From assembly GCA_020184695.1 (NCBI GenBank), contig JAANOX010000022.1, positions 1 through 64,000 of the forward strand: DNA of 64,000 bases, in the 5' to 3' direction. Positions 1 to 64,000 of the stretch are shown here, piece after piece. The notes beneath the pieces are model-generated. The model did not search any database and was not told where the DNA came from. It saw only the letters and a list, made by a program, of their open reading frames with translations. Positions within the stretch are counted from its first letter, which is position 1. Each line of letters opens with the position of its first letter. The DNA comes from Histomonas meleagridis 2922-C6/04-290x. Its lineage: Eukaryota; Protista; Parabasalia. Made by a program: the position numbers and the translations under genes.

Positions 1-148
1 TTATTACTTTCAATCAAAACCAACCGATTTATGATAATTCAATCGATTTTAGCCGTTCATCCTTTAGTTTATGTAGCGCGGGTGGGAGCGAGTGCGTAGC
101 ACGAAGCTCACATAGCGCTGTGTGTGTGTGTGTATTTGAAATAATTTT

Positions 149-835
149 TTGGATAGAGTAATAGGCATTACTAAAATGATAATTAAAAAATATACAAAAC
201 AAGGAGAAGTTCATGGACGAACAATAAAGGATCGATTTTGGAAATATTCGCAATTTAAATTCACAGCAATAACAAAAGGATGGGATCTTTCTAAGTATTC
301 ATTAGATCATTGTGAGTGTGGTTGGAATGATTATTATTCAAGTATCTCATATGTGAGATTTCCATGTATACATGAAATTTTTAATAATATATTCAATAGA
401 GCACCATCACCATCAGAGCTTATTATAGAATCTTATTCACAAATAAATGAAGTAAAATTAATAGAAACACAAAAAGTAAGAAATCTTCCGAGAATATCAA
501 ATGAAATAGATACAACAAAAATGCCATTAGAATCTAATGATGAAGAAATTTCTCACAAGGTTTCAAGCTTCGTATATGAGGGTCCAAATACAAAATATGC
601 CAAAGAAGAATTCTGGAAAGTGGTTCGCGAACTGAAGGTGATGTATAAAATTGATAAACATGATGCAATTGATATTGTTATGAATGAGTTTGCGCAGTGG
701 GGATCAAATAATGAGCAAACTGCTTCAATAACTAATATTGCTCATATTAGAATTTCTTGTTGGAGTGTTGGGATTAAGTTTAAGGAAAAGAGGGATAAAA
801 GCCAACGACAGGGTAACAGTGATACACATTCTTAA
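149..835 (+). CDS. Hypothetical protein with SWIM-like zinc-finger motif (possible MULE transposase-derived remnant)
   Basis: 228-aa ORF with TTG start; contains C-E-C-x15-C-I-H (CECGWNDYYSSISYVRFPCIH), matching the CxCxnCxH SWIM pattern; no DDE core visible. Confidence 0.35.
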   Translation: MDRVIGITKMIIKKYTKQGEVHGRTIKDRFWKYSQFKFTAITKGWDLSKYSLDHCECGWNDYYSSISYVRFPCIHEIFNNIFNRAPSPSELIIESYSQINEVKLIETQKVRNLPRISNEIDTTKMPLESNDEEISHKVSSFVYEGPNTKYAKEEFWKVVRELKVMYKIDKHDAIDIVMNEFAQWGSNNEQTASITNIAHIRISCWSVGIKFKEKRDKSQRQGNSDTHS

Positions 836-1453
836 AGTCTTTCACATATGAATAAACATCGAAGGTGAATAACAAATATTTTTGTTTCAATACATAGTTT
901 TGAGATTTAGTAATATACTTTCAATGACAAATGCATTCATTGCACGATAAAAAGAACAGAAAGCTCAAGGAAGATAAATAAATATTTCCATTCTAATAAA
1001 ATAGTATATAAAAGCTTTGAAATATTCAGATTTGGTGATAATACAATTATCTTTGGCTCTTCAAAGCCTTGTTTTGGTCTGAAAACGAGTGACAATCAAT
1101 TTTAAAACACTATGGTAGATAGTTAACTAAATCAGCAAGTATAATATTTTGTTAAATACTTTTGTGTTTAAAGCGGCGTTCATATTTAGCTCTTGGTAAA
1201 CAAAAAGGTTCTTTCATTATTTTCTATAAATCTTCGTGAAGTCCAATCATTTGATAAGTCCGAGAAACATGTTTTAGAAGAAATGGTTTTTGGCGCTCAA
1301 TAAACTGCGAACGAACTATCAGAAAAAATATTTCAATGCATTAATTCAAAATATTCTATGAGGTCTTTGATGCCGAAATTTCAATTAAACATCACTTGTT
1401 CTATGTAATTTTAAGTTTAATTTGTTAAAAGTTCATTGCGAAATTTTTATAGT

Positions 1454-1760
1454 CCTAAAAATTTCCTTGAATTGACAGAAGGTTTCATTGATATTGCAAA
1501 AATACTTTTAAAACATGACCAAATCGATGTTAATTTAAAAGTAATTTAAATATTTTATTCGAAGATTATTTTATTAATTTGATGTTTTAAGATTATATCA
1601 GGTATTCAAATAAAGCAAGAATTACAGCAATCATGATTGCTGCTTCGAATGAGCATAATGAAATTAATATGCAAATATCTTTCTTGGGTGGAAGGATATT
1701 GATCTCAATGATCCAAATATTTGCATTATCCAATTAATAATCTTCCTAAAAACAATATAT
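1454..1760 (+). pseudogene. Degenerate ankyrin-repeat remnant with a 77-nt spacer
   Basis: Reads ...EGFIDIAKILLKHDQIDVNLKVI, then a 77-nt spacer (1547-1623), then TAIMIAASNEHNEI; no intact upstream ORF. Confidence 0.6.
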
Positions 1761-2070
1761 TTTTCTATATTTTTAATGTTTGAAAGTTCATACGATTCTT
1801 AATTTATTTTTAATTTTATTAGAAGAAATGGATTTAATGAAATTTCAGATAAGGTAATTTTTGTTCAACAAATTTTTTATTGTAGTGAATTTTTTCTTAC
1901 TGAGCATTTCAGAGATGTTCAAAATAACACTCAAGTGAGTTATTTATACAAAAAAGTGTCAGAACTGTAAAATGGGGCATCCTGTTGTTTAATCGTATTT
2001 CAATTTAGACAAGAAATATTTCAATTGAAAAAGTGGGTTGATTATCAACCAAGAAGCCAAGCAAAATCAA

Positions 2071-3300
2071 ATGAAAATCAACCCAAATATTCCAAAATAT
2101 AGAGCCCTTCTTGATGCATACCTTAGTGTTTGCGAATCAGATATAATGAAGTATGCAGAAAAAGAAAAACAATTAATTCTTCCTATTCCTGAACAAGATT
2201 TACTTCAAAAACTTTTCCAAGAAGTCAAAAATCTTTTTATGGCAGAGTCTACAATGCTTGAAATTAGGTCTCCTTGTATTATTGTTGGTGACATTCATGG
2301 ACATCTTCTTGATCTCTTACGCATTATCCAAAACTTTGGGTTACCAGGACCTATTCGTTATGTATTTTTAGGGGATCTTATTGACAGAGGAGAGTTTTCA
2401 ATTGAAACTCTTATAATCGTTTTTTTATTGAAAGTATTATTTCCTACACGAGTTTTTATCATTCGTGGCAACCACGAATTTGCAACCCTTTGTAGCCAAT
2501 GTGGTTTTCTCAGTCAAATGTTTGCTTTTTTTGGAGATATGTTATTATATTATCTTTCAATACAAACATTTGAATACATTCCACTTGCAGCTCTCATTGA
2601 CAAACAGATCCTCTGCATTCATGGAGGTCTTGATCCTAATCTTAATAATGTTGATCAGATTCGTTCAGTCAAACGACCTATTTCTGAGTTCACAGGAGAT
2701 TTTATAGATTCACTTGTGTGGAGTGATCCAACAGATAACATTGATGACTTCGAAGTGTCAAGTCGAGGCTCAGGGTACACTTTTGGGTGTAAAGCATTGA
2801 AATCGTTTCTATCGTCCAGTAAAATTGAGATGCTTGTTCGAGGCCATGAATGTGTTTTTAATGGGTGTAAGTATCATTTTGATGGCCGCCTTGTGACAGT
2901 TTTCAGTGCCTCTAATTATTGTGGGATGGTTGGTAATGAAGCCGGTGTATTAGTCATTCATAGTCCCATGAATTATGAAGCCAAAACATTTCCACCATTA
3001 AAATGGTTGTTACGTACAGAAGTTACATTCATTTCGATGAAATCGAATGTTACTAAAAAGGTGATCACAAAGTCCGAGATCATCCGCACAAAGAAAACAA
3101 GAGAATCTGCTTCAACGCGTCCATTGCATCCAATTGTAACAGCGCCAATGAAAGAGACAACGAACTCCGCAAGACAACTTCCGAAGCTGGAGCAGAATCA
3201 AAGTCCACGAAAAGAACAGAAAAGAACACAACAGAGAACAAGAATAACAAAGTTAACACGACACGCCGGAACGCCGAAGTTGTTGTTCCAGTTTTCTTAG
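2071..3300 (+). CDS. PPP-family (PP1-like) Ser/Thr protein phosphatase with basic C-terminal tail
   Basis: Motifs GDIHG, GDLIDRG, RGNHE, HGG, RGHE, FSASNY; first ATG at 2071 (the ORF track starts at TTG 2038). Confidence 0.93.
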   Translation: MKINPNIPKYRALLDAYLSVCESDIMKYAEKEKQLILPIPEQDLLQKLFQEVKNLFMAESTMLEIRSPCIIVGDIHGHLLDLLRIIQNFGLPGPIRYVFLGDLIDRGEFSIETLIIVFLLKVLFPTRVFIIRGNHEFATLCSQCGFLSQMFAFFGDMLLYYLSIQTFEYIPLAALIDKQILCIHGGLDPNLNNVDQIRSVKRPISEFTGDFIDSLVWSDPTDNIDDFEVSSRGSGYTFGCKALKSFLSSSKIEMLVRGHECVFNGCKYHFDGRLVTVFSASNYCGMVGNEAGVLVIHSPMNYEAKTFPPLKWLLRTEVTFISMKSNVTKKVITKSEIIRTKKTRESASTRPLHPIVTAPMKETTNSARQLPKLEQNQSPRKEQKRTQQRTRITKLTRHAGTPKLLFQFS

Positions 3301-3371
3301 TTTGAGAGTTGTCAATTGGCAATTTATTGTAAGTAAAGTGTTAGTTATATTTGTAATTCTTTATTTAAAAT

Positions 3372-5403
3372 TTAAGTAAATTGTTCATTTCCATTTCGAT
3401 TAAGAAGTAACTGAACAATTTCTGTATGATTAAACTCTTTTGCACGCATAAGTGCTGTTTCATTTGATTTGAATGATCTCCAAATATTGTTGTAAAATTC
3501 CAAAATATTATAACAAATTTCAAATAAAATATTTAAATATTTTTGGCATTGATGTTAATTCCTTCTTGTTCAAGAAGCATTTTGAATATTTCTATGTTGC
3601 CAGTTGCTGATGCAAACATAAGTGCTGTCTCATATTCTATTAATAATTTCCAATTATTCTTTTGAAATATAAAATTATTATAATAAACACCAAATAAAAC
3701 AAGCATATATTTTCAGCATTGATATTAATTCCATTTTTTTCAAGAAGCATTTTAACTATTTCTGCATGACTATTTATAGTCGCAAGTATAAGTGCTGTTT
3801 CAAATAATTTAAATAATTTCCAAGTATTATTTTGAAATATAAAATTATTAAAATAAATACTAAAGAAAACAAATAAACATCTTCAGCATTGATATCAATT
3901 CCTTCTTGTTCGAGAAGTAATTTAACAACAACTGCATGACCTTTAGCAGATGCTTTTATAAGTGCTGTTTCAAATAATTTAAATAACTTCCAAATATTAT
4001 TTTGAAATACAAAATTATTAATATAAATACTATTTAAAACAAATAAATATCTTCAGTATTAATATCAATTCCTTTTTGTTCAAGAAGCAATTTAACGATT
4101 TCTATGTGACCATTTTCAGATGCTAACATAAGTGCTGTTTCAAATGACATAAATAACTTCCAAATATTATTTTGAATTATGAAATTATTATAATAAATTT
4201 CAAATATTATAAATAAATACCTTTTGCATTGATATCAATTTGTTTATGATCAAAAATATATTTAATAAGTTCAATATTTCCTGATTTTGATGAATAAACT
4301 AAAATATCTTCTGGAATTTCATGTTCTTTAACAAAATATTTTATAAGAAATATATTCCCTATTGTTGCTGATTCGTTGATAATATCATTTGTGATTTTCA
4401 TTCCTCTTCCAATTAAAAATGATAAAATTTCATAGTTATGATATGATATACATTTCTTTCCTAACTCCTCTAAATTGTTCATTCTAACAATTTCAGATAT
4501 ATAACGAAAAACATCATTTCGATGAAACATAATTGCTGCTTCATATGCATCTTCAAATGATGAATGATTTTGTTCACATAAATGAATGATCTCTTCATTT
4601 CCACCTGCAACTGCATATTTACCTGTATTTTCTACTTTTGCACCATTCATAAGTAAATATTTAAAACATTTGACTGATGAAAAAAATGCTGCATAATCAA
4701 TTAATGTAACATAAGGATAAACTTGATTAACAAATGAACACCTTTCATAAAGAGATGGTTGAATATGTTGATTAAAATTAAAATTATTTTGTGAAGATAT
4801 CTCTTGAAGTTTTTCTATTTCATCATTTCGAATTATTTTCGCTATTTCACTTGGATTATGGCCTTCTTCAATTAATTTCTTATGAAGTTCAAAATTGTTC
4901 TTTGAAAGTTCTTCGAAATTTTCTAAAAAAGCTTGACAAAATTCATCATTATATATTACTTTATTTTCTTTTTCTGTTTTATAATGCGCAAAATATTTTG
5001 ATATTTTGCTTTTAATGATATTTTTATCAATTAAATTTCTTTCAATCATTTTTTGAATTAAATAAAGTGATTCTTGTGAGTTATTTCCATTTATATAATT
5101 ACCAAATATTTCTAAAATTTTAGAATTATTAGAATTGATTTCTTCTTCTTTTGTTTGAATTGCTATTAAACAATTTAAATATATATCAACATCATTTACA
5201 TATTTTGTAACCAATAATGAATAAATAATTTGGCTAACCATAAGGTTAAAAGAGTAAGTGTAGTTATGATCATAAAAGTCAACGAACAAATTAACAGTTT
5301 GCATTATGTTTACTTTATTCAGAGAAAAAATAACACTTTGGATATTTTGAAGCATTTTCATATAGTTTAATTTTGTGGATTGCTTTTCTTTTTTTGTATC
5401 CAT
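3372..5403 (-). CDS. DUF3447/ankyrin-repeat gene (locus A), ankyrin array interrupted by five 77-nt spacers
   Basis: ORF 4207-5550 (ATG at 5403) has the LIDYAAFFSSVKCFKYLL..GKYAVAGGNEEIIHLCEQ core; downstream open 93-nt blocks encode TALxxA.xxGH.EIVKLLLEQ.GIDINAxDI; the last block ends ...NGNEQFT-stop at 3372. Confidence 0.85.
3459..4215 (-). repeat. 170-nt periodic array (93-nt ankyrin block + 77-nt spacer), locus A
   Basis: AGTGCTGT (reverse complement of Thr-Ala-Leu codons) at 3451, 3621, 3791, 3961, 4131; spacing exactly 170. Confidence 0.95.
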
Positions 5404-6164
5404 GAAAGATTGTGATATGAAATCTGAATAGAGTTGTAAGAAAAAATAAGCAAAAATAAGTTTAATTATGAAAAAGTGGGAAATTGACAAATTTACGTCA
5501 AAATTTGAATAAATAATTATCACTTTTTCAATGTGATGTATTTTGCCCACTGATCACTTTTTCATATTTAATTTGTATTTTTGCCCACTTCTCCCTCGTG
5601 TGAAAGGATAAAATAAACGGTTTTATCGATATTTATCGATATTATACTGATAAAAAAGTGACAATATGCATTCAAAATTTTCATATCGTTCTGAACGATA
5701 GTATTTAAAATTTCATCATAAAAATAAAAATATCTTGTGAAAATGGATATATATTTATGCTAAATCAAACTGATAGTAATTACAATCTAAGGAGGTTATA
5801 TTTTCTATCTTATTCAAATGGTATATTCATAAAATTGATTTTCGAAAATTTATAAGCATTAATGAGAATGCTATCAAGATAAAGTAGTCTAATTGTGGTC
5901 ACACATTTAGTGCATTTGCGATTAATAATCAATTTCAAACATCGCGAAACTCCACATTTTTTCAAAAAGTGGTATCGGTCGGTAGTATTTTAGTGTACTA
6001 TTACTTGTTGTTACTTTTTAAAATATCTACTTTTTGATTATTTCATTAAAATAATTATCGCTTTGCTCAAAACGTACTTTGACATAATGCTAATATTGCA
6101 AATTTCATATGATGAAATTGAATATAATTATCAGCCCTCATATAAAACGATTTAAATTAATGTA

Positions 6165-7372
6165 AAGTATTCTACAATAAGTTTCCCACGTAAAGCTATC
6201 AAATAACTTCCGCAGACAAGGAACATGCTGGCGACAAAAACAACAATAAAAAGAAGGCAGGAAATAGCAAAATGGATATACCTAGGGTATTCAGATACGG
6301 ACATTAAACGGATGACTGGTCATGACCACAAGACTGTAAAATTGGTTCGAAAAATGATTAAAGATGGGGAAGACATTTGCTTTCAAAAAACAAAACTTGA
6401 AGCCCCGACGAAGATTACAACAAAACTCCTGGAATTTGTTGATGATATGACGAAAGCAAATCCACGATTATCAAATCTTTCGTTATCAGTCTTTGCTAAT
6501 CAATCTGGAAAATTCAACAACAATATAAGCGAATCTACCATCATGAGAGCAAGAAAGATTCTAGAATATCGATTCAGCTACCCATTGATTTCATTTGCAC
6601 TTACAGAGAAACAGAAAAGCGACAGTTTATCGTTTGCACAAAAGCATTTGCAGCTTGGAACCGACTGGACAAAAGTGCTGTTCACAGATGAAAGCTATTT
6701 TTGGCTCAACGAGGATCATCGACCTCTTTATCGAAAAAAAGGCGAGAAATGTCCTGGAGTTATAGTTACTGAAAAAAAATTCCCAGATAAGGTTTTGGTG
6801 TTTGGTGGGATATCTTCCCAAGTCAAAACAAACCTCATCATTAGTGAAAAAGGGACCATTGACCATGTTTCCTATGTAGACGAACTGATAGATGGAAGCG
6901 GTTTGATACCGCATATGAATGAAGTCTATGGAATCAAAGGTTGGATTTTAATGCAAGATGGAGCAACCGCTCATACTTGCAGAGACACTATATATTACTT
7001 AAGAATGTACGTTAACATTCTAGTAGACTAGATTTCAATGAACCCAGATTTCAATCCAATTGAGAATCTATGGGCGATTATGAAAAGAAAAGTTCATGAA
7101 CTTAAGCCGAAAACCATTGATGAGCCATGTGCTGCGATATTCGAAGTCTGGGATAGCATCTCCCCTGAAATGCTTCAAAATCTTGCAAACTCTATGCAAG
7201 ACAGACTGCAACAAGTTATTCGCAATAATGGGGATCATACCAACTACTAAAAAAAACAAATAAATTTTGAATTCTTCAATAAGTTCCCCAAACGATAGAA
7301 CTTTTTAATATAAGTGCGAGGGTTATTGGCCTAAAAAAGTGTATCGTTCGGAAAACTTATTGAAGAATACTA
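6165..7372 (+). mobile_element. Tc1/mariner (DD34E) DNA transposon, ~1.2 kb
   Basis: ~21-nt TIRs (AGTATTCTACAATAAGTTTCC / reverse complement AGTATTCTTCAATAAGTTTTC) flanked by TA at 6163-64 and 7373-74; internal direct copy of the TIR motif at ~7271-7287; encloses the transposase ORF. Confidence 0.82.
6225..7250 (+). pseudogene. Tc1-family transposase with one in-frame TAG
   Basis: N-terminal HTH-like region, FTDES, MQDGATAH, NPIENLW; 34 residues between second D and E; ORFs 6225-7031 and 7038-7250 are in the same frame, split by TAG at 7029-31 where Trp (TGG) is usual. Confidence 0.88.
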
Positions 7373-8799
7373 TAAATATAGTCAAATAAAATTGCATTTG
7401 ATATAATTTACCAATTTATATATTCTTAATGCATTTTGAGTTCCATCCACAGTGTTTGAATGCTTGTTTATTAACGGTATTATAAGTTTAGACTGAGTTT
7501 CGAAAAAAATATATCAATTATCATTCACACTAAATTTTAATATTATGCATAATTATATTCTAAATATTATTGGTAAATTATTTATAATCAAAATAGTTTG
7601 GATATTCATAATTATTCATGAGAAGTTTTAGTTTTATTGATTTTTATTTGAATGCTATCGTCGATTACGATACAAGAAATTTGAATACAAGTTCGTCACT
7701 TTTTTTATCAGGATAATATCGATAAAATCTGATATTTTTATCAGCTGATAAATATCGACTGATAACGATAGAATATCGATAAAATATCGATAACGGTTTT
7801 GACATTTATCAGCGGTTTATCGATATATCAGAGCCCAACCTTGTTCATAAGAGTGATGTCATCACATTGGTGAAAAAATCGAAAGCAATTGACTTGAGAG
7901 TAACGAATAACCGTCAATTTTTGTCGATCTGACACTTCGAGTAAAACACACAAATATGATGTAAAGTATAGAAATCATGCTGAAAAATTAAAAATTGATT
8001 TGAAACAGCCATAATTATATAAATAAAAATCTGATTAGTAGGTAATAACTTCTATTTAATTTTCTAAAATTTCAGAAGACAGATTTTTTAATTTTTTTTA
8101 TACATAAATTAATGTTAAATTTATACGATTTTCAGAAAATTGTCTTGTGAATTTTTTTTAAATTAAATGTGCTATTGTGGGTGCATTCGGTGTTGTCGTG
8201 ATTGCCGTTAATTGGTTAGAAATCAAATTTACCTTGAGAAAAAATTATTTGAACTTTTCACTTCATCTTTGGATGAATATGACTCATCACCTTGAAGGAA
8301 CCATTGTTAACAGCAGGTATGCTTTATAATGATTAACAACCTTTGAGTTTACGAATGCTTTAATATCCATTGAGAAAACATTCATTTTTCAAAATTAACG
8401 TACAGTTTTTGACCGTTTATTTATCCGAGCACGTTTAAAGTGCTTTTGGCAATTTCGAATATAATGACTGCTTTACATAACGATTATTATATCAATGTAT
8501 TGACAAAGAAAAAACGATAATCTCATAAACAAAAAGTTGACCATGATGTGGTTTATTGACACTTTTTCGCCCACTTTAAATCGTTATAATCTCCTAATTA
8601 TATTTGTTTACATGTAGAGAATATCATTATTGTCAATTGTTATCCGAACTAAGTGAAAATAAACAAATCATATATGTATAATTCGATGAATTATTTAAAA
8701 AATTGTGGAACCTCCTCGGAAAGTAGAACGTTAGAAATTTCAAAAGTTTATTTTCACTTGTTATGACATTAACGGTTTCGTTTTAAAAAGTGGCATTAG

Positions 8800-9393
8800 A
8801 TGCAACCTCAAATCCCAAGAGTCGTCATGATTGGCGATTCTGCTGTTGGTAAAACATCAATCGTAGAACGCTTATGTAAAAATAACTGGAAATCAGATAC
8901 TGTACCAACAGTGTCAACATCTTTTTTTGTATTAAAAGGAGACCCAGATAATGAGCATAGTCAAGATATTCAAATATGGGACACAGCTGGAGCAGAGCGT
9001 TATCGTGCGCTCAACAGTGTTTATTACCATAACGCTACTGGAGGAATTTTAGTATTTGATTTAGTTTGTAGAGAATCATTCAATTCATTAAGTTCATGGA
9101 TCGATGAATTTTCAGGCCTTGCGCAACCTGGGGCAATAATTGTTGTCGTGGGCAATAAGTTAGATTTGTATGAAACATCTCAAGAAAGAGTTAATCTAGA
9201 CGAGGCTGAAAAATGGTGTAAAGTTAAAGGCCTTAAATTTATTGCAACGTCAGCATGTAGTGGAACAGGAATTCAAGAACTTCTTGATTATATCATGTCA
9301 GTAATTTCACAAAAAGAAATATCATACTTCCCTTCTGCTGTTGCACTAAATAATGCACCTCAAAAAAGTAATAATGGGGGATGTTGCAATTAA
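8800..9393 (+). CDS. Rab-family small GTPase
   Basis: GDSAVGKTS, WDTAGAERY, GNKLD, ATSA, C-terminal GGCCN prenylation motif. Confidence 0.93.
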   Translation: MQPQIPRVVMIGDSAVGKTSIVERLCKNNWKSDTVPTVSTSFFVLKGDPDNEHSQDIQIWDTAGAERYRALNSVYYHNATGGILVFDLVCRESFNSLSSWIDEFSGLAQPGAIIVVVGNKLDLYETSQERVNLDEAEKWCKVKGLKFIATSACSGTGIQELLDYIMSVISQKEISYFPSAVALNNAPQKSNNGGCCN

Positions 9394-9706
9394 TTTTTGC
9401 TTTGTTTCAAATAATCATTTTTTGAAATATTAAAATTTCTATCATTAATAAATCCAATGTTTACATAGATTTCATTCTGTGCAATATGTAAAGTGATATC
9501 CGACTGTCGGATTTGATTATATTCGGGTAGAATTTTGATTAACTAAATATGAATAATATTTGCAAATATTTTCATATCCATTGCGCGTTGGAAAGGCTAG
9601 ACACTTACTTTCATTAAAAATATTTTACTTATAAAATTGTAAGTGATACAACCATTGTTTGACAAACTCCTTTTTATTCAATTAAAAATTAATTGATAGC
9701 AAATAT

Positions 9707-12055
9707 TTGACAGGTTCTTTTTTTTTTTTGAAAAGGAACAAACATTGTGTTAATCCCCTACAGCTTCTTAAATCATTATACCAAATAATTTTCAGTATAA
9801 ATCCCAACTGTATTGAAAATTGTGCCGATTTGTTAGTCGAAATTTTTGATAATAAATATCCCTTTTCTTTTAATTATGCAATTTGTCAGATTATTTATTC
9901 ATATCTTATAATCAACATTGAAAAGGCAGAACTTTGTTTTGATTTATTAAAAGTTATTCAATCAAAAGAAGAAAATATTAAAGAAGAAACTCAAATTCTG
10001 AATATTTTTTCACAATTTCTTTTAGATTTAAATACGCAAGAATCAAATATCTTGTTGTTACAGATGATTGATAATAATTTAACTGATTTAACGATTCTAG
10101 AAAATAGTGATTCTTTTTATTTCATTCAGTACAAAGACAAATATGAATATGAACATATCATTAGATTATTAGTAAATAAATCTTGTGTTAATTTAGATGA
10201 TATTGATTCTTTTATGGAAGATGATTTTGCACTTCATAAGAAATATGTTAAAGAAGGAGTCAATCCGGATGAAATAGCAACAATAATTCGGAATGATGAA
10301 ATCGAAAAACTTCAAGAAATATCATCACAAAATGGTTTTAATTTTAATCAAACAATTAAACCATCACTTTATGAAAGATGTTCATTTATTAATCAAAAAT
10401 ATGTTTCATTAATTGATTATGCAGCATTTTTTTCTTCAGTTAAATGTTTTAAATATTTACTTATGAATGGTGTAGAAGTAGAAAATACAGGTAAATATGC
10501 AGTTGCAGGTGGAAATGAAGAAATCATTCATTTATGTGAACAAAATCATTCATCATTTGAAGGTGCATATGAAGCAGCAATTATGTTTCATCGAAATGAT
10601 GTTTTTCATTACCTTTATGAAAATAAACTTGCGCCTGATATTGGTATAACACAAACTCTTTTAGAAAGTAAATGTCTCGAATTTTGTAATTATGAACTTA
10701 TAGAATTTGTAGAAACGAACTTTACTGAAAGTAATAATGTTAAAGAGAAAATTTTGTGCGAAATTCCTGCTTTATCTATGAATATATATAACGTTTTATA
10801 TCTTTATGCAAAGAAAAAATTATCAGTTAGTAAATTTATAGAATTACGGAATTATGATGTTGCTCAATTTATACTTGATCATAAACTTGTAAACATTTAT
10901 AAAAAAAATAATTATTTAATATATTTCTCGTTGTTTTGATTTTTTTCTTGTTTATTTGTAATCATTGGATTTTTCTGATTGCATTTGAAACATATCTCAT
11001 GAAAGCATGCAGAAACGATAAATCAAGAATTGTTAAATTTCTTCTTAATAAGAAAATTAATATAAATGCTAAAACTATTTGTTTTATCTTTTTGTTGTTT
11101 TTCAAGATTTAAATTTTGCTTTTAATTTTTGGAGTTATTTTTACCTATTTACTTGGTTTAAAACATCATTCATAATCCCACAAATGCATCAAGTTCTTCC
11201 TTAATTCTGAATGTTTTTTTTTAGATATTTAATATTTTTTTAAATTATTTAAGACTGCTATTATGGAAGCATGTAGATATGGAAATTATGAATCCATTAA
11301 ATTCCTTTTACAACAAAATAACATTAATCTTAAGTTAAGAAACATTTATTTATTCATATTTGGTATTTATAAATAAAATTATGCGTTTCAAGTTCATGTT
11401 TAATATTTATTTATATTATATATAACACCACTTATGATGGCAGCGTTAGGTGGCAATGCCAAAAAATTTAAGTTACTTCTTGAACACGAAGGATTTGATA
11501 TGAATGATAACGATATTTTTTTTATTTTATATATTATTTATTTAATTATTTTGTTGTTATTTCAATATAATATTTTTAAATCAAATAAAATTGTTTTTGA
11601 CGATGTTATCAATAATTACCGTATAGAAATTCTTAAAATCATTCTTGAACAAGAAGAATTTGATGTTAACACGAAATCTATTTATTTGTTTTATTTAATA
11701 TTTGTTTTAATAATATGATATTTCAAAATAATATTTGGAAATAATTTAAATTATTTAAAACATCACTTATTTGGGCATCTTCAAATGGTCATACAGAAAT
11801 AGTCAAATTGCTTATTAAACATGAAGGAATTGATGTTAATGCTAAAGATATTTATTTGTTTTATTTAATATTGCGGATAAAGCACTTTTTATGACAAATG
11901 ATATTGAAATTATTAAACTGTTCATAATGTATAAAGTTTCGGATATTTTAGATGAAGATATTCAAGTCCTATTGAAAAATGTTTCAGAAGAAGATGCTAA
12001 TGAAATAATGAAATTACTTAATAAGAATCCAAATAAGAGATCTGACGTTTATTAG
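9707..12055 (+). CDS. DUF3447/ankyrin-repeat gene (locus B), partly degenerate array; may be a pseudogene
   Basis: ORF 9707-10939 has the DUF3447 core but no good ATG (poly-T run near 9717-9729); ankyrin blocks at 10990, 11254, 11425, 11590, 11760; spacers of 77, 83, 78, 72, 77 and 26 nt. Confidence 0.65.
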
Positions 12056-12264
12056 TTTTGTTTATGATTTTTTCCGAATATTTGAAAGCTCAAAATAATA
12101 TTTGTAATCTTTTTATGTGTTTAAAAAGAAGTTATAAACATATTTAAAAATTTTTGAATTTATAAATAAAATAATATTTTAAGGCAGTTTTTAAGAAACA
12201 TGAGAATTCAATGAATCATTTTTTATACATTTATTAAATTACCCAAAAAATCTAATAACTTAAT

Positions 12265-12960
12265 ATGGAAAACTTTAAATGTGATCTCTCACTTTCTGAT
12301 TTCAATCAGATAAATCAAGATATATTTCAGTCAAAGATTTACTTCGGGACCTCAAATTAGAAAAATCGGGAATTGATGAAGTTCTTCTTGCTGGCGGCTC
12401 ATCAAAAATATTATATATCAAAAAACTATTAAGTGAATTCTTTGGCAAAGCGCCGGTATGTAAGATTGATGTATTTTATACTATGATCATTAGCTGTAGC
12501 TATGGGCGCATCACTATATGCTAAAACAGTTCAAACACAGCAAGAAAATAAACTAAATGCTCCCGGAGGAATAAAGGAAGTTAAAAATATTTTAGCGCAT
12601 AACATTGGAATAGAAGAAGAAGGTGAAAAAATGCGTGTTGTAATACCAAAATACAAACAAATCCCATATAAACAAATGCCAATTGTAGCTGTACCAAAAA
12701 AAGAATATCAACGAAATGCAAGAATAAGAGTGTTCATGGGACTCAGAATACACAAGTGACAATACATTACTTTGGGAAATGTTATTGGGAGGATTAAGTT
12801 CAAGAGAACGACCACAAATTACAATATTATTGGAGGTAACAAAGGATGGGATATTAAACATCTCAGTAAAGGATGATGTGTATAATGAAGAGTATAAAGG
12901 ATCGGTAAAATATTGACTGAAACAATAATATATTTTTGTTGTTTTTGATGTGATGGACAT
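12265..12960 (+). pseudogene. HSP70-like fragment with frameshifts
   Basis: Pieces read DLKLEKSGIDEVLLAGGSSKILYIKKLLSEFFGK, AVAMGASLYA and NIGIEEEGEKMRVVIPKYKQIP, collinear with the end of the HSP70 ATPase domain and start of the substrate-binding domain; no N-terminus. Confidence 0.7.
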
Positions 12961-13273
12961 GACATTAGTGGAAATTTGAGATCTTCTTTTCATCGTTTAC
13001 TGTTATAACATTTACTAATGCTGATGTCATATAGTAATGTTCATTTTTCATGTCACAATTCGTTTTTTACCATATTTTTCTGTATTTGCCTGTGGATCAG
13101 TATCGCCAAAGCTGTACAACAAAAAGAGATTGAGATAATCCTTATGAAATGTGTGAAAAACGAACGTTAATTTTGAAGCACAACGATTATTTTCTATTGA
13201 AAATTCATTTTCTCTCAATTTTTGAATACAAAAAATTTGATGTTTCTGCATCAAATTTAACTACTTAATTTAT

Positions 13274-16200
13274 TTATGTTTGAAGAATTTCGTTTTGTAT
13301 CATATTAATAATCGCTTGTGTCAATGGCTTTGCCTTAGTTAACACCTTTATATCGATTTTATTAATGTTAAACTTTACGTGTACCAAAATCTTGAAAGGT
13401 GTTGAAAACAGAGAACCTATAAATATTTCTTCTGCACCTATTCTTTCCACAGTTTTCACGTGTAATGCCTGATTTAAAGTTGCCGATATCATATCCAAAC
13501 TTATACCATTATTATTATTTCTATTTATCGTATAAATCAATTCAGATCCGCCTTGTTTCCAATATTGGCCGAATTTTTGAGTATTACAATTTTCCGGGAT
13601 TATGAAATTACCCAAATTTATAGGCAAAGGTAAATTTGTCATTTGACTATTATTATATTTAATTACGCAATCGAATTTAAACTCAGGGAAACCATTCATA
13701 TTATGAGGGAATTTAAATGTTGTCATATAATATATATTCTTTTGTGGAGGTAATAATGAAATATCTTGTGGATGTGTAATTATATCTTTAATTAATACAT
13801 TTGGACCATTCACATCTATACTTAAATTAACTATTGGTGTTTGTTTTGTTGGATTATTTAAGACAATTATTATTGTACCACTATTAGCTGATATTGAACA
13901 TTTTAATATTCCACTTTCATATATAGTAGTTAAAGGAGAAAATTGTAAAAATTCTTCGATTTGTTTTGGTAAAGGTTTAGACATTTCATTATTAACTTGT
14001 TCCAATCTTTGATAATCTTCTTCTGTTAAATTATTACCACCATAAGAACTAACTCCATATTTGAAATTAGTATTATATAAATTCTCTGGTTCATTATTTT
14101 CATTATAATTATAATTTGTAATTTGTCTTTTAATATTACGTTGTTTAGTATTACCAAATAATGATTCTTTCATCTTTTCTTTACGAATATCATTTTGATT
14201 TTGTTGAGATTTCTTTAATGACAATTGTTTAAATATCGAATTCTTTTGTTCCTTTTGAGTATTCTCATAAGTATTACTATTATTATCATTATAAATATCA
14301 TTATAATCATTAATATCATTTCCTTCAGTAAGTCCATTCTCTCCCCAAACCATTTTAACTCCATTTGTATTTAATGCGATATCTCCTTCTTCTTTATTAC
14401 CATTACTTTGTTCATTATTGGCGTCATCTCCATAAACATTTGGTATTGATTGATTATATGAATATTTAATTGTCGACTTCGGAGTAATTAATAAATCTGT
14501 TTCACGTTCATCTAATGGAATATATTCTTTAAGTCCTTTATTTTCTATTGCATCTTGTACAAAATCATCTAAAAATCGCATTTCAGGATCAAAATCTTCA
14601 TTAACTTCATTGTTCTTAATCGAAGTAATTAATGTTTCTTTATAACTTAATAAGATTAATGCTTCGATACATATCTCTTGTACAATGATTGATTTCGATT
14701 GTTTATAATTCTCAAAGACATCGATAACTTGTTGAGGTATATCTTCTAAATCAACAATAATTAATAAAAGTGAATTCAATATATAATCACGAACACCTTC
14801 ATATGCATCAATTAAATCACATAATAACAAAGAAACATATTGTAAGTCATATTCATCACTTAACTTCGCATATTTCCCAATGATTCGCGATATGATAATG
14901 ACAAATACATTACTTAACTTCTTATAACTTTGGACGACATCAATATATAAATTAACAATTTCTCGTTTCATGTCATCATCACAATTCTCTTCAATAAGTT
15001 TTAACACTGAAAACGCTATGTTTGGATTTATGTTATCGCCGCCTAATACAAACAACTGTTCCATAGTCTTCGCAAACCATAATGGCGTTGGTGAATATTC
15101 CATAGCTATTGACGTGATTCGGTCAATGAGTTCGATTCGAATTCGTTCATTCTTTGTCCGTTGGAAAAATTTCAACATATTCAATATGATAATTTGCGCA
15201 TTGTTCTCATTAGCCATTGCATGTAACAGACCTAATGTACGGAGTCGTATAGTTGCATCCGGATGTTCCAAGCAGTCAATAATTTTCGTTTGGAATTCAT
15301 CCGCAAAATCAGGCATCGACTGTAATAATCCCAACCCGATGAAGTTAAGGTTTTGATCTTCTGAAGACATGAACAATGAAACAGCTCCACGTAATTGTGG
15401 AATATCAAATATATTTAACTTGATGCATGTTCGAACTGCTTCATAAAGTACAGAAGTAGTGGCTGAGCATTCAGTAGTCCCATTCTGTAATGAGTACACT
15501 AACAACGTAACGATCTCCTCATTGATTTGGGGCACATGTGGTCCCATCCTCTGAAAAAGTCGGAAGATGTTCGTTAAAATAAACGGCGCGTAGAGCCGCT
15601 GGTGGAAGTACTCCGTCTTCACTTGGCCTTGCTGAATAGCGTTGACGATGTGGCAGACGTCGGGCAACAAGTCGCATATCTGCCGTATGTTTAATGTGTT
15701 TTGTAGGAGTGTCGAAAAGGTATTGATGACGGCATTGACAATTGATAAATCGGGGTCTGATAAAAGACGAACAAGTTCGGGGAAGTATTCGATGATACAA
15801 CTCGGGTCTTTCTTGACGAATGAATGTAAGCACATAACTGCCTTTTGACGAATTAATGGAACGGAATGTGTAAGTGCTTGGCCAACATAACCAATGACCG
15901 GTGGAATAAGATCAGCTGTGACGAGGTGACAGATTGCTGTGAGTGCTAATGACATTGATGTTGGATGATTTGATGACATATCACGTTGGATGGAATTAAT
16001 TATCATGATAAGAATGTCGGACCGGGAATCTAATAACGCGGAACACGCGAGATACCCTAAGGCTTTGGTCATCATTTGACTATCTTGCGTAAGATTTACT
16101 GCATGAATCTCACCAAATGAAATATCATAGCCAAGAAGAGAAAGATGGAGAAGAGAAAGGACATTCTCATAAATGGTGGATATTTTATTGGTGGACTTGG

Positions 16201-16339
16201 ATATGGACTCTTTCACTGAGGCCATCCATTCACGAACTATCCCAACCTCTTCCTCGCGGCTCTTGCATTCTCCGATTCTTAAACATATGTTACTGAATTT
16301 TTGGCTGAGTGTGATTTTTTTGACCCCGTGATGAAACAT
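13274..16339 (-). CDS. AP4E1: Adaptor protein complex large subunit, most like AP-4 epsilon
   Basis: 1021 aa; Adaptin_N-like start (IGECKSREEEVGIV...KALGYLACSALL...DATIRLRTLGLLHAMANENN), acidic/Asn-rich hinge with a VWG motif, C-terminal ear-like region. Confidence 0.8.
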   Translation of the reverse strand: MFHHGVKKITLSQKFSNICLRIGECKSREEEVGIVREWMASVKESISKSTNKISTIYENVLSLLHLSLLGYDISFGEIHAVNLTQDSQMMTKALGYLACSALLDSRSDILIMIINSIQRDMSSNHPTSMSLALTAICHLVTADLIPPVIGYVGQALTHSVPLIRQKAVMCLHSFVKKDPSCIIEYFPELVRLLSDPDLSIVNAVINTFSTLLQNTLNIRQICDLLPDVCHIVNAIQQGQVKTEYFHQRLYAPFILTNIFRLFQRMGPHVPQINEEIVTLLVYSLQNGTTECSATTSVLYEAVRTCIKLNIFDIPQLRGAVSLFMSSEDQNLNFIGLGLLQSMPDFADEFQTKIIDCLEHPDATIRLRTLGLLHAMANENNAQIIILNMLKFFQRTKNERIRIELIDRITSIAMEYSPTPLWFAKTMEQLFVLGGDNINPNIAFSVLKLIEENCDDDMKREIVNLYIDVVQSYKKLSNVFVIIISRIIGKYAKLSDEYDLQYVSLLLCDLIDAYEGVRDYILNSLLLIIVDLEDIPQQVIDVFENYKQSKSIIVQEICIEALILLSYKETLITSIKNNEVNEDFDPEMRFLDDFVQDAIENKGLKEYIPLDERETDLLITPKSTIKYSYNQSIPNVYGDDANNEQSNGNKEEGDIALNTNGVKMVWGENGLTEGNDINDYNDIYNDNNSNTYENTQKEQKNSIFKQLSLKKSQQNQNDIRKEKMKESLFGNTKQRNIKRQITNYNYNENNEPENLYNTNFKYGVSSYGGNNLTEEDYQRLEQVNNEMSKPLPKQIEEFLQFSPLTTIYESGILKCSISANSGTIIIVLNNPTKQTPIVNLSIDVNGPNVLIKDIITHPQDISLLPPQKNIYYMTTFKFPHNMNGFPEFKFDCVIKYNNSQMTNLPLPINLGNFIIPENCNTQKFGQYWKQGGSELIYTINRNNNNGISLDMISATLNQALHVKTVERIGAEEIFIGSLFSTPFKILVHVKFNINKIDIKVLTKAKPLTQAIINMIQNEILQT

Positions 16340-16706
16340 CGAGTTTATAAACTAAACCTCTCAATTTTTGACAGAACACATTGGATAAACGGTCGAATGA
16401 GGACGTTAGAAGTATTAAAATGATTTAATTGAACCAAAGATTTAAGACACCAACTAAACAATGGATGACACTTATTGAGCACAATATTTTTGATCAGAAA
16501 ACAGATAAAAATTTATAGCTTAAAGATTTATTATTTGTTGAATTGATTTTCTGATTAATCAGTAAATGCTATTTGTTGTTATAGAGATCTTTATATTCTT
16601 CTTTTTTAAAAAAAAAATTTGGTACTTTCATTCCATTCTTTTAATTTTTAATGATTTACTTGAAATTTGAAATTTCAAAAAAAAATTTAACAAAAAATGG
16701 AAAAAA

Positions 16707-16812
16707 TATTGATGCAAGGAATCGAACCTTGATTACGCTACTCATTTTCACATTCAAAATTGAAGTGATTACAAATAAGAAATGCGTGCCCTACCCATTA
16801 GACGACATCAAT
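16707..16812 (-). tRNA. tRNA-like gene copy 1 (apparent anticodon CTT, ~33-nt insert after position 37)
   Basis: 7-bp acceptor ATTGATG/CATCAAT, T8, A14, G18G19, T-arm CAAGG-TTCGATT-CCTTG, discriminator A, followed by TTTTTT; anticodon stem imperfect. Confidence 0.65.
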
Positions 16813-17379
16813 TTTATTAAAATTTTGCATTTGCTTTATTTCATATCATGTCGTTGAACAAACTTTTTTATGGTGATCATTCAAATATTTTTTTTAAAAC
16901 AAATATTGAAATTTTCTTTGTTGTGTTTAAAATGTAAGACATGATTTGGATATTGCAACAATTATAAATATTAAATGTAATATTTCAAAACTACTACGAA
17001 CTCTTCTACAAAGTTTTGACATATGTAATATGTGGTTTTTGCAATATATGTAATCTATCTGATGATATCAATATTTTGTTTACTTTTTTATATAGAGTCG
17101 CCAATAAGTAATAATATTCCAGAAACAAATCATATTGCAAAAAACATTAATATATATAAATTAGATTTATTCATAAAAAAAAATATAGAAAAATAAATTC
17201 TATAGAAGATTCAAAATGAATTAATTATAGTTTTAGTCTATAGATCAAATATTATGAATTAGTCTCGTTAGAATATTTTTCTAGAACTCAAAACATCGTG
17301 TTGAAGATTTCATTTTCAAGATTACTATTTAAATAAATATAATGGAAAAGAAAGCGGAGTTATTATGTTCCGAAACACA

Positions 17380-18030
17380 TTTAGAAATAAAAATGTATTT
17401 TGTGTTTTAGTTTTTGGTATAATTTTTCATTTTTATGTAGTTGTGAATTTAGATATTTCATTATTTCTTTCCTATAAAAATAAATTTCAAATAAAATATA
17501 TTAATATTATTAGAATTAACTTTAATTCCTTCTTGTTTATGAAGTAATTTAGATATTTCTAATTTACCAATTTCAGATGCTTTCATAAGTACTGTCTCAA
17601 ATTTGACAATTATCAATTTAGTTCATTATGCATTTTATTGAAAAAAAGAAGCCAACATTTTATATACAAATTATTTAGAAACAATCCAAATTAAAGAAGA
17701 AGAAATATCTCAAAATTATTTAATTTTTTGCTAGCTATATTCGTACATTAATACCAATTCACAAGAAGCATTTTATTTAATTAAATAAGAGAAAATGATA
17801 GAACGAAATTTAATTGATTCTAATATTACAAAATATTTTATACATTATAAAAATTAAACAAACGGCATGTTCAATTCATCATTTAAAGATGCATATAAAA
17901 TATTATTTGAATCCCATCAAAATGATATCTCTAAATATATTTAAGAAAATAAAAATATGAAACAAAATGACATTAATATGAAATTCAGATTAATATTTCG
18001 ATATTCTAAAATAATATTTGGAAATTATTT
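17380..18030. pseudogene. Scrambled DUF3447/ankyrin gene remnants
   Basis: Minus-strand ankyrin block TVLMKASEIGKLEISKLLHKQEGIKVN (~17510-17600); plus-strand fragments resembling IQTKEEEI / MIERNLID / SSFKDAY, and a spacer-like ...AAAATAATATTTGGAAATTATTT; many stops. Confidence 0.55.
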
Positions 18031-18437
18031 GTTGTCTATACATTAAATGTAAACATTAACAGGGCCACTAGTCTAAGTGCTGACAGTATTACTTATTATG
18101 TCTTAAGTTATAAAGGTCAAACAAAACAAACAGAAAATGCAGCATGTGCATCACCGTTTTGCTTGAAATAATGAAATTTAATAACTTCGGAAAAGATGAA
18201 CTTGGAATATAAGTTTCAGATAAGTCTATTTCATTAAGAAATGCTATAGTCGATATAAATAATTAAGATAATGGAGTATTACATCAGTCGGTATTCAATA
18301 CAAAAAATACACCATTTACTTCAGTAGAAAATTAACGATAATTTGAATGAATTGAATTTCATTTTTTTATCTCTTTTTATTTAATTTTTACATAAAATTT
18401 TAAATTTCAACAAAAAATTAACAAAAAATGGAAAAAA

Positions 18438-18542
18438 TATTGATGCAAGGAATCGAACCTTGATTACGCTACTCGTTTTCACATTCAGAAATGAAGTGAT
18501 TGAAATAAGAAATGCGTGCCCTACCCATTAGACGACATCAAT
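18438..18542 (-). tRNA. tRNA-like gene copy 2 (32-nt insert)
   Basis: Body identical to copy 1; differences confined to the insert; oligo-T follows. Confidence 0.65.
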
Positions 18543-18861
18543 TACATTAAAATTTTGCATTTGCTTTATTTCATATCATGTCGTTGAACAAACTTTTTTA
18601 TGGCGATAATTAAAATATTTTTTTTTTAAAACAAAAACACATTGTTTGAGTTTAAATAAAAAAATTTTTTTTATTAGTTATCTACATTTCTACTCGTCGA
18701 ACAGTATCATTTCAATCATACCTTAATTTTCCAGAAGGTTGTGGTAACATTAAAATCGTTAAATTACTTTTTAAGAATGAAGTTATAAACATTTTACAAA
18801 GCTACAGATTTACAACCAATTGTTAATAAGATATTAACATCTGTAAAGAATTTTATGACGT

Positions 18862-19209
18862 TTATAAAAGTTTATCAATTAATTCCTTGATCTTTGGAAC
18901 ATTCGCTCCAATGACTTTCCCGATTGGAACTGTGTCATCAACTTTTTCATTCTTTTTAAAAAACTTAACATCTGGAATAAGATCAACTCCAAATTCATAT
19001 GAAAATTCTGGTGACTTATCAACATTTACTTTAAGGAATTCGACGTTAGGATATTGTTTAGCTATTTCTGGTAATGCTTTCCCAACAACTTGACAAGGAC
19101 CACACCAATCTGCATAAAAATCTAGTACAACAAGATTACTCGATTTTTTGATGATGTTTTTCAAATCTTCTTTCGTGCCTGAAAAATGTTTTAAATTTGG
19201 GAGTGACAT
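18862..19209 (-). CDS. trx: Thioredoxin (left-arm copy)
   Basis: 115 aa, DFYADWCGPC active site. Confidence 0.95.
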   Translation of the reverse strand: MSLPNLKHFSGTKEDLKNIIKKSSNLVVLDFYADWCGPCQVVGKALPEIAKQYPNVEFLKVNVDKSPEFSYEFGVDLIPDVKFFKKNEKVDDTVPIGKVIGANVPKIKELIDKLL

Positions 19210-19297
19210 TTCTTTTTTGAGTTTCTTATTTCTTATTTCTTACTCATCGTCAAACAAACATTGTCAATATTAAAAAATTCATTTTATATTTTATATT

Positions 19298-20762
19298 TTA
19301 TTCAGTATTTTTATAGTATTAAGTATTGTTTCATATTTAATAAAATGATTCAAAATAACTGAAAATCGTTCTTCATTATTAAGTTTAATCCATTCATTAA
19401 ATACAATATCTTGATATGTAAGTTTCGAATAACATTTTTAGAAAATTATTCACATTTTTTTACGTTTAGGATAAATTAATTTAAACCCTCCTCGTCGTTC
19501 TTTCTCTTCTAAATAATCTCGAATAATAGAAAAAAATCATTAAAAAAACTGGTGATAACCATGGATGTTCTTTAAAACTTTCGATTAATTCACGACGCGT
19601 TGAATCAATCGAATTTTCATTCTCTTCTTCAATTGTTTGAAATGATGGACATGGTGAAGGGTCTAAAACATTACATTCAACTATTCGATTAATTCGTAAT
19701 AAATCTAACATAAGTGGATATTTGATATTTTCATCAAGTTTAGAATTTTTGGTATTTAATGATGGTGAAATATTCATCTCAAGAATATAAGGTTTTAAAT
19801 TAGAATCAAGAATTACATCAAACCCATACATTTCATAACAAATATTCTTGTTTTTTTAATGTTCCCTTGATGAACTTTTCAAATTGCCTTCATCCCTGAT
19901 ATAGTAATCAAAATAATACTACGTTCGATTTCTTTCATAATTAATTTACTATTGATATTTTGTGTTTCTAAATATTGTAAAAAATATTGTAATGATAATT
20001 TAGAATTATTAATACTTTCTTCTTCTTTATTATTTTGAATAAATTTTTCATCTGTTTTATTAATTGAATAATTAGTTAAATGTGATCGTAAATCTTCAAT
20101 ATTATCAATCGAATATTGATGTGTAGCAAAACGAATTAATCCATTTTCATGAAGATAAATTCGAAGTGGATTTAATGATGTAACAAGAACATATAAACGA
20201 ATATCAAATTTACGTCCTGTAATTAAAAAAGGATTTATAAGATAATGTTGATAAATACCATTCTTAAATAATTTTGGTTTTTCTTTTGTATTTAAAACTT
20301 GAATACCAATCCCTCTTGTTGATGCTGATGGTTTAAATATAAAATATTGATATTGATCCCAATATTCATTTAATTTATTCTTATCTTTAGGATAAATAAA
20401 TGTTTCTAAAAAATATTGTGAAAAATCTTTAGTACGTGAATTAAGTTCTTCAATTCGTTTTTGAAATTCATCTTTTCGTCCAACTAAACGTGACCCAATA
20501 AAATGATTACTTTTTGATAATATTGTAATTTTTCATATTCTTCTAATTTAAATTGTCGTCCCCATGAAAAATTCCATCGATTTCCTTTTGTTCTTTGAAA
20601 ACCTGAATGTCGAAGTGCTTTTTTAGTCGTACGAGTACAAACTTTATTAATAAAATATAATGGTTTTGGGTTATGTTTAATATCTGGTTCATTAGGTGTT
20701 GGAATTTCATAATAACAATAAGGAAGTTTTACATTTTGAAAGAGTTGATATAAATTATTCAT
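19298..20762 (-). CDS. Tubulin-tyrosine-ligase-like (TTLL) protein, left copy with homopolymer frameshifts
   Basis: Fragments WNFSWG, (N)HFIGS..VGRKD, IFKPSASTRGIGI, YIINPFLITGRKFDIRLYVLV, EMYGFDVILDSNLKPYILEMNISPSL; reconstructed using the right-arm copy. Confidence 0.8.
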
Positions 20763-20844
20763 TTGAAAATAAATAATAATAATAATAATAATAAATAAAT
20801 AAACGTCTTCTTTATCAAACAAACATTGTTTAAATAAAAAAATT

Positions 20845-23800
20845 ATGGATTTTTTTAATCTTACAATACCACAACAAACAACAACAAATAACAACAACAA
20901 TAATAATGTTTCAACGAATCATCATTTTGATATTAATTTGTTTCGAAGTGAAATAAATCGAGAAGAAGAACAATCTTCACAACTAAATACTTCAAGTCAA
21001 GGAAATTTTTCAAATATAACAGAAGGAAATAATCTAAATCAACAACAAAATAATTTCAATAATTTTGGGAATCAAACATTTAATAACCAACAATCAAGAA
21101 ATTTTGGTGAACAAAATATTCAACAACAACAACAACAACAACTTCAAAACATTTTTAACAATCAAATGAACAATCATGCACAACAAATATTTGATTTTAA
21201 TAATCAAAATAATAACAAACAACAACAACAATTTGATTTTAACTTTAATCAACAACAAACAAATAATTACAATTTTACATCACAACGAAATTTTAGTGAT
21301 TTCAATTTTTACAAACAAAAATAATCAAAACCATTCATCACAAATTATTGATTTTAATTTGCCAACACAACAACAGCAACAACAATTTGATGATAAATCA
21401 TTTCAACAAAATTCAGAACAACAAATTATTGATTTTAATCTTAAAGAAGAAGAAAATTCACGAAATAAAACACAAAATTTTGAAATCAATTTTGGAATTT
21501 CAGAAGAACAAAATAAATATAAAATTCAACAACAACAAACGAAATCAAATGAAACAATAACAACAAATAATAATAATAATAATAATTTCAATTCACAAAA
21601 TAACACAGAAAATCAACAACGAAGAAAACGACGAAAAGTTCAACGGGAAACAACGAAAGAAACGAAAACTGAAAATAAATTTATGGAATTTAATGTAAAT
21701 CAAAAGCAAAACACAAATAGTAATTTCGAATTTCCGTCATTTGAACCAAATAATGCAAAACAAAACACAAATAGTAATTTCGAATTTCCATCATTTGAAC
21801 CAAATAATGCAAAACAAAACACAAATAGTAATTTCGAATTTCCATCATTTGAACCAAATAATGCAAAACAAAACACAAATAGTAATTTCGAATTTCCATC
21901 ATTTGAACCAAATAATGCAAAACAAAACACAAATAGTAATTTCGAATTTCCATCATTTGAACCAAATAATGCAAAACAAAACACAAATAGTAATTTCGAA
22001 TTTCCGTCATTTGAAAGTGGTAACAAACAGACATCGAATAATGATTTCGGGTTTTCAAGCATTGATGTTAAAGAAACAAAACAAAACACAAATAGTAATT
22101 TCGAGTTTCCGTCATTTGAAAGTGGTAACAAACAGAATTCAAATTCCGAATTTACGTTTCCATTGTTTGAACAAAACAATTCGAATGATAATAAACAAAA
22201 ACAAGAAGAAGAACGAAAATCAGCGAACAGTTCAGCCAAAGCGAGCCTTAAGTCATATGATATATTTCGGTTTGAAGAAATTGATACGAACGAAGAAAAC
22301 CAAAGTAATAAAACAAATACAAATACAATAGAAATGAACACACAGAACTCAAACAATGACTTCGGATTTCCTTCATTTGAACAAAATAATGTCAATAAAG
22401 ATGAAAAGTCTCCAGAATTTAATCAAAAGCAAAACTCGAACAATGACATCGGATTTCTTTCATTTGAAAACAGCAACAAACAAAATGCGAATAATGATTT
22501 CACGTTTCCTTCATTTGAACAAAATAATACAAAACAAAACTCAAATAACGACTTCGGATTTGCAAATCATGAAAATAATAAACGAAACTCGAACAATGAT
22601 TTTTGGATTTCCTTCATTTGAACAAAATAATACAAAACAAAACTCAAATAACGACTTCGGATTTGCAAATCATGAAAATAATAAACGAAACTCGAACAAT
22701 GATTTTGGATTTCCTTCATTTGAACAAAATAATACAAAACAAAACTCAAATAACGACTTCGGATTTGCAAATCATGAAAATAATAAACGAAACTCGAACA
22801 ATGATTTTGGATTTCCTTCATTTGAACAAAATAATACAAAACAAAACTCAAATAACGACTTCGGATTTCTTTCATTTAACCAAGATAAAGTAAATAAAGA
22901 TGAAAAGTCCACAGAATTTAATCAAAAGCAAAAGCAAAACGCAAACAATGAATTTACATTTCCAACATTCGAACAAAATAATACAAAACAAATTTCAAAT
23001 AACGATTTCGGATTTGCAAATATTGATAATACAAAACAAAACTCAAACAGTGACTTCGTATTTCCTTCATTCGAACAAAATGATATAAATAAAAAAATGA
23101 AATATCCGCCGGAAATAATCAAAAACAAAACTCAAACAATGAATTTGGATTTCCATCATTCGAAAGCAGTCGCAAACAAAATGCGAATAATGACATTGTA
23201 TTTCCAAATATTGATAACAAAGAAGCAAAGCAAACATCAAATAATGAATATATGTTTCCATCGTTTGAACAAAACAATTCGAATGATAATAAACAAAAAC
23301 AAGAAGAAGAACGAAAATCAGCGAACAGTTCAGCCAAAGCGAGCCTTAAGTCATATGATATATTTCGGTTTGAAGAAATTGATACGAACGAAGAAAACCA
23401 AAGTAATAATGCAAATACAAATGCAAATACAGTAGAAGTGAACATACAAAATGATAACAAACAAAACTCAAACAGTGAATTATCATTTCCAACATTTGAA
23501 CAAAATAATACAAAACAAAACTCAAATAACGACTTCGCATTTCCAACATTTGAAAATAATAACGACAATAAACGAAAATCAAATTGCGAAATTGAAAATC
23601 CAAAAGATGAAAACAAAGAAACGAAACGAACATCAAACAGCGATTTGTCATTTCCTTCAATCGAAGATAACAATAAACACAATCCAAATAATGAAATGAC
23701 ATTTTCACCGAATGAAAACATAGAAACAAAACAAAACTCTAATAACGATTTTGGATTTCCTTCATTTGAAAACAATAATAATAAACAACATTCAAGTCAT

Positions 23801-24532
23801 GAATTCACATTTCCAACATTTGAAAACAAAGAAACAAAACAAAACTCTAATAACGATTTTGGATTTCCTTCATTTGAAAACAATAATAATAAACAACATT
23901 CAAGTCATGAATTCACATTTCCAACATTTGAAAACAAAGAAACAAAAAGTTCAAGCAACGATTCGACATTTCCTTCATTCGAAAATAATAATAATAAACA
24001 ACATTCAAGTAATGAATTCACATTTCCTTCATTAGAAAACAAAGAAACAAAAAGTTCAAATAATAATTTTGGATTTCCTTCGATTGAAAGTAACAACAAA
24101 CAAAGCACAAACGATGAGAGCGCATTTCCAACATTTGAACTAAATGGCAACAAACAAAGCACAAGTAATGACTTTGGATTTGTTTCATTTGAAGATAACA
24201 ATAAACAAAGCACAAGTAACGAAATTACATTTTCAACAAATGAACAAAATCCAACGAAACGAAACGGAACGAAAGAAATCGAAACAAAACGAAATCCACG
24301 AAATGAAAATATAAATAAAGGAAACATACGAAAAGAAAACAAAGAAAACGTAAACATCAATACAAATCATTTAATTAATTTAGAAGAAGAGAATACGAAA
24401 GAAACGAAACTTTTCAAGATGTACATTAAAATTAATTTAAATAATAATTTTTGTCAATCGAAAGAAATTTCACCAATTTCGATTCCAACATTTCCAGAAG
24501 AAACAAATGTAAATATACAACGGAAAACATAA
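20845..24532 (+). CDS. ~1200-aa Asn/Gln-rich low-complexity protein with many F-x-F-P-[ST]-F-E repeats (left copy, apparent frameshifts)
   Basis: Overlapping ORFs 20845-21324, 21176-22621, 22356-23435 and 23252-24532 join at homopolymer slips; the right-arm copy is continuous over the first junction. Confidence 0.7.
21707..22014 (+). repeat. 54-bp tandem repeat (QNTNSNFEFPSFEPNNAK), five units plus a partial unit
   Basis: Units start at 21707, 21761, 21815, 21869, 21923, 21977. Confidence 0.92.
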
Positions 24533-24573
24533 ATAAAATTCATATTTATATTAAATGTTAAAAATATTTTTAT

Positions 24574-25083
24574 TTATTGAAATGGACAATTTGTGAAGTT
24601 TGGTGCTGTTACATTTCCATAATCTGTATAAATATTTTCTCCTTTGTAAATAGCGTCACCATTGTTATCAATACGAAGATCATAAAGCATCTTCTTCCAA
24701 TGTCGATTTCCATGATCAACTTCAAAGTCTTCACTCGTAGTATAATCTCCAAAATAAACACGATCACCTGCTTGATTATCAAGTGGTGGTTCTAAAAGTT
24801 CGATATGTTTATCATCTGGACCACAACCAAGAATAATCCCTTCACTAATTTCTCCTAAAATTTCGGTGGGTTCTGCATTTAAAAAAACACAAACATATTT
24901 CCCTTGAAGTTCTTCATGCGTATAAAATTTGCGTGCTGTACAAACAATATGCCGTGGACTTTCTTCTCCAACTTCAACTTCTAAACAATATAACTTTTGT
25001 GACCCTTCAATATTTTTAACTTCAACAATCTCACCTACACGACAATCAATAAATGTTGCTGCATCTGGAATTGATTTCGTCAT
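24574..25083 (-). CDS. Stand-alone tRNA-binding OB-fold protein (EMAP-II/Arc1p/Trbp111-like)
   Basis: IDCRVGEIVEV...KLYCLEVEVGEESPRHIV...VFLNAEPTEILGEISEGIIL...IELLEPP...GDRV. Confidence 0.82.
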   Translation of the reverse strand: MTKSIPDAATFIDCRVGEIVEVKNIEGSQKLYCLEVEVGEESPRHIVCTARKFYTHEELQGKYVCVFLNAEPTEILGEISEGIILGCGPDDKHIELLEPPLDNQAGDRVYFGDYTTSEDFEVDHGNRHWKKMLYDLRIDNNGDAIYKGENIYTDYGNVTAPNFTNCPFQ

Positions 25084-25174
25084 TTTAACAATTTAAAAAA
25101 ATAAATAAAAATAAAAAAAAAAATCCAATTTCTCTATCTTTGTTTGGACTTACTAATGAATTGTGATGTGAATT

Positions 25175-26351
25175 TTATCGATTGTGTTTTCGTTCATATT
25201 GTTGAATCCGACTAGTTTCATAAACTAAATTACGTTTGTTATTATTATTATTATTATTGTTTGTAATCGCTGTCTTAGGTCGAGATTTATTATTAATGTT
25301 CGAAACTTTCGCAATAATAACTTTGTTTTTTCGACTCGTTGAACGTGCTGAATATGGTTGAGCACGTGTTTCTTCTTGTCCATTTTGTTGTTCCCAAAAT
25401 TGTGATCGTTGTTCTAAATAATTAATGGTTTCTTTGCAACATTTTTTTCAATAATTTTATCTTGTTCATAATTATATTTATCTTCATTATGTGTTTCATT
25501 TTCATCATTTAGAATTGTCGTTATTTCTTCTTTTAAACCTTTCAAATATTCATAATCAACTAAAAGTTCTCCAAGAAATTGTCCTTTGTTCTTAGGATTA
25601 ATTGTTAATGGATGAACTTTTTCTGGTAATAATTCTTCAAGATTTTTCTTGTTCATATTGATTTTCTTCTTCTTCTTCATCTTCATTTTCTGATTCGTCA
25701 TTTCGTTTCTTATTCTTATTATTATGATGAAGATGTTTTTGTTTTCGAATTCGTGATGCTGAAAAATTAGGATTCGGTTGATATGTCTTTTCACCATTAA
25801 TAGAATCTAAGATAGCATGTTTACATTTAGTAATACCTTCACGAAAGCCTTGAATATCTTGTCGTAAAAATGATCCACGTTCAAAGAAAACTAATGCAAA
25901 CTCAAATTCTCCAATAGAAAAAAATGCTTCCGCTTTCGCTAATAATGCTCGTGTATCATTAGGTGATACTTGAAGAACTGTATTAGCGTCAATAATAGCT
26001 GAACGTGCATCACCAATTTGAATATAACAATTAGCACGATCAACATAAAGACTATAATCTTCTTTGTTAATATCAAGTGCTTTACTAAACGATTCAATCG
26101 CTCGTGAATAATACGAACGAAAATAAAGTGAACGACCTTCTGATGTTAATGCTTTATATTCTAATTCTTGCGCTTTTTCATGCGTAATCGGTTTATATTT
26201 GCGTTCTTGTTGAAAATATTCTTGACGTGGTGTTTCAATTTCTTCATATTTATCTTTTTGAATTGTAGGTAATAAATTCTTCCCTAACATTTTACTCGTA
26301 AGTTCTAATCGCATTTGATATGTTTTATTTTCACGAATTCTTGTTTTTCAT
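25175..26351 (-). CDS. TPR protein similar to the N-terminal half of TTC25/ODAD4 (left copy, frameshifts)
   Basis: TPRs plus KAEAFFSIGEFEFALVFFERG and LGELLVDYEYL...INYLEQRSQFWEQQ, recalled as conserved blocks of TTC25. Confidence 0.68.
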
Positions 26352-26955
26352 TCGATATTTTTTTGAATGTATGTTGATTAAATGTTTGATTATTTTATGA
26401 AAAGTGCATTTATTTTCAAGTTTTTTTAATTATAATATCCATGACAAATAAGAAAAATTATTTATTCATTTGATTACGATATTGATTTATTTTTAGACAT
26501 TTTCTTTTTTTCGTATATAAAAAATTACACCCATACCTGAAGCAATGAAGATAATCACAATCACAATAACTATACCAACAATCGCGCCTGTGCTAAGTCC
26601 AGAACTTTTAATATTATCATTACCTTTAATGTCATAAGTTCCTAATTTGGAAATTCTGATTCATGAATATTACATTTCGATTTTTGATTGATTTACTATC
26701 CTTATTTGATAAGATATTTGGCCAGATAACTATTTTGTCCAGAAGGCAAATTTTATGATATCATTTTTATTATAAGTTGTTAGTTCTAATTAACATTCTC
26801 TATTTTTTAAATTATATTCCAAACGAATATAAAAGTCTTGCACAAAAGGCAAGAGAACAAGTTCATCGAAGAATTATAAGAGTAAACGTGAACAAATATA
26901 TAAAAAAGGATTTTATTCAGAAAATGGAATTGAGTTTTTTTTAACAACAAACTTA

Positions 26956-29900
26956 ATGAGTTCAACATCTAAAGGAATTAAAGGTTATGCGATTGATAAT
27001 ATAACTAAAACAATTTCTATCATACCCAATCGAATGAAAGTTCTTTCTGACAATGCTGAAATCAAAACAGGTTCATTTGTAGAACCAATAACTAAAGATA
27101 TATATGAACTAACCATAATTGCAGATGATGGTGAAGTTCAATTATATTCTACTAAAAAACTGGACAAGTTACAAGTATTTCGAAATCTTCATATATACAC
27201 TACTAAAGCGGATAAAAATAAAAAAACTACTAATGATGTAGAAGAAATAGGATCAAATGAAAACATCGGATGGACAATTGGATTTACTGATAATGATAAA
27301 ACAACAGGATTATCTACTGCTTATTTAGGATATCGATTTTATTGGAGTAAGCCTGAAGAAGGTGAAGATCCATTTGAACAAGGACCAATTGAGCAAAACT
27401 TTTTATTGTTTTGCGTAAGCGCTGGTTTATATGCACAAATTTTTACCGCGTATGATTTTCGAATGGAAGGTTTCGGTTTTGTTATTGAAGCAGATCTTGA
27501 TTTAAGTGCAATGGGCGGCTTAGGATTTTCAATATTTCCAGAGAATGAGCCTGATGATTTCTCATTTGGAAAAGATGTTCCAATTTATGCACTTCCTTCT
27601 CTTTCAATGTATGGGATCAAATTTAAACTTGGAATTTATGGATTTGTAAAAATCGGTTTTGCAAACATTAAACATAAACTTGTTCAACTATTAAAATATG
27701 ATTATAGAATCAAATTAAGCCAAAAATATCATATTAGATATTCGTCAAAAGATGATAATTTCGAAATTACTAAAACAGATCCCACATTTGAAACTATTAA
27801 AAATCAACAAAAACAAGAACAAATTACTAAAGAAGATATCGAAGGTTCATATTTAAAAATTACACCACATATAGACGTGGGTATAAAAGCAACAATTCAT
27901 ATTGGTTCTGAATTTATATCACCAGAAGTGGAATTAACTGCAAGTGCATTTGTTCGTTATGCTGTTCCATTTGATTTTAATTTTGATTCATCTATTTGTA
28001 CATTCCCTTATCTTTATGGTCAATATCATCATAGCCTTACTTTTAATTTTAGAATTTTCGGAAAATTAAGATTATTTGATTATTTTGATTGGGAAAAAGA
28101 ATATTTATATCCATTTAATATATTCACATCAAAACCATCCGGGTTATTTTGTATTTTCGATCCACAAAATTCTATTGATAAGAAATTCTTACATTCTTAT
28201 GGTGATTCTGTATATGTAGTTCAACCAACTTCAATCAGACTATGTGATGGTTGTCAACAATCGCCATTATATGGAGCAGAAGCTTTCTTTATTTATTTAA
28301 ATTATTTAAAAAATGGAAAAACTACAACAAAATCTTTTTCATTACCACATGTTGAATTATACAAAGGACAAACAAAAAAATTAAATCGATTATTTGTTAT
28401 CACAGATGGAAATTCAAATAGTAAATTAAATTATGAAGGATATGAAGAAGATTTATTTCTTCATGATAATTTTGAAATTGAAAGTTTTCCACTAACACCT
28501 GGCTCAAATGAATATTGTGGTGATGATAAATCATATTTTTTCAAGACAGGCGTATGCATTCAAATATTTTAGAAGCTACAAAAGTAAATTTATCAGAAGA
28601 GTTTGAAAAGCCAATAAATTCGAAATATATTGCATATAAAGGAGATATAGCTGCCACAGATTTCATTGGAATTATTACACATTCAGAAGGAACTCCATAT
28701 TCATCAGGATTAAAAGGTTTTAAAATATTTGATGATGCTGTATCAACAATAGAAGAAGCTCAAGAAGGAGAATATTCTCTGGACGAAATCCATATAAAGT
28801 TTTAATTAAGAATTTTAATGTCGGTGGTTATCGAATGAATAGTGTAAATGTTGGAATAAAACTATGTCAAAACAATGTTCCAAGTTGTGTTACATTACAA
28901 AATAAATCATATACAAATTTAAAACCAGGAAGTGATTTTGATAAATATGAACCAGTTTTATATTTAGGGAAATATTATTCTAAATATTATGCTATTGTAA
29001 CAATTAATTTCAAATATACTCGTGATGCTTTTAGTGAATATTCAATTTCTTTAAAGAATACATTGAATTTAGGTGCAATAACTCCACCGAATAATTTTAC
29101 TTTTAAGTTTTCTGGTAAAATTGAAGCTAATGGTGATCAATTTTCATTTGATATTGTTTTTGAAAAATATACTCCAACAATTGTTATGAATGTTGAAAAC
29201 TTACCTCAGAATACTCGTGCTATTGTAACAAGAGTTTTTTCTGTATCTTTATTTAGTGCTAATAACTGGAAAGATACAATATTATCATTTACAATGGAAC
29301 CATCAGAAATTTATGGAACAATTCGATTCTTTGCACTTTTTGGTGATTTATATTCAACAGTTAAAGATAATATAAACATAGCTTGCGTTATCTAAATGCC
29401 AGGCTTACAACCATTATGTGAAGGTGTAAATTTAATTAGTGAAGATGAATATGTTATAATATTAAAAGAAGAAAGCACATTATTTTCAATGAAAGATAGT
29501 AAAGTTTGGTTTAAAAAATATCATTCTATCAATATACCATTTAGAAGATACATTTATAATATAAGCCAAAGTTATACTGTTAAATTATCAGCTATTTTTA
29601 CAATCAGTGATACCAAAAATCCTTTTTGTTCTATTACTACACCATCTGTTGGTTATACTGGCTTAAATTTGCATAGTGGTTGTGTACAACAAATCGATAA
29701 AAAGACAGAATTTCTTGTGTCTATTCAATCAGAATCATTTGTTTTAGATAATTGGAGTATTGATTATATATATCAAAATAATTATAAATGGGTAATTATA
29801 GGTGGAATTGCTACAGCTACAGATAAAACAAAAGCATATAAATATTATTTATATTCAAGGAATTTATATGTAGATTTTCTAGAAAATCAAACATCATTAA

Positions 29901-30776
29901 TGTTTCCAGGAAGACAAGTACGTTCGATATCAAACACGCCAAATAATACATTATATTTTAAAATATAATCATTCAATATCTGCTATAGATGGACAAAACA
30001 TTGTTGAGCTTTCTCAAAATTCCCATGGTGATTATGTATTTAATTTAAGTAATAAATCTATAAATGATTATACTTTTGTAAGACATTGTCAATCTAACGA
30101 AGAAGCCAATTGCATGACAAATATAACATTAGGAAATAAAATTAATTTAATTACTTATGGTACCTCAGGTAAAATCAATGATTTTGATTTAAATGAAAGT
30201 TTAATTATAAATGGAATTAAATTAAATAGTGGGTTCACAAAACAAGTTGTATACGGTAGAGATTTTATCAATTATTCAAAGACATGGAATGGTTCTATTA
30301 CTACAAAAATAATTGAAAATGCTACTCAACTTATCATTAAAGCAATCGAATTAACAGATCATATTAAAATATCGGCTTTTATTGTTATTAATGGAACTGA
30401 TGAAGAGATCCCATTTAGTGTAAATAAATGGAATAAAAACATTGAAGATTTCCTTTGTGCATTAAAAGTTAAAAAATTAAATGATGGCTATAATTTAAGT
30501 GAAATAAAAATGGTATTAAATGGTACAATTTTGATTCCAAAAAAACTTTACCAATATGGAGTAACTGTTGAATATGATAAAGTTGTGGATTATCCTTTAG
30601 GCGATATTGAATGTGTAACTTATTACCCATATTATGACATTAAAGGTAATGATAATATTAAAAGTTCTGGACTTAGCACAGGTGCGATTGTTGGTATAGT
30701 TATTGTGATTGTGATTATCTTCATTGCTTCAGGTATGGGTGTAATTTTTTATATACGAAAAAAAGAAAATGTCTAA
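26956..30776 (+). pseudogene. Large single-pass surface protein gene broken into five ORFs (spacer of the inverted repeat)
   Basis: Collinear ORFs 26956-28572, 28554-28805, 28835-29395, 29396-29968, 30114-30776; ends GLSTGAIVGIVIVIVIIFIASGMGVIFYIRKKENV (TM plus short tail); breaks may be real or assembly errors. Confidence 0.6.
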
Positions 30777-30913
30777 AAATAAATCAATATCGTAATCAAA
30801 TGAATAAATAATTTTTGATATTTGTCATGGATATTATAATGAAAAACTTGAAAATAAATGCACTTTTCATAAAATAATCAAACATTTAATTAACGTACAT
30901 TTAAAAATATCGA

Positions 30914-32088
30914 ATGAAAACAAGAATTCGTGAAAATAAAACATATCAAATGCGATTAGAACTTACGAGTAAAATGTTAGGGAAGAATTTATTACCTACA
31001 ATTCAAAAAGATAAATATGAAGAAATTGAAACACCACGTCAAGAATATTTTCAACAAGAACGCAAATATAAACCGATTACGCATGAAAAAGCGCAAGAAT
31101 TAGAATATAAAGCATTAACATCAGAAGGTCGTTCACTTTATTTTCGTTCGTATTATTCACGAGCGATTGAATCGTTTAGTAAAGCACTTGATATTAACAA
31201 AGAAGATTATAGTCTTTATGTTGATCGTGCTAATTGTTATATTCAAATTGGTGATGCACGTTCAGCTATTATTGACGCTAATACAGTTCTTCAAGTATCA
31301 CCTAATGATACACGAGCATTATTAGCGAAAGCGGAAGCATTTTTTTCTATTGGAGAATTTGAGTTTGCATTAGTTTTTCTTTGAACGTGGATCATTTTTT
31401 ACGACACGATATTCAAGGCTTTCGTGAAGGTATTACTAAATGTAAACAAGCTACCTTCGATTCTATTAATGGTGAAAAGACATATCAACCGAATCCTAAT
31501 TTTTCAGCATCACGAATTCGAAAACAAAAACATCTTCATCATAATAATAAGAATAAGAAACGAAATGACGAATCAGAAAATGAAGATGAAGAAGAAGAAG
31601 AAAATCAATATGAACAAGAAAATCTTGAAGAATTATTACCAGAAAAAGTTCATCCATTAACAATTAATCCTAAGAACAAAGGACAATTTCTTGGAGAACT
31701 TTTAGTTGATTATGAATATTTGAAAGGTTTAAAAGAAGAAATAACGACAATTCTAAATGATGAAAATGAAACACATAATGAAGATAAATATAATTATGAA
31801 CAAGATAAAATTATTGAAAAATGTTGCAAAGAAACCATTAATTATTTAGAACAACGATCACAATTTTGGGAACAACAAAATGGACAAGAAGAAACACGTG
31901 CTCAACCATATTCAGCACGTTCAACGAGTCGAAAAAACAAAGTTATTATTGCGAAAGTTTCGAACATTAATAATAAATCTCGACCTAAGACAGCGATTAC
32001 AAACAATAATAATAATAATAATAACAAACGTAATTTAGTTTATGAAACTAGTCGGATTCAACAATATGAACGAAAACACAATCGATAA
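30914..32088 (+). CDS. TTC25/ODAD4-like TPR protein (right copy, one frameshift near 31380)
   Basis: ORFs 30914-31384 and 31381-32088; inverted copy of 25175-26351. Confidence 0.68.
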
Positions 32089-32179
32089 AATTCACATCAC
32101 AATTCATTAGTAAGTCCAAACAAAGATAGAGAAATTGGATGTTTTTCGTCGGTTTTATTTATTTTTTTAAATTGTTAAA

Positions 32180-32691
32180 ATGACGAAATCAATTCCAGAT
32201 GCAGCAACATTTATTGATTGTCGTGTAGGTGAGATTGTTGAAGTTAAAAATATTGAAGGGTCACAAAAGTTATATTGTTTAGAAGTTGAAGTTGGAGAAG
32301 AAAGTCCACGGCATATTGTTTGTACAGCACGCAAATTTTATACGCATGAAGAACTTCAAGGGAAATATGTTTGTGTTTTTTTAAATGCAGAACCCACCGA
32401 AATTTTAGGAGAAATTAGTGAAGGGATTATTCTTGGTTGTGGTCCAGATGATAAACATATCGAACTTTTAGAACCACCACTTGATAATCAAGCAGGTGAT
32501 CGTGTTTATTTTTGGAGATTATACTACGAGTGAAGACTTTGAAGTAGATCAGGGAAATCGACATTGGAAGAAGATGCTTTATGATCTTCGTGATGATAAC
32601 AATGGTGACGCTATTTTACAAAGGAGAAAATATTTATACAGATTATGGAAATGTAACAGCACCAAACTTCACAAATTGTCCATTTCAATAA
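32180..32691 (+). CDS. tRNA-binding OB-fold protein (right copy, homopolymer frameshifts)
   Basis: Inverted copy of 24574-25083 with extra Ts near 32510 and 32615. Confidence 0.7.
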
Positions 32692-32732
32692 ATAAAAATA
32701 TTTTTAACATTTAATATAAATATGAATTTTAT

Positions 32733-35700
32733 TTATGTTTTCCGTTGTATATTTACATTTGTTTCTTCTGGAAATGTTGGAATCGAAATTGGTGAAATTT
32801 CTTTCGATTGACAAAAATTATTATTTAAATTAATTTTAATGTACATCTTGAAAAGTTTCGTTTCTTTCGTATTCTCTTCTTCTAAATTAATTAAATGATT
32901 CGTATTGATGTTTACGTTTTCTTTGTTTTCTTTTCGTATGTTTCCTTTATTTATATTTTCATTTCGTGGATTTCGTTTTGTTTCGATTTCTTTCGTTTCT
33001 TTTCGTTTCGTTGGATTTTGTTCATTTGTTGAAAATGTAATTTCGTTACTTGTGCTTTGTTTATTGTTATCTTCAAATGAAACAAATCCAAAGTCATTAC
33101 TTGTGCTTTGTTTGTTGCCATTTAGTTCAAATGTTGGAAATGCGCTCTCATCGTTTGTGCTTTGTTTGTTGTTACTTTCAATCGAAGGAAATCCAAAATT
33201 ATTATTTGAACTTTTTGTTTCTTTGTTTTCTAATGAAGGAAATGTGAATTCATTACTTGAATGTTGTTTATTATTATTATTTTCGAATGAAGGAAATGTC
33301 GAATCGTTGCTTGAACTTTTTGTTTCTTTGTTTTCAAATGTTGGAAATGTGAATTCATGACTTGAATGTTGTTTATTATTATTGTTTTCAAATGAAGGAA
33401 ATCCAAAATCGTTATTAGAGTTTTGTTTTGTTTCTATGTTTTCATTCGGTGAAAATGTCATTTCATTATTTGGATTGTGTTTATTGTTATCTTCGATTGA
33501 AGGAAATGACAAATCGCTGTTTGATGTTCGTTTCGTTTCTTTGTTTTCATCTTTTGGATTTTCAATTTCGCAATTTGATTTTCGTTTATTGTCGTTATTA
33601 TTTTTCAAATGTTGGAAATGCGAAGTCGTTATTTGAGTTTTGTTTTGTATTATTTTGTTCAAATGTTGGAAATGATAATTCACTGTTTGAGTTTTGTTTG
33701 TTATCATTTTGTATGTTCACTTCTACTGTATTTGCATTTGTATTTGCATTATTACTTTGGTTTTCTTCGTTCGTATCAATTTCTTCAAACCGAAATATAT
33801 CATATGACTTAAGGCTCGCTTTGGCTGAACTGTTCGCTGATTTTCGTTCTTCTTCTTGTTTTTGTTTATTATCATTCGAATTGTTTTGTTCAAACGATGG
33901 AAACATATATTCATTATTTGATGTTTGCTTTGCTTCTTTGTTATCAATATTTGGAAATACAATGTCATTATTCGCATTTTGTTTGCGACTGCTTTCGAAT
34001 GATGGAAATCCAAATTCATTGTTTGAGTTTTGTTTTTGATTATTTCCGGCGGATATTTCATTTTTATTTATATCATTTTGTTCGAATGAAGGAAATACGA
34101 AGTCACTGTTTGAGTTTTGTTTTGTATTATCAATATTTGCAAATCCGAAATCGTTATTTGAAATTTGTTTTGTATTATTTTGTTCGAATGTTGGAAATGT
34201 AAATTCATTGTTTGCGTTTTGCTTTTTGCTTTTGATTAAATTCTGTGGACTTTTCATCTTTATTTACTTTATCTTGGTTAAATGAAAGAAATCCGAAGTC
34301 GTTATTTGAGTTTTGTTTTGTATTATTTTGTTCAAATGAAGGAAATCCAAAATCATTGTTCGAGTTTCGTTTATTATTTTCATGATTTGCAAATCCGAAG
34401 TCGTTATTTGAGTTTTGTTTTGTATTATTTTGTTCAAATGAAGGAAACGTGAAATCATTATTCGCATTTTGTTTGTTGCTGTTTTTCAAATGAAAGAAAT
34501 CCGATGTCATTGTTCGAGTTTTTGCTTTTTGATTAAATTCTGGAGACTTTTTCATCTTTATTGACATTATTTTTGTTCAAAATGAAGGAAATCCGAAGTC
34601 ATTGTTTGAGTTCTGTGTGTTCATTTCTATTGTATTTGTATTTGTTTTATTACTTTGGTTTTCTTCGTTCGTATCAATTTCTTCAAACCGAAATATATCA
34701 TATGACTTAAGGCTCGCTTTGGCTGAACTGTTCGCTGATTTTCGTTCTTCTTCTTGTTTTTGTTTATTATCATTCGAATTGTTTTTGTTCAAACAATGGA
34801 AACGTAAATTCGGAATTTGAATTCTGTTTGTTACCACTTTCAAAATGACGGAAACTCGATTTTACTATTTGTGTGTTGTTTTGTTGCTTTAACATCAATG
34901 CTTGAAAACCCGAAATCTTTATTCGATGTCTGTTTGTTACCACTTTCAAATGACGGAAATTCGAAATTACTATTTGTGTTTTGTTTTGCATTATTTGGTT
35001 CAAATGATGGAAATTCGAAATTACTATTTGTGTTTTGTTTTGCATTATTTGGTTCAAATGATGGAAATTCGAAATTACTATTTGTGTTTTGTTTTGCATT
35101 ATTTGGTTCAAATGATGGAAATTCGAAATTACTATTTGTGTTTTTGCTTTGCATTATTTGGTTCAAATGATGGAAATTCGTAATTACTAATTGTGTTTTG
35201 TTTTGCATTATTTGTTTCAAATGATGGATATTCGAAATTACTTTTTGTGTTTTTGCTTTTGATTTACATTAAATTCCATAAATTTATTTTCAGTTTTCGT
35301 TTCTTTCGTTGTTTCCCGTTGAACTTTTCGTCGTTTTCTTCGTTGTTGATTTTCTGTGTTATTTTGTGAATTGAAATTATTATTATTATTATTATTTGTT
35401 GTTATTGTTTCATTTGATTTCGTTTGTTGTTGTTGAATTTTATATTTATTTTGTTCTTCTGAAATTCCAAAATTGATTTCAAAATTTTGTGTTTTATTTC
35501 GTGAATTTTCTTCTTCTTTAAGATTAAAATCAATAATTTGTTGTTCTGAATTTTGTTGAAATGATTTATCATCAAATTGTTGTTGCTGTTGTTGTGTTGG
35601 CAAATTAAAATCAATAATTTGTGATGAATTGTTTTGATTATTTTTGTTTGTAAAATTGAAATCACTAAAATTTCGTTGTGATGTAAAATTGTAATTATTT

Positions 35701-36107
35701 GTTTGTTGTTGATTAAAGTTAAAATCAAATTGTTGTTGTTGTTTGTTATTATTTTGATTATTAAAATCAAATATTTGTTGTGCATGATTATTCATTTGAT
35801 TGTTAAAAATGTTTTGAGGTTGTTGTTGTTGAATATTTTGTTCACCAAAATTTCTTGATTGTTGGTTATTAAATGTTTGATTCCCAAAATTATTGAAATT
35901 ATTCTGTTGTTGATTTAGATTATTTCCTTCTGTTATATTTGAAAAATTTCCTTGACTTGAAGTATTTAGTTGTGAAGATTGTTCTTCTTCTCGATTTATT
36001 TCACTTCGAAACAAATTAATATCAAAATGATGATTCGTTGAAACATTATTATTGTTGTTGTTATTTGTTGTTGTTTGTTGTGGTATTGTAAGATTAAAAA
36101 AATCCAT
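32733..36107 (-). CDS. FxFPSF-repeat low-complexity protein (right copy, many indels)
   Basis: Inverted copy of 20845-24532 with fewer repeat units and many 1-nt indels at 34200-35240. Confidence 0.65.
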
Positions 36108-36189
36108 AATTTTTTTATTTAAACAATGTTTGTTTGATAAAGAAGACGTTTATTTATTTATTATTATTATTATTATTATTTATTTTCAA

Positions 36190-37650
36190 ATGAATAATTT
36201 ATATCAACTCTTTCAAAATGTAAAAACTTCCTTATTGTTATTATGAAATTCCAACACCTAATGAACCAGATATTAAACATAACCCAAAACCATTATATTT
36301 TATTAATAAAGTTTGTACTCGTACGACTAAAAAAGCACTTCGACATTCAGGTTTTCAAAGAACAAAAGGAAATCGATGGAATTTTTCATGGGGACGACAA
36401 TTTAAATTAGAAGAATATGAAAAATTACAATATTATCAAAAAAGTAATCATTTTATTGGGTCACGTTTAGTTGGACGAAAAGATGAATTTCAAAAACGAA
36501 TTGAAGAACTTAATTCACGTACTAAAGATTTTTCACAATATTTTTTAGAAACATTTATTTATCCTAAAGATAAGAATAAATTAAAATGAATATTGGGATC
36601 AATATCAATATTTTATATTTAAACCATCAGCATCAACAAGAGGGATTGGTATTCAAGTTTTAAATACAAAAGAAAAACCAAAATTATTTAAGAATGGTAT
36701 TTATCAACATTATCTTATAAATCCTTTTTTAATTACAGGACGTAAATTTGATATTCGTTTATATGTTCTTGTTACATCATTAAATCCACTTCGAATTTAT
36801 CTTCATGAAAATGGATTAATTCGTTTTTGCTACACATCAATATTCGATTGATAATATTGAAGATTTACGATCACATTTAACTAATTATTCAATTAATAAA
36901 ACAGATGAAAAATTTATTCAAAATAATAAAGAAGAAGAAAGTATTAATAATTCTAAATTATCATTACAATATTTTTTACAATATTTAGAAACACAAAATA
37001 TCAATAGTAAATTAATTATGAAAGAAATCGAACGTAGTATTATTTCAATTACTATATCAGGTATGAATGAAATTCGAAAAGTTCATCAAGGGAACATTAA
37101 AAACAAGAATATTTGTTATGAAATGTATGGGTTTGATGTAATTCTTGATTCTAATTTAAAACCTTATATTCTTGAGATGAATATTTCACCATCATTAAAT
37201 ACCAAAAATTCTAAACTTGATGAAAATATCAAATATCCACTTATGTTAGATTTATTACGAATTAATCGAATAGTTGAATGTAATGTTTTAGACCCTTCAC
37301 CATGTCCATCATTTCAAACAATTGAAGAAGAGAATGAAAATTCGATTGATTCAACGCGTCGTGAATTAATCGAAAGTTTTAAAGAACATCCATGGTTATC
37401 ACCAGTTTTTAATGATTTTTCTATTATTCGAGATTATTTAGAAGAGAAAGAACGACGAGGAGGGTTTAAATTAATTTATCCTAAACGTAAAAATGTGAAT
37501 AATTTTCTAAAATGTTATTCGAAACTTACATATCAAGATATTGTATTTAATGAATGGATTAAACTTAATAATGAAGAACGATTTTCAGTTATTTCGAATA
37601 ATTTTAATAAATATGAAACAATCCTTAATAATATAAAAAATACTGAATAA
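36190..37650 (+). CDS. TTLL protein (right copy, homopolymer frameshifts)
   Basis: Inverted copy of 19298-20762; ORF 37018-37650 intact at the C-terminus. Confidence 0.8.
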
Positions 37651-37738
37651 AATATAAAATATAAAATGAATTTTTTAATATTGACAATGTTTGTTTGACG
37701 ATGAGTAAGAAATAAGAAATAAGAAACTCAAAAAAGAA

Positions 37739-38086
37739 ATGTCACTCCCAAATTTAAAACATTTTTCAGGCACGAAAGAAGATTTGAAAAACATCATCAA
37801 AAAATCGAGTAATCTTGTTGTACTAGATTTTTATGCAGATTGGTGTGGTCCTTGTCAAGTTGTTGGGAAAGCATTACCAGAAATAGCTAAACAATATCCT
37901 AACGTCGAATTCCTTAAAGTAAATGTTGATAAGTCACCAGAATTTTCATATGAATTTGGAGTTGATCTTATTCCAGATGTTAAGTTTTTTAAAAAGAATG
38001 AAAAAGTTGATGACACAGTTCCAATCGGGAAAGTCATTGGAGCGAATGTTCCAAAGATCAAGGAATTAATTGATAAACTTTTATAA
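37739..38086 (+). CDS. trx: Thioredoxin (right copy)
   Basis: Identical 115-aa WCGPC protein. Confidence 0.95.
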   Translation: MSLPNLKHFSGTKEDLKNIIKKSSNLVVLDFYADWCGPCQVVGKALPEIAKQYPNVEFLKVNVDKSPEFSYEFGVDLIPDVKFFKKNEKVDDTVPIGKVIGANVPKIKELIDKLL

Positions 38087-38339
38087 ACGTCATAAAATGA
38101 AAAAAATATTTTCTTTTGAATAACAAATTCTTTTATAAAATAATGAAAGAAAAAGAAAATTTATTATAAATAAAATATTTTATTCAACAGATAATGATAT
38201 AGGAAGTGACTTTAAACTAACACTACAAAGACGACTATGTGCATATTTCTTCTCTAATGTATTGAGTTTTGATGATTTAATCTTCTTTACAGATGTTAAT
38301 ATCTTATTAACAATTGGTTGTAAATCTGTAGCTTTGTAA
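38044..38339 (+). repeat. 296-bp direct repeat, copy 1 (Trx 3' end + cyclin 3' end)
   Basis: Matches 40252-40547 (offset 2208), with a mismatch near the end. Confidence 0.9.
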
Positions 38340-38583
38340 AATGTTTATAACTTCATTCTTAAAAAGTAATTTAACGATTTTAATGTTACCACAACCTTCT
38401 GGAAAATTAAGGTATGATTGAAATGATACTGTTCGACGAGTAGAAATGTAGATAACTAATATTTTTTTATTTAAACTCAAACAATGTGTTTTTGTTTTAA
38501 AAAAAAAATATTTTAATTATCACCATAAAAAAGTTTGTTCAACGACATGATATGAAATAAAGCAAATGCAAAATTTTAATGAA

Positions 38584-38688
38584 ATTGATGTCGTCTAATG
38601 GGTAGGGCACGCATTTCTTATTTCAATCACTTCATTTCTGAATGTGAAAACGAGTAGCGTAATCAAGGTTCGATTCCTTGCATCAATA
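38584..38688 (+). tRNA. tRNA-like gene copy 3
   Basis: Inverted-arm copy of 18438-18542, followed by TTTTTT. Confidence 0.65.
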
Positions 38689-40251
38689 TTTTTTCCATTT
38701 TTTGTTAATTTTTTGTTGAAATTTAAAATTTTATGTAAAAATTAAATAAAAAGAGATAAAAATGAAATTCAATTCATTCAAATTATCGTTAATTTTCTAC
38801 TGAAGTAAATGGTGTATTTTTTGTATTGAATACCGACTGATGTAATACTCCATTATCTTAATTATTTATATCGACTATAGCATTTCTTAATGAAATAGAC
38901 TTATCTGAAACTTATATTCCAAGTTCATCTTTTCCGAAGTTATTAAATTTCATTATTTCAAGCAAAACGGTGATGCACTGCTGCATTTTCTGTTTGTTTT
39001 GTTTGACCTTTATAACTTAAGACATAATAAGTAATACTGTCAGCACTTAGACTAGTGGCCCTGTTAATGTTTACATTTAATGTATAGACAACAAATAATT
39101 TCCAAATATTATTTTAGAATATCGAAATATTAATCTGAATTTCATATTAATGTCATTTTGTTTCACATTTTTATTTTCTTAAATATATTTAGAGATATCA
39201 TTTTGATGGGATTCAAATAATATTTTATATGCATCTTTAAATGATGAATTGAACATGCCGTTTGTTTAATTTTTATAATGTATAAAATATTTTGTAATAT
39301 TAGAATCAATTAAATTTCGTTCTATCATTTTCTCTTATTTAATTAAATAAAATGCTTCTTGTGAATTGGTATTAATGTACGAATATAGCTAGCAAAAAAT
39401 TAAATAATTTTGAGATATTTTTCTTCTTTAATTTGGATTGTTTCTAAATAATTTGTATATAAAATGTTGGCTTCTCAATAAAATGCATAATGAACTAAAT
39501 TGATAATTGTCAAATTTGAGACAGTACTTATGAAAGCATCTGAAATTGGTAAAATTAGAAATATCTAAATTACTTCATAAACAAGAAGGAATTAAAGTTA
39601 ATTCTAATAATATTAATATATTTTATTTGAAATTTATTTTTATAGGAAAGAAATAATGAAATATCTAAATTCACAACTACATAAAAATGAAAAATTATAC
39701 CAAAAACTAAAACACAAAATACATTTTTATTTCTAAATGTGTTTCGGAACATAATAAATTGGCTTTCTTTTTCATTATATTAATTTAAATAGTAATCTTG
39801 AAAATGAAATCTTCAACACGATGTTTTGAGTTCTAGAAAAATATTCTAACGAGACTAATTCATAATATTTGATCTATAGACTAAAACTATAATTAATTCA
39901 TTTTGAATCTTCTATAGAATTTATTTTTCTATATTTTTTATGAATAAATCTAATTTATATATATTAATGTTTTTTGCAATATGATTTGTTTCTGGAATAT
40001 TATTACTTATTGGCGACTCTATATAAAAAAGTAAACAAAATATTGATATCATCAGATAGATTACATATATTGCAAAAACCACATATTACATATGTCAAAA
40101 CTTTGTAGAAGAGTTCGTAGTAGTTTTGAAATATTACATTTAATATTTATAATTGTTGCAATATCCAAATCATGTCTTACATTTTAAACACAACAAAGAA
40201 AATTTCAATATTTGTTTTAAAAAAGCTCGTTTAACCACATGAGTTGAAATA

Positions 40252-40547
40252 GAATGTTCCAAAGATCAAGGAATTAATTGATAAACTTTTATAAACGTCA
40301 TAAAATGAAAAAAATATTTTCTTTTGAATAACAAATTCTTTTATAAAATAATGAAAGAAAAAGAAAATTTATTATAAATAAAATATTTTATTCAACAGAT
40401 AATGATATAGGAAGTGACTTTAAACTAACACTACAAAGACGACTATGTGCATATTTCTTCTCTAATGTATTGAGTTTTGATGATTTAATCTTCTTTACAG
40501 ATGTTAATATCTTATTAACAATTGGTTGTAAATCTGTAGTTTTGTAA
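40252..40547 (+). repeat. 296-bp direct repeat, copy 2
   Basis: Continues into the intact cyclin gene. Confidence 0.9.
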
Positions 40548-41368
40548 CCTGTATTAGTGACTAAATATTGATTCCATTGATTATTTCCTCTTTCAAGTGT
40601 AAGTGAAAGACAAACAACTGATGCTGCGCGTTTAGATGGACACATTCCAATGAAACTTTCATCAAGAAGTAATGTTTCATTTAAATAATGTGCCATCATC
40701 GAGATTTCATTTGATGGATCACATAATCTTAAATAACGTTTCATGAATATTGATGAATGAATTGGGTTTACAAAGAAATCAATTTCATTCAAAATATTCA
40801 TTTCCATTTTGATTACATCATCTGACGTAAATGAGTTCTTTGTAAAATAAACAAAATCATCTATTGTTGGAAGTGTAACCTCTTGATTTTTAGCTGAAAT
40901 AAATAATGCAGTTGTATAAAGAAGCTGAAGTTTTGAACGATGAATATCAACTTTTGATAAATATAAATCTGCAATCTCGATTGCTGAAAAAAGTGTATCT
41001 GTATGCATCTCTAAGTGATTATGAACGCCAATTAGCCAATCAATAACGATAGATCTCATTCTAGGCTTAATGTTAGTTTGATTTAAGAATATAACAGGTG
41101 AAGGAAGCTTTTCATTCTCGTGTTCAATTAAAAAGTGATATACTTCGAGATCATATTCAAATGCATCTTGTGGATCTTCAATCTTTCCAAGTCTTTCTTC
41201 TGAAATTTTCTGCTTTGGTTTTTGTTTAGGAACAATGAATGTCTTATCGTGAGGATTTAAGGAAATTGAATTATGTTTGCTTTTAACATCACCTAAAGCT
41301 TTACGAGTTGATCGCATTTCACGTGCATTCCTTGCAGCAACTGCAATACGTGTTGGAATTGGATGCAT
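40388..41368 (-). CDS. A/B-type cyclin
   Basis: Cyclin box MRSIVIDWLIGVH...TLFSAIEIADLYLS...LQLLYTTALFISAK; N-terminal RKALGDV destruction-box-like motif. Confidence 0.9.
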   Translation of the reverse strand: MHPIPTRIAVAARNAREMRSTRKALGDVKSKHNSISLNPHDKTFIVPKQKPKQKISEERLGKIEDPQDAFEYDLEVYHFLIEHENEKLPSPVIFLNQTNIKPRMRSIVIDWLIGVHNHLEMHTDTLFSAIEIADLYLSKVDIHRSKLQLLYTTALFISAKNQEVTLPTIDDFVYFTKNSFTSDDVIKMEMNILNEIDFFVNPIHSSIFMKRYLRLCDPSNEISMMAHYLNETLLLDESFIGMCPSKRAASVVCLSLTLERGNNQWNQYLVTNTGYKTTDLQPIVNKILTSVKKIKSSKLNTLEKKYAHSRLCSVSLKSLPISLSVE

Positions 41369-41389
41369 TTTGGAGAATGATTTATTTCA

Positions 41390-41480
41390 ATCTTAACGTC
41401 AAATTAACGTGCTGCTTTTAACGTACATTATGTACGTTTAATTCCTATCGTTAATAAGGCCCCCCAAACACGTTAAGTGA
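41390..41480. promoter_or_regulatory. Divergent promoter with clustered TTAACG(T/A) motifs
   Basis: TTAACGT at 41393, 41404, 41418; reverse-strand copies at 41448 (TTAACGA) and 41470; palindrome ACGTACA-TTA-TGTACGT at 41421-41437. Confidence 0.55.
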
Positions 41481-41487
41481 ATTTCGG

Positions 41488-43119
41488 ATGAGGAATAAAA
41501 AAAGATCACAAAGCATACCACGTAATTTACAACCTGAAAACGACGAAACATATCCAAGAAGAAACCTCCATCCACCAACAATATCCACGACGAATTATCA
41601 GGAAGAACAAGAAGAAAATAGCAACATGTATTCAGATTTCCAAGAAATACGTAAAAATTGGCTTGCAAGAAAAAATGAAAATCAATATTCAGATTTGTTT
41701 ACACGTAGTACATCACGGAGATCAAATCCTAAAAACAATTTGAGATCACAAAGAGAATCACAATCCAACACAGAAACACAAAAAAATAATAGCTACAGAG
41801 TAATAAATCATTCCAAAAATAACGAATCATATACAGAGAAAAATGATAACTCAGAATCACAATGGAAGCCAAAACAACGTTCATCCTTACGCACTAAAAA
41901 AAGTTCTAAAAACGACGCTAAGAACTTACAAAATAATAAAGAATATACAGAATTAACTACCAAGAGATCATCAGTTATCCAAACAGTAACATATGAAAAA
42001 AATACTGGTAATCAACGACAGCCCAAAAATAATTCACTGAATGAATTAAAATCAAACTCAACAAACAATACCAAAAGAACACCAATTAACCTGCCTTTAA
42101 TCGGTCCTAGGGGTGCCCCCGATAGACAAACGGTCTCCTTATCAAGTGGTAATTCTTATTTCCAAAAAGATATCATTGATATAAAGCCTAGTAAAGATTT
42201 TACTGAAATCAACAAACCAGAAAAAAAAGAAGATAAGTCAGAAGAGTTTGAATTTATGGTTCCTTCGGCTAAGCGTCCAAAGAGGAAGCTCAGTCCTCGT
42301 CCCATCAAATTTATGGAAAACCAGAATATGCTTGACAACAAAACAGATATAGAAAAAAAGAAGAAAAATTTAAAACAAAATGGTCACATGAATGATACCA
42401 TTATAATGTCAAATACCAATCAACGAAACTTAGAACCAGAGAATTGTCCAACTCCTAGGAGGCACTCACCAAGGCCATTAAAAATTGACAAGAACACTAA
42501 CGAACTTGAGGCATCGCTTCATGTTAAATTTGATCTTTCCAACTGTAAACAACCACAAGCGCGCCGTTCCTCCAACACCTCATCTTCGTCAATCGAGCCT
42601 GTTGATTTTCATGAGCCAACAGACTTTTCCAAAGTTATGCGATTTCCGAAATCATATTTAGCCAACATATCGGAATCAATTACAATTACTCCTATTTCAT
42701 CAATTGAAATGATACCAATTGATGAGTTCCTTGAGGTTGAAAAAAGGTTTGAACTCGAGGAAACAGAAGCCGAAGAAGAGGAAGAACTCAATGAAACCGT
42801 TTTAAACTTTCAAAAAATGATCGGCATATTGAAAAGTCAATTTTCAGGGAAGACGTTAAGGGACATTTACAACTCAATGCGAGACAACAGTCGAATGCAT
42901 TTTGTGCTATTGTTATCACATCCATTGAAACAAATTGACAGTGTGTATTTGCTAAGAAACAATATGAAATCATTAAATATAATTTGGGGCAATGGACCAA
43001 AAAATATTAAACAAGAACAAGTGTTCGTCTTTTGGGAATATAACCCTTTAACAAGACAATTTAATAAGAGTAGAAAAAACTTTTTCCATCCTAATTTGGA
43101 TGCTGTTTCATTGATTTAA
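41488..43119 (+). CDS. Protein with disordered basic N-terminus and C-terminal CKK (CAMSAP/patronin) microtubule-binding domain
   Basis: C-terminus HFVLLL...QIDSVY...IWGNGPKNI...FWEYNPLTRQF...NLDAVSL resembles the CKK consensus (FLILF..QFRSLY..TGIGPKSI..LYKYNSDRKQF..SVDAITI, recalled). Confidence 0.72.
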   Translation: MRNKKRSQSIPRNLQPENDETYPRRNLHPPTISTTNYQEEQEENSNMYSDFQEIRKNWLARKNENQYSDLFTRSTSRRSNPKNNLRSQRESQSNTETQKNNSYRVINHSKNNESYTEKNDNSESQWKPKQRSSLRTKKSSKNDAKNLQNNKEYTELTTKRSSVIQTVTYEKNTGNQRQPKNNSLNELKSNSTNNTKRTPINLPLIGPRGAPDRQTVSLSSGNSYFQKDIIDIKPSKDFTEINKPEKKEDKSEEFEFMVPSAKRPKRKLSPRPIKFMENQNMLDNKTDIEKKKKNLKQNGHMNDTIIMSNTNQRNLEPENCPTPRRHSPRPLKIDKNTNELEASLHVKFDLSNCKQPQARRSSNTSSSSIEPVDFHEPTDFSKVMRFPKSYLANISESITITPISSIEMIPIDEFLEVEKRFELEETEAEEEEELNETVLNFQKMIGILKSQFSGKTLRDIYNSMRDNSRMHFVLLLSHPLKQIDSVYLLRNNMKSLNIIWGNGPKNIKQEQVFVFWEYNPLTRQFNKSRKNFFHPNLDAVSLI

Positions 43120-43574
43120 TTTTATGTTTTATTATTAAATATTTATTATGTTACGAATTGATAAATTTTTTGCTTTAAATGTGTTCTTATTTTAAATAAC
43201 AATGCATTGTTATAAAAGATAAAGATTTTCTATAAAAGGAAACAAGCGATTTTAATTGTCTTGAAAAAAAAATTTTACCAGTTTGGTTCTGTTTTGTTTA
43301 CGAAACATCTTGAATATCAGTTGATTGAAGAAATGCATTCCAAAGTGGTAACATGGATTTTAGTCAAACCTTAACATATTATTGATGTCTTATATATTCT
43401 GATTTTGGAGTCATGTAATTTGGATGGGTTTCAAAATATGTTTATTTGTGTCCTTCTATATAGGATCATGCTTTGATTTTATTTTTCTTTTGTGATTATA
43501 CAATTTATCTTTGAAACATTAAAAACAATTTGGAATTGAAATCTCAATGATAACCGTTTATAAGTTTAGCAACA

Positions 43575-46192
43575 ATGGAAGAACCAACAATGGAATCTGC
43601 CAACATGCAAATCTTGATTTCTCTCCAACATATCATCATTGGCATAAAAAAGGAAAATGTTGAAGACGCGGTTCAAAAAGCATTAGAAATATTTGATCAA
43701 AATTATTATGTTTCATTTAATGTAGTAGTTTGCTTATTAATTTACTCCGCAATTTCTTCCCTAAAAGAAGAAGAATCCACATATTTTAAATTTATTCAAA
43801 CACTTCAAACAAAGGAAACAGAAATCATTGGCTTTAACCCCAAAATTTTTGAACTTTTTGGTAAATATTTATCTAACAAGGAAGACAGATATCTACTTAA
43901 TATAATGGTTGAACAAAAGTTGATTGATTCTAATATTTTACCTAAAAACATTTCACGTGAACATATTTCAAGTAATAAATTTTATGCCTCATCATTTGGT
44001 AACGTTCGTTTTGGCTTACCACAAGATACAAATTCTGATTCAGATCAAAACAACTCTAGCGTTTCAACATCAATGGAAAATTATTTCAATGGGTTCAGTT
44101 ACCAACAAAAATTATATAAAGAAGCATCTCCATCAGAGATTGCAAATATAATTCGAAATGATGATGTTGAAAAACTTCAAGAAATATCATCACAAACAAA
44201 TTTTCCTTTGAATCAAAACATAAAAAAAACATTATTTGAAAGAAGTAAATTATTAAGATCCTCATGTATTTCCCTTGTTGATTATGCAGCGTTTTATGGT
44301 TCAATTAAATGTTTTAAATATTTATTATTAAATGGTGCTGATATAAGTCAAACGGGGAAATTTGCAGTTGCAGGTGGAAACATAGAGATCATTAAACTTT
44401 GTGAACAAAATCATTCATCGTTTGCCGATTCATATCAAGCAGCAATCGAATTTCATCAAAATGATGTATTTTATTATATTTATGAAAACAAATTAGAAAA
44501 ATTTGAAGACAATAAAAGATATTTTCCCGGTTTTGTATCTAAATTTTTTTTAGGTAATACATTACCACGTGATACTAACACAAGTGATGAATTAAAACGC
44601 CTGGAAGAAGAGCTAGGTTCTGCATGCGTAAAACATAATAATTATGAAATTCTTTTATATTTAGTAAAAGAAGGATTAGAAATTATTGACTATTACATTA
44701 ATCATGCAATAGCAAGTGGAAATTTATTCCTTGTTAAGTATTTTCTTGAAAATAATAAAATTGCTAATAATAAGATATTATTAGATAATTTTAGCGTAGA
44801 AAATGTTGAACTTATCAAATATCTTATCGGAATTGATATCAATATTAAAGATATATATTTGTTTGATTTAATGGTTATTTTGATAATTTCATATTTAAAA
44901 ATATTATTTGAAAATTATTTAAAATATTTAAAAATGCACTTATATTAGCATCTGAAAGAGGTAACATCGATGTAGTTAAATTACTTCTTGAACAAGGAGG
45001 AATTGGTATAAATGAAAATATTTGTTTATCTTATTTTGTATTTTTTATGTTAATTTGGAATTTATTTGATTTTTTTGAAGTAAAATGTCTGCAAGAAAAG
45101 GTGCTTTTTTGTACCACAACTGAAAGGTTTCGACTTACCGGTTTTTCATTTTTCAATCAGAGAATTAACAAAACATGCCAGAGCGTTGAGAAAATTTCTT
45201 GATTTTATTTCAAATATCTTTAAATTTATCGAAATTTCAAATTTATTATTGGTGATTCATCTAATTATTTGATACAGCACTTATGGTTGCATCTTATGGC
45301 GGACATGCGAATATAGTTAAATTACTTCTTGAACAACAAGGGATTAATGTTAATGCTAAAAATGTTTCTTAACTTTATGTGTGGTTTTTTTAAATATTTT
45401 GAAATTAGATTATAATATTTGGAACTTGTTTAAAACTTTTAATACAGCACTTATATATGCATCTATAAATGGTCATAGTGAAGTCGTGAAATTACTTCTT
45501 GAAAAAGAAGGGATTGATATCTATATTAAAAATGTTTATTAATTTTAAATAAAATTTGTTCAAATATTTTCAAATTCGAAAATATTATTTGGGACTTGTT
45601 TAAAACTTTTTATTCATCGTTTATGCTTGCAGCTGAAAAAGACCGTTGTGAAGTCATGAAATTACTTATGGAAAAAGGAGAAATTGATGCTAAAGATATT
45701 TTTTAATTTTATTAAATATTTGTTCTAAAAATTTAATATTGCAAAAGAAAATTTCTAAATTATTTAAATTATTTGATAAATTCTTATTAATGGCAGTGCA
45801 AGAAGGTCGCACAGAAGAAGTCAAATTACTTGTTGAAATAAAAGGAATTGATGTTAATATCAAAGATATTTTTTTATATTATTTGATGTTTATTCCAAAA
45901 ATTTTCTGTTTTATTGAAACATTTGGCGTTGATTTAAATAATTGTGTCCATTGTTAATAATAGCAGTTGAAAAAACTTATCCTGAAATTGCTAAAATACT
46001 TGTTGAGTGTAAAGGAATTGATATAAATGCAAAAGATATTTAATTATATAACATTATGCTTATTCCGATAATTTTTGGTATTAATTCAATATTTGGTATT
46101 GATTTGAATTATTTAATACAGCTCTTAGTTGGGCATCTTATTATGGCTTTGATGAATTAGTACAACTGTTAAGTCAAAAGTTAAATAATTAA
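43575..46192 (+). CDS. DUF3447/ankyrin-repeat gene (locus D) with six 77-nt spacers and one 251-nt spacer
   Basis: ORF 43575-44948 with DUF3447 core; ankyrin blocks at 44933, 45274, 45444, 45614, 45778, 45948, 46118; last block ends LSQKLNN-stop at 46192. Confidence 0.8.
44856..46117 (+). repeat. Ankyrin block/77-nt spacer array, locus D
   Basis: Block starts differ by 170, 170, 164 (block lacks two codons), 170, 170. Confidence 0.9.
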
Positions 46193-46713
46193 AATAAATT
46201 GCATTAAATTTAATAGCTTTTTGTTAAAAATTGTGTTATTGCAATTAGATTGTGTGCGTTTAATATTTTTTTTTTATCTCTGTAAAAGATTAATTTCAAC
46301 ATTAAACATAAAAATTTTGTTACGTTTTATGAAAATTATTCCCTATGAGTTTTTTAAATAATTAATGTTTATGAACTAATTTGTTTCTGAAGAAACAAAA
46401 CTAACGTTTTTGAGAGGTATGAAATTCTAAAATTATTCCAGGATAGAAAGTACCTTCCATATTTAGAATGGTTTAATAAAATCTCTTAACTTTTATGGTA
46501 TGGATGACAAAATGAGAGAATGATAAAATGTTTTGAATAGGTGATACGTAAATTTTAACCAGTTTCCACGGTTATGCCACTATCGGATTCAAATTCAAAT
46601 AAATTGAGAATGTTAAACACGTGTAAAGCCAAGTCAACACTCAAAATTTCGTGTCGTTAATCCTATCGTCTTAACAACGATCAAGTTTTACAGTTTTTTA
46701 ATCCTGGTTCAGG

Positions 46714-49353
46714 ATGCTTTTTTTATTGTGCCATGTATCATGTCACTTATTTGCAAACAAACTTTATCTTGAGTTACAGAGTTCGAGCTTCAAATTAGAA
46801 ATCTTTTTTGTTCAAATTTTACATGAAATCAAATGCTATATTCCAAAATTTTTTCATGCTGATTGTTCCCATTCGTGCTATCACATTGTAAAAAATGATG
46901 ACTACAAAATGTTACATATGTTTTCATGTAATTTTTCAAGAATATATCAAAATTTTTTTTATGATTTAATTAATTCATCACAGCAACAAAATTTTAATTT
47001 TAATAAGCAACCAGTTTTCTCCAAAAGTCCCTGTACAAAGAAAACATTTCTTTTTTATTGTTTCTATGGTATGAAAAATTTTATACAAAGTTCTTTTAAT
47101 TTCTTTTTGAACAATTCTCTACTTGTTATGTTTCTTGTTATTTTGGGTTTGTTGTTGTATATACCAAAAGATTATTTAACAAAATTATTTTTCCAAAGTA
47201 TTCATAACAAAGAAAAGCATAATTATAAAATTCTTTCTGTTTTATTTATTTTCTTTTTTGTGCACTCATTTGAAACTGAAACACTTAATATAACTACAAT
47301 TGAAGAATATAATGATAGAGAAACACATAAAAATGAATTATTGTATCTTATAATTGATGGAGAAATTACAGAAATTGATCAATTTGCTTTCTCTCAATGG
47401 CCTTTATTAGTCACAGTTAAAATTGGTAATTCAGTTATAACAATTGGAAATTATTCATTTGCAAAGTGTTCGAATTTAAGTACAATTACTTTGGGAAATA
47501 ATGTAAGTATAATTGAAAGCTATGCATTCTATGAGTGTTCATCATTGTTAAATATTATAATTCCAAAATCAGTTGCTTCAATTGAAGAAGGAGTTTTTAC
47601 AGGGTGCACAAGTTTTCGATTTTTTAATGTCTCTAATGATAATAATTATTATTGTAATGATTATAATGGAATTCTTTATGACAAAAATTTTTCAACACTC
47701 GTGTGCTATCCTGCAGGAATTACTAATGTTACATTTAAAATACCAAATTCAGTTATGATAATTAATGATTATGCATTTTCTCGTTGTTTATCATTAACAT
47801 ATATTTCAATATCAGATTCAACCATAGAAATTGGAAATAATGCATTTGGTTTATGTTCTAATTTAGCAACAGTTATCATTGGGAAAAAATTGATAACAAT
47901 TGGAAATAGAGTATTTCAATATTGTGTTATGTTAACTAATATCACAATTCCAGATTCAGTTACATCAGTTGGAGATAGTGCATTTTATTCATGTTCAAAA
48001 TTAGAAACAGTCGCTATCGGAAAAAGTGTTATGACAATAGGAAGTGAAGCATTTAGATTATGTACATCTTTGATAAATGTTGTAATTCCAGATTCAGCCA
48101 CTTCGATTGGAAATCGTGCATATGAACAATGTGCAAAATTAAAAACAACTATCATTGGGAAAAGTGTGAAGGTGATTGGATTTGAAGTATTTAAATTATG
48201 TAATTCATTGATAAGTATTGCAATTCCTAATTCAGTCACTACAATTGGTTATAGTGCATTTGAATCATGTTCGAATTTAACCACAGTTAACATTGGGGAA
48301 AATGCCGAAAGAATTGAAAGTGGAACATTTAAATTATGTAATTCATTAATAACTATCATTGTGCCTGACTCAGTCACGACAATTGGTAGTAATGCATTTG
48401 AATCATGTTCTAATCTAACTACAGTCATTATTGGAAAAAATGTTACATCAATCGAAAATAATGCATTTAAAGACTGCTCCAGTCTCATTTGTTTATATTT
48501 TCGAGGTACAAAATTACCAAATGTTGGGAATAATGCATTTGAAAATACAAAAATAAAATATGTTATTGTAACATCTTCATATAATGCTTCACAATTTGGA
48601 AATTTCAATGTAAACAATAGTACAACTGATGAATGCGATGATTGGTATGCTTTGATAACACCAACATTTACTAAAAGCAATACATTGACAATATCAAATA
48701 CATTTACTAAAAGCAATACATTAGCAATATCAAATACAATAACAAAATCAAAAACATTTACACAAAGTAATACAATGACAATAACAAATACATTCACACA
48801 AAATAATACATTGATAAAGTCAAATACATTAACAAAATCAAATACATTTACTATAACAAAATATTTTATTTCAGATACAGCATTATCGTATTCATTTACT
48901 TTATCATTAGTGCATTCTTTATTCATTACACAAACATTAACTCTTAATGCATTTTCATCAAATTCATTATTATATACATTCACTGCATCAACTTATACAT
49001 TAATTTATTCTGAGTTTATATATTACAATTATACAATATATCAATACCCAACATATTATTATTTTTATTCTAACTTCTTTACTATAATTCAAACAAATGT
49101 AGACATAAATAAGCAAAAATTGTCAAATAATGTTTTAATTGGGGTAATTTGTGGTTCAATTGCAGCACTTCTTATAATCATTGGAATTATTATATTTGTT
49201 GTCAATAAGGGAAAACAGAAAAATCCAAAAACATTTTCAAAGTCACACTCACAAAAAAATTCAAATTTCAATTCTTCATCAAATAGTAAACAAAATGAAG
49301 AAGTCAAAGAAGTTCATAGTTATATCATTGGCGAAGATGATCAATGGATATAA
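46714..49353 (+). CDS. BspA-like leucine-rich-repeat (TpLRR) surface protein
   Basis: About 14 repeats of I.IP.SV..IG..AF..C..L; Thr/Ser/Asn 6-residue stalk repeats; TM VLIGVICGSIAALLIIIGIIIFVV; short tail; true start probably downstream (e.g. ATG 47128). Confidence 0.9.
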   Translation: MLFLLCHVSCHLFANKLYLELQSSSFKLEIFFVQILHEIKCYIPKFFHADCSHSCYHIVKNDDYKMLHMFSCNFSRIYQNFFYDLINSSQQQNFNFNKQPVFSKSPCTKKTFLFYCFYGMKNFIQSSFNFFLNNSLLVMFLVILGLLLYIPKDYLTKLFFQSIHNKEKHNYKILSVLFIFFFVHSFETETLNITTIEEYNDRETHKNELLYLIIDGEITEIDQFAFSQWPLLVTVKIGNSVITIGNYSFAKCSNLSTITLGNNVSIIESYAFYECSSLLNIIIPKSVASIEEGVFTGCTSFRFFNVSNDNNYYCNDYNGILYDKNFSTLVCYPAGITNVTFKIPNSVMIINDYAFSRCLSLTYISISDSTIEIGNNAFGLCSNLATVIIGKKLITIGNRVFQYCVMLTNITIPDSVTSVGDSAFYSCSKLETVAIGKSVMTIGSEAFRLCTSLINVVIPDSATSIGNRAYEQCAKLKTTIIGKSVKVIGFEVFKLCNSLISIAIPNSVTTIGYSAFESCSNLTTVNIGENAERIESGTFKLCNSLITIIVPDSVTTIGSNAFESCSNLTTVIIGKNVTSIENNAFKDCSSLICLYFRGTKLPNVGNNAFENTKIKYVIVTSSYNASQFGNFNVNNSTTDECDDWYALITPTFTKSNTLTISNTFTKSNTLAISNTITKSKTFTQSNTMTITNTFTQNNTLIKSNTLTKSNTFTITKYFISDTALSYSFTLSLVHSLFITQTLTLNAFSSNSLLYTFTASTYTLIYSEFIYYNYTIYQYPTYYYFYSNFFTIIQTNVDINKQKLSNNVLIGVICGSIAALLIIIGIIIFVVNKGKQKNPKTFSKSHSQKNSNFNSSSNSKQNEEVKEVHSYIIGEDDQWI

Positions 49354-49426
49354 AGTGATGAAGTAAAAAATAAACTGTAGTGCTTAAAAGTGTAAAGCAC
49401 TATAATTTAAACGGATTTATTAAAAT

Positions 49427-49432
<6 letters not shown>

Positions 49433-49460
<28 letters not shown>
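49433..49460. repeat. (TA)14 microsatellite
   Basis: Direct reading. Confidence 0.9.
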
Positions 49461-49464
<4 letters not shown>

Positions 49465-49742
49465 TTTTATTGTGATATGTAAATTATTATATAAATATTT
49501 TATTAACAATGGCCAATATTTATTTAAAATTTATTGTATAAAGTTTTTCATCTTCGTAACTTCATTTTGATTAGATCTAATTTCATTTTAATATATATAT
49601 CTTAATAATCTTCATAATAACAATAAATTTTTTTTTTGAAAGTCTTCTTAAATTTATATTTCGCAAATATTTTAATGGACAAAGAGTTTTTAATTAATTA
49701 ATTTAAACAAATCATTATTTAAACAAATTATCAATTTTTATT

Positions 49743-50345
49743 CTACCATATACCGCATACTTCTTTTGAAGTATTTTCTTGTTGTGCCTTTTGCCTTGGT
49801 TTTTGTTCTTTGGGTTCTTCTTTATTAATTGTTTTACTTTCTTTGTGTTCTTTTATAGTTTTCGCAACATCATAAAATGTTTTCTCAACACTGAGACCAG
49901 TCCTACCTGAGACTTCGTAGAATTTTACATTAAAACAGTTTTTGAATTCAAGAATTTCTTCTTCTGTAACGACTCTCTTTTTATCACAATTATTTCCAAT
50001 AAGAAAACAATCTATATTTTCTTGACGACTTCTGATTGAGTCCATCCACATCCCACACATTAAAAAAGTATCTCTGTTTGAAAAGTCAAAGACCAAAAAA
50101 ATTCCAGATGCGCCTAGATAAAAACTTCTAGGAAGATTAAGGAATCTCTCTTCTCGTCTAGATTCAAACAGTTGTAGCTTGATATCCTGGCCATCAACAT
50201 TATAATATTTATTTATAAAATCGTAACTAATAGGGAATTCAGTTCCATTTCGATCTTTTTTAAAACCCCCTGCTAAGATTTCTCCTTTGCCAACAGATGG
50301 ATCACCCAGAACCACAACTTTAATAAGCATTCGTTGATTTTCCAT
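49743..50345 (-). CDS. Highly divergent Rab-like GTPase
   Basis: IKVVVLGDPSVGK, ERF..L..SFYLGASGIFLVFD, EVSG, C-terminal CGIW; G3 and G4 motifs altered. Confidence 0.8.
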   Translation of the reverse strand: MENQRMLIKVVVLGDPSVGKGEILAGGFKKDRNGTEFPISYDFINKYYNVDGQDIKLQLFESRREERFLNLPRSFYLGASGIFLVFDFSNRDTFLMCGMWMDSIRSRQENIDCFLIGNNCDKKRVVTEEEILEFKNCFNVKFYEVSGRTGLSVEKTFYDVAKTIKEHKESKTINKEEPKEQKPRQKAQQENTSKEVCGIW

Positions 50346-50830
50346 CTCAGGATTTATACAGCTTGAGTCACCCCAAATAAGTTACGTTACAAAGTAAACA
50401 ATTTTTATTTTTTGTGAGCTTTATATTTATAAAATGCTTAAAGATCACCATGAACCCTAGAAGAAAAAACCATTTGTTTTTCACAGAATATAATTCAAAA
50501 GAATATTTTCATATTAAATATGCAATGTATTTATTAAAATAAATACAATTTTCAAAAACATAAATTTTTTTGATATGACATAAAAGTTGTTTATTTAACT
50601 GATTTTACCTTGTCTATTCACAATTGATTCTTTTTTTGTATTTAGAAATTTCATTATTCGTTTTGCAAGGACCAACAAATTTGAATGCATTTAATAATAA
50701 TAAATTGAAAAAGTTATTATTTGAGAAGTTTATTTATGTTAAAAATCCGATTCATTCGCTCAAAACTCTTTAAATCAAACTCATGTTTCCTAACTGATTT
50801 TGTTTAATAAAGTATATTTTTTGCGAGTGT

Positions 50831-51388
50831 CTAAGTTGGTGTTACTCCATCAGCAGCGTAATCACATTCATATGTATTAGAATTTGGAACATACGAATTT
50901 TGGATATTAGGATCAAATGTACTAACTTGAGGTTGCTGTGGAATCATTGGTGCAACAGATGGGTAGTAGTCAGGACCATAAGCATATGGTTGTTGTTGTT
51001 GAGGTGGTGGAATTGGTTGAGCATTATTCTTAGACTTCTTCTTGCTTGAAGATGAAGATGAAGATGAAGATGATGACGAACCATGATTTTCTTCTCGGCA
51101 GCATGGGCACCCATGAGCACAGCAGCAGCAATGTTCTTCGCAACAACAATTATCACAACAACAACAACAGCTACAGCAATCTTCAAAGAAACTGCAGCAC
51201 CACACATCATTGATTTTATTATTAGTGGTGCAGCAACAATAAGGACAACTCGTACATGCATATCCAGGACAACAACAATCACGACACCAATTGAACAACT
51301 TGACCATGATTACGTATGGAGAAACGATGATAAAATATATTAAGAAGAATACGAAAAGGAATATGATGCAGCCGCCGTCGTCTCCCAT
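50831..51388 (-). CDS. Small cysteine-rich membrane protein
   Basis: N-terminal hydrophobic segment, dense Cys/CC/CCC clusters, poly-Ser, Pro/Gln/Tyr-rich tail; GC content above the flanks. Confidence 0.7.
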   Translation of the reverse strand: MGDDGGCIIFLFVFFLIYFIIVSPYVIMVKLFNWCRDCCCPGYACTSCPYCCCTTNNKINDVWCCSFFEDCCSCCCCCDNCCCEEHCCCCAHGCPCCREENHGSSSSSSSSSSSSKKKSKNNAQPIPPPQQQQPYAYGPDYYPSVAPMIPQQPQVSTFDPNIQNSYVPNSNTYECDYAADGVTPT

Positions 51389-52230
51389 ATTTCACTGACA
51401 AACAGTACAAACCGTCCAAATTTTGGAAAACGTTATAACAAATAACGGTATTGTTGTGGCAAAACGCCTTTTTTGAATATAAAATTTCGGTTACGTATTT
51501 TGGAGGTTAGGCTTAATTCAAATAAACGGGTGCCATAAGTCAAAAATTTTAAAGTTGGCGTTTCACCTTTGCATGTAATGTATTTTAATGAATCTTTTTA
51601 GCTATATCTAAATGCGTTTATGGGAAGATGATAAAATAAGAAGCAAAAAATGCACTTCATGATTTTTCAAATTAAATGGATGAAATTATTTAGAAAAAGC
51701 GGAAATTTGACTATGTTCATCAAGAACAAACATCAAAATTCCAAGTTAATTGGAAGTTATGCCTTTTAACAATTCGGTAACCAAGAAATAAGCGTTGCAA
51801 TGAATTGTATATTTTAAATAATATATTAAAATATATGAATATTTAAATCAAAGCATTTGATTATTAATAACAATGTATATATTTTATATAATAATTTTTG
51901 ATATGTTTGCAAACATCCTATGTGATTTAAATAATGAAAGATACTGTTGAGTTTAAATATTTGGTAAGAGGCCGTTTATTATTAGAATGGTTTATTTCGA
52001 TATTTGAAAATTTATTTTGATATTATAACTCTAAATGCCTTACATAAATCTAATATATATATATGCAACCTAGTAATAAAATAAATTGAAATTTTGAATA
52101 AAAAATAATGCTAAATGTTCTTGTTGCAATAAAATGAACACTATCGAAATGAATAAAATTTGAGAAAAAAAAGTACAATAATATCAAGTCATAGAAATTT
52201 TTGAATTTTGTGAAAAAATCATTTAGCCAA

Positions 52231-52980
52231 ATGAATCCGACTCTTATCAAGAAGGAAGATCCAGGTGCTCCCAAACAGCATCCACAATATTCTCTTCTAG
52301 ACGTCAGGAAATCTAAAGACCCAATTTGGTTTATTAAAATTCCAGATTATCTTGAAGATGATCTCAAAAATATCAAAAAGCCAATACAAATTGGTACAAT
52401 CCATATCGAACATCAACCAAATGGTCCACCTAAAGCCACTATTTTTATTAACAATTCTGTTATTACAAGTGTACCAGTTGAAATGCTTCCTTCACAATAT
52501 AACATTTCTTTTGATCCATCACCTAACCAATCACAGTATGCATTTACACATGATCGAACCACAGGCACAGTTCGTATGATGGGACATGTGAATGACAATG
52601 GTATAATAAAACCACCCATAAACGAAACCGCTAAAGCCTCAAAAATCCGCAAATATAAAGAAGACTTGCTCAAAGCCAAAACCCACAAAACAATTACACC
52701 TCTTCTAGAAGTTCCAAAGCCAACAACAACTCGGCCACAAGATCCGCTAAAGACCACTTTCAAGAAACAGGTCAAAGACAAGCGCATTCGAAAGAGCCGC
52801 GAGGTCATAACCCGCGAACTGATTAAAGCGTTCAAGCAGAACCCCGAATGGAAACTTCGCGAACTTGCAGATGCACTCGACCAAGGCCAAGACTATGTAA
52901 GAGAAGTTGTGGAAAACATCGCAAAGTATAACCCGAACACGCAAATGTGGGTGCTGAGGGATGAACTGAATTTACAGTAG
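52231..52980 (+). CDS. GTF2F2: Transcription factor IIF beta subunit (RAP30/Tfg2-like)
   Basis: N-terminal IWFIKIPDYL and C-terminal winged helix KRIRKSREVITRELIKAFKQNPEWKLRELADALDQGQDYVREVV...WVLRDE. Confidence 0.75.
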   Translation: MNPTLIKKEDPGAPKQHPQYSLLDVRKSKDPIWFIKIPDYLEDDLKNIKKPIQIGTIHIEHQPNGPPKATIFINNSVITSVPVEMLPSQYNISFDPSPNQSQYAFTHDRTTGTVRMMGHVNDNGIIKPPINETAKASKIRKYKEDLLKAKTHKTITPLLEVPKPTTTRPQDPLKTTFKKQVKDKRIRKSREVITRELIKAFKQNPEWKLRELADALDQGQDYVREVVENIAKYNPNTQMWVLRDELNLQ

Positions 52981-53756
52981 AAAAAGTGCTTCACTTGATG
53001 AAATTCAAAATAAAATAATAAAAAATTGTTAAATTAAATATGTTAATATTTCCTTTTAACATTTTAATTCATTCTGTTCTCTCATACAAAGTCACAAGAA
53101 TGCTTTTGATGATTGCATTTTCGTTAGAAAAAAAATTACGTCAATTTATCAAATAAATTTTAAAGGTTTTCAAACAAAATTTATATATTGCTTTATAAAT
53201 TCTTGACTAAATAATATTACTTTAATAAAAGACTTAACTTGATATGTTTGCATCTCAAAAAAGATGGGCATCAATTAAAATTACATATTTTTTGATTGAT
53301 TTATATATTATAATATACCTATATTCATAAAGAAAATGCATATCAAGTTTAAATAGTAATGATTAATCTTTGAAAATAAATTTCTTAACAACAAAGTGTT
53401 ACACCTTTAAACGAAAAACCATATGATTAATTAGTACACAACATTTCCATAAATAAGTGCTGTCCAAAATAATTTAAATAATTCCCTAATATTATTTTAA
53501 AATAAGAAATTAATAAAATAAAATTTAAATAAAACAAATAAACACCTTTATCATAAATACGAATTCCTTTTTGATTAACAAGTTCGACATTACATAAATT
53601 TAAGGAAAAACATAATATATATCTTTTTTAGATTGATTAGAACTAACAAAATATTATTTTACGAGAAAGTTCACTTTGAAAATATTTTTTAAATTTTTAA
53701 ACATTTTAAATTCTATTTATATAAATAATAAAATATATTTCTTTTATCTATAGTTA

Positions 53757-54992
53757 TCATATTTCTTCGTTTCCACTCGGCCACATCTTCTCATCCGACG
53801 ATGTTATTTCGCTCTCCGATGGCTTCATTTCGTTTACTCTCAGCTGCGCCTCTTCGATCAATGCCTTCTTCATTTCCACAGACTGCTTCAGTATTTCTGT
53901 CGCCTTCTCCAAGCACTTCAGTATCCTCTCCTTGTGCATTTGCTTCATTTTTTGCACATTCTTCGAGATTTTGCCAAGCGCCATTATGCCCGCGGCCTCC
54001 AATGAGTCGTTCGGCATGTCCGGAACGTGGCCGTTCAGGACTGCTCGGCTTTGCTCGTTGCCGATTGCGGTAACAGCTCTGTAAACTAGGCGCATTTCGG
54101 GAAGATTCGAAAACGATATGTTATTAATCATATTAACATTGGCCGAAAGATTATGTTCGGCGTTATGGACATTATATGATGGATGTTCGACGTTGGATAG
54201 GTATGGAAGTGGTAATGAGGCAGCCATCTCGGCACATTCATCAGATGTTTTGGTCCGGACTTTGGAAGAAACAAAATCCCAGTTGATGGAGCCAAGCTCA
54301 GGATGTGGTTTTATGGCTTCGATGAGCGCAGAAATCTCTTTTTGGGTCCAATTGGCAAATGTCATGAGACCGGGAACTTCGGCTGATTGCTTGATACGAT
54401 TGTGTGGGACAAAGGGCGTGGTCATCATTGTATAGGCTGGAATAGAAAGTTGTGGTGAAACTTTGGTTATGGGATGTAATAATTTCTCATATTGATTGAG
54501 CGTATATAACTTTTCATTGACACCAAAAACTAACTGAGGCCAACGATCAAAGTGTGGAATAAGAGAATTAGGTTTGGTTCGATCGTTAATTTTGTAATTT
54601 ATAAGACCATATTTTTTAAGAAATTTCCAAATTTGTAATGTGAGATGCGCTGGGGCTTTAATGTTACGACGACATAATGTATATGGAAGATAATGATCGG
54701 AAAAAATTCGATAAATAGCAACCATGAAATTTCTGATTTCTTTGTATAAAGGATCTTTTGCAAAAGAAAATTGAAGTTCAAAGTCAGATATATTAGAAAA
54801 ATCAAAAAATTGAGCCCGCTTAGGGATAACGACGGGTGGTGGTTGATGAACAGATCGAATTGCTTTTAACGTAGAAACAAAATCTGGTGTTGCATCAACA
54901 GAAGACACTGATTCACGAACAATAGCTATGTCGAATTCTATAAACTTTGGGATGGTTGGTGATGCAAATGGATCTCTACTTAAGCATTGCAT
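53757..54992 (-). CDS. SWIRM + SANT/Myb domain protein (SWI3/SMARCC-like chromatin remodeller subunit)
   Basis: SWIRM: YKEIRNFMVAIY...CRRNI...IWKFLKKYGLINY; SANT: NWTQKEISALIEAI...NWDFVSSKVRTKTSDECA; coiled-coil C-terminus. Confidence 0.82.
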   Translation of the reverse strand: MQCLSRDPFASPTIPKFIEFDIAIVRESVSSVDATPDFVSTLKAIRSVHQPPPVVIPKRAQFFDFSNISDFELQFSFAKDPLYKEIRNFMVAIYRIFSDHYLPYTLCRRNIKAPAHLTLQIWKFLKKYGLINYKINDRTKPNSLIPHFDRWPQLVFGVNEKLYTLNQYEKLLHPITKVSPQLSIPAYTMMTTPFVPHNRIKQSAEVPGLMTFANWTQKEISALIEAIKPHPELGSINWDFVSSKVRTKTSDECAEMAASLPLPYLSNVEHPSYNVHNAEHNLSANVNMINNISFSNLPEMRLVYRAVTAIGNEQSRAVLNGHVPDMPNDSLEAAGIMALGKISKNVQKMKQMHKERILKCLEKATEILKQSVEMKKALIEEAQLRVNEMKPSESEITSSDEKMWPSGNEEI

Positions 54993-55176
54993 CAGGTAAA
55001 AATTATATCTGCCATTTTAAAAGTACACAATTTTTTATGTCATAGGTTTAACGTATTTCATTACTTTTTGGTAATTTTCATCCAGAATTCTGGATTAAAA
55101 CAAGATTTTTTTCGAAAAATATATCACACAAAAACTATTTCGCTTTACATTTATCTTTATTTTATAAAAATATACA

Positions 55177-56052
55177 TTACATAACAAATGATTCAAATTT
55201 TCTATTTTCTCTAATCTTCTTTGCCATTGAATCTACATCTTTTTCTCCTCTACGTTCATCTTCAAGTAATTTATGGAATTTTTCAAAATCAAATTTTGAT
55301 TTATTCTGATGAACTTGAGGAGATTTCTTTATTTGTTTTGGTGAAAACGTTTCTGCAATAACTTGTGGTTTATTTAGAACTTTTACGATATTTTCTTCTG
55401 CTTGATCATTTTTTTTATCTGATTTAATATTTTGAAATTTCAGTTTAATTGACGAAGGATCAAAAATTTCCTCCACAAGTTGTTGAGATGGATTCATTAG
55501 TGATTTTTCGATTTTTATTTTTTTCCCATCATTTAACATGATTTCACAATATTGGGAATCATCTGTTTTTTTATTATCAATTGGTCTGTTTTGCTTGGTA
55601 ATTAAATCCCTTTGTAAATACCAGTTGTAAATCCCTATAAGTGGCTTTGGTGATAATGGAGAAGCTTTGGATGTTTCTTGTAATAGTAAAAATAAATCAG
55701 ATGCAAACTTTTCTTGTGCAGCATAAATTGATTGTCGTGTTTGTGTTAATGCTTGTGCCTTAAGTTGATCTTTTATTTCAAACCACCGGTAAAGAAATTT
55801 GGTCATTTCCTCAAAATGAGGAAAGCACATTAACGGAGATGTCCTTAATGTTTCCATATTAAATCTGTTATGAATAAATTTTGTTTTATTTCCCTGAACT
55901 GTTTTTAATCTTTGTTGGGATTTTAAACATAATATTTTTGTTGATTCATTGAACATATGCAAACGATCATGTTTCCTGATGATATTGCTTAGAGCAGGAT
56001 CATGATAATTTTGTATTTTAAGCGTGGGGTCCTTGAATTCTTTCTTTTTCAT
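55177..56052 (-). CDS. Hypothetical protein
   Basis: 291-aa ORF, Lys-rich, no recognised motif; may extend into 56100-56330 by a frameshift. Confidence 0.5.
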   Translation of the reverse strand: MKKKEFKDPTLKIQNYHDPALSNIIRKHDRLHMFNESTKILCLKSQQRLKTVQGNKTKFIHNRFNMETLRTSPLMCFPHFEEMTKFLYRWFEIKDQLKAQALTQTRQSIYAAQEKFASDLFLLLQETSKASPLSPKPLIGIYNWYLQRDLITKQNRPIDNKKTDDSQYCEIMLNDGKKIKIEKSLMNPSQQLVEEIFDPSSIKLKFQNIKSDKKNDQAEENIVKVLNKPQVIAETFSPKQIKKSPQVHQNKSKFDFEKFHKLLEDERRGEKDVDSMAKKIRENRKFESFVM

Positions 56053-56544
56053 TTTACGAAAACACGTTATTCATTCATAAATAAGAAAATTCTCTTAATT
56101 CAGTTAAACGATAGATCTATCGTGTTCACAACAAAATCATTCATATTCATCAAGCCGGGAATTGAATTCCTTACCATCATGAGAATTAAATTTGATAAGA
56201 AATAAATGAGTAACATGCCAAGTTGTAAAACTTTGGTTTGGATGAAGTGCCTTCTTCGGAATGAAAATGTCGACATCTTTATGTAAGATTTGCAAAAAAA
56301 AAATTTTGTTGCATTGAATAGTCGAATCATATATATTATGTATGTAAAAATTTATTGATATTAATTATGTAATGCGCTTTTCTTTAATAAATTAAAACAA
56401 TACAATTATTCAATCTACTCAGATTTTTTTGTTGAGATCAATAAAACAATATGTTCGTTACAATAATGGCTTAGTTTGAGCTTTAGAGCCAAAGTTTTGT
56501 GACTTGCAATATTTTCTTTTTCTTTTATTATATTATTATAAATT

Positions 56545-58383
56545 TTATGTAAAAGTAAATAAAAAATCGCTCGATGGATTTATATATTTTTTTTCCTTTT
56601 CTAAAAGTAATTTTACCATTTCTTTTTCAGATGCCATCATAAGTGCTGTTTTAAATAATTTAAATAATTTCCATATATTTTTTTGAAACAAAAAAGAATG
56701 AAAATAAATATTAAATAAAATAAATAAATATCTTTAGCACCAACATCAATTCCTTCTTGTTGAAGAAGTAATTTAACAATTTCTATATGACCACTTTCAG
56801 ATGCCCAAATAAGTGCTGTTCTAAACAATTTGAATAGTTTTCGAAAACTATTTTGAAATTAAAAATTATTAAAATAAATATCAAATCAAACAAATAAATA
56901 TCTTTAGCATTAATATCAATTCCTTCTTGTTCAAGAAGTAATTTAACTATTTCTGTATGACCATTATAAGATGCTCTCATAAGTGCTGTTTTAAATAATT
57001 TAAATAATTTCCAAATATTATTTTGAAATATCAAATTATTAAAATAAATATCAAATAAAGCAAATAAATTGTTTTAGCATTAATATCAATTCCTTTTTGT
57101 TCGAGAAGTAATTTAACTATTTCTATATAACCTTTTGAAGATGCATGAATAAGTGCTGTATAAAATAATTTAAATAATTTCCAAATATTATTTTGGAATA
57201 TAAAATTATTAAAATAAACATCAAATAAAGCAAATAAATACCTTTAGCATTAATATCAATTCCTTTTTGCTTTAAAATGTATGTAACAAGTTCAATATTT
57301 GAAAATGAAGCAAAAACTAAAATATTTCCTGGAAGTTGATTATTTTACAAGAAAAATATTTCCAATTTTTGCTGCTTCATTAATGATATTTTCATCAATT
57401 TTCATTCCTTCTTTTTCTAAATATGAAAAAATTTCATAATTAAAATATGAAACACATATTACTCCTAATTCTTCTAATTTTTTAATTTTGTTAATATTAT
57501 TTTCATAAATATATTTAAAGATACCATTTCGATGAAACTTAATTGCTGTTTCATATGCTTTAACAAATGATGAATGATTTTGTTCACATAAATGAATGAT
57601 TTCTTCATTTCCACCTGCAACTGCATATTTACCTGTGTTATATATTCTAGAACCATTCATAAGTAAATATTTAAAACATTTAACTGAAGAAAAAAATGCT
57701 GCATAATCAATTAATGTAACATTTTCTTTATTAATAAATGAACATCTTTCATAAAGTGATGGTATTATTGTTTGATTAAAATCAAAGTTTGTTTGTGATG
57801 ATATTTCTTGAAGTTTTTCTATTTCATCGTTTCGAATTATTTTCGCAATTTCACTTGGATTATGTCCTTCTTTAATTAATTGTTTATGAAGTGCAAAATC
57901 ATTCTTTGAAACTTTTTCATAAGCAACATTTTCTTGATCAAATAAATTTTTATCTGATTTATCTTTATGGATATGAACAAAAAATGGAATGTTTGTTGGA
58001 ATGATTTTTGATTCAAGTAAATTATGTTCAATCATGCAATTAAGTAAATAAAATGATTCCTGCGTGTTTTCTTTAAGTAGAAAATGAGAAAATAAGTTTA
58101 TTATTTTCGAGTTGATTTTATTATTTTCTTCAAATTTTTCAATTTCCTGTAATAATTTCAAATATACATCAAAATTATTATTATTAATCAGAAGAGATGC
58201 ATATATCATCCTACTTATAATGATGTCATAAGATTTTGGATATTCTTTACAAAACTTGCTGATAATGAAATTTGATGATTGAGCAAAATTATCTATATTC
58301 AAACCAAAGATTATATTTTTGAACGTTGTAAATGTTGCTTGTTCGTTTTGAGATTTTATATTTGCATCTTCTTGGTTACGCAT
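56545..58383 (-). CDS. DUF3447/ankyrin-repeat gene (locus E) with four 77-nt spacers; extra lesion near 57340
   Basis: ORF 57340-58401 (ATG 58383) stops at GNIFLVK through a small frameshifting deletion relative to locus A; ankyrin blocks follow. Confidence 0.72.
56650..57236 (-). repeat. 170-nt ankyrin/spacer array, locus E
   Basis: AAGTGCTGT at 56641, 56811, 56981, 57151 (exact 170 spacing). Confidence 0.95.
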
Positions 58384-58850
58384 TTTGAATTGTATTTGCA
58401 AAAACGTATGGCACTGTCACTTTTAAAATTGAAAAGTGATTTTAGAAAAAACCAGAAAAGTATTTACAGTACATATCATTAAGATTTACCCTTTCTCATC
58501 TTATTTTTTACAGAATAACAAAGCAAAAAGAAGTTGAGCATATTTGTTAATAACCTTTGAGCTTCTACTTTCGCATTATCGGACAAAACTGGTTAAGGTG
58601 AGTTTCCTATGAAATTAATTTCGTTGGTCTAATTAACGAGACATAATAGCTTGAATTTGCTGTGAAAATTGAACAAACGCATTTTTTTCAATAGTTGAAA
58701 TTTTCTATTTTTGACCAATTTCTCAAAAAAGTGATTAGTGTTATACTATCTGAGAAAAACGGCAACTTTAAGTGTTTATTTTTTCCATCGTCCATTCAAA
58801 TTTTGTGTGATTGTAAATTTTTTGAGAGTAGCAAAAAGTGATGGTGACAT

Positions 58851-61190
58851 TTAGACATTCTTATTTTTTATTAAATTAATTACTTCTTCTTTCGAGAAGG
58901 AAAACTCATCAAACCCGTCCATTTCAGCGTCTATTGCCTCCAGGACAATTTTTTCCAACTTTTCCATCGCTATACTTAGGTATGGTACATATTTCTTTAT
59001 ATCGTTAACCGTTGGATTTTCTATGTATCTCAATTTGGCAAAAACTGACCGTACGATAGCTATTGCAATCAACTTTGACATTTTGAAGTTATTTCTATAG
59101 TTTTCATTGAATTCCTTTTGTATCGTTGCTGGTATTTCTAAAGCCTTAACGATCTCCATCGTACATTTGCCTTCTATATGGATTGGCTGATAAAAGTCAT
59201 GGTAGTCATCTAAATACCATTTCATGTCGTTTACCATGTTCCATTTTCCAGAGCCAGGAATAGCCTCATGGATTTTTGTTGCTTTATCCATTGAAATTAT
59301 CGACTTTATAATCATTTGCAACAACAACATTGTAAACATTTGCCAAATCTTTGGTACATCTTCAACCATATCTTCGTTTGCGAATTTAGCCACATAATCA
59401 TTTAACAAATTAATAATATTATTATCATCCAATGCTACTTTAGGCTTCTTTTCAGTCATAAAATATGCGACAAAATAACAGAAGTCATATGTATCATGAG
59501 TTTGATCAGGTAATATATCCAATGCCGAATTTAAGAAATCATAAAATGATAATCCTTCAATTTCACTTGGTATTTTTGAATCATCTTCTTGAAATGTCGA
59601 AAATGCGCTTCTAACCAATGATGAAATTTCTTCTTTTTTAGGTTTCTCTTTGACCTCAATTTTATTTTCAAGATTCACTTGTTCATTCTTTAGCCATTTG
59701 TTTTTAACTTCTTCAACATCCAATAATAAGAAGTGTAAGCGTGATGGTATATCTTTACGATTTGCTAATAAATTTAATTTCTCCCAAATTCCAGGTTTCT
59801 TTTTTTCAACAGTTTTTGTGAAGTTTATTCCGGCCGATAGAATAAACGACTTCAACATCTCAACATGATGCGGGTGAATGTTGTCTTCTTCCAAATAATT
59901 TAAAAGTTTCTCTAACATTTGGAGGCCGGTGCTTTTGGCGGAGATAATATTAAGTTCTAATAATGCACCAACAAATGCAGCATAACCACTACAGATTTCA
60001 CAGTCAGATTCACCATTACCAGGGTTCGCTGACCAATCATAGAACTTGTTGATTGCACTTTTTTGGATTTTAGAGTTTAATTCAGTATCTGTACATTTCT
60101 TGACAAACTCCGCAAAGAGCTTGGAATAGTTTTTCTCAGAAGCTGCCTTTTGGACAAATGACTCTGCCGCAAATTCGCGCTTTTCTGAGGTGGTAAGTTT
60201 ATCCAATAATTTCGATAAGACATCATCAAGTTGTTTGGCTGTAAGTCGGTTAAAGAGTGTACGAACATTGATTTGAAACGCTTCGTCGGTATCTTCGTCC
60301 CACATTTCTGCTTTCTTGAGGAAATGAGATGGCAGATATGCAGTATTACCATCATCGCGGGTTGAATCGACTAAGCTTGCCTCGGCCTTTCGAGAAGAAC
60401 GAGAATAATTTGCTTTGTTGGAATATTTTTTGCTATATGTATCAGTTGATGATGATTGCAAATCGGCAAGATAGTTCATTAATAGCACATAACCACGCGA
60501 ATTACGTTCGAATTTTTGTTTTTGATTCGATTTACGAATTTTTTTGCCAATGTTGTTCAGAACATTTGGTTGAAATGAAGGAAGGGTAAGAATTACAAGG
60601 TTTTTCGGAGACGTGTTACGCTCGATGGCTATTGTTGTTGGCTTCTTATTGGGTGCGTCGAATTGAATTTTATTGCTTTTATCTTTATCTTTTTCAATTT
60701 TGATTTCTTTTCCATTCGGAACTTTTATGTCTAATACACTACTTTGGCTGGGTTTCTTAACAATTACGAGCCCACTGTTGTTTGGCTTTTGAACATCTAG
60801 CGCACTGGGAGGCTTAATTGGTATCGAATGGTTTGGTTGAATGGTAATATTACCACGTGGCTTGGGTTTGGTCACAAATAATTCACTTTGATTTGTGTGA
60901 TTGTCGTTTGGTTTAGGAATATTCGAATTCCTATTATCTGGCTGATATACAAAATTTTGTTGATGTGGCCTGTTGGAAAATTGGCCATGGCTGACCTGTA
61001 TACTGCGTGGTGTGTTGTATGTAAATTTATCGTGATTTGAATTTGACCATTCATGATTCGATGTACGTCGATCAGAATTAGGCCTTTTTTCGTTTTGACT
61101 TTGGTGATTCGGTGGATATTTAATATCTATTGACAAGTCACCCTCTGAACTCATAATTTTATTATCATTTGAATTTGGAGGATTGGACAT
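58851..61190 (-). CDS. eIF4G-like MIF4G-domain protein
   Basis: VRTLFNRLT, FVQKAASEKNYSKLFAEF, YAAFVGALL, SRLHFLLLDV; disordered N-terminus; helical C-terminal domain. Confidence 0.78.
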   Translation of the reverse strand: MSNPPNSNDNKIMSSEGDLSIDIKYPPNHQSQNEKRPNSDRRTSNHEWSNSNHDKFTYNTPRSIQVSHGQFSNRPHQQNFVYQPDNRNSNIPKPNDNHTNQSELFVTKPKPRGNITIQPNHSIPIKPPSALDVQKPNNSGLVIVKKPSQSSVLDIKVPNGKEIKIEKDKDKSNKIQFDAPNKKPTTIAIERNTSPKNLVILTLPSFQPNVLNNIGKKIRKSNQKQKFERNSRGYVLLMNYLADLQSSSTDTYSKKYSNKANYSRSSRKAEASLVDSTRDDGNTAYLPSHFLKKAEMWDEDTDEAFQINVRTLFNRLTAKQLDDVLSKLLDKLTTSEKREFAAESFVQKAASEKNYSKLFAEFVKKCTDTELNSKIQKSAINKFYDWSANPGNGESDCEICSGYAAFVGALLELNIISAKSTGLQMLEKLLNYLEEDNIHPHHVEMLKSFILSAGINFTKTVEKKKPGIWEKLNLLANRKDIPSRLHFLLLDVEEVKNKWLKNEQVNLENKIEVKEKPKKEEISSLVRSAFSTFQEDDSKIPSEIEGLSFYDFLNSALDILPDQTHDTYDFCYFVAYFMTEKKPKVALDDNNIINLLNDYVAKFANEDMVEDVPKIWQMFTMLLLQMIIKSIISMDKATKIHEAIPGSGKWNMVNDMKWYLDDYHDFYQPIHIEGKCTMEIVKALEIPATIQKEFNENYRNNFKMSKLIAIAIVRSVFAKLRYIENPTVNDIKKYVPYLSIAMEKLEKIVLEAIDAEMDGFDEFSFSKEEVINLIKNKNV

Positions 61191-61624
61191 GTATTAAAGT
61201 GGACTTAACCGCCCATTTGGAGGTTTATTGATATAGCGTAGTTTTGTGTAAACTATTTAAAAAATCTCATGAGAATTTTCTTAAATTATAATTTAAATAT
61301 CCATTATAAATGCTATGCACCAATAGAACATGATCACAAACAATCGTATTTTCAAAATCGTTAATAATATAAATATTTAATTATTGTTAAAGAGAAATAT
61401 GTTTTCATAAAAACACAAAAACCAAATTTTTCCAACCTAAAAATTATTTTGCAATAACGATGTAATACACATTTTATTCTTAAAAATAAATTCGGAATTA
61501 TAGCACAAAGCCCCAGATTAGTAACGACCGTTACCATTATACGTATTCAAAATTCGCCTTCGTTACGACAGAAGACGTTAATATTTCAATGATGTAAAAC
61601 CGTCATTTGACAGCCATTTGAGAA

Positions 61625-63067
61625 ATGGGGTTCGATCTGCTCCACTTTCTGCAGCCAGTCCTTAACTTCGTGCCTACAGTACCTAAACCAAAGAATGATA
61701 TTGACATTAGAAGGAGATTGATGTATACTTTTGCAGCACTTGCTTTATATCTTGTTTGCACATTAACTCCACTTTATGGTGTTCGTAAGGTCGCTCATCA
61801 AGACCCAATGTACCACCTTCGTCTCCTTACTGCTTCTTCCAAGTATACACTTATGGAACTTGGTATCTCCCCAATTGTTAGCTCAGGTATGATTCTTCAA
61901 CTCCTCTCCGGATTCGGACTTATCAATCGTGATCAAACAAATCAAGAATCAACAGCACTTTTCGATGCAGCTCAAAAACTTGCTGGTTTAGTAATGACAT
62001 TATTCCAAGCATGCACAGCTCTCTTCACAGGCCAATACGGAGTTCTTAAAGACATTGGAGTTTTCGGTTCAGTTGCAATCATCGCTCAATTACTTGTTGC
62101 TGCCGTCGTTGTTATCCTTCTTGATGAAATGCTTCAAAATGGCTATGGCATTGGCTCCGGTATTTCATTATTCATTGCTACAAACATTTGCGAACAAATT
62201 GTTTGGCGTCTTTTCTCATTCCAATCCTTCACTTATGGACGTGGTAAAGAATATGAAGGTGCAATTGTTGCATTCTTCCATCTTCTTATCACACGTAAAG
62301 ATAAACTCAGAGCTATTCGCGAAGCTATGTTCCGCTCACACCTTCCAAACCTTTCCAACGTCTTCTCGACGCTTCTTGTCTTCATCGCAGTCATTTTCTT
62401 TGAGCACATCAAAATTGACGTCCGTTTAATGACGACCGTTAACCGTGCCGATCCAAAACCGTTCGAGATTAAGCTTTTCTATGCATCCACTACGCCAATC
62501 ATTGTTCAATCCACAGTTATTTCACAAATCTGCTCATTCTCAAGAATCATTTGTTCACGTTGGCCAGAATCAATTGTTACACGTATTCTTGGTGTCTGGA
62601 GATCACCAGAACAAGGCTTAGGTGACGAATATGCAGTTCCAATCAGTGGTTTAGCATATTATCTTCAAGCCCCAACATCAATCAAACATACACTTAATGA
62701 TCCATTACATACACTCATTTATTTGATCATCATTTTGAGCTCTGCTGGTATCATTGCTTATTACTACATTAACATTAGTGGCCAATCTGCTAAGGATGTC
62801 GCTAATAGTCTTAAGGCACAACACCTTACAATCCAAGGACATCGTGAAGACAAGAACGCCATTGCGAAGAAACTTAACTACTACATCCCAACAGCGGCGG
62901 CACTCGGAGGTATCCTCACTGGACTTCTCTCATTCGTCGCCGACTTCCTTGGCGCATTCGGATCTGGAACGGGTATCATTTTGGCAGTCTCAATCCTTTA
63001 CCAGTTCGCTGAAGAGGTCAGCAAAGAGGCCGCCAAATCAGGAGGAGCGCTCTCATTCCTTTTCTAA
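61625..63067 (+). CDS. SEC61A: Protein transport protein Sec61 alpha
   Basis: TLMELGISPIVSSGMILQLL, GYGIGSGISLFIATNICE, PIKL-like FEIKLFYAS, YIPTAAALGG, GSGTGIILAV. Confidence 0.97.
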   Translation: MGFDLLHFLQPVLNFVPTVPKPKNDIDIRRRLMYTFAALALYLVCTLTPLYGVRKVAHQDPMYHLRLLTASSKYTLMELGISPIVSSGMILQLLSGFGLINRDQTNQESTALFDAAQKLAGLVMTLFQACTALFTGQYGVLKDIGVFGSVAIIAQLLVAAVVVILLDEMLQNGYGIGSGISLFIATNICEQIVWRLFSFQSFTYGRGKEYEGAIVAFFHLLITRKDKLRAIREAMFRSHLPNLSNVFSTLLVFIAVIFFEHIKIDVRLMTTVNRADPKPFEIKLFYASTTPIIVQSTVISQICSFSRIICSRWPESIVTRILGVWRSPEQGLGDEYAVPISGLAYYLQAPTSIKHTLNDPLHTLIYLIIILSSAGIIAYYYINISGQSAKDVANSLKAQHLTIQGHREDKNAIAKKLNYYIPTAAALGGILTGLLSFVADFLGAFGSGTGIILAVSILYQFAEEVSKEAAKSGGALSFLF

Positions 63068-64000
63068 TTTGATTCAAGTAAATTCTAACAGATTTATTTT
63101 GTGTTCATATAAAAGCAATATGTGTGGACTTGAAGTTATGAAACATTCGCAATAAATTAAATTTGAAAATAAATTGCAAATATACAAAAAGGGATGAGAG
63201 ACATCAGCCAAACAGTTGTGTTATTTGGCAATACTCATAAGAATGTCAGACATGTTTTCAAAAACTACTGCTTAACAATATTTATATGGATGCACATAAT
63301 ATTAGAGGAAACATTTGCTTATACAACGCACAAAATTAGGTAGTGAATTGGCCACTCTGTTGTATGCTAAGCTGTGTGGTTGCCTACAAAAGGTTTTATT
63401 TTATTAGAATGAATAAAACATATCTTTTTGAAGTTATTGATTTTTTTTTTTTTTTTTATAATAGAATGTACAGAGCAACTTTATAATAAGTCAGTTATGT
63501 CTAAATGTACAATAAAAAGGAGATCATAAATATTGGTGAATAAAAACCATTTGATGAAAAACAATAATAGCAGAAAATTAGAAGTTATATCTTATGTAAT
63601 TTAGTGGGTGCATTCTCTAAATGTAGGACTTCGAGATGCTATTCATTAAAAAGATGACTTCAATTTTTATCCGTAAAAACATCTTTGCAGTAAGGAAAAC
63701 CAGGCCACGGTTTTTGTTGAAAAACCGATGATTTATTTATTGAATTTAGTATCGGTATTGTTCGATTTTCGTTAAATTTGAATAGTTTATAACAGTATTG
63801 TGTTGTTTATTCATTTCCACTGAATTAATTCAGAGAAATTTAAAACGATAAATTTGCCGCAAAAAAATGACTTCATATTTGGGTTATTTCATTTATGGCT
63901 TATCCTCCCATAATAAGTACAACCAATATACCACATTGGATCCAAGGGAGTAATATGACAATACGAAGAAATGACCAAATTCAAAGAACAATAAGAAGAA

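Follow-up and report, generated by a model that had tools for sequence, protein, structure and literature searches.

The gene examined here lies on the minus strand, from 5403 to 3372, of the window, by which we mean bases 1-64000 of contig JAANOX010000022.1 of Histomonas meleagridis, a parasite of poultry. Its parts are given below in the order of transcription. U1 to U4 are the 17-nt units of each spacer, and the residues of the three triplets embedded in a spacer are bracketed within its loop.

4219-5403, minus strand: exon 1, with the ATG at 5403-5401, 395 codons for the DUF3447 core and the first ankyrin repeats; the last codon is GGT of I-N-A-K-G
4142-4218, minus strand: spacer 1, U1 4202-4218, GAA 4199-4201, U2 4182-4198, CAT 4179-4181, U3 4162-4178, GGA 4159-4161, U4 4142-4158; loop G-(E-H-G)-E-T-A-L
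4049-4141, minus strand: ankyrin block of 31 codons, E-T-A-L-M-L-A-S-E-N-G-H...I-N-T-E-D
3972-4048, minus strand: spacer 2, U1 4032-4048, AGT 4029-4031, U2 4012-4028, TGT 4009-4011, U3 3992-4008, GGA 3989-3991, U4 3972-3988; loop D-(S-C-G)-E-T-A-L
3879-3971, minus strand: ankyrin block of 31 codons
3802-3878, minus strand: spacer 3, U1 3862-3878, AGT 3859-3861, U2 3842-3858, TAT 3839-3841, U3 3822-3838, GGA 3819-3821, U4 3802-3818; loop D-(S-Y-G)-E-T-A-L
3709-3801, minus strand: ankyrin block of 31 codons, matched by RNA contigs X1 rec 2, X2 rec 9 and X4 rec 23 with 0 mismatches
3632-3708, minus strand: spacer 4, U1 3692-3708, GGT 3689-3691, U2 3672-3688, TAT 3669-3671, U3 3652-3668, GGA 3649-3651, U4 3632-3648; loop N-(G-Y-G)-E-T-A-L; 77 nt become 9 in RNA
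3539-3631, minus strand: ankyrin block of 31 codons, matched by RNA contigs from four runs with 0 mismatches
3462-3538, minus strand: spacer 5, U1 3522-3538, GAA 3519-3521, U2 3502-3518, GGA 3499-3501, U3 3482-3498, GGA 3479-3481, U4 3462-3478; loop N-(E-G-G)-E-T-A-L; 77 nt become 9 in RNA
3372-3461, minus strand: last ankyrin block and stop codon, TAA 3372-3374

When the units are removed as in this list, the spliced model is a clean ORF of 1692 nt with no internal stop, encoding a DUF3447-ankyrin protein of 563 residues. Pfam domains were scored on exon 1, which contains DUF3447 (4e-11) together with Ank_2, Ank_3 and Ank_4. The spliced repeats were judged from the model translation, in which the C-terminus consists of five 34-residue repeats with D/N-x-x-G-x-T-A-L loops. 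The product thus has the DUF3447-then-ankyrin layout of parabasalid DUF3447-ankyrin proteins.

Spacers or units of the same kind were found at several other loci in the window:

1544-1620, plus strand: 77-nt spacer (4x17+3x3) in an upstream ankyrin remnant; loop V-(E-D-G)-I-T-A-I
10910-10986, plus strand: 77-nt spacer in the gene at 9686-12055
11680-11756, plus strand: 77-nt spacer in the same gene; loop S-(N-D-G)-K-T-S-L
11850-11866, plus strand: single 17-nt unit of U1 consensus, directly 3' of N-A-K-D; PWM score 14.6
17473-17607, minus strand: related fragment
44853-44929, plus strand: 77-nt spacer in the gene at 43554-46192
45020-45076, plus strand: three 17-nt units separated by the codons TGT and GGA; GAA and an aberrant stretch of 117 nt (45077-45193) come next
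45194-45270, plus strand: by our own reading, a 77-nt spacer (4x17+3x3, with CAA, GAA and GGT) that precedes D-T-A-L-M-V-A-S; PWM hits at 45194 and 45254
45364-45440, 45534-45610, 45698-45774, 45868-45944 and 46038-46114, plus strand: five 77-nt spacers
53467-53543, minus strand: isolated 77-nt spacer with a truncated block, in a gene fragment
56653-56729, 56823-56899, 56993-57069 and 57163-57239, minus strand: four 77-nt spacers in a paralogous gene with 80% DNA identity to the gene under study

An earlier, sequence-only reading of this DNA had listed 18 spacers of exactly 77 nt, all at a single position within the ankyrin repeats of DUF3447/Ank genes. All 18 exist, with that length and at that position, but the register was 3 nt off, the true position being upstream in the sense direction: the ATT taken as an I codon opens the first insert, and each spacer as then drawn has 3 coding nt at its end. 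The list was also incomplete, lacking 53467-53543 (minus strand), 45194-45270 (plus strand), 45020-45076, 11850-11866 and 17473-17607 (minus strand). The window holds at least 84 of the 17-nt units, and a PWM scan showed that within it they are restricted to ankyrin genes; high scores outside ankyrin loops were intergenic or in low-complexity genes and joined no convincing ORF. A dynamic-programming gene parser recovered the clean spacers and mis-parsed the decayed ones, and was left out of the counts. When the lone unit at 11850-11866 is removed, a three-frame reading indicates that the frame joins a 62-codon ORF with its stop at 12053-12055. The block at 45611-45697 is 87 nt long against the usual 93 (two codons lost), and the spacers on both sides of it are still 77 nt.

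The best reading of each 77-nt spacer is 17+3+17+3+17+3+17 nt. An alignment of all 18 spacers as 4x17+9 needs no gaps, and 20-nt periods within them were found independently by TRF. The triplets at columns 18-20, 38-40 and 58-60 contain no stop (0/54), have a GC content of 0.39 against 0.02-0.17 in non-overlapping registers, and begin with G in 57% of cases. They are the least conserved columns of the spacer, read x-x-G in 15 of the 18 loops, and restore the canonical D/N-x-x-G-x-T-A-L loop. The units themselves are T-rich and follow the pattern RTTT-N9-ATTT, with R1 (71/72), T3 (68/72), A14 (61/72) and T15-17 (62-66/72) common to all four unit positions. Identity between genes is 0.71 at insert columns, compared with 0.58 at exon third positions, 0.53-0.55 at loop triplets and a composition expectation of 0.41, which contradicts the earlier impression that the spacer sequences diverge freely. 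The 170-nt tandem unit that contains the spacers repeats with 77-84% matches and 0% indels, whereas other repeats in the window have 4-10% indels.

The borders of the units are not those of the described spliceosomal classes. Their 5' dinucleotide is AT in 38, GT in 14 and AA in 11 of 72 units; at the 3' end, 58 units carry TT, 7 carry AT and none carries AG. Many units start with AT, but their consensus there is ATTTA and none ends with AC. The borders cannot be shifted to GT-AG without altering kept codons. A single GT..AG intron was considered and rejected, since such an option exists in only 7 of the 18 spacers, spans 11-86 nt and is never 68 nt; spacer 5 has none. The statement made from the sequence that no GT...AG pair restores the frame therefore holds for 11 spacers, and for the other seven it must be qualified by these sporadic options. 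ACTAAC, already said to be lacking, occurs in 0/18 spacers, and so does CTAAC.

The spacers are present in DNA. They are found in both long-read genome assemblies, which are 99.98% identical, and sampled words of the array 3372-4300 are recovered at a share of 0.82-0.88 from DNA runs. The corresponding share in RNA runs is 0.27-0.34, and about 63/170 = 0.37 would be expected if the blocks alone were kept. Contigs from four H. meleagridis RNA runs agree without a mismatch with 2061-3461, 3539-3631 and 3709-3801, and between these pieces the spacers are shortened. The 77 nt at 3462-3538 are replaced by 9 letters in X1 rec 2, X3 rec 15 and X4 rec 23, and the 77 nt at 3632-3708 by 9 letters in X1 rec 2, X2 rec 9 and X4 rec 23. 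The bridging contigs have mean depths of 28-94 and are codon-exact at two consecutive spacers across the four runs, in which the intergenic regions 1628-1941 and 5553-5700 have a depth of zero. Exon 1 is matched by RNA contigs at 4255-4443, 4415-4535 and 4817-5446, again with 0 mismatches. From 3461 the contigs cover the 3' flank without interruption and reach the convergent phosphatase gene. The runs carry the label 'RNA?' and the contigs are unstranded assemblies; because a bridging contig also spans the convergent gene, the transcript strand was deduced from the restored ORF. The joints are the best-supported ones listed, and among them two of the five spacers of the gene (4 and 5) are bridged, while spacer 1 is bridged by none of the contigs listed. 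In X1 rec 2 and X4 rec 23 the genomic match stops exactly at 3801 and is followed by 52 and 45 more letters, respectively. One 77-nt contig of X2 (3899-3975) enters U4 of spacer 2 by 4 nt, indicating that some unspliced RNA or DNA is present.

These results demonstrate that units are excised from transcribed RNA at two spacers, and by extension we infer the same for the remaining ones. The RNA pieces stop after the D/N codon and restart at the codon preceding T-A-L, and their ends are compatible with a 9-mer that has G first and A last, so that the nine kept letters are probably the three embedded triplets. The net loss of about 68 nt per spacer, predicted from the sequence, is what the contigs display, and the prediction that unprocessed RNA would be out of frame follows from 77 mod 3 = 2. 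The gene is expressed and processed, as had been proposed, and not a dead repeat. Since the spacers are missing from RNA and have neither GT-AG borders nor the trichomonad branch motif, the designation 'candidate new intron class' stands.

In the published H. meleagridis annotation, ankyrin proteins of this kind end at the first spacer. When exon 1 was searched for homologues, the hits were all paralogues or relatives of at most 65% identity, and every one stops at the first spacer. No hit corresponds to a gene of the window, so these homologues include no transcript-derived full-length protein. Exact look-ups with the neighbouring phosphatase product returned two NCBI assemblies or nothing, with no transcript-derived match, and a search with the 57-aa block ORF for the product of the bridging contig gave no candidate.

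We also compared relatives. Two metagenomic relatives (L003 and L004) have, at the level of sequence, the same 4x17 layout. In L005, from a metagenomic eukaryote, successive ankyrin repeats begin 116 nt apart (99+17) and 9/9 loops are 29 nt long. L010 and L011, from the same eukaryote, have loops of two lengths, 12 nt and exactly 29 nt (12+17). Several placements of the 17-nt insert within the 29-nt loops of L005, L010 and L011 yield plausible loops, and the 17-mers have their length in common with no obvious sequence. A further relative, L006, has an 84-nt spacer whose frame is open, so that it could be translated there. The lone and triple units of the window, together with the loops of L003-L005, L010 and L011, support 17 nt as an independent quantum, and the rule in the metagenomic eukaryote suggests that the phenomenon may be wider than one species. 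The sequence-only reading had envisaged a ruler acting on an element of strict length and free sequence. A single 77- or 68-nt element of that kind is not supported in Histomonas, where the fixed element is the 17-nt unit, four per loop, with RTTT...ATTT ends; the single inserts of the metagenomic eukaryote, as far as their sequences tell, appear to fit the description well.

Taken together, these data are best explained by serial excision of 17-nt units from DUF3447-ankyrin RNA with one-codon exons between them, a reading to which, as a whole, we give a probability of about three in four. Each of the five inter-repeat loops of the gene would be broken by four T-rich units, which would lie in phase 0 with single-codon exons between them and would be transcribed and then excised from the RNA. 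The three kept codons and the codon before T would rebuild the hairpin D/N-x-x-G-x-T-A-L. Because 17 = 2 mod 3, any unit left in would break the frame. Recognition may depend on length together with weak marks at the ends: RUUU on the 5' side and, on the 3' side, UUU preceded by an A at position 14. This A, which is conserved and lies four bases from the 3' end, would be a candidate branch point. The likeliest machinery would be a length-measuring form of splicing, probably by a strongly derived spliceosome working at minimal intron size. This is the weakest step of the mechanism, because the lack of AG ends and a GT start in only 14/72 units contradict all described spliceosomal classes. A 20-nt module of unit plus codon was probably duplicated in tandem to give the array, which would then have spread along with the duplicating ankyrin repeats.

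A broader claim can be put forward only tentatively, and we would not yet bet on it: that anaerobic protists possess a length-measuring, near-signal-free excision of 17-nt segments from RNA, distinct from all described intron classes. As one joint reading, such a system might be non-spliceosomal or a spliceosome working without GU/AG, would tolerate one-codon exons, and would operate in Histomonas and its relatives and, on free sequence, in at least one further eukaryote. In the literature we found no paper describing such a gene layout.

The units might instead leave the RNA by non-spliceosomal excision, with an endonuclease plus ligase, or a guide RNA, measuring 17 nt between weak U-rich marks. 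The architecture would be the same as in serial 17-nt excision by a derived spliceosome and the machinery alone would differ; its logic would be comparable to that of tRNA/BHB or IRE1-RtcB splicing. GT-AG, AT-AC and CTAAC are all missing, one-codon exons leave a spliceosome almost nothing to hold, and the 17-mers of the metagenomic eukaryote are alike in length only; these points speak for it. We nevertheless consider it rather unlikely. Folding of eight spacers with 10-nt flanks, a test in which MFE is weak on A/U-only sequence and trans pairing is outside its reach, gave z-scores of -1.9 to +0.8 with no common structure and no evident bulge-helix-bulge or paired stem-loops. Rfam gave no match in the spacers, and true spliceosomal introns of fixed 15-17 nt are known from Mikrocytos and Stentor (PMC10245619).

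We regard as improbable a model in which the nine kept letters form a single contiguous micro-exon flanked by one or two larger introns, as in 51 nt + ATATTTGGA + 17 nt or in a version that keeps F-G-x. ATATTTGGA is highly conserved and gives x-x-G at the right length, and the RNA as such shows only that 77 nt become 9. But the first 2-3 letters of ATATTTGGA are the same as the spacer start, so the RNA pieces would be 2-3 nt longer, with 6-7 letters between them, which is incompatible with the piece ends. The F-G-x micro-exon, an idea of the earlier reading, requires that ATT be kept by the upstream exon and the codon before T be lost, the opposite of what the pieces show. The model also leaves unexplained the 20-nt periodicity, the common RTTT...ATTT ends of the four sub-segments, the lone unit at 11850-11866 and the 12- versus 29-nt loops, and one would not expect a variable loop to keep its I-F-G nucleotides constant between diverged paralogues. 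The form with a 51-nt intron, the 9-nt ATATTTGGA and a 17-nt intron was thus rejected on RNA piece lengths, periodicity and lone units.

It is very improbable that the RNA comes from a spacer-less DNA template, either a processed or retro-copied paralogue or the product of ciliate-IES-like somatic excision, with the spacer-bearing locus silent. The spacer-less contig extends without a break into the 3' flank specific to this locus and across the neighbouring gene, all with 0 mismatches, and both the long-read assemblies and the array words of the DNA runs contain the spacers. Nuclear dimorphism is not known from Histomonas. Slightly less credible still is a recently amplified pseudogene repeat whose spacer length is fixed by common descent and whose RNA signal arises as an artefact of assembly or reverse transcription. 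In its favour, the 170-nt units are duplicated in tandem, decayed copies or fragments lie at 11077-11250, 53467-53543 and 17473-17607, and the published annotation ends the proteins at the first spacer. Against this, the spacer-less form recurs in four runs at the depths and with the codon-exact joints described above, and template switching would produce a one-step deletion between direct repeats, not a loss of 68 nt with 9 left. Blocks are open and loops canonical across paralogues only ~71-80% identical, and the same 17-nt rule appears in unrelated sequences of another organism. Translational recoding, a frameshift or ribosomal bypass over spacers kept in the mRNA, was offered earlier and has practically no chance of being right: some spacers are open in another frame, but the RNA itself lacks 68 of the 77 nt and runs at the word share of the blocks, three spacers begin with a stop in the incoming frame, and no single shift fits all copies.

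If confirmed, serial 17-nt excision would represent an intron-exon layout beyond current rules, with 17-nt introns that have neither GT-AG nor AT-AC ends, arranged in sets of four with 3-nt exons between them and repeated hundreds of times in a genome for which a maximum of one intron per gene was reported (PMC8529796). The layout raises the questions of how an exon of one codon is defined and joined in the cell and whether a spliceosome can act on length alone. Because the published proteins end at the first spacer, the ankyrin arrays of a large gene family are absent from proteomic, surfaceome and virulence comparisons based on them. Such units are invisible to standard gene predictors and spliced aligners, and hundreds of genes would be mis-annotated as truncated if a signal-free excision system is real.

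Several known systems resemble the units in part. T4 gene 60 and the byps of Magnusiomyces mitochondria also have frame-breaking inserts in a functional gene, but these stay in the mature mRNA, from which the units are gone. Ciliate IES are removed from DNA and bounded by TA; like those of Paramecium, the units are short, AT-rich, of constrained length and precisely excised, and interrupt coding sequence. Unlike IES, they are retained in the DNA that is transcribed, as the assembled genome and the words of the DNA runs show, and are missing only from RNA. Animal and plant micro-exons (3-27 nt) likewise go down to 3 nt and are spliced on both sides; they are flanked by long canonical introns and depend on enhancer complexes, whereas the 3-nt exons here alternate with 17-nt non-canonical introns, three per loop, in every ankyrin repeat. 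Euglenid non-conventional introns are also nuclear, leave the pre-mRNA and lack GT-AG borders. They vary in length and rely on pairing that brings the intron ends together, while the units are fixed at 17 nt and the eight folded spacers show no structure beyond that of shuffled controls.

Among spliceosomal introns, the units differ from the U2 type in having no GT/GC...AG ends and no parabasalid branch site, the sole branch candidate being A14 (61/72), and from the U12 type, with its ATATCC-type 5' site, TCCTTAAC branch site and AC or AG 3' end, in their ATTTA start and in having neither AC nor AG at the 3' end. Trichomonas vaginalis, of the same phylum, has 63 introns genome-wide with a conserved 5' motif and a CTAAC-containing 3' motif; type A introns are 56-196 nt, and the short type B introns have a mainly poly-T interior, the shortest being 23 nt (PMC12316389). 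The units are likewise very short, and type B shares a T-rich interior with them (PMC12316389), but they lack both motifs, are 17 nt long and number at least 84 in 64 kb. Introns of 16-17 nt in Mikrocytos mackini and of 15-16 nt in Stentor coeruleus are true spliceosomal introns with highly conserved sequences (PMC10245619). Those introns are scattered over ordinary genes and have canonical conserved splice sites, whereas the units stand four in a row with 3-nt exons, in this window only in ankyrin loops, and have RTTT...ATTT ends (AT/GT/AA...TT, never AG). The length of the units nonetheless falls in the narrow range of ~15-17 nt typical of ultra-short introns, and they share with those of Mikrocytos and Stentor an extreme and near-invariant length, removal from RNA, and a length that seems to be part of the signal (PMC10245619).

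The focal DUF3447-ankyrin gene runs from 5403 to 3372 on the minus strand, and five 77-nt spacers interrupt its ankyrin loops between 93-nt blocks. It consists of the following parts.
5403 (ATG) down to 4219, minus strand: focal ORF, matching DUF3447 (4e-11) and Ank families
downstream of the focal ORF, minus strand: tandem array with a 170-nt unit in 4.7 copies (Tandem Repeats Finder, TRF: 78% matches, 0% indels)

All 18 spacers listed by the sequence-only reading were present, each of them 77 nt long. The window covers bases 1-64000 of JAANOX010000022.1, a contig of GCA_020184695.1. This assembly and its sister GCA_020186115.1 agree at 99.98% identity across the first 6.3 kb, the spacers among them, and an exact protein look-up placed the adjoining phosphatase gene at the same coordinates in both. 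The GC content of the window is 28%, in agreement with the published genome value (PMC8529796). Published protein models of this ankyrin family end at the first spacer (P0013, for example, at ...I-D-I-N-A-Q-N-I), and the reference proteome therefore seems to lack the ankyrin arrays. The NCBI H. meleagridis models P0013, P0015 and P0018, named 'cask-interacting protein (caskin) 1,2', are without an ankyrin array.

Four RNA-labelled runs of the same organism (X1 to X4), in which about half of the gene's words are present, were aligned to window 1000-5700. The contigs X1 record 2, X3 record 15 and X4 record 23 (1.6-1.7 kb) and X2 record 9 (206 nt) matched 2061-3461, 3539-3631 and 3709-3801 with 0 mismatches. 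These pieces are separated by 9 letters in the RNA contigs but by 77 nt in the genome, and therefore the spacers 3462-3538 and 3632-3708 are each represented by nine letters, enough for three codons, a 68-nt loss that agrees with the net removal of about 68 nt predicted from the DNA. Exon 1 was also covered by RNA contigs free of mismatches. As a control against DNA contamination, the silent intergenic stretches 1628-1941 and 5553-5700 had a depth of zero in the same four runs. In the array (3372-4300), the share of sampled words present was 0.82-0.88 in DNA runs and 0.27-0.34 in RNA runs, where words lying wholly within the 93-nt blocks give an expected share of about 0.37. The very high depths and most of the joints in the alignment come from expressed paralogues with common short block segments, and the letters between those joints (reverse complements such as GTA-TAT-GGA-AAT and GCT-AAA-AGT-AAA-GGA-CG) are ordinary uninterrupted ankyrin loops. 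DNA thus contains the spacers and RNA lacks them, each spacer accounting for 68 nt of net loss. The 9-letter joints, the zero intergenic depth and the word shares thereby exclude both a dead repeat array and the ribosomal recoding that had been proposed beside a new intron class. Within 3300-3461, RNA contigs run unbroken from the plus-strand phosphatase gene (stop at 3300) into the 3' end of the minus-strand ankyrin gene (stop at 3372), and the 3' ends of these convergent transcripts apparently overlap.

When the 18 spacers were cut as 17+3+17+3+17+3+17 (the 4x17 model), the triplets between the units gave, among other loops, D|D-Y-G|K-T-A-L, N|G-Y-G|E-T-A-L and D|S-C-G|E-T-A-L, and none of the 54 loop triplets was a stop codon. 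Their GC content was 0.39 versus 0.02-0.17 in the non-overlapping registers, G was the first base in 57% of them, and their columns were the least conserved of the entire spacer. All four 17-mers have the pattern RTTT-N9-ATTT in common (a purine at position 1 in 71, T at 3 in 68, T at 4 in 62, A at 14 in 61 and T at 15-17 in 62-66 of the 72 units), and TRF independently found 20-nt periods within several spacers. On this model the spliced focal gene is one 1692-nt ORF that encodes 563 residues, five regular repeats of 34 residues among them. We strongly infer four separate 17-nt excisions per loop, with three triplets left. A split of the spacer into two introns, of 51 and 17 nt, around a contiguous 9-nt micro-exon ATATTTGGA did not fit the ends of the RNA pieces. 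The first 2-3 letters of a contiguous ATATTTGGA or ATAATTGGA equal the spacer start, so the pieces would extend and leave 6-7 letters between them; the 4x17 model predicts a 9-mer with G as its first and A as its last letter, so the pieces should not extend, and they did not. The companion idea of an F-G-x micro-exon requires that ATT stay and that the codon preceding T be lost, and the RNA pieces show the opposite.

The earlier statement that spacer sequences diverge freely did not hold, as unit columns were 0.71 identical between genes versus 0.58 at exon third positions; loop triplets reached 0.53-0.55, and composition alone predicts 0.41. No indel was accepted in the T-runs of 18 x 77 nt. 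The coding block 45611-45697 is 87 nt, two codons having been lost. Decayed copies carry indels, such as the 14-nt third unit near 11117-11130, which belongs to a decayed repeat (11077-11250) whose next block is cut short and contains a stop; the gene concerned (9686-12055) may be partly degenerate or spliced in another way. Three isolated fragments without a DUF3447 core look like remnants of the same gene family.
53467-53620, minus strand: ankyrin block-plus-spacer fragment
17473-17607, minus strand: ankyrin block-plus-spacer fragment
near 39500-39640, plus strand: mirror copy of the 17473-17607 fragment

The window also holds an inverted duplication (16890-26637 and 30632-40224; arms of about 9.7 kb, 94-98.5% identity, on either side of some 4 kb). 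Genes full of 54/102/108-nt repeats, which encode N/Q/F-rich low-complexity protein, lie in its arms. Three Rfam tRNA matches are 105-106 nt long, which implies about 33 inserted nt in each; none of the three was called by ARAGORN.
16707-16812, minus strand: tRNA match, about 39-40 bits
18438-18542, minus strand: tRNA match, about 39-40 bits, within the inverted duplication
38584-38688, plus strand: tRNA match, about 39-40 bits, within the inverted duplication

On the plus strand, 46702-49350 is a large ORF with 138-nt repeats resembling BspA-type leucine-rich repeats, then 18/54/90-nt T/K/N-rich repeats.

The 17-nt unit also occurs in other numbers.
11850-11866, gene 9686-12055: lone unit with the consensus of the first unit, after ...N-A-K-D
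45020-45076, gene 43554-46192: three-unit set

Without the lone unit, the frame continues into an ORF of 62 codons whose end lies at 12053-12055. In gene 43554-46192, a GC-richer 117-nt stretch (45077-45193), flanked by the three-unit spacer and a full four-unit spacer, stands in place of an ankyrin block; it has one open frame, is not ankyrin-like and gave no Rfam match. Two metagenomic relatives (L003 and L004, about 50% identity in the DUF3447 core) have the same 4x17 layout, L004 with one uninterrupted loop in addition. A contig from a more remote relative (L006, Logan SRR34776232, 1360-1460; 31% identity) has an 84-nt spacer between D and E-T-P-L that fits 4x18+12, four units of 18 nt together with codons. 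The frame of this spacer stays open, which would allow for translation as well as for excision. A 26%-identical match led to a metagenomic eukaryote (L005, L010 and L011; JGI Ga0074193, Ga0272380 and Ga0209639; JGI/ENA) with a GC content of 28-35%, contigs as long as about 290 kb and about 100 paralogues of an ankyrin family, most of whose called proteins end at the first 29-nt loop. L005 has ten 99-nt repeats spaced 116 nt start to start, and each of the nine loops measures 29 nt (12+17), with a frame rotation of 1-0-2; L010 and L011 carry 12-nt loops for the most part, plus three of exactly 29 nt. In these metagenomic contigs the 17-mers are dissimilar in sequence, and therefore their common length does not reflect recent common descent. 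This eukaryote is the most telling case for a putative stand-alone 17-nt unit.

The units begin mostly with AT (38), GT (14) or AA (11) and end mostly with TT (58) or AT (7), and none ends with AG. Neither ACTAAC nor CTAAC occurs in the spacers, as had been observed of the branch motif; the claim that no GT...AG pair restores the frame held in 11 of the 18 spacers. Frame-restoring pairs exist in the other 7, and none of them removes 68 nt. Folding of eight spacers gave z-scores of -1.9 to +0.8, and an Rfam search of the spacers returned no match. Strong matches to the unit motif outside the ankyrin genes of the 64-kb window joined no convincing ORFs. Recognition of a unit would depend on its length together with its RUUU and A14-UUU ends, and the array would have originated by a 20-nt tandem duplication and then spread with the repeats. 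As the machinery we prefer the spliceosome, used at its minimal span (roughly 45%); a different excision-ligation system is a somewhat less likely alternative.

According to the H. meleagridis genome paper, introns are scarce, with at most one per gene, and ankyrin is unmentioned (PMC8529796). Our full-text literature search yielded no account, for parabasalids, of 17-nt introns lacking GT-AG ends or of exons of a single codon. In T. vaginalis, 63 introns are active; they span 23-196 nt and carry a conserved 5' motif and a CTAAC-type 3' motif (PMC12316389). The shortest known introns, at 16-17 nt, are those of Mikrocytos; the cited paper describes them as spliceosomal introns whose sequence is conserved (PMC10245619).
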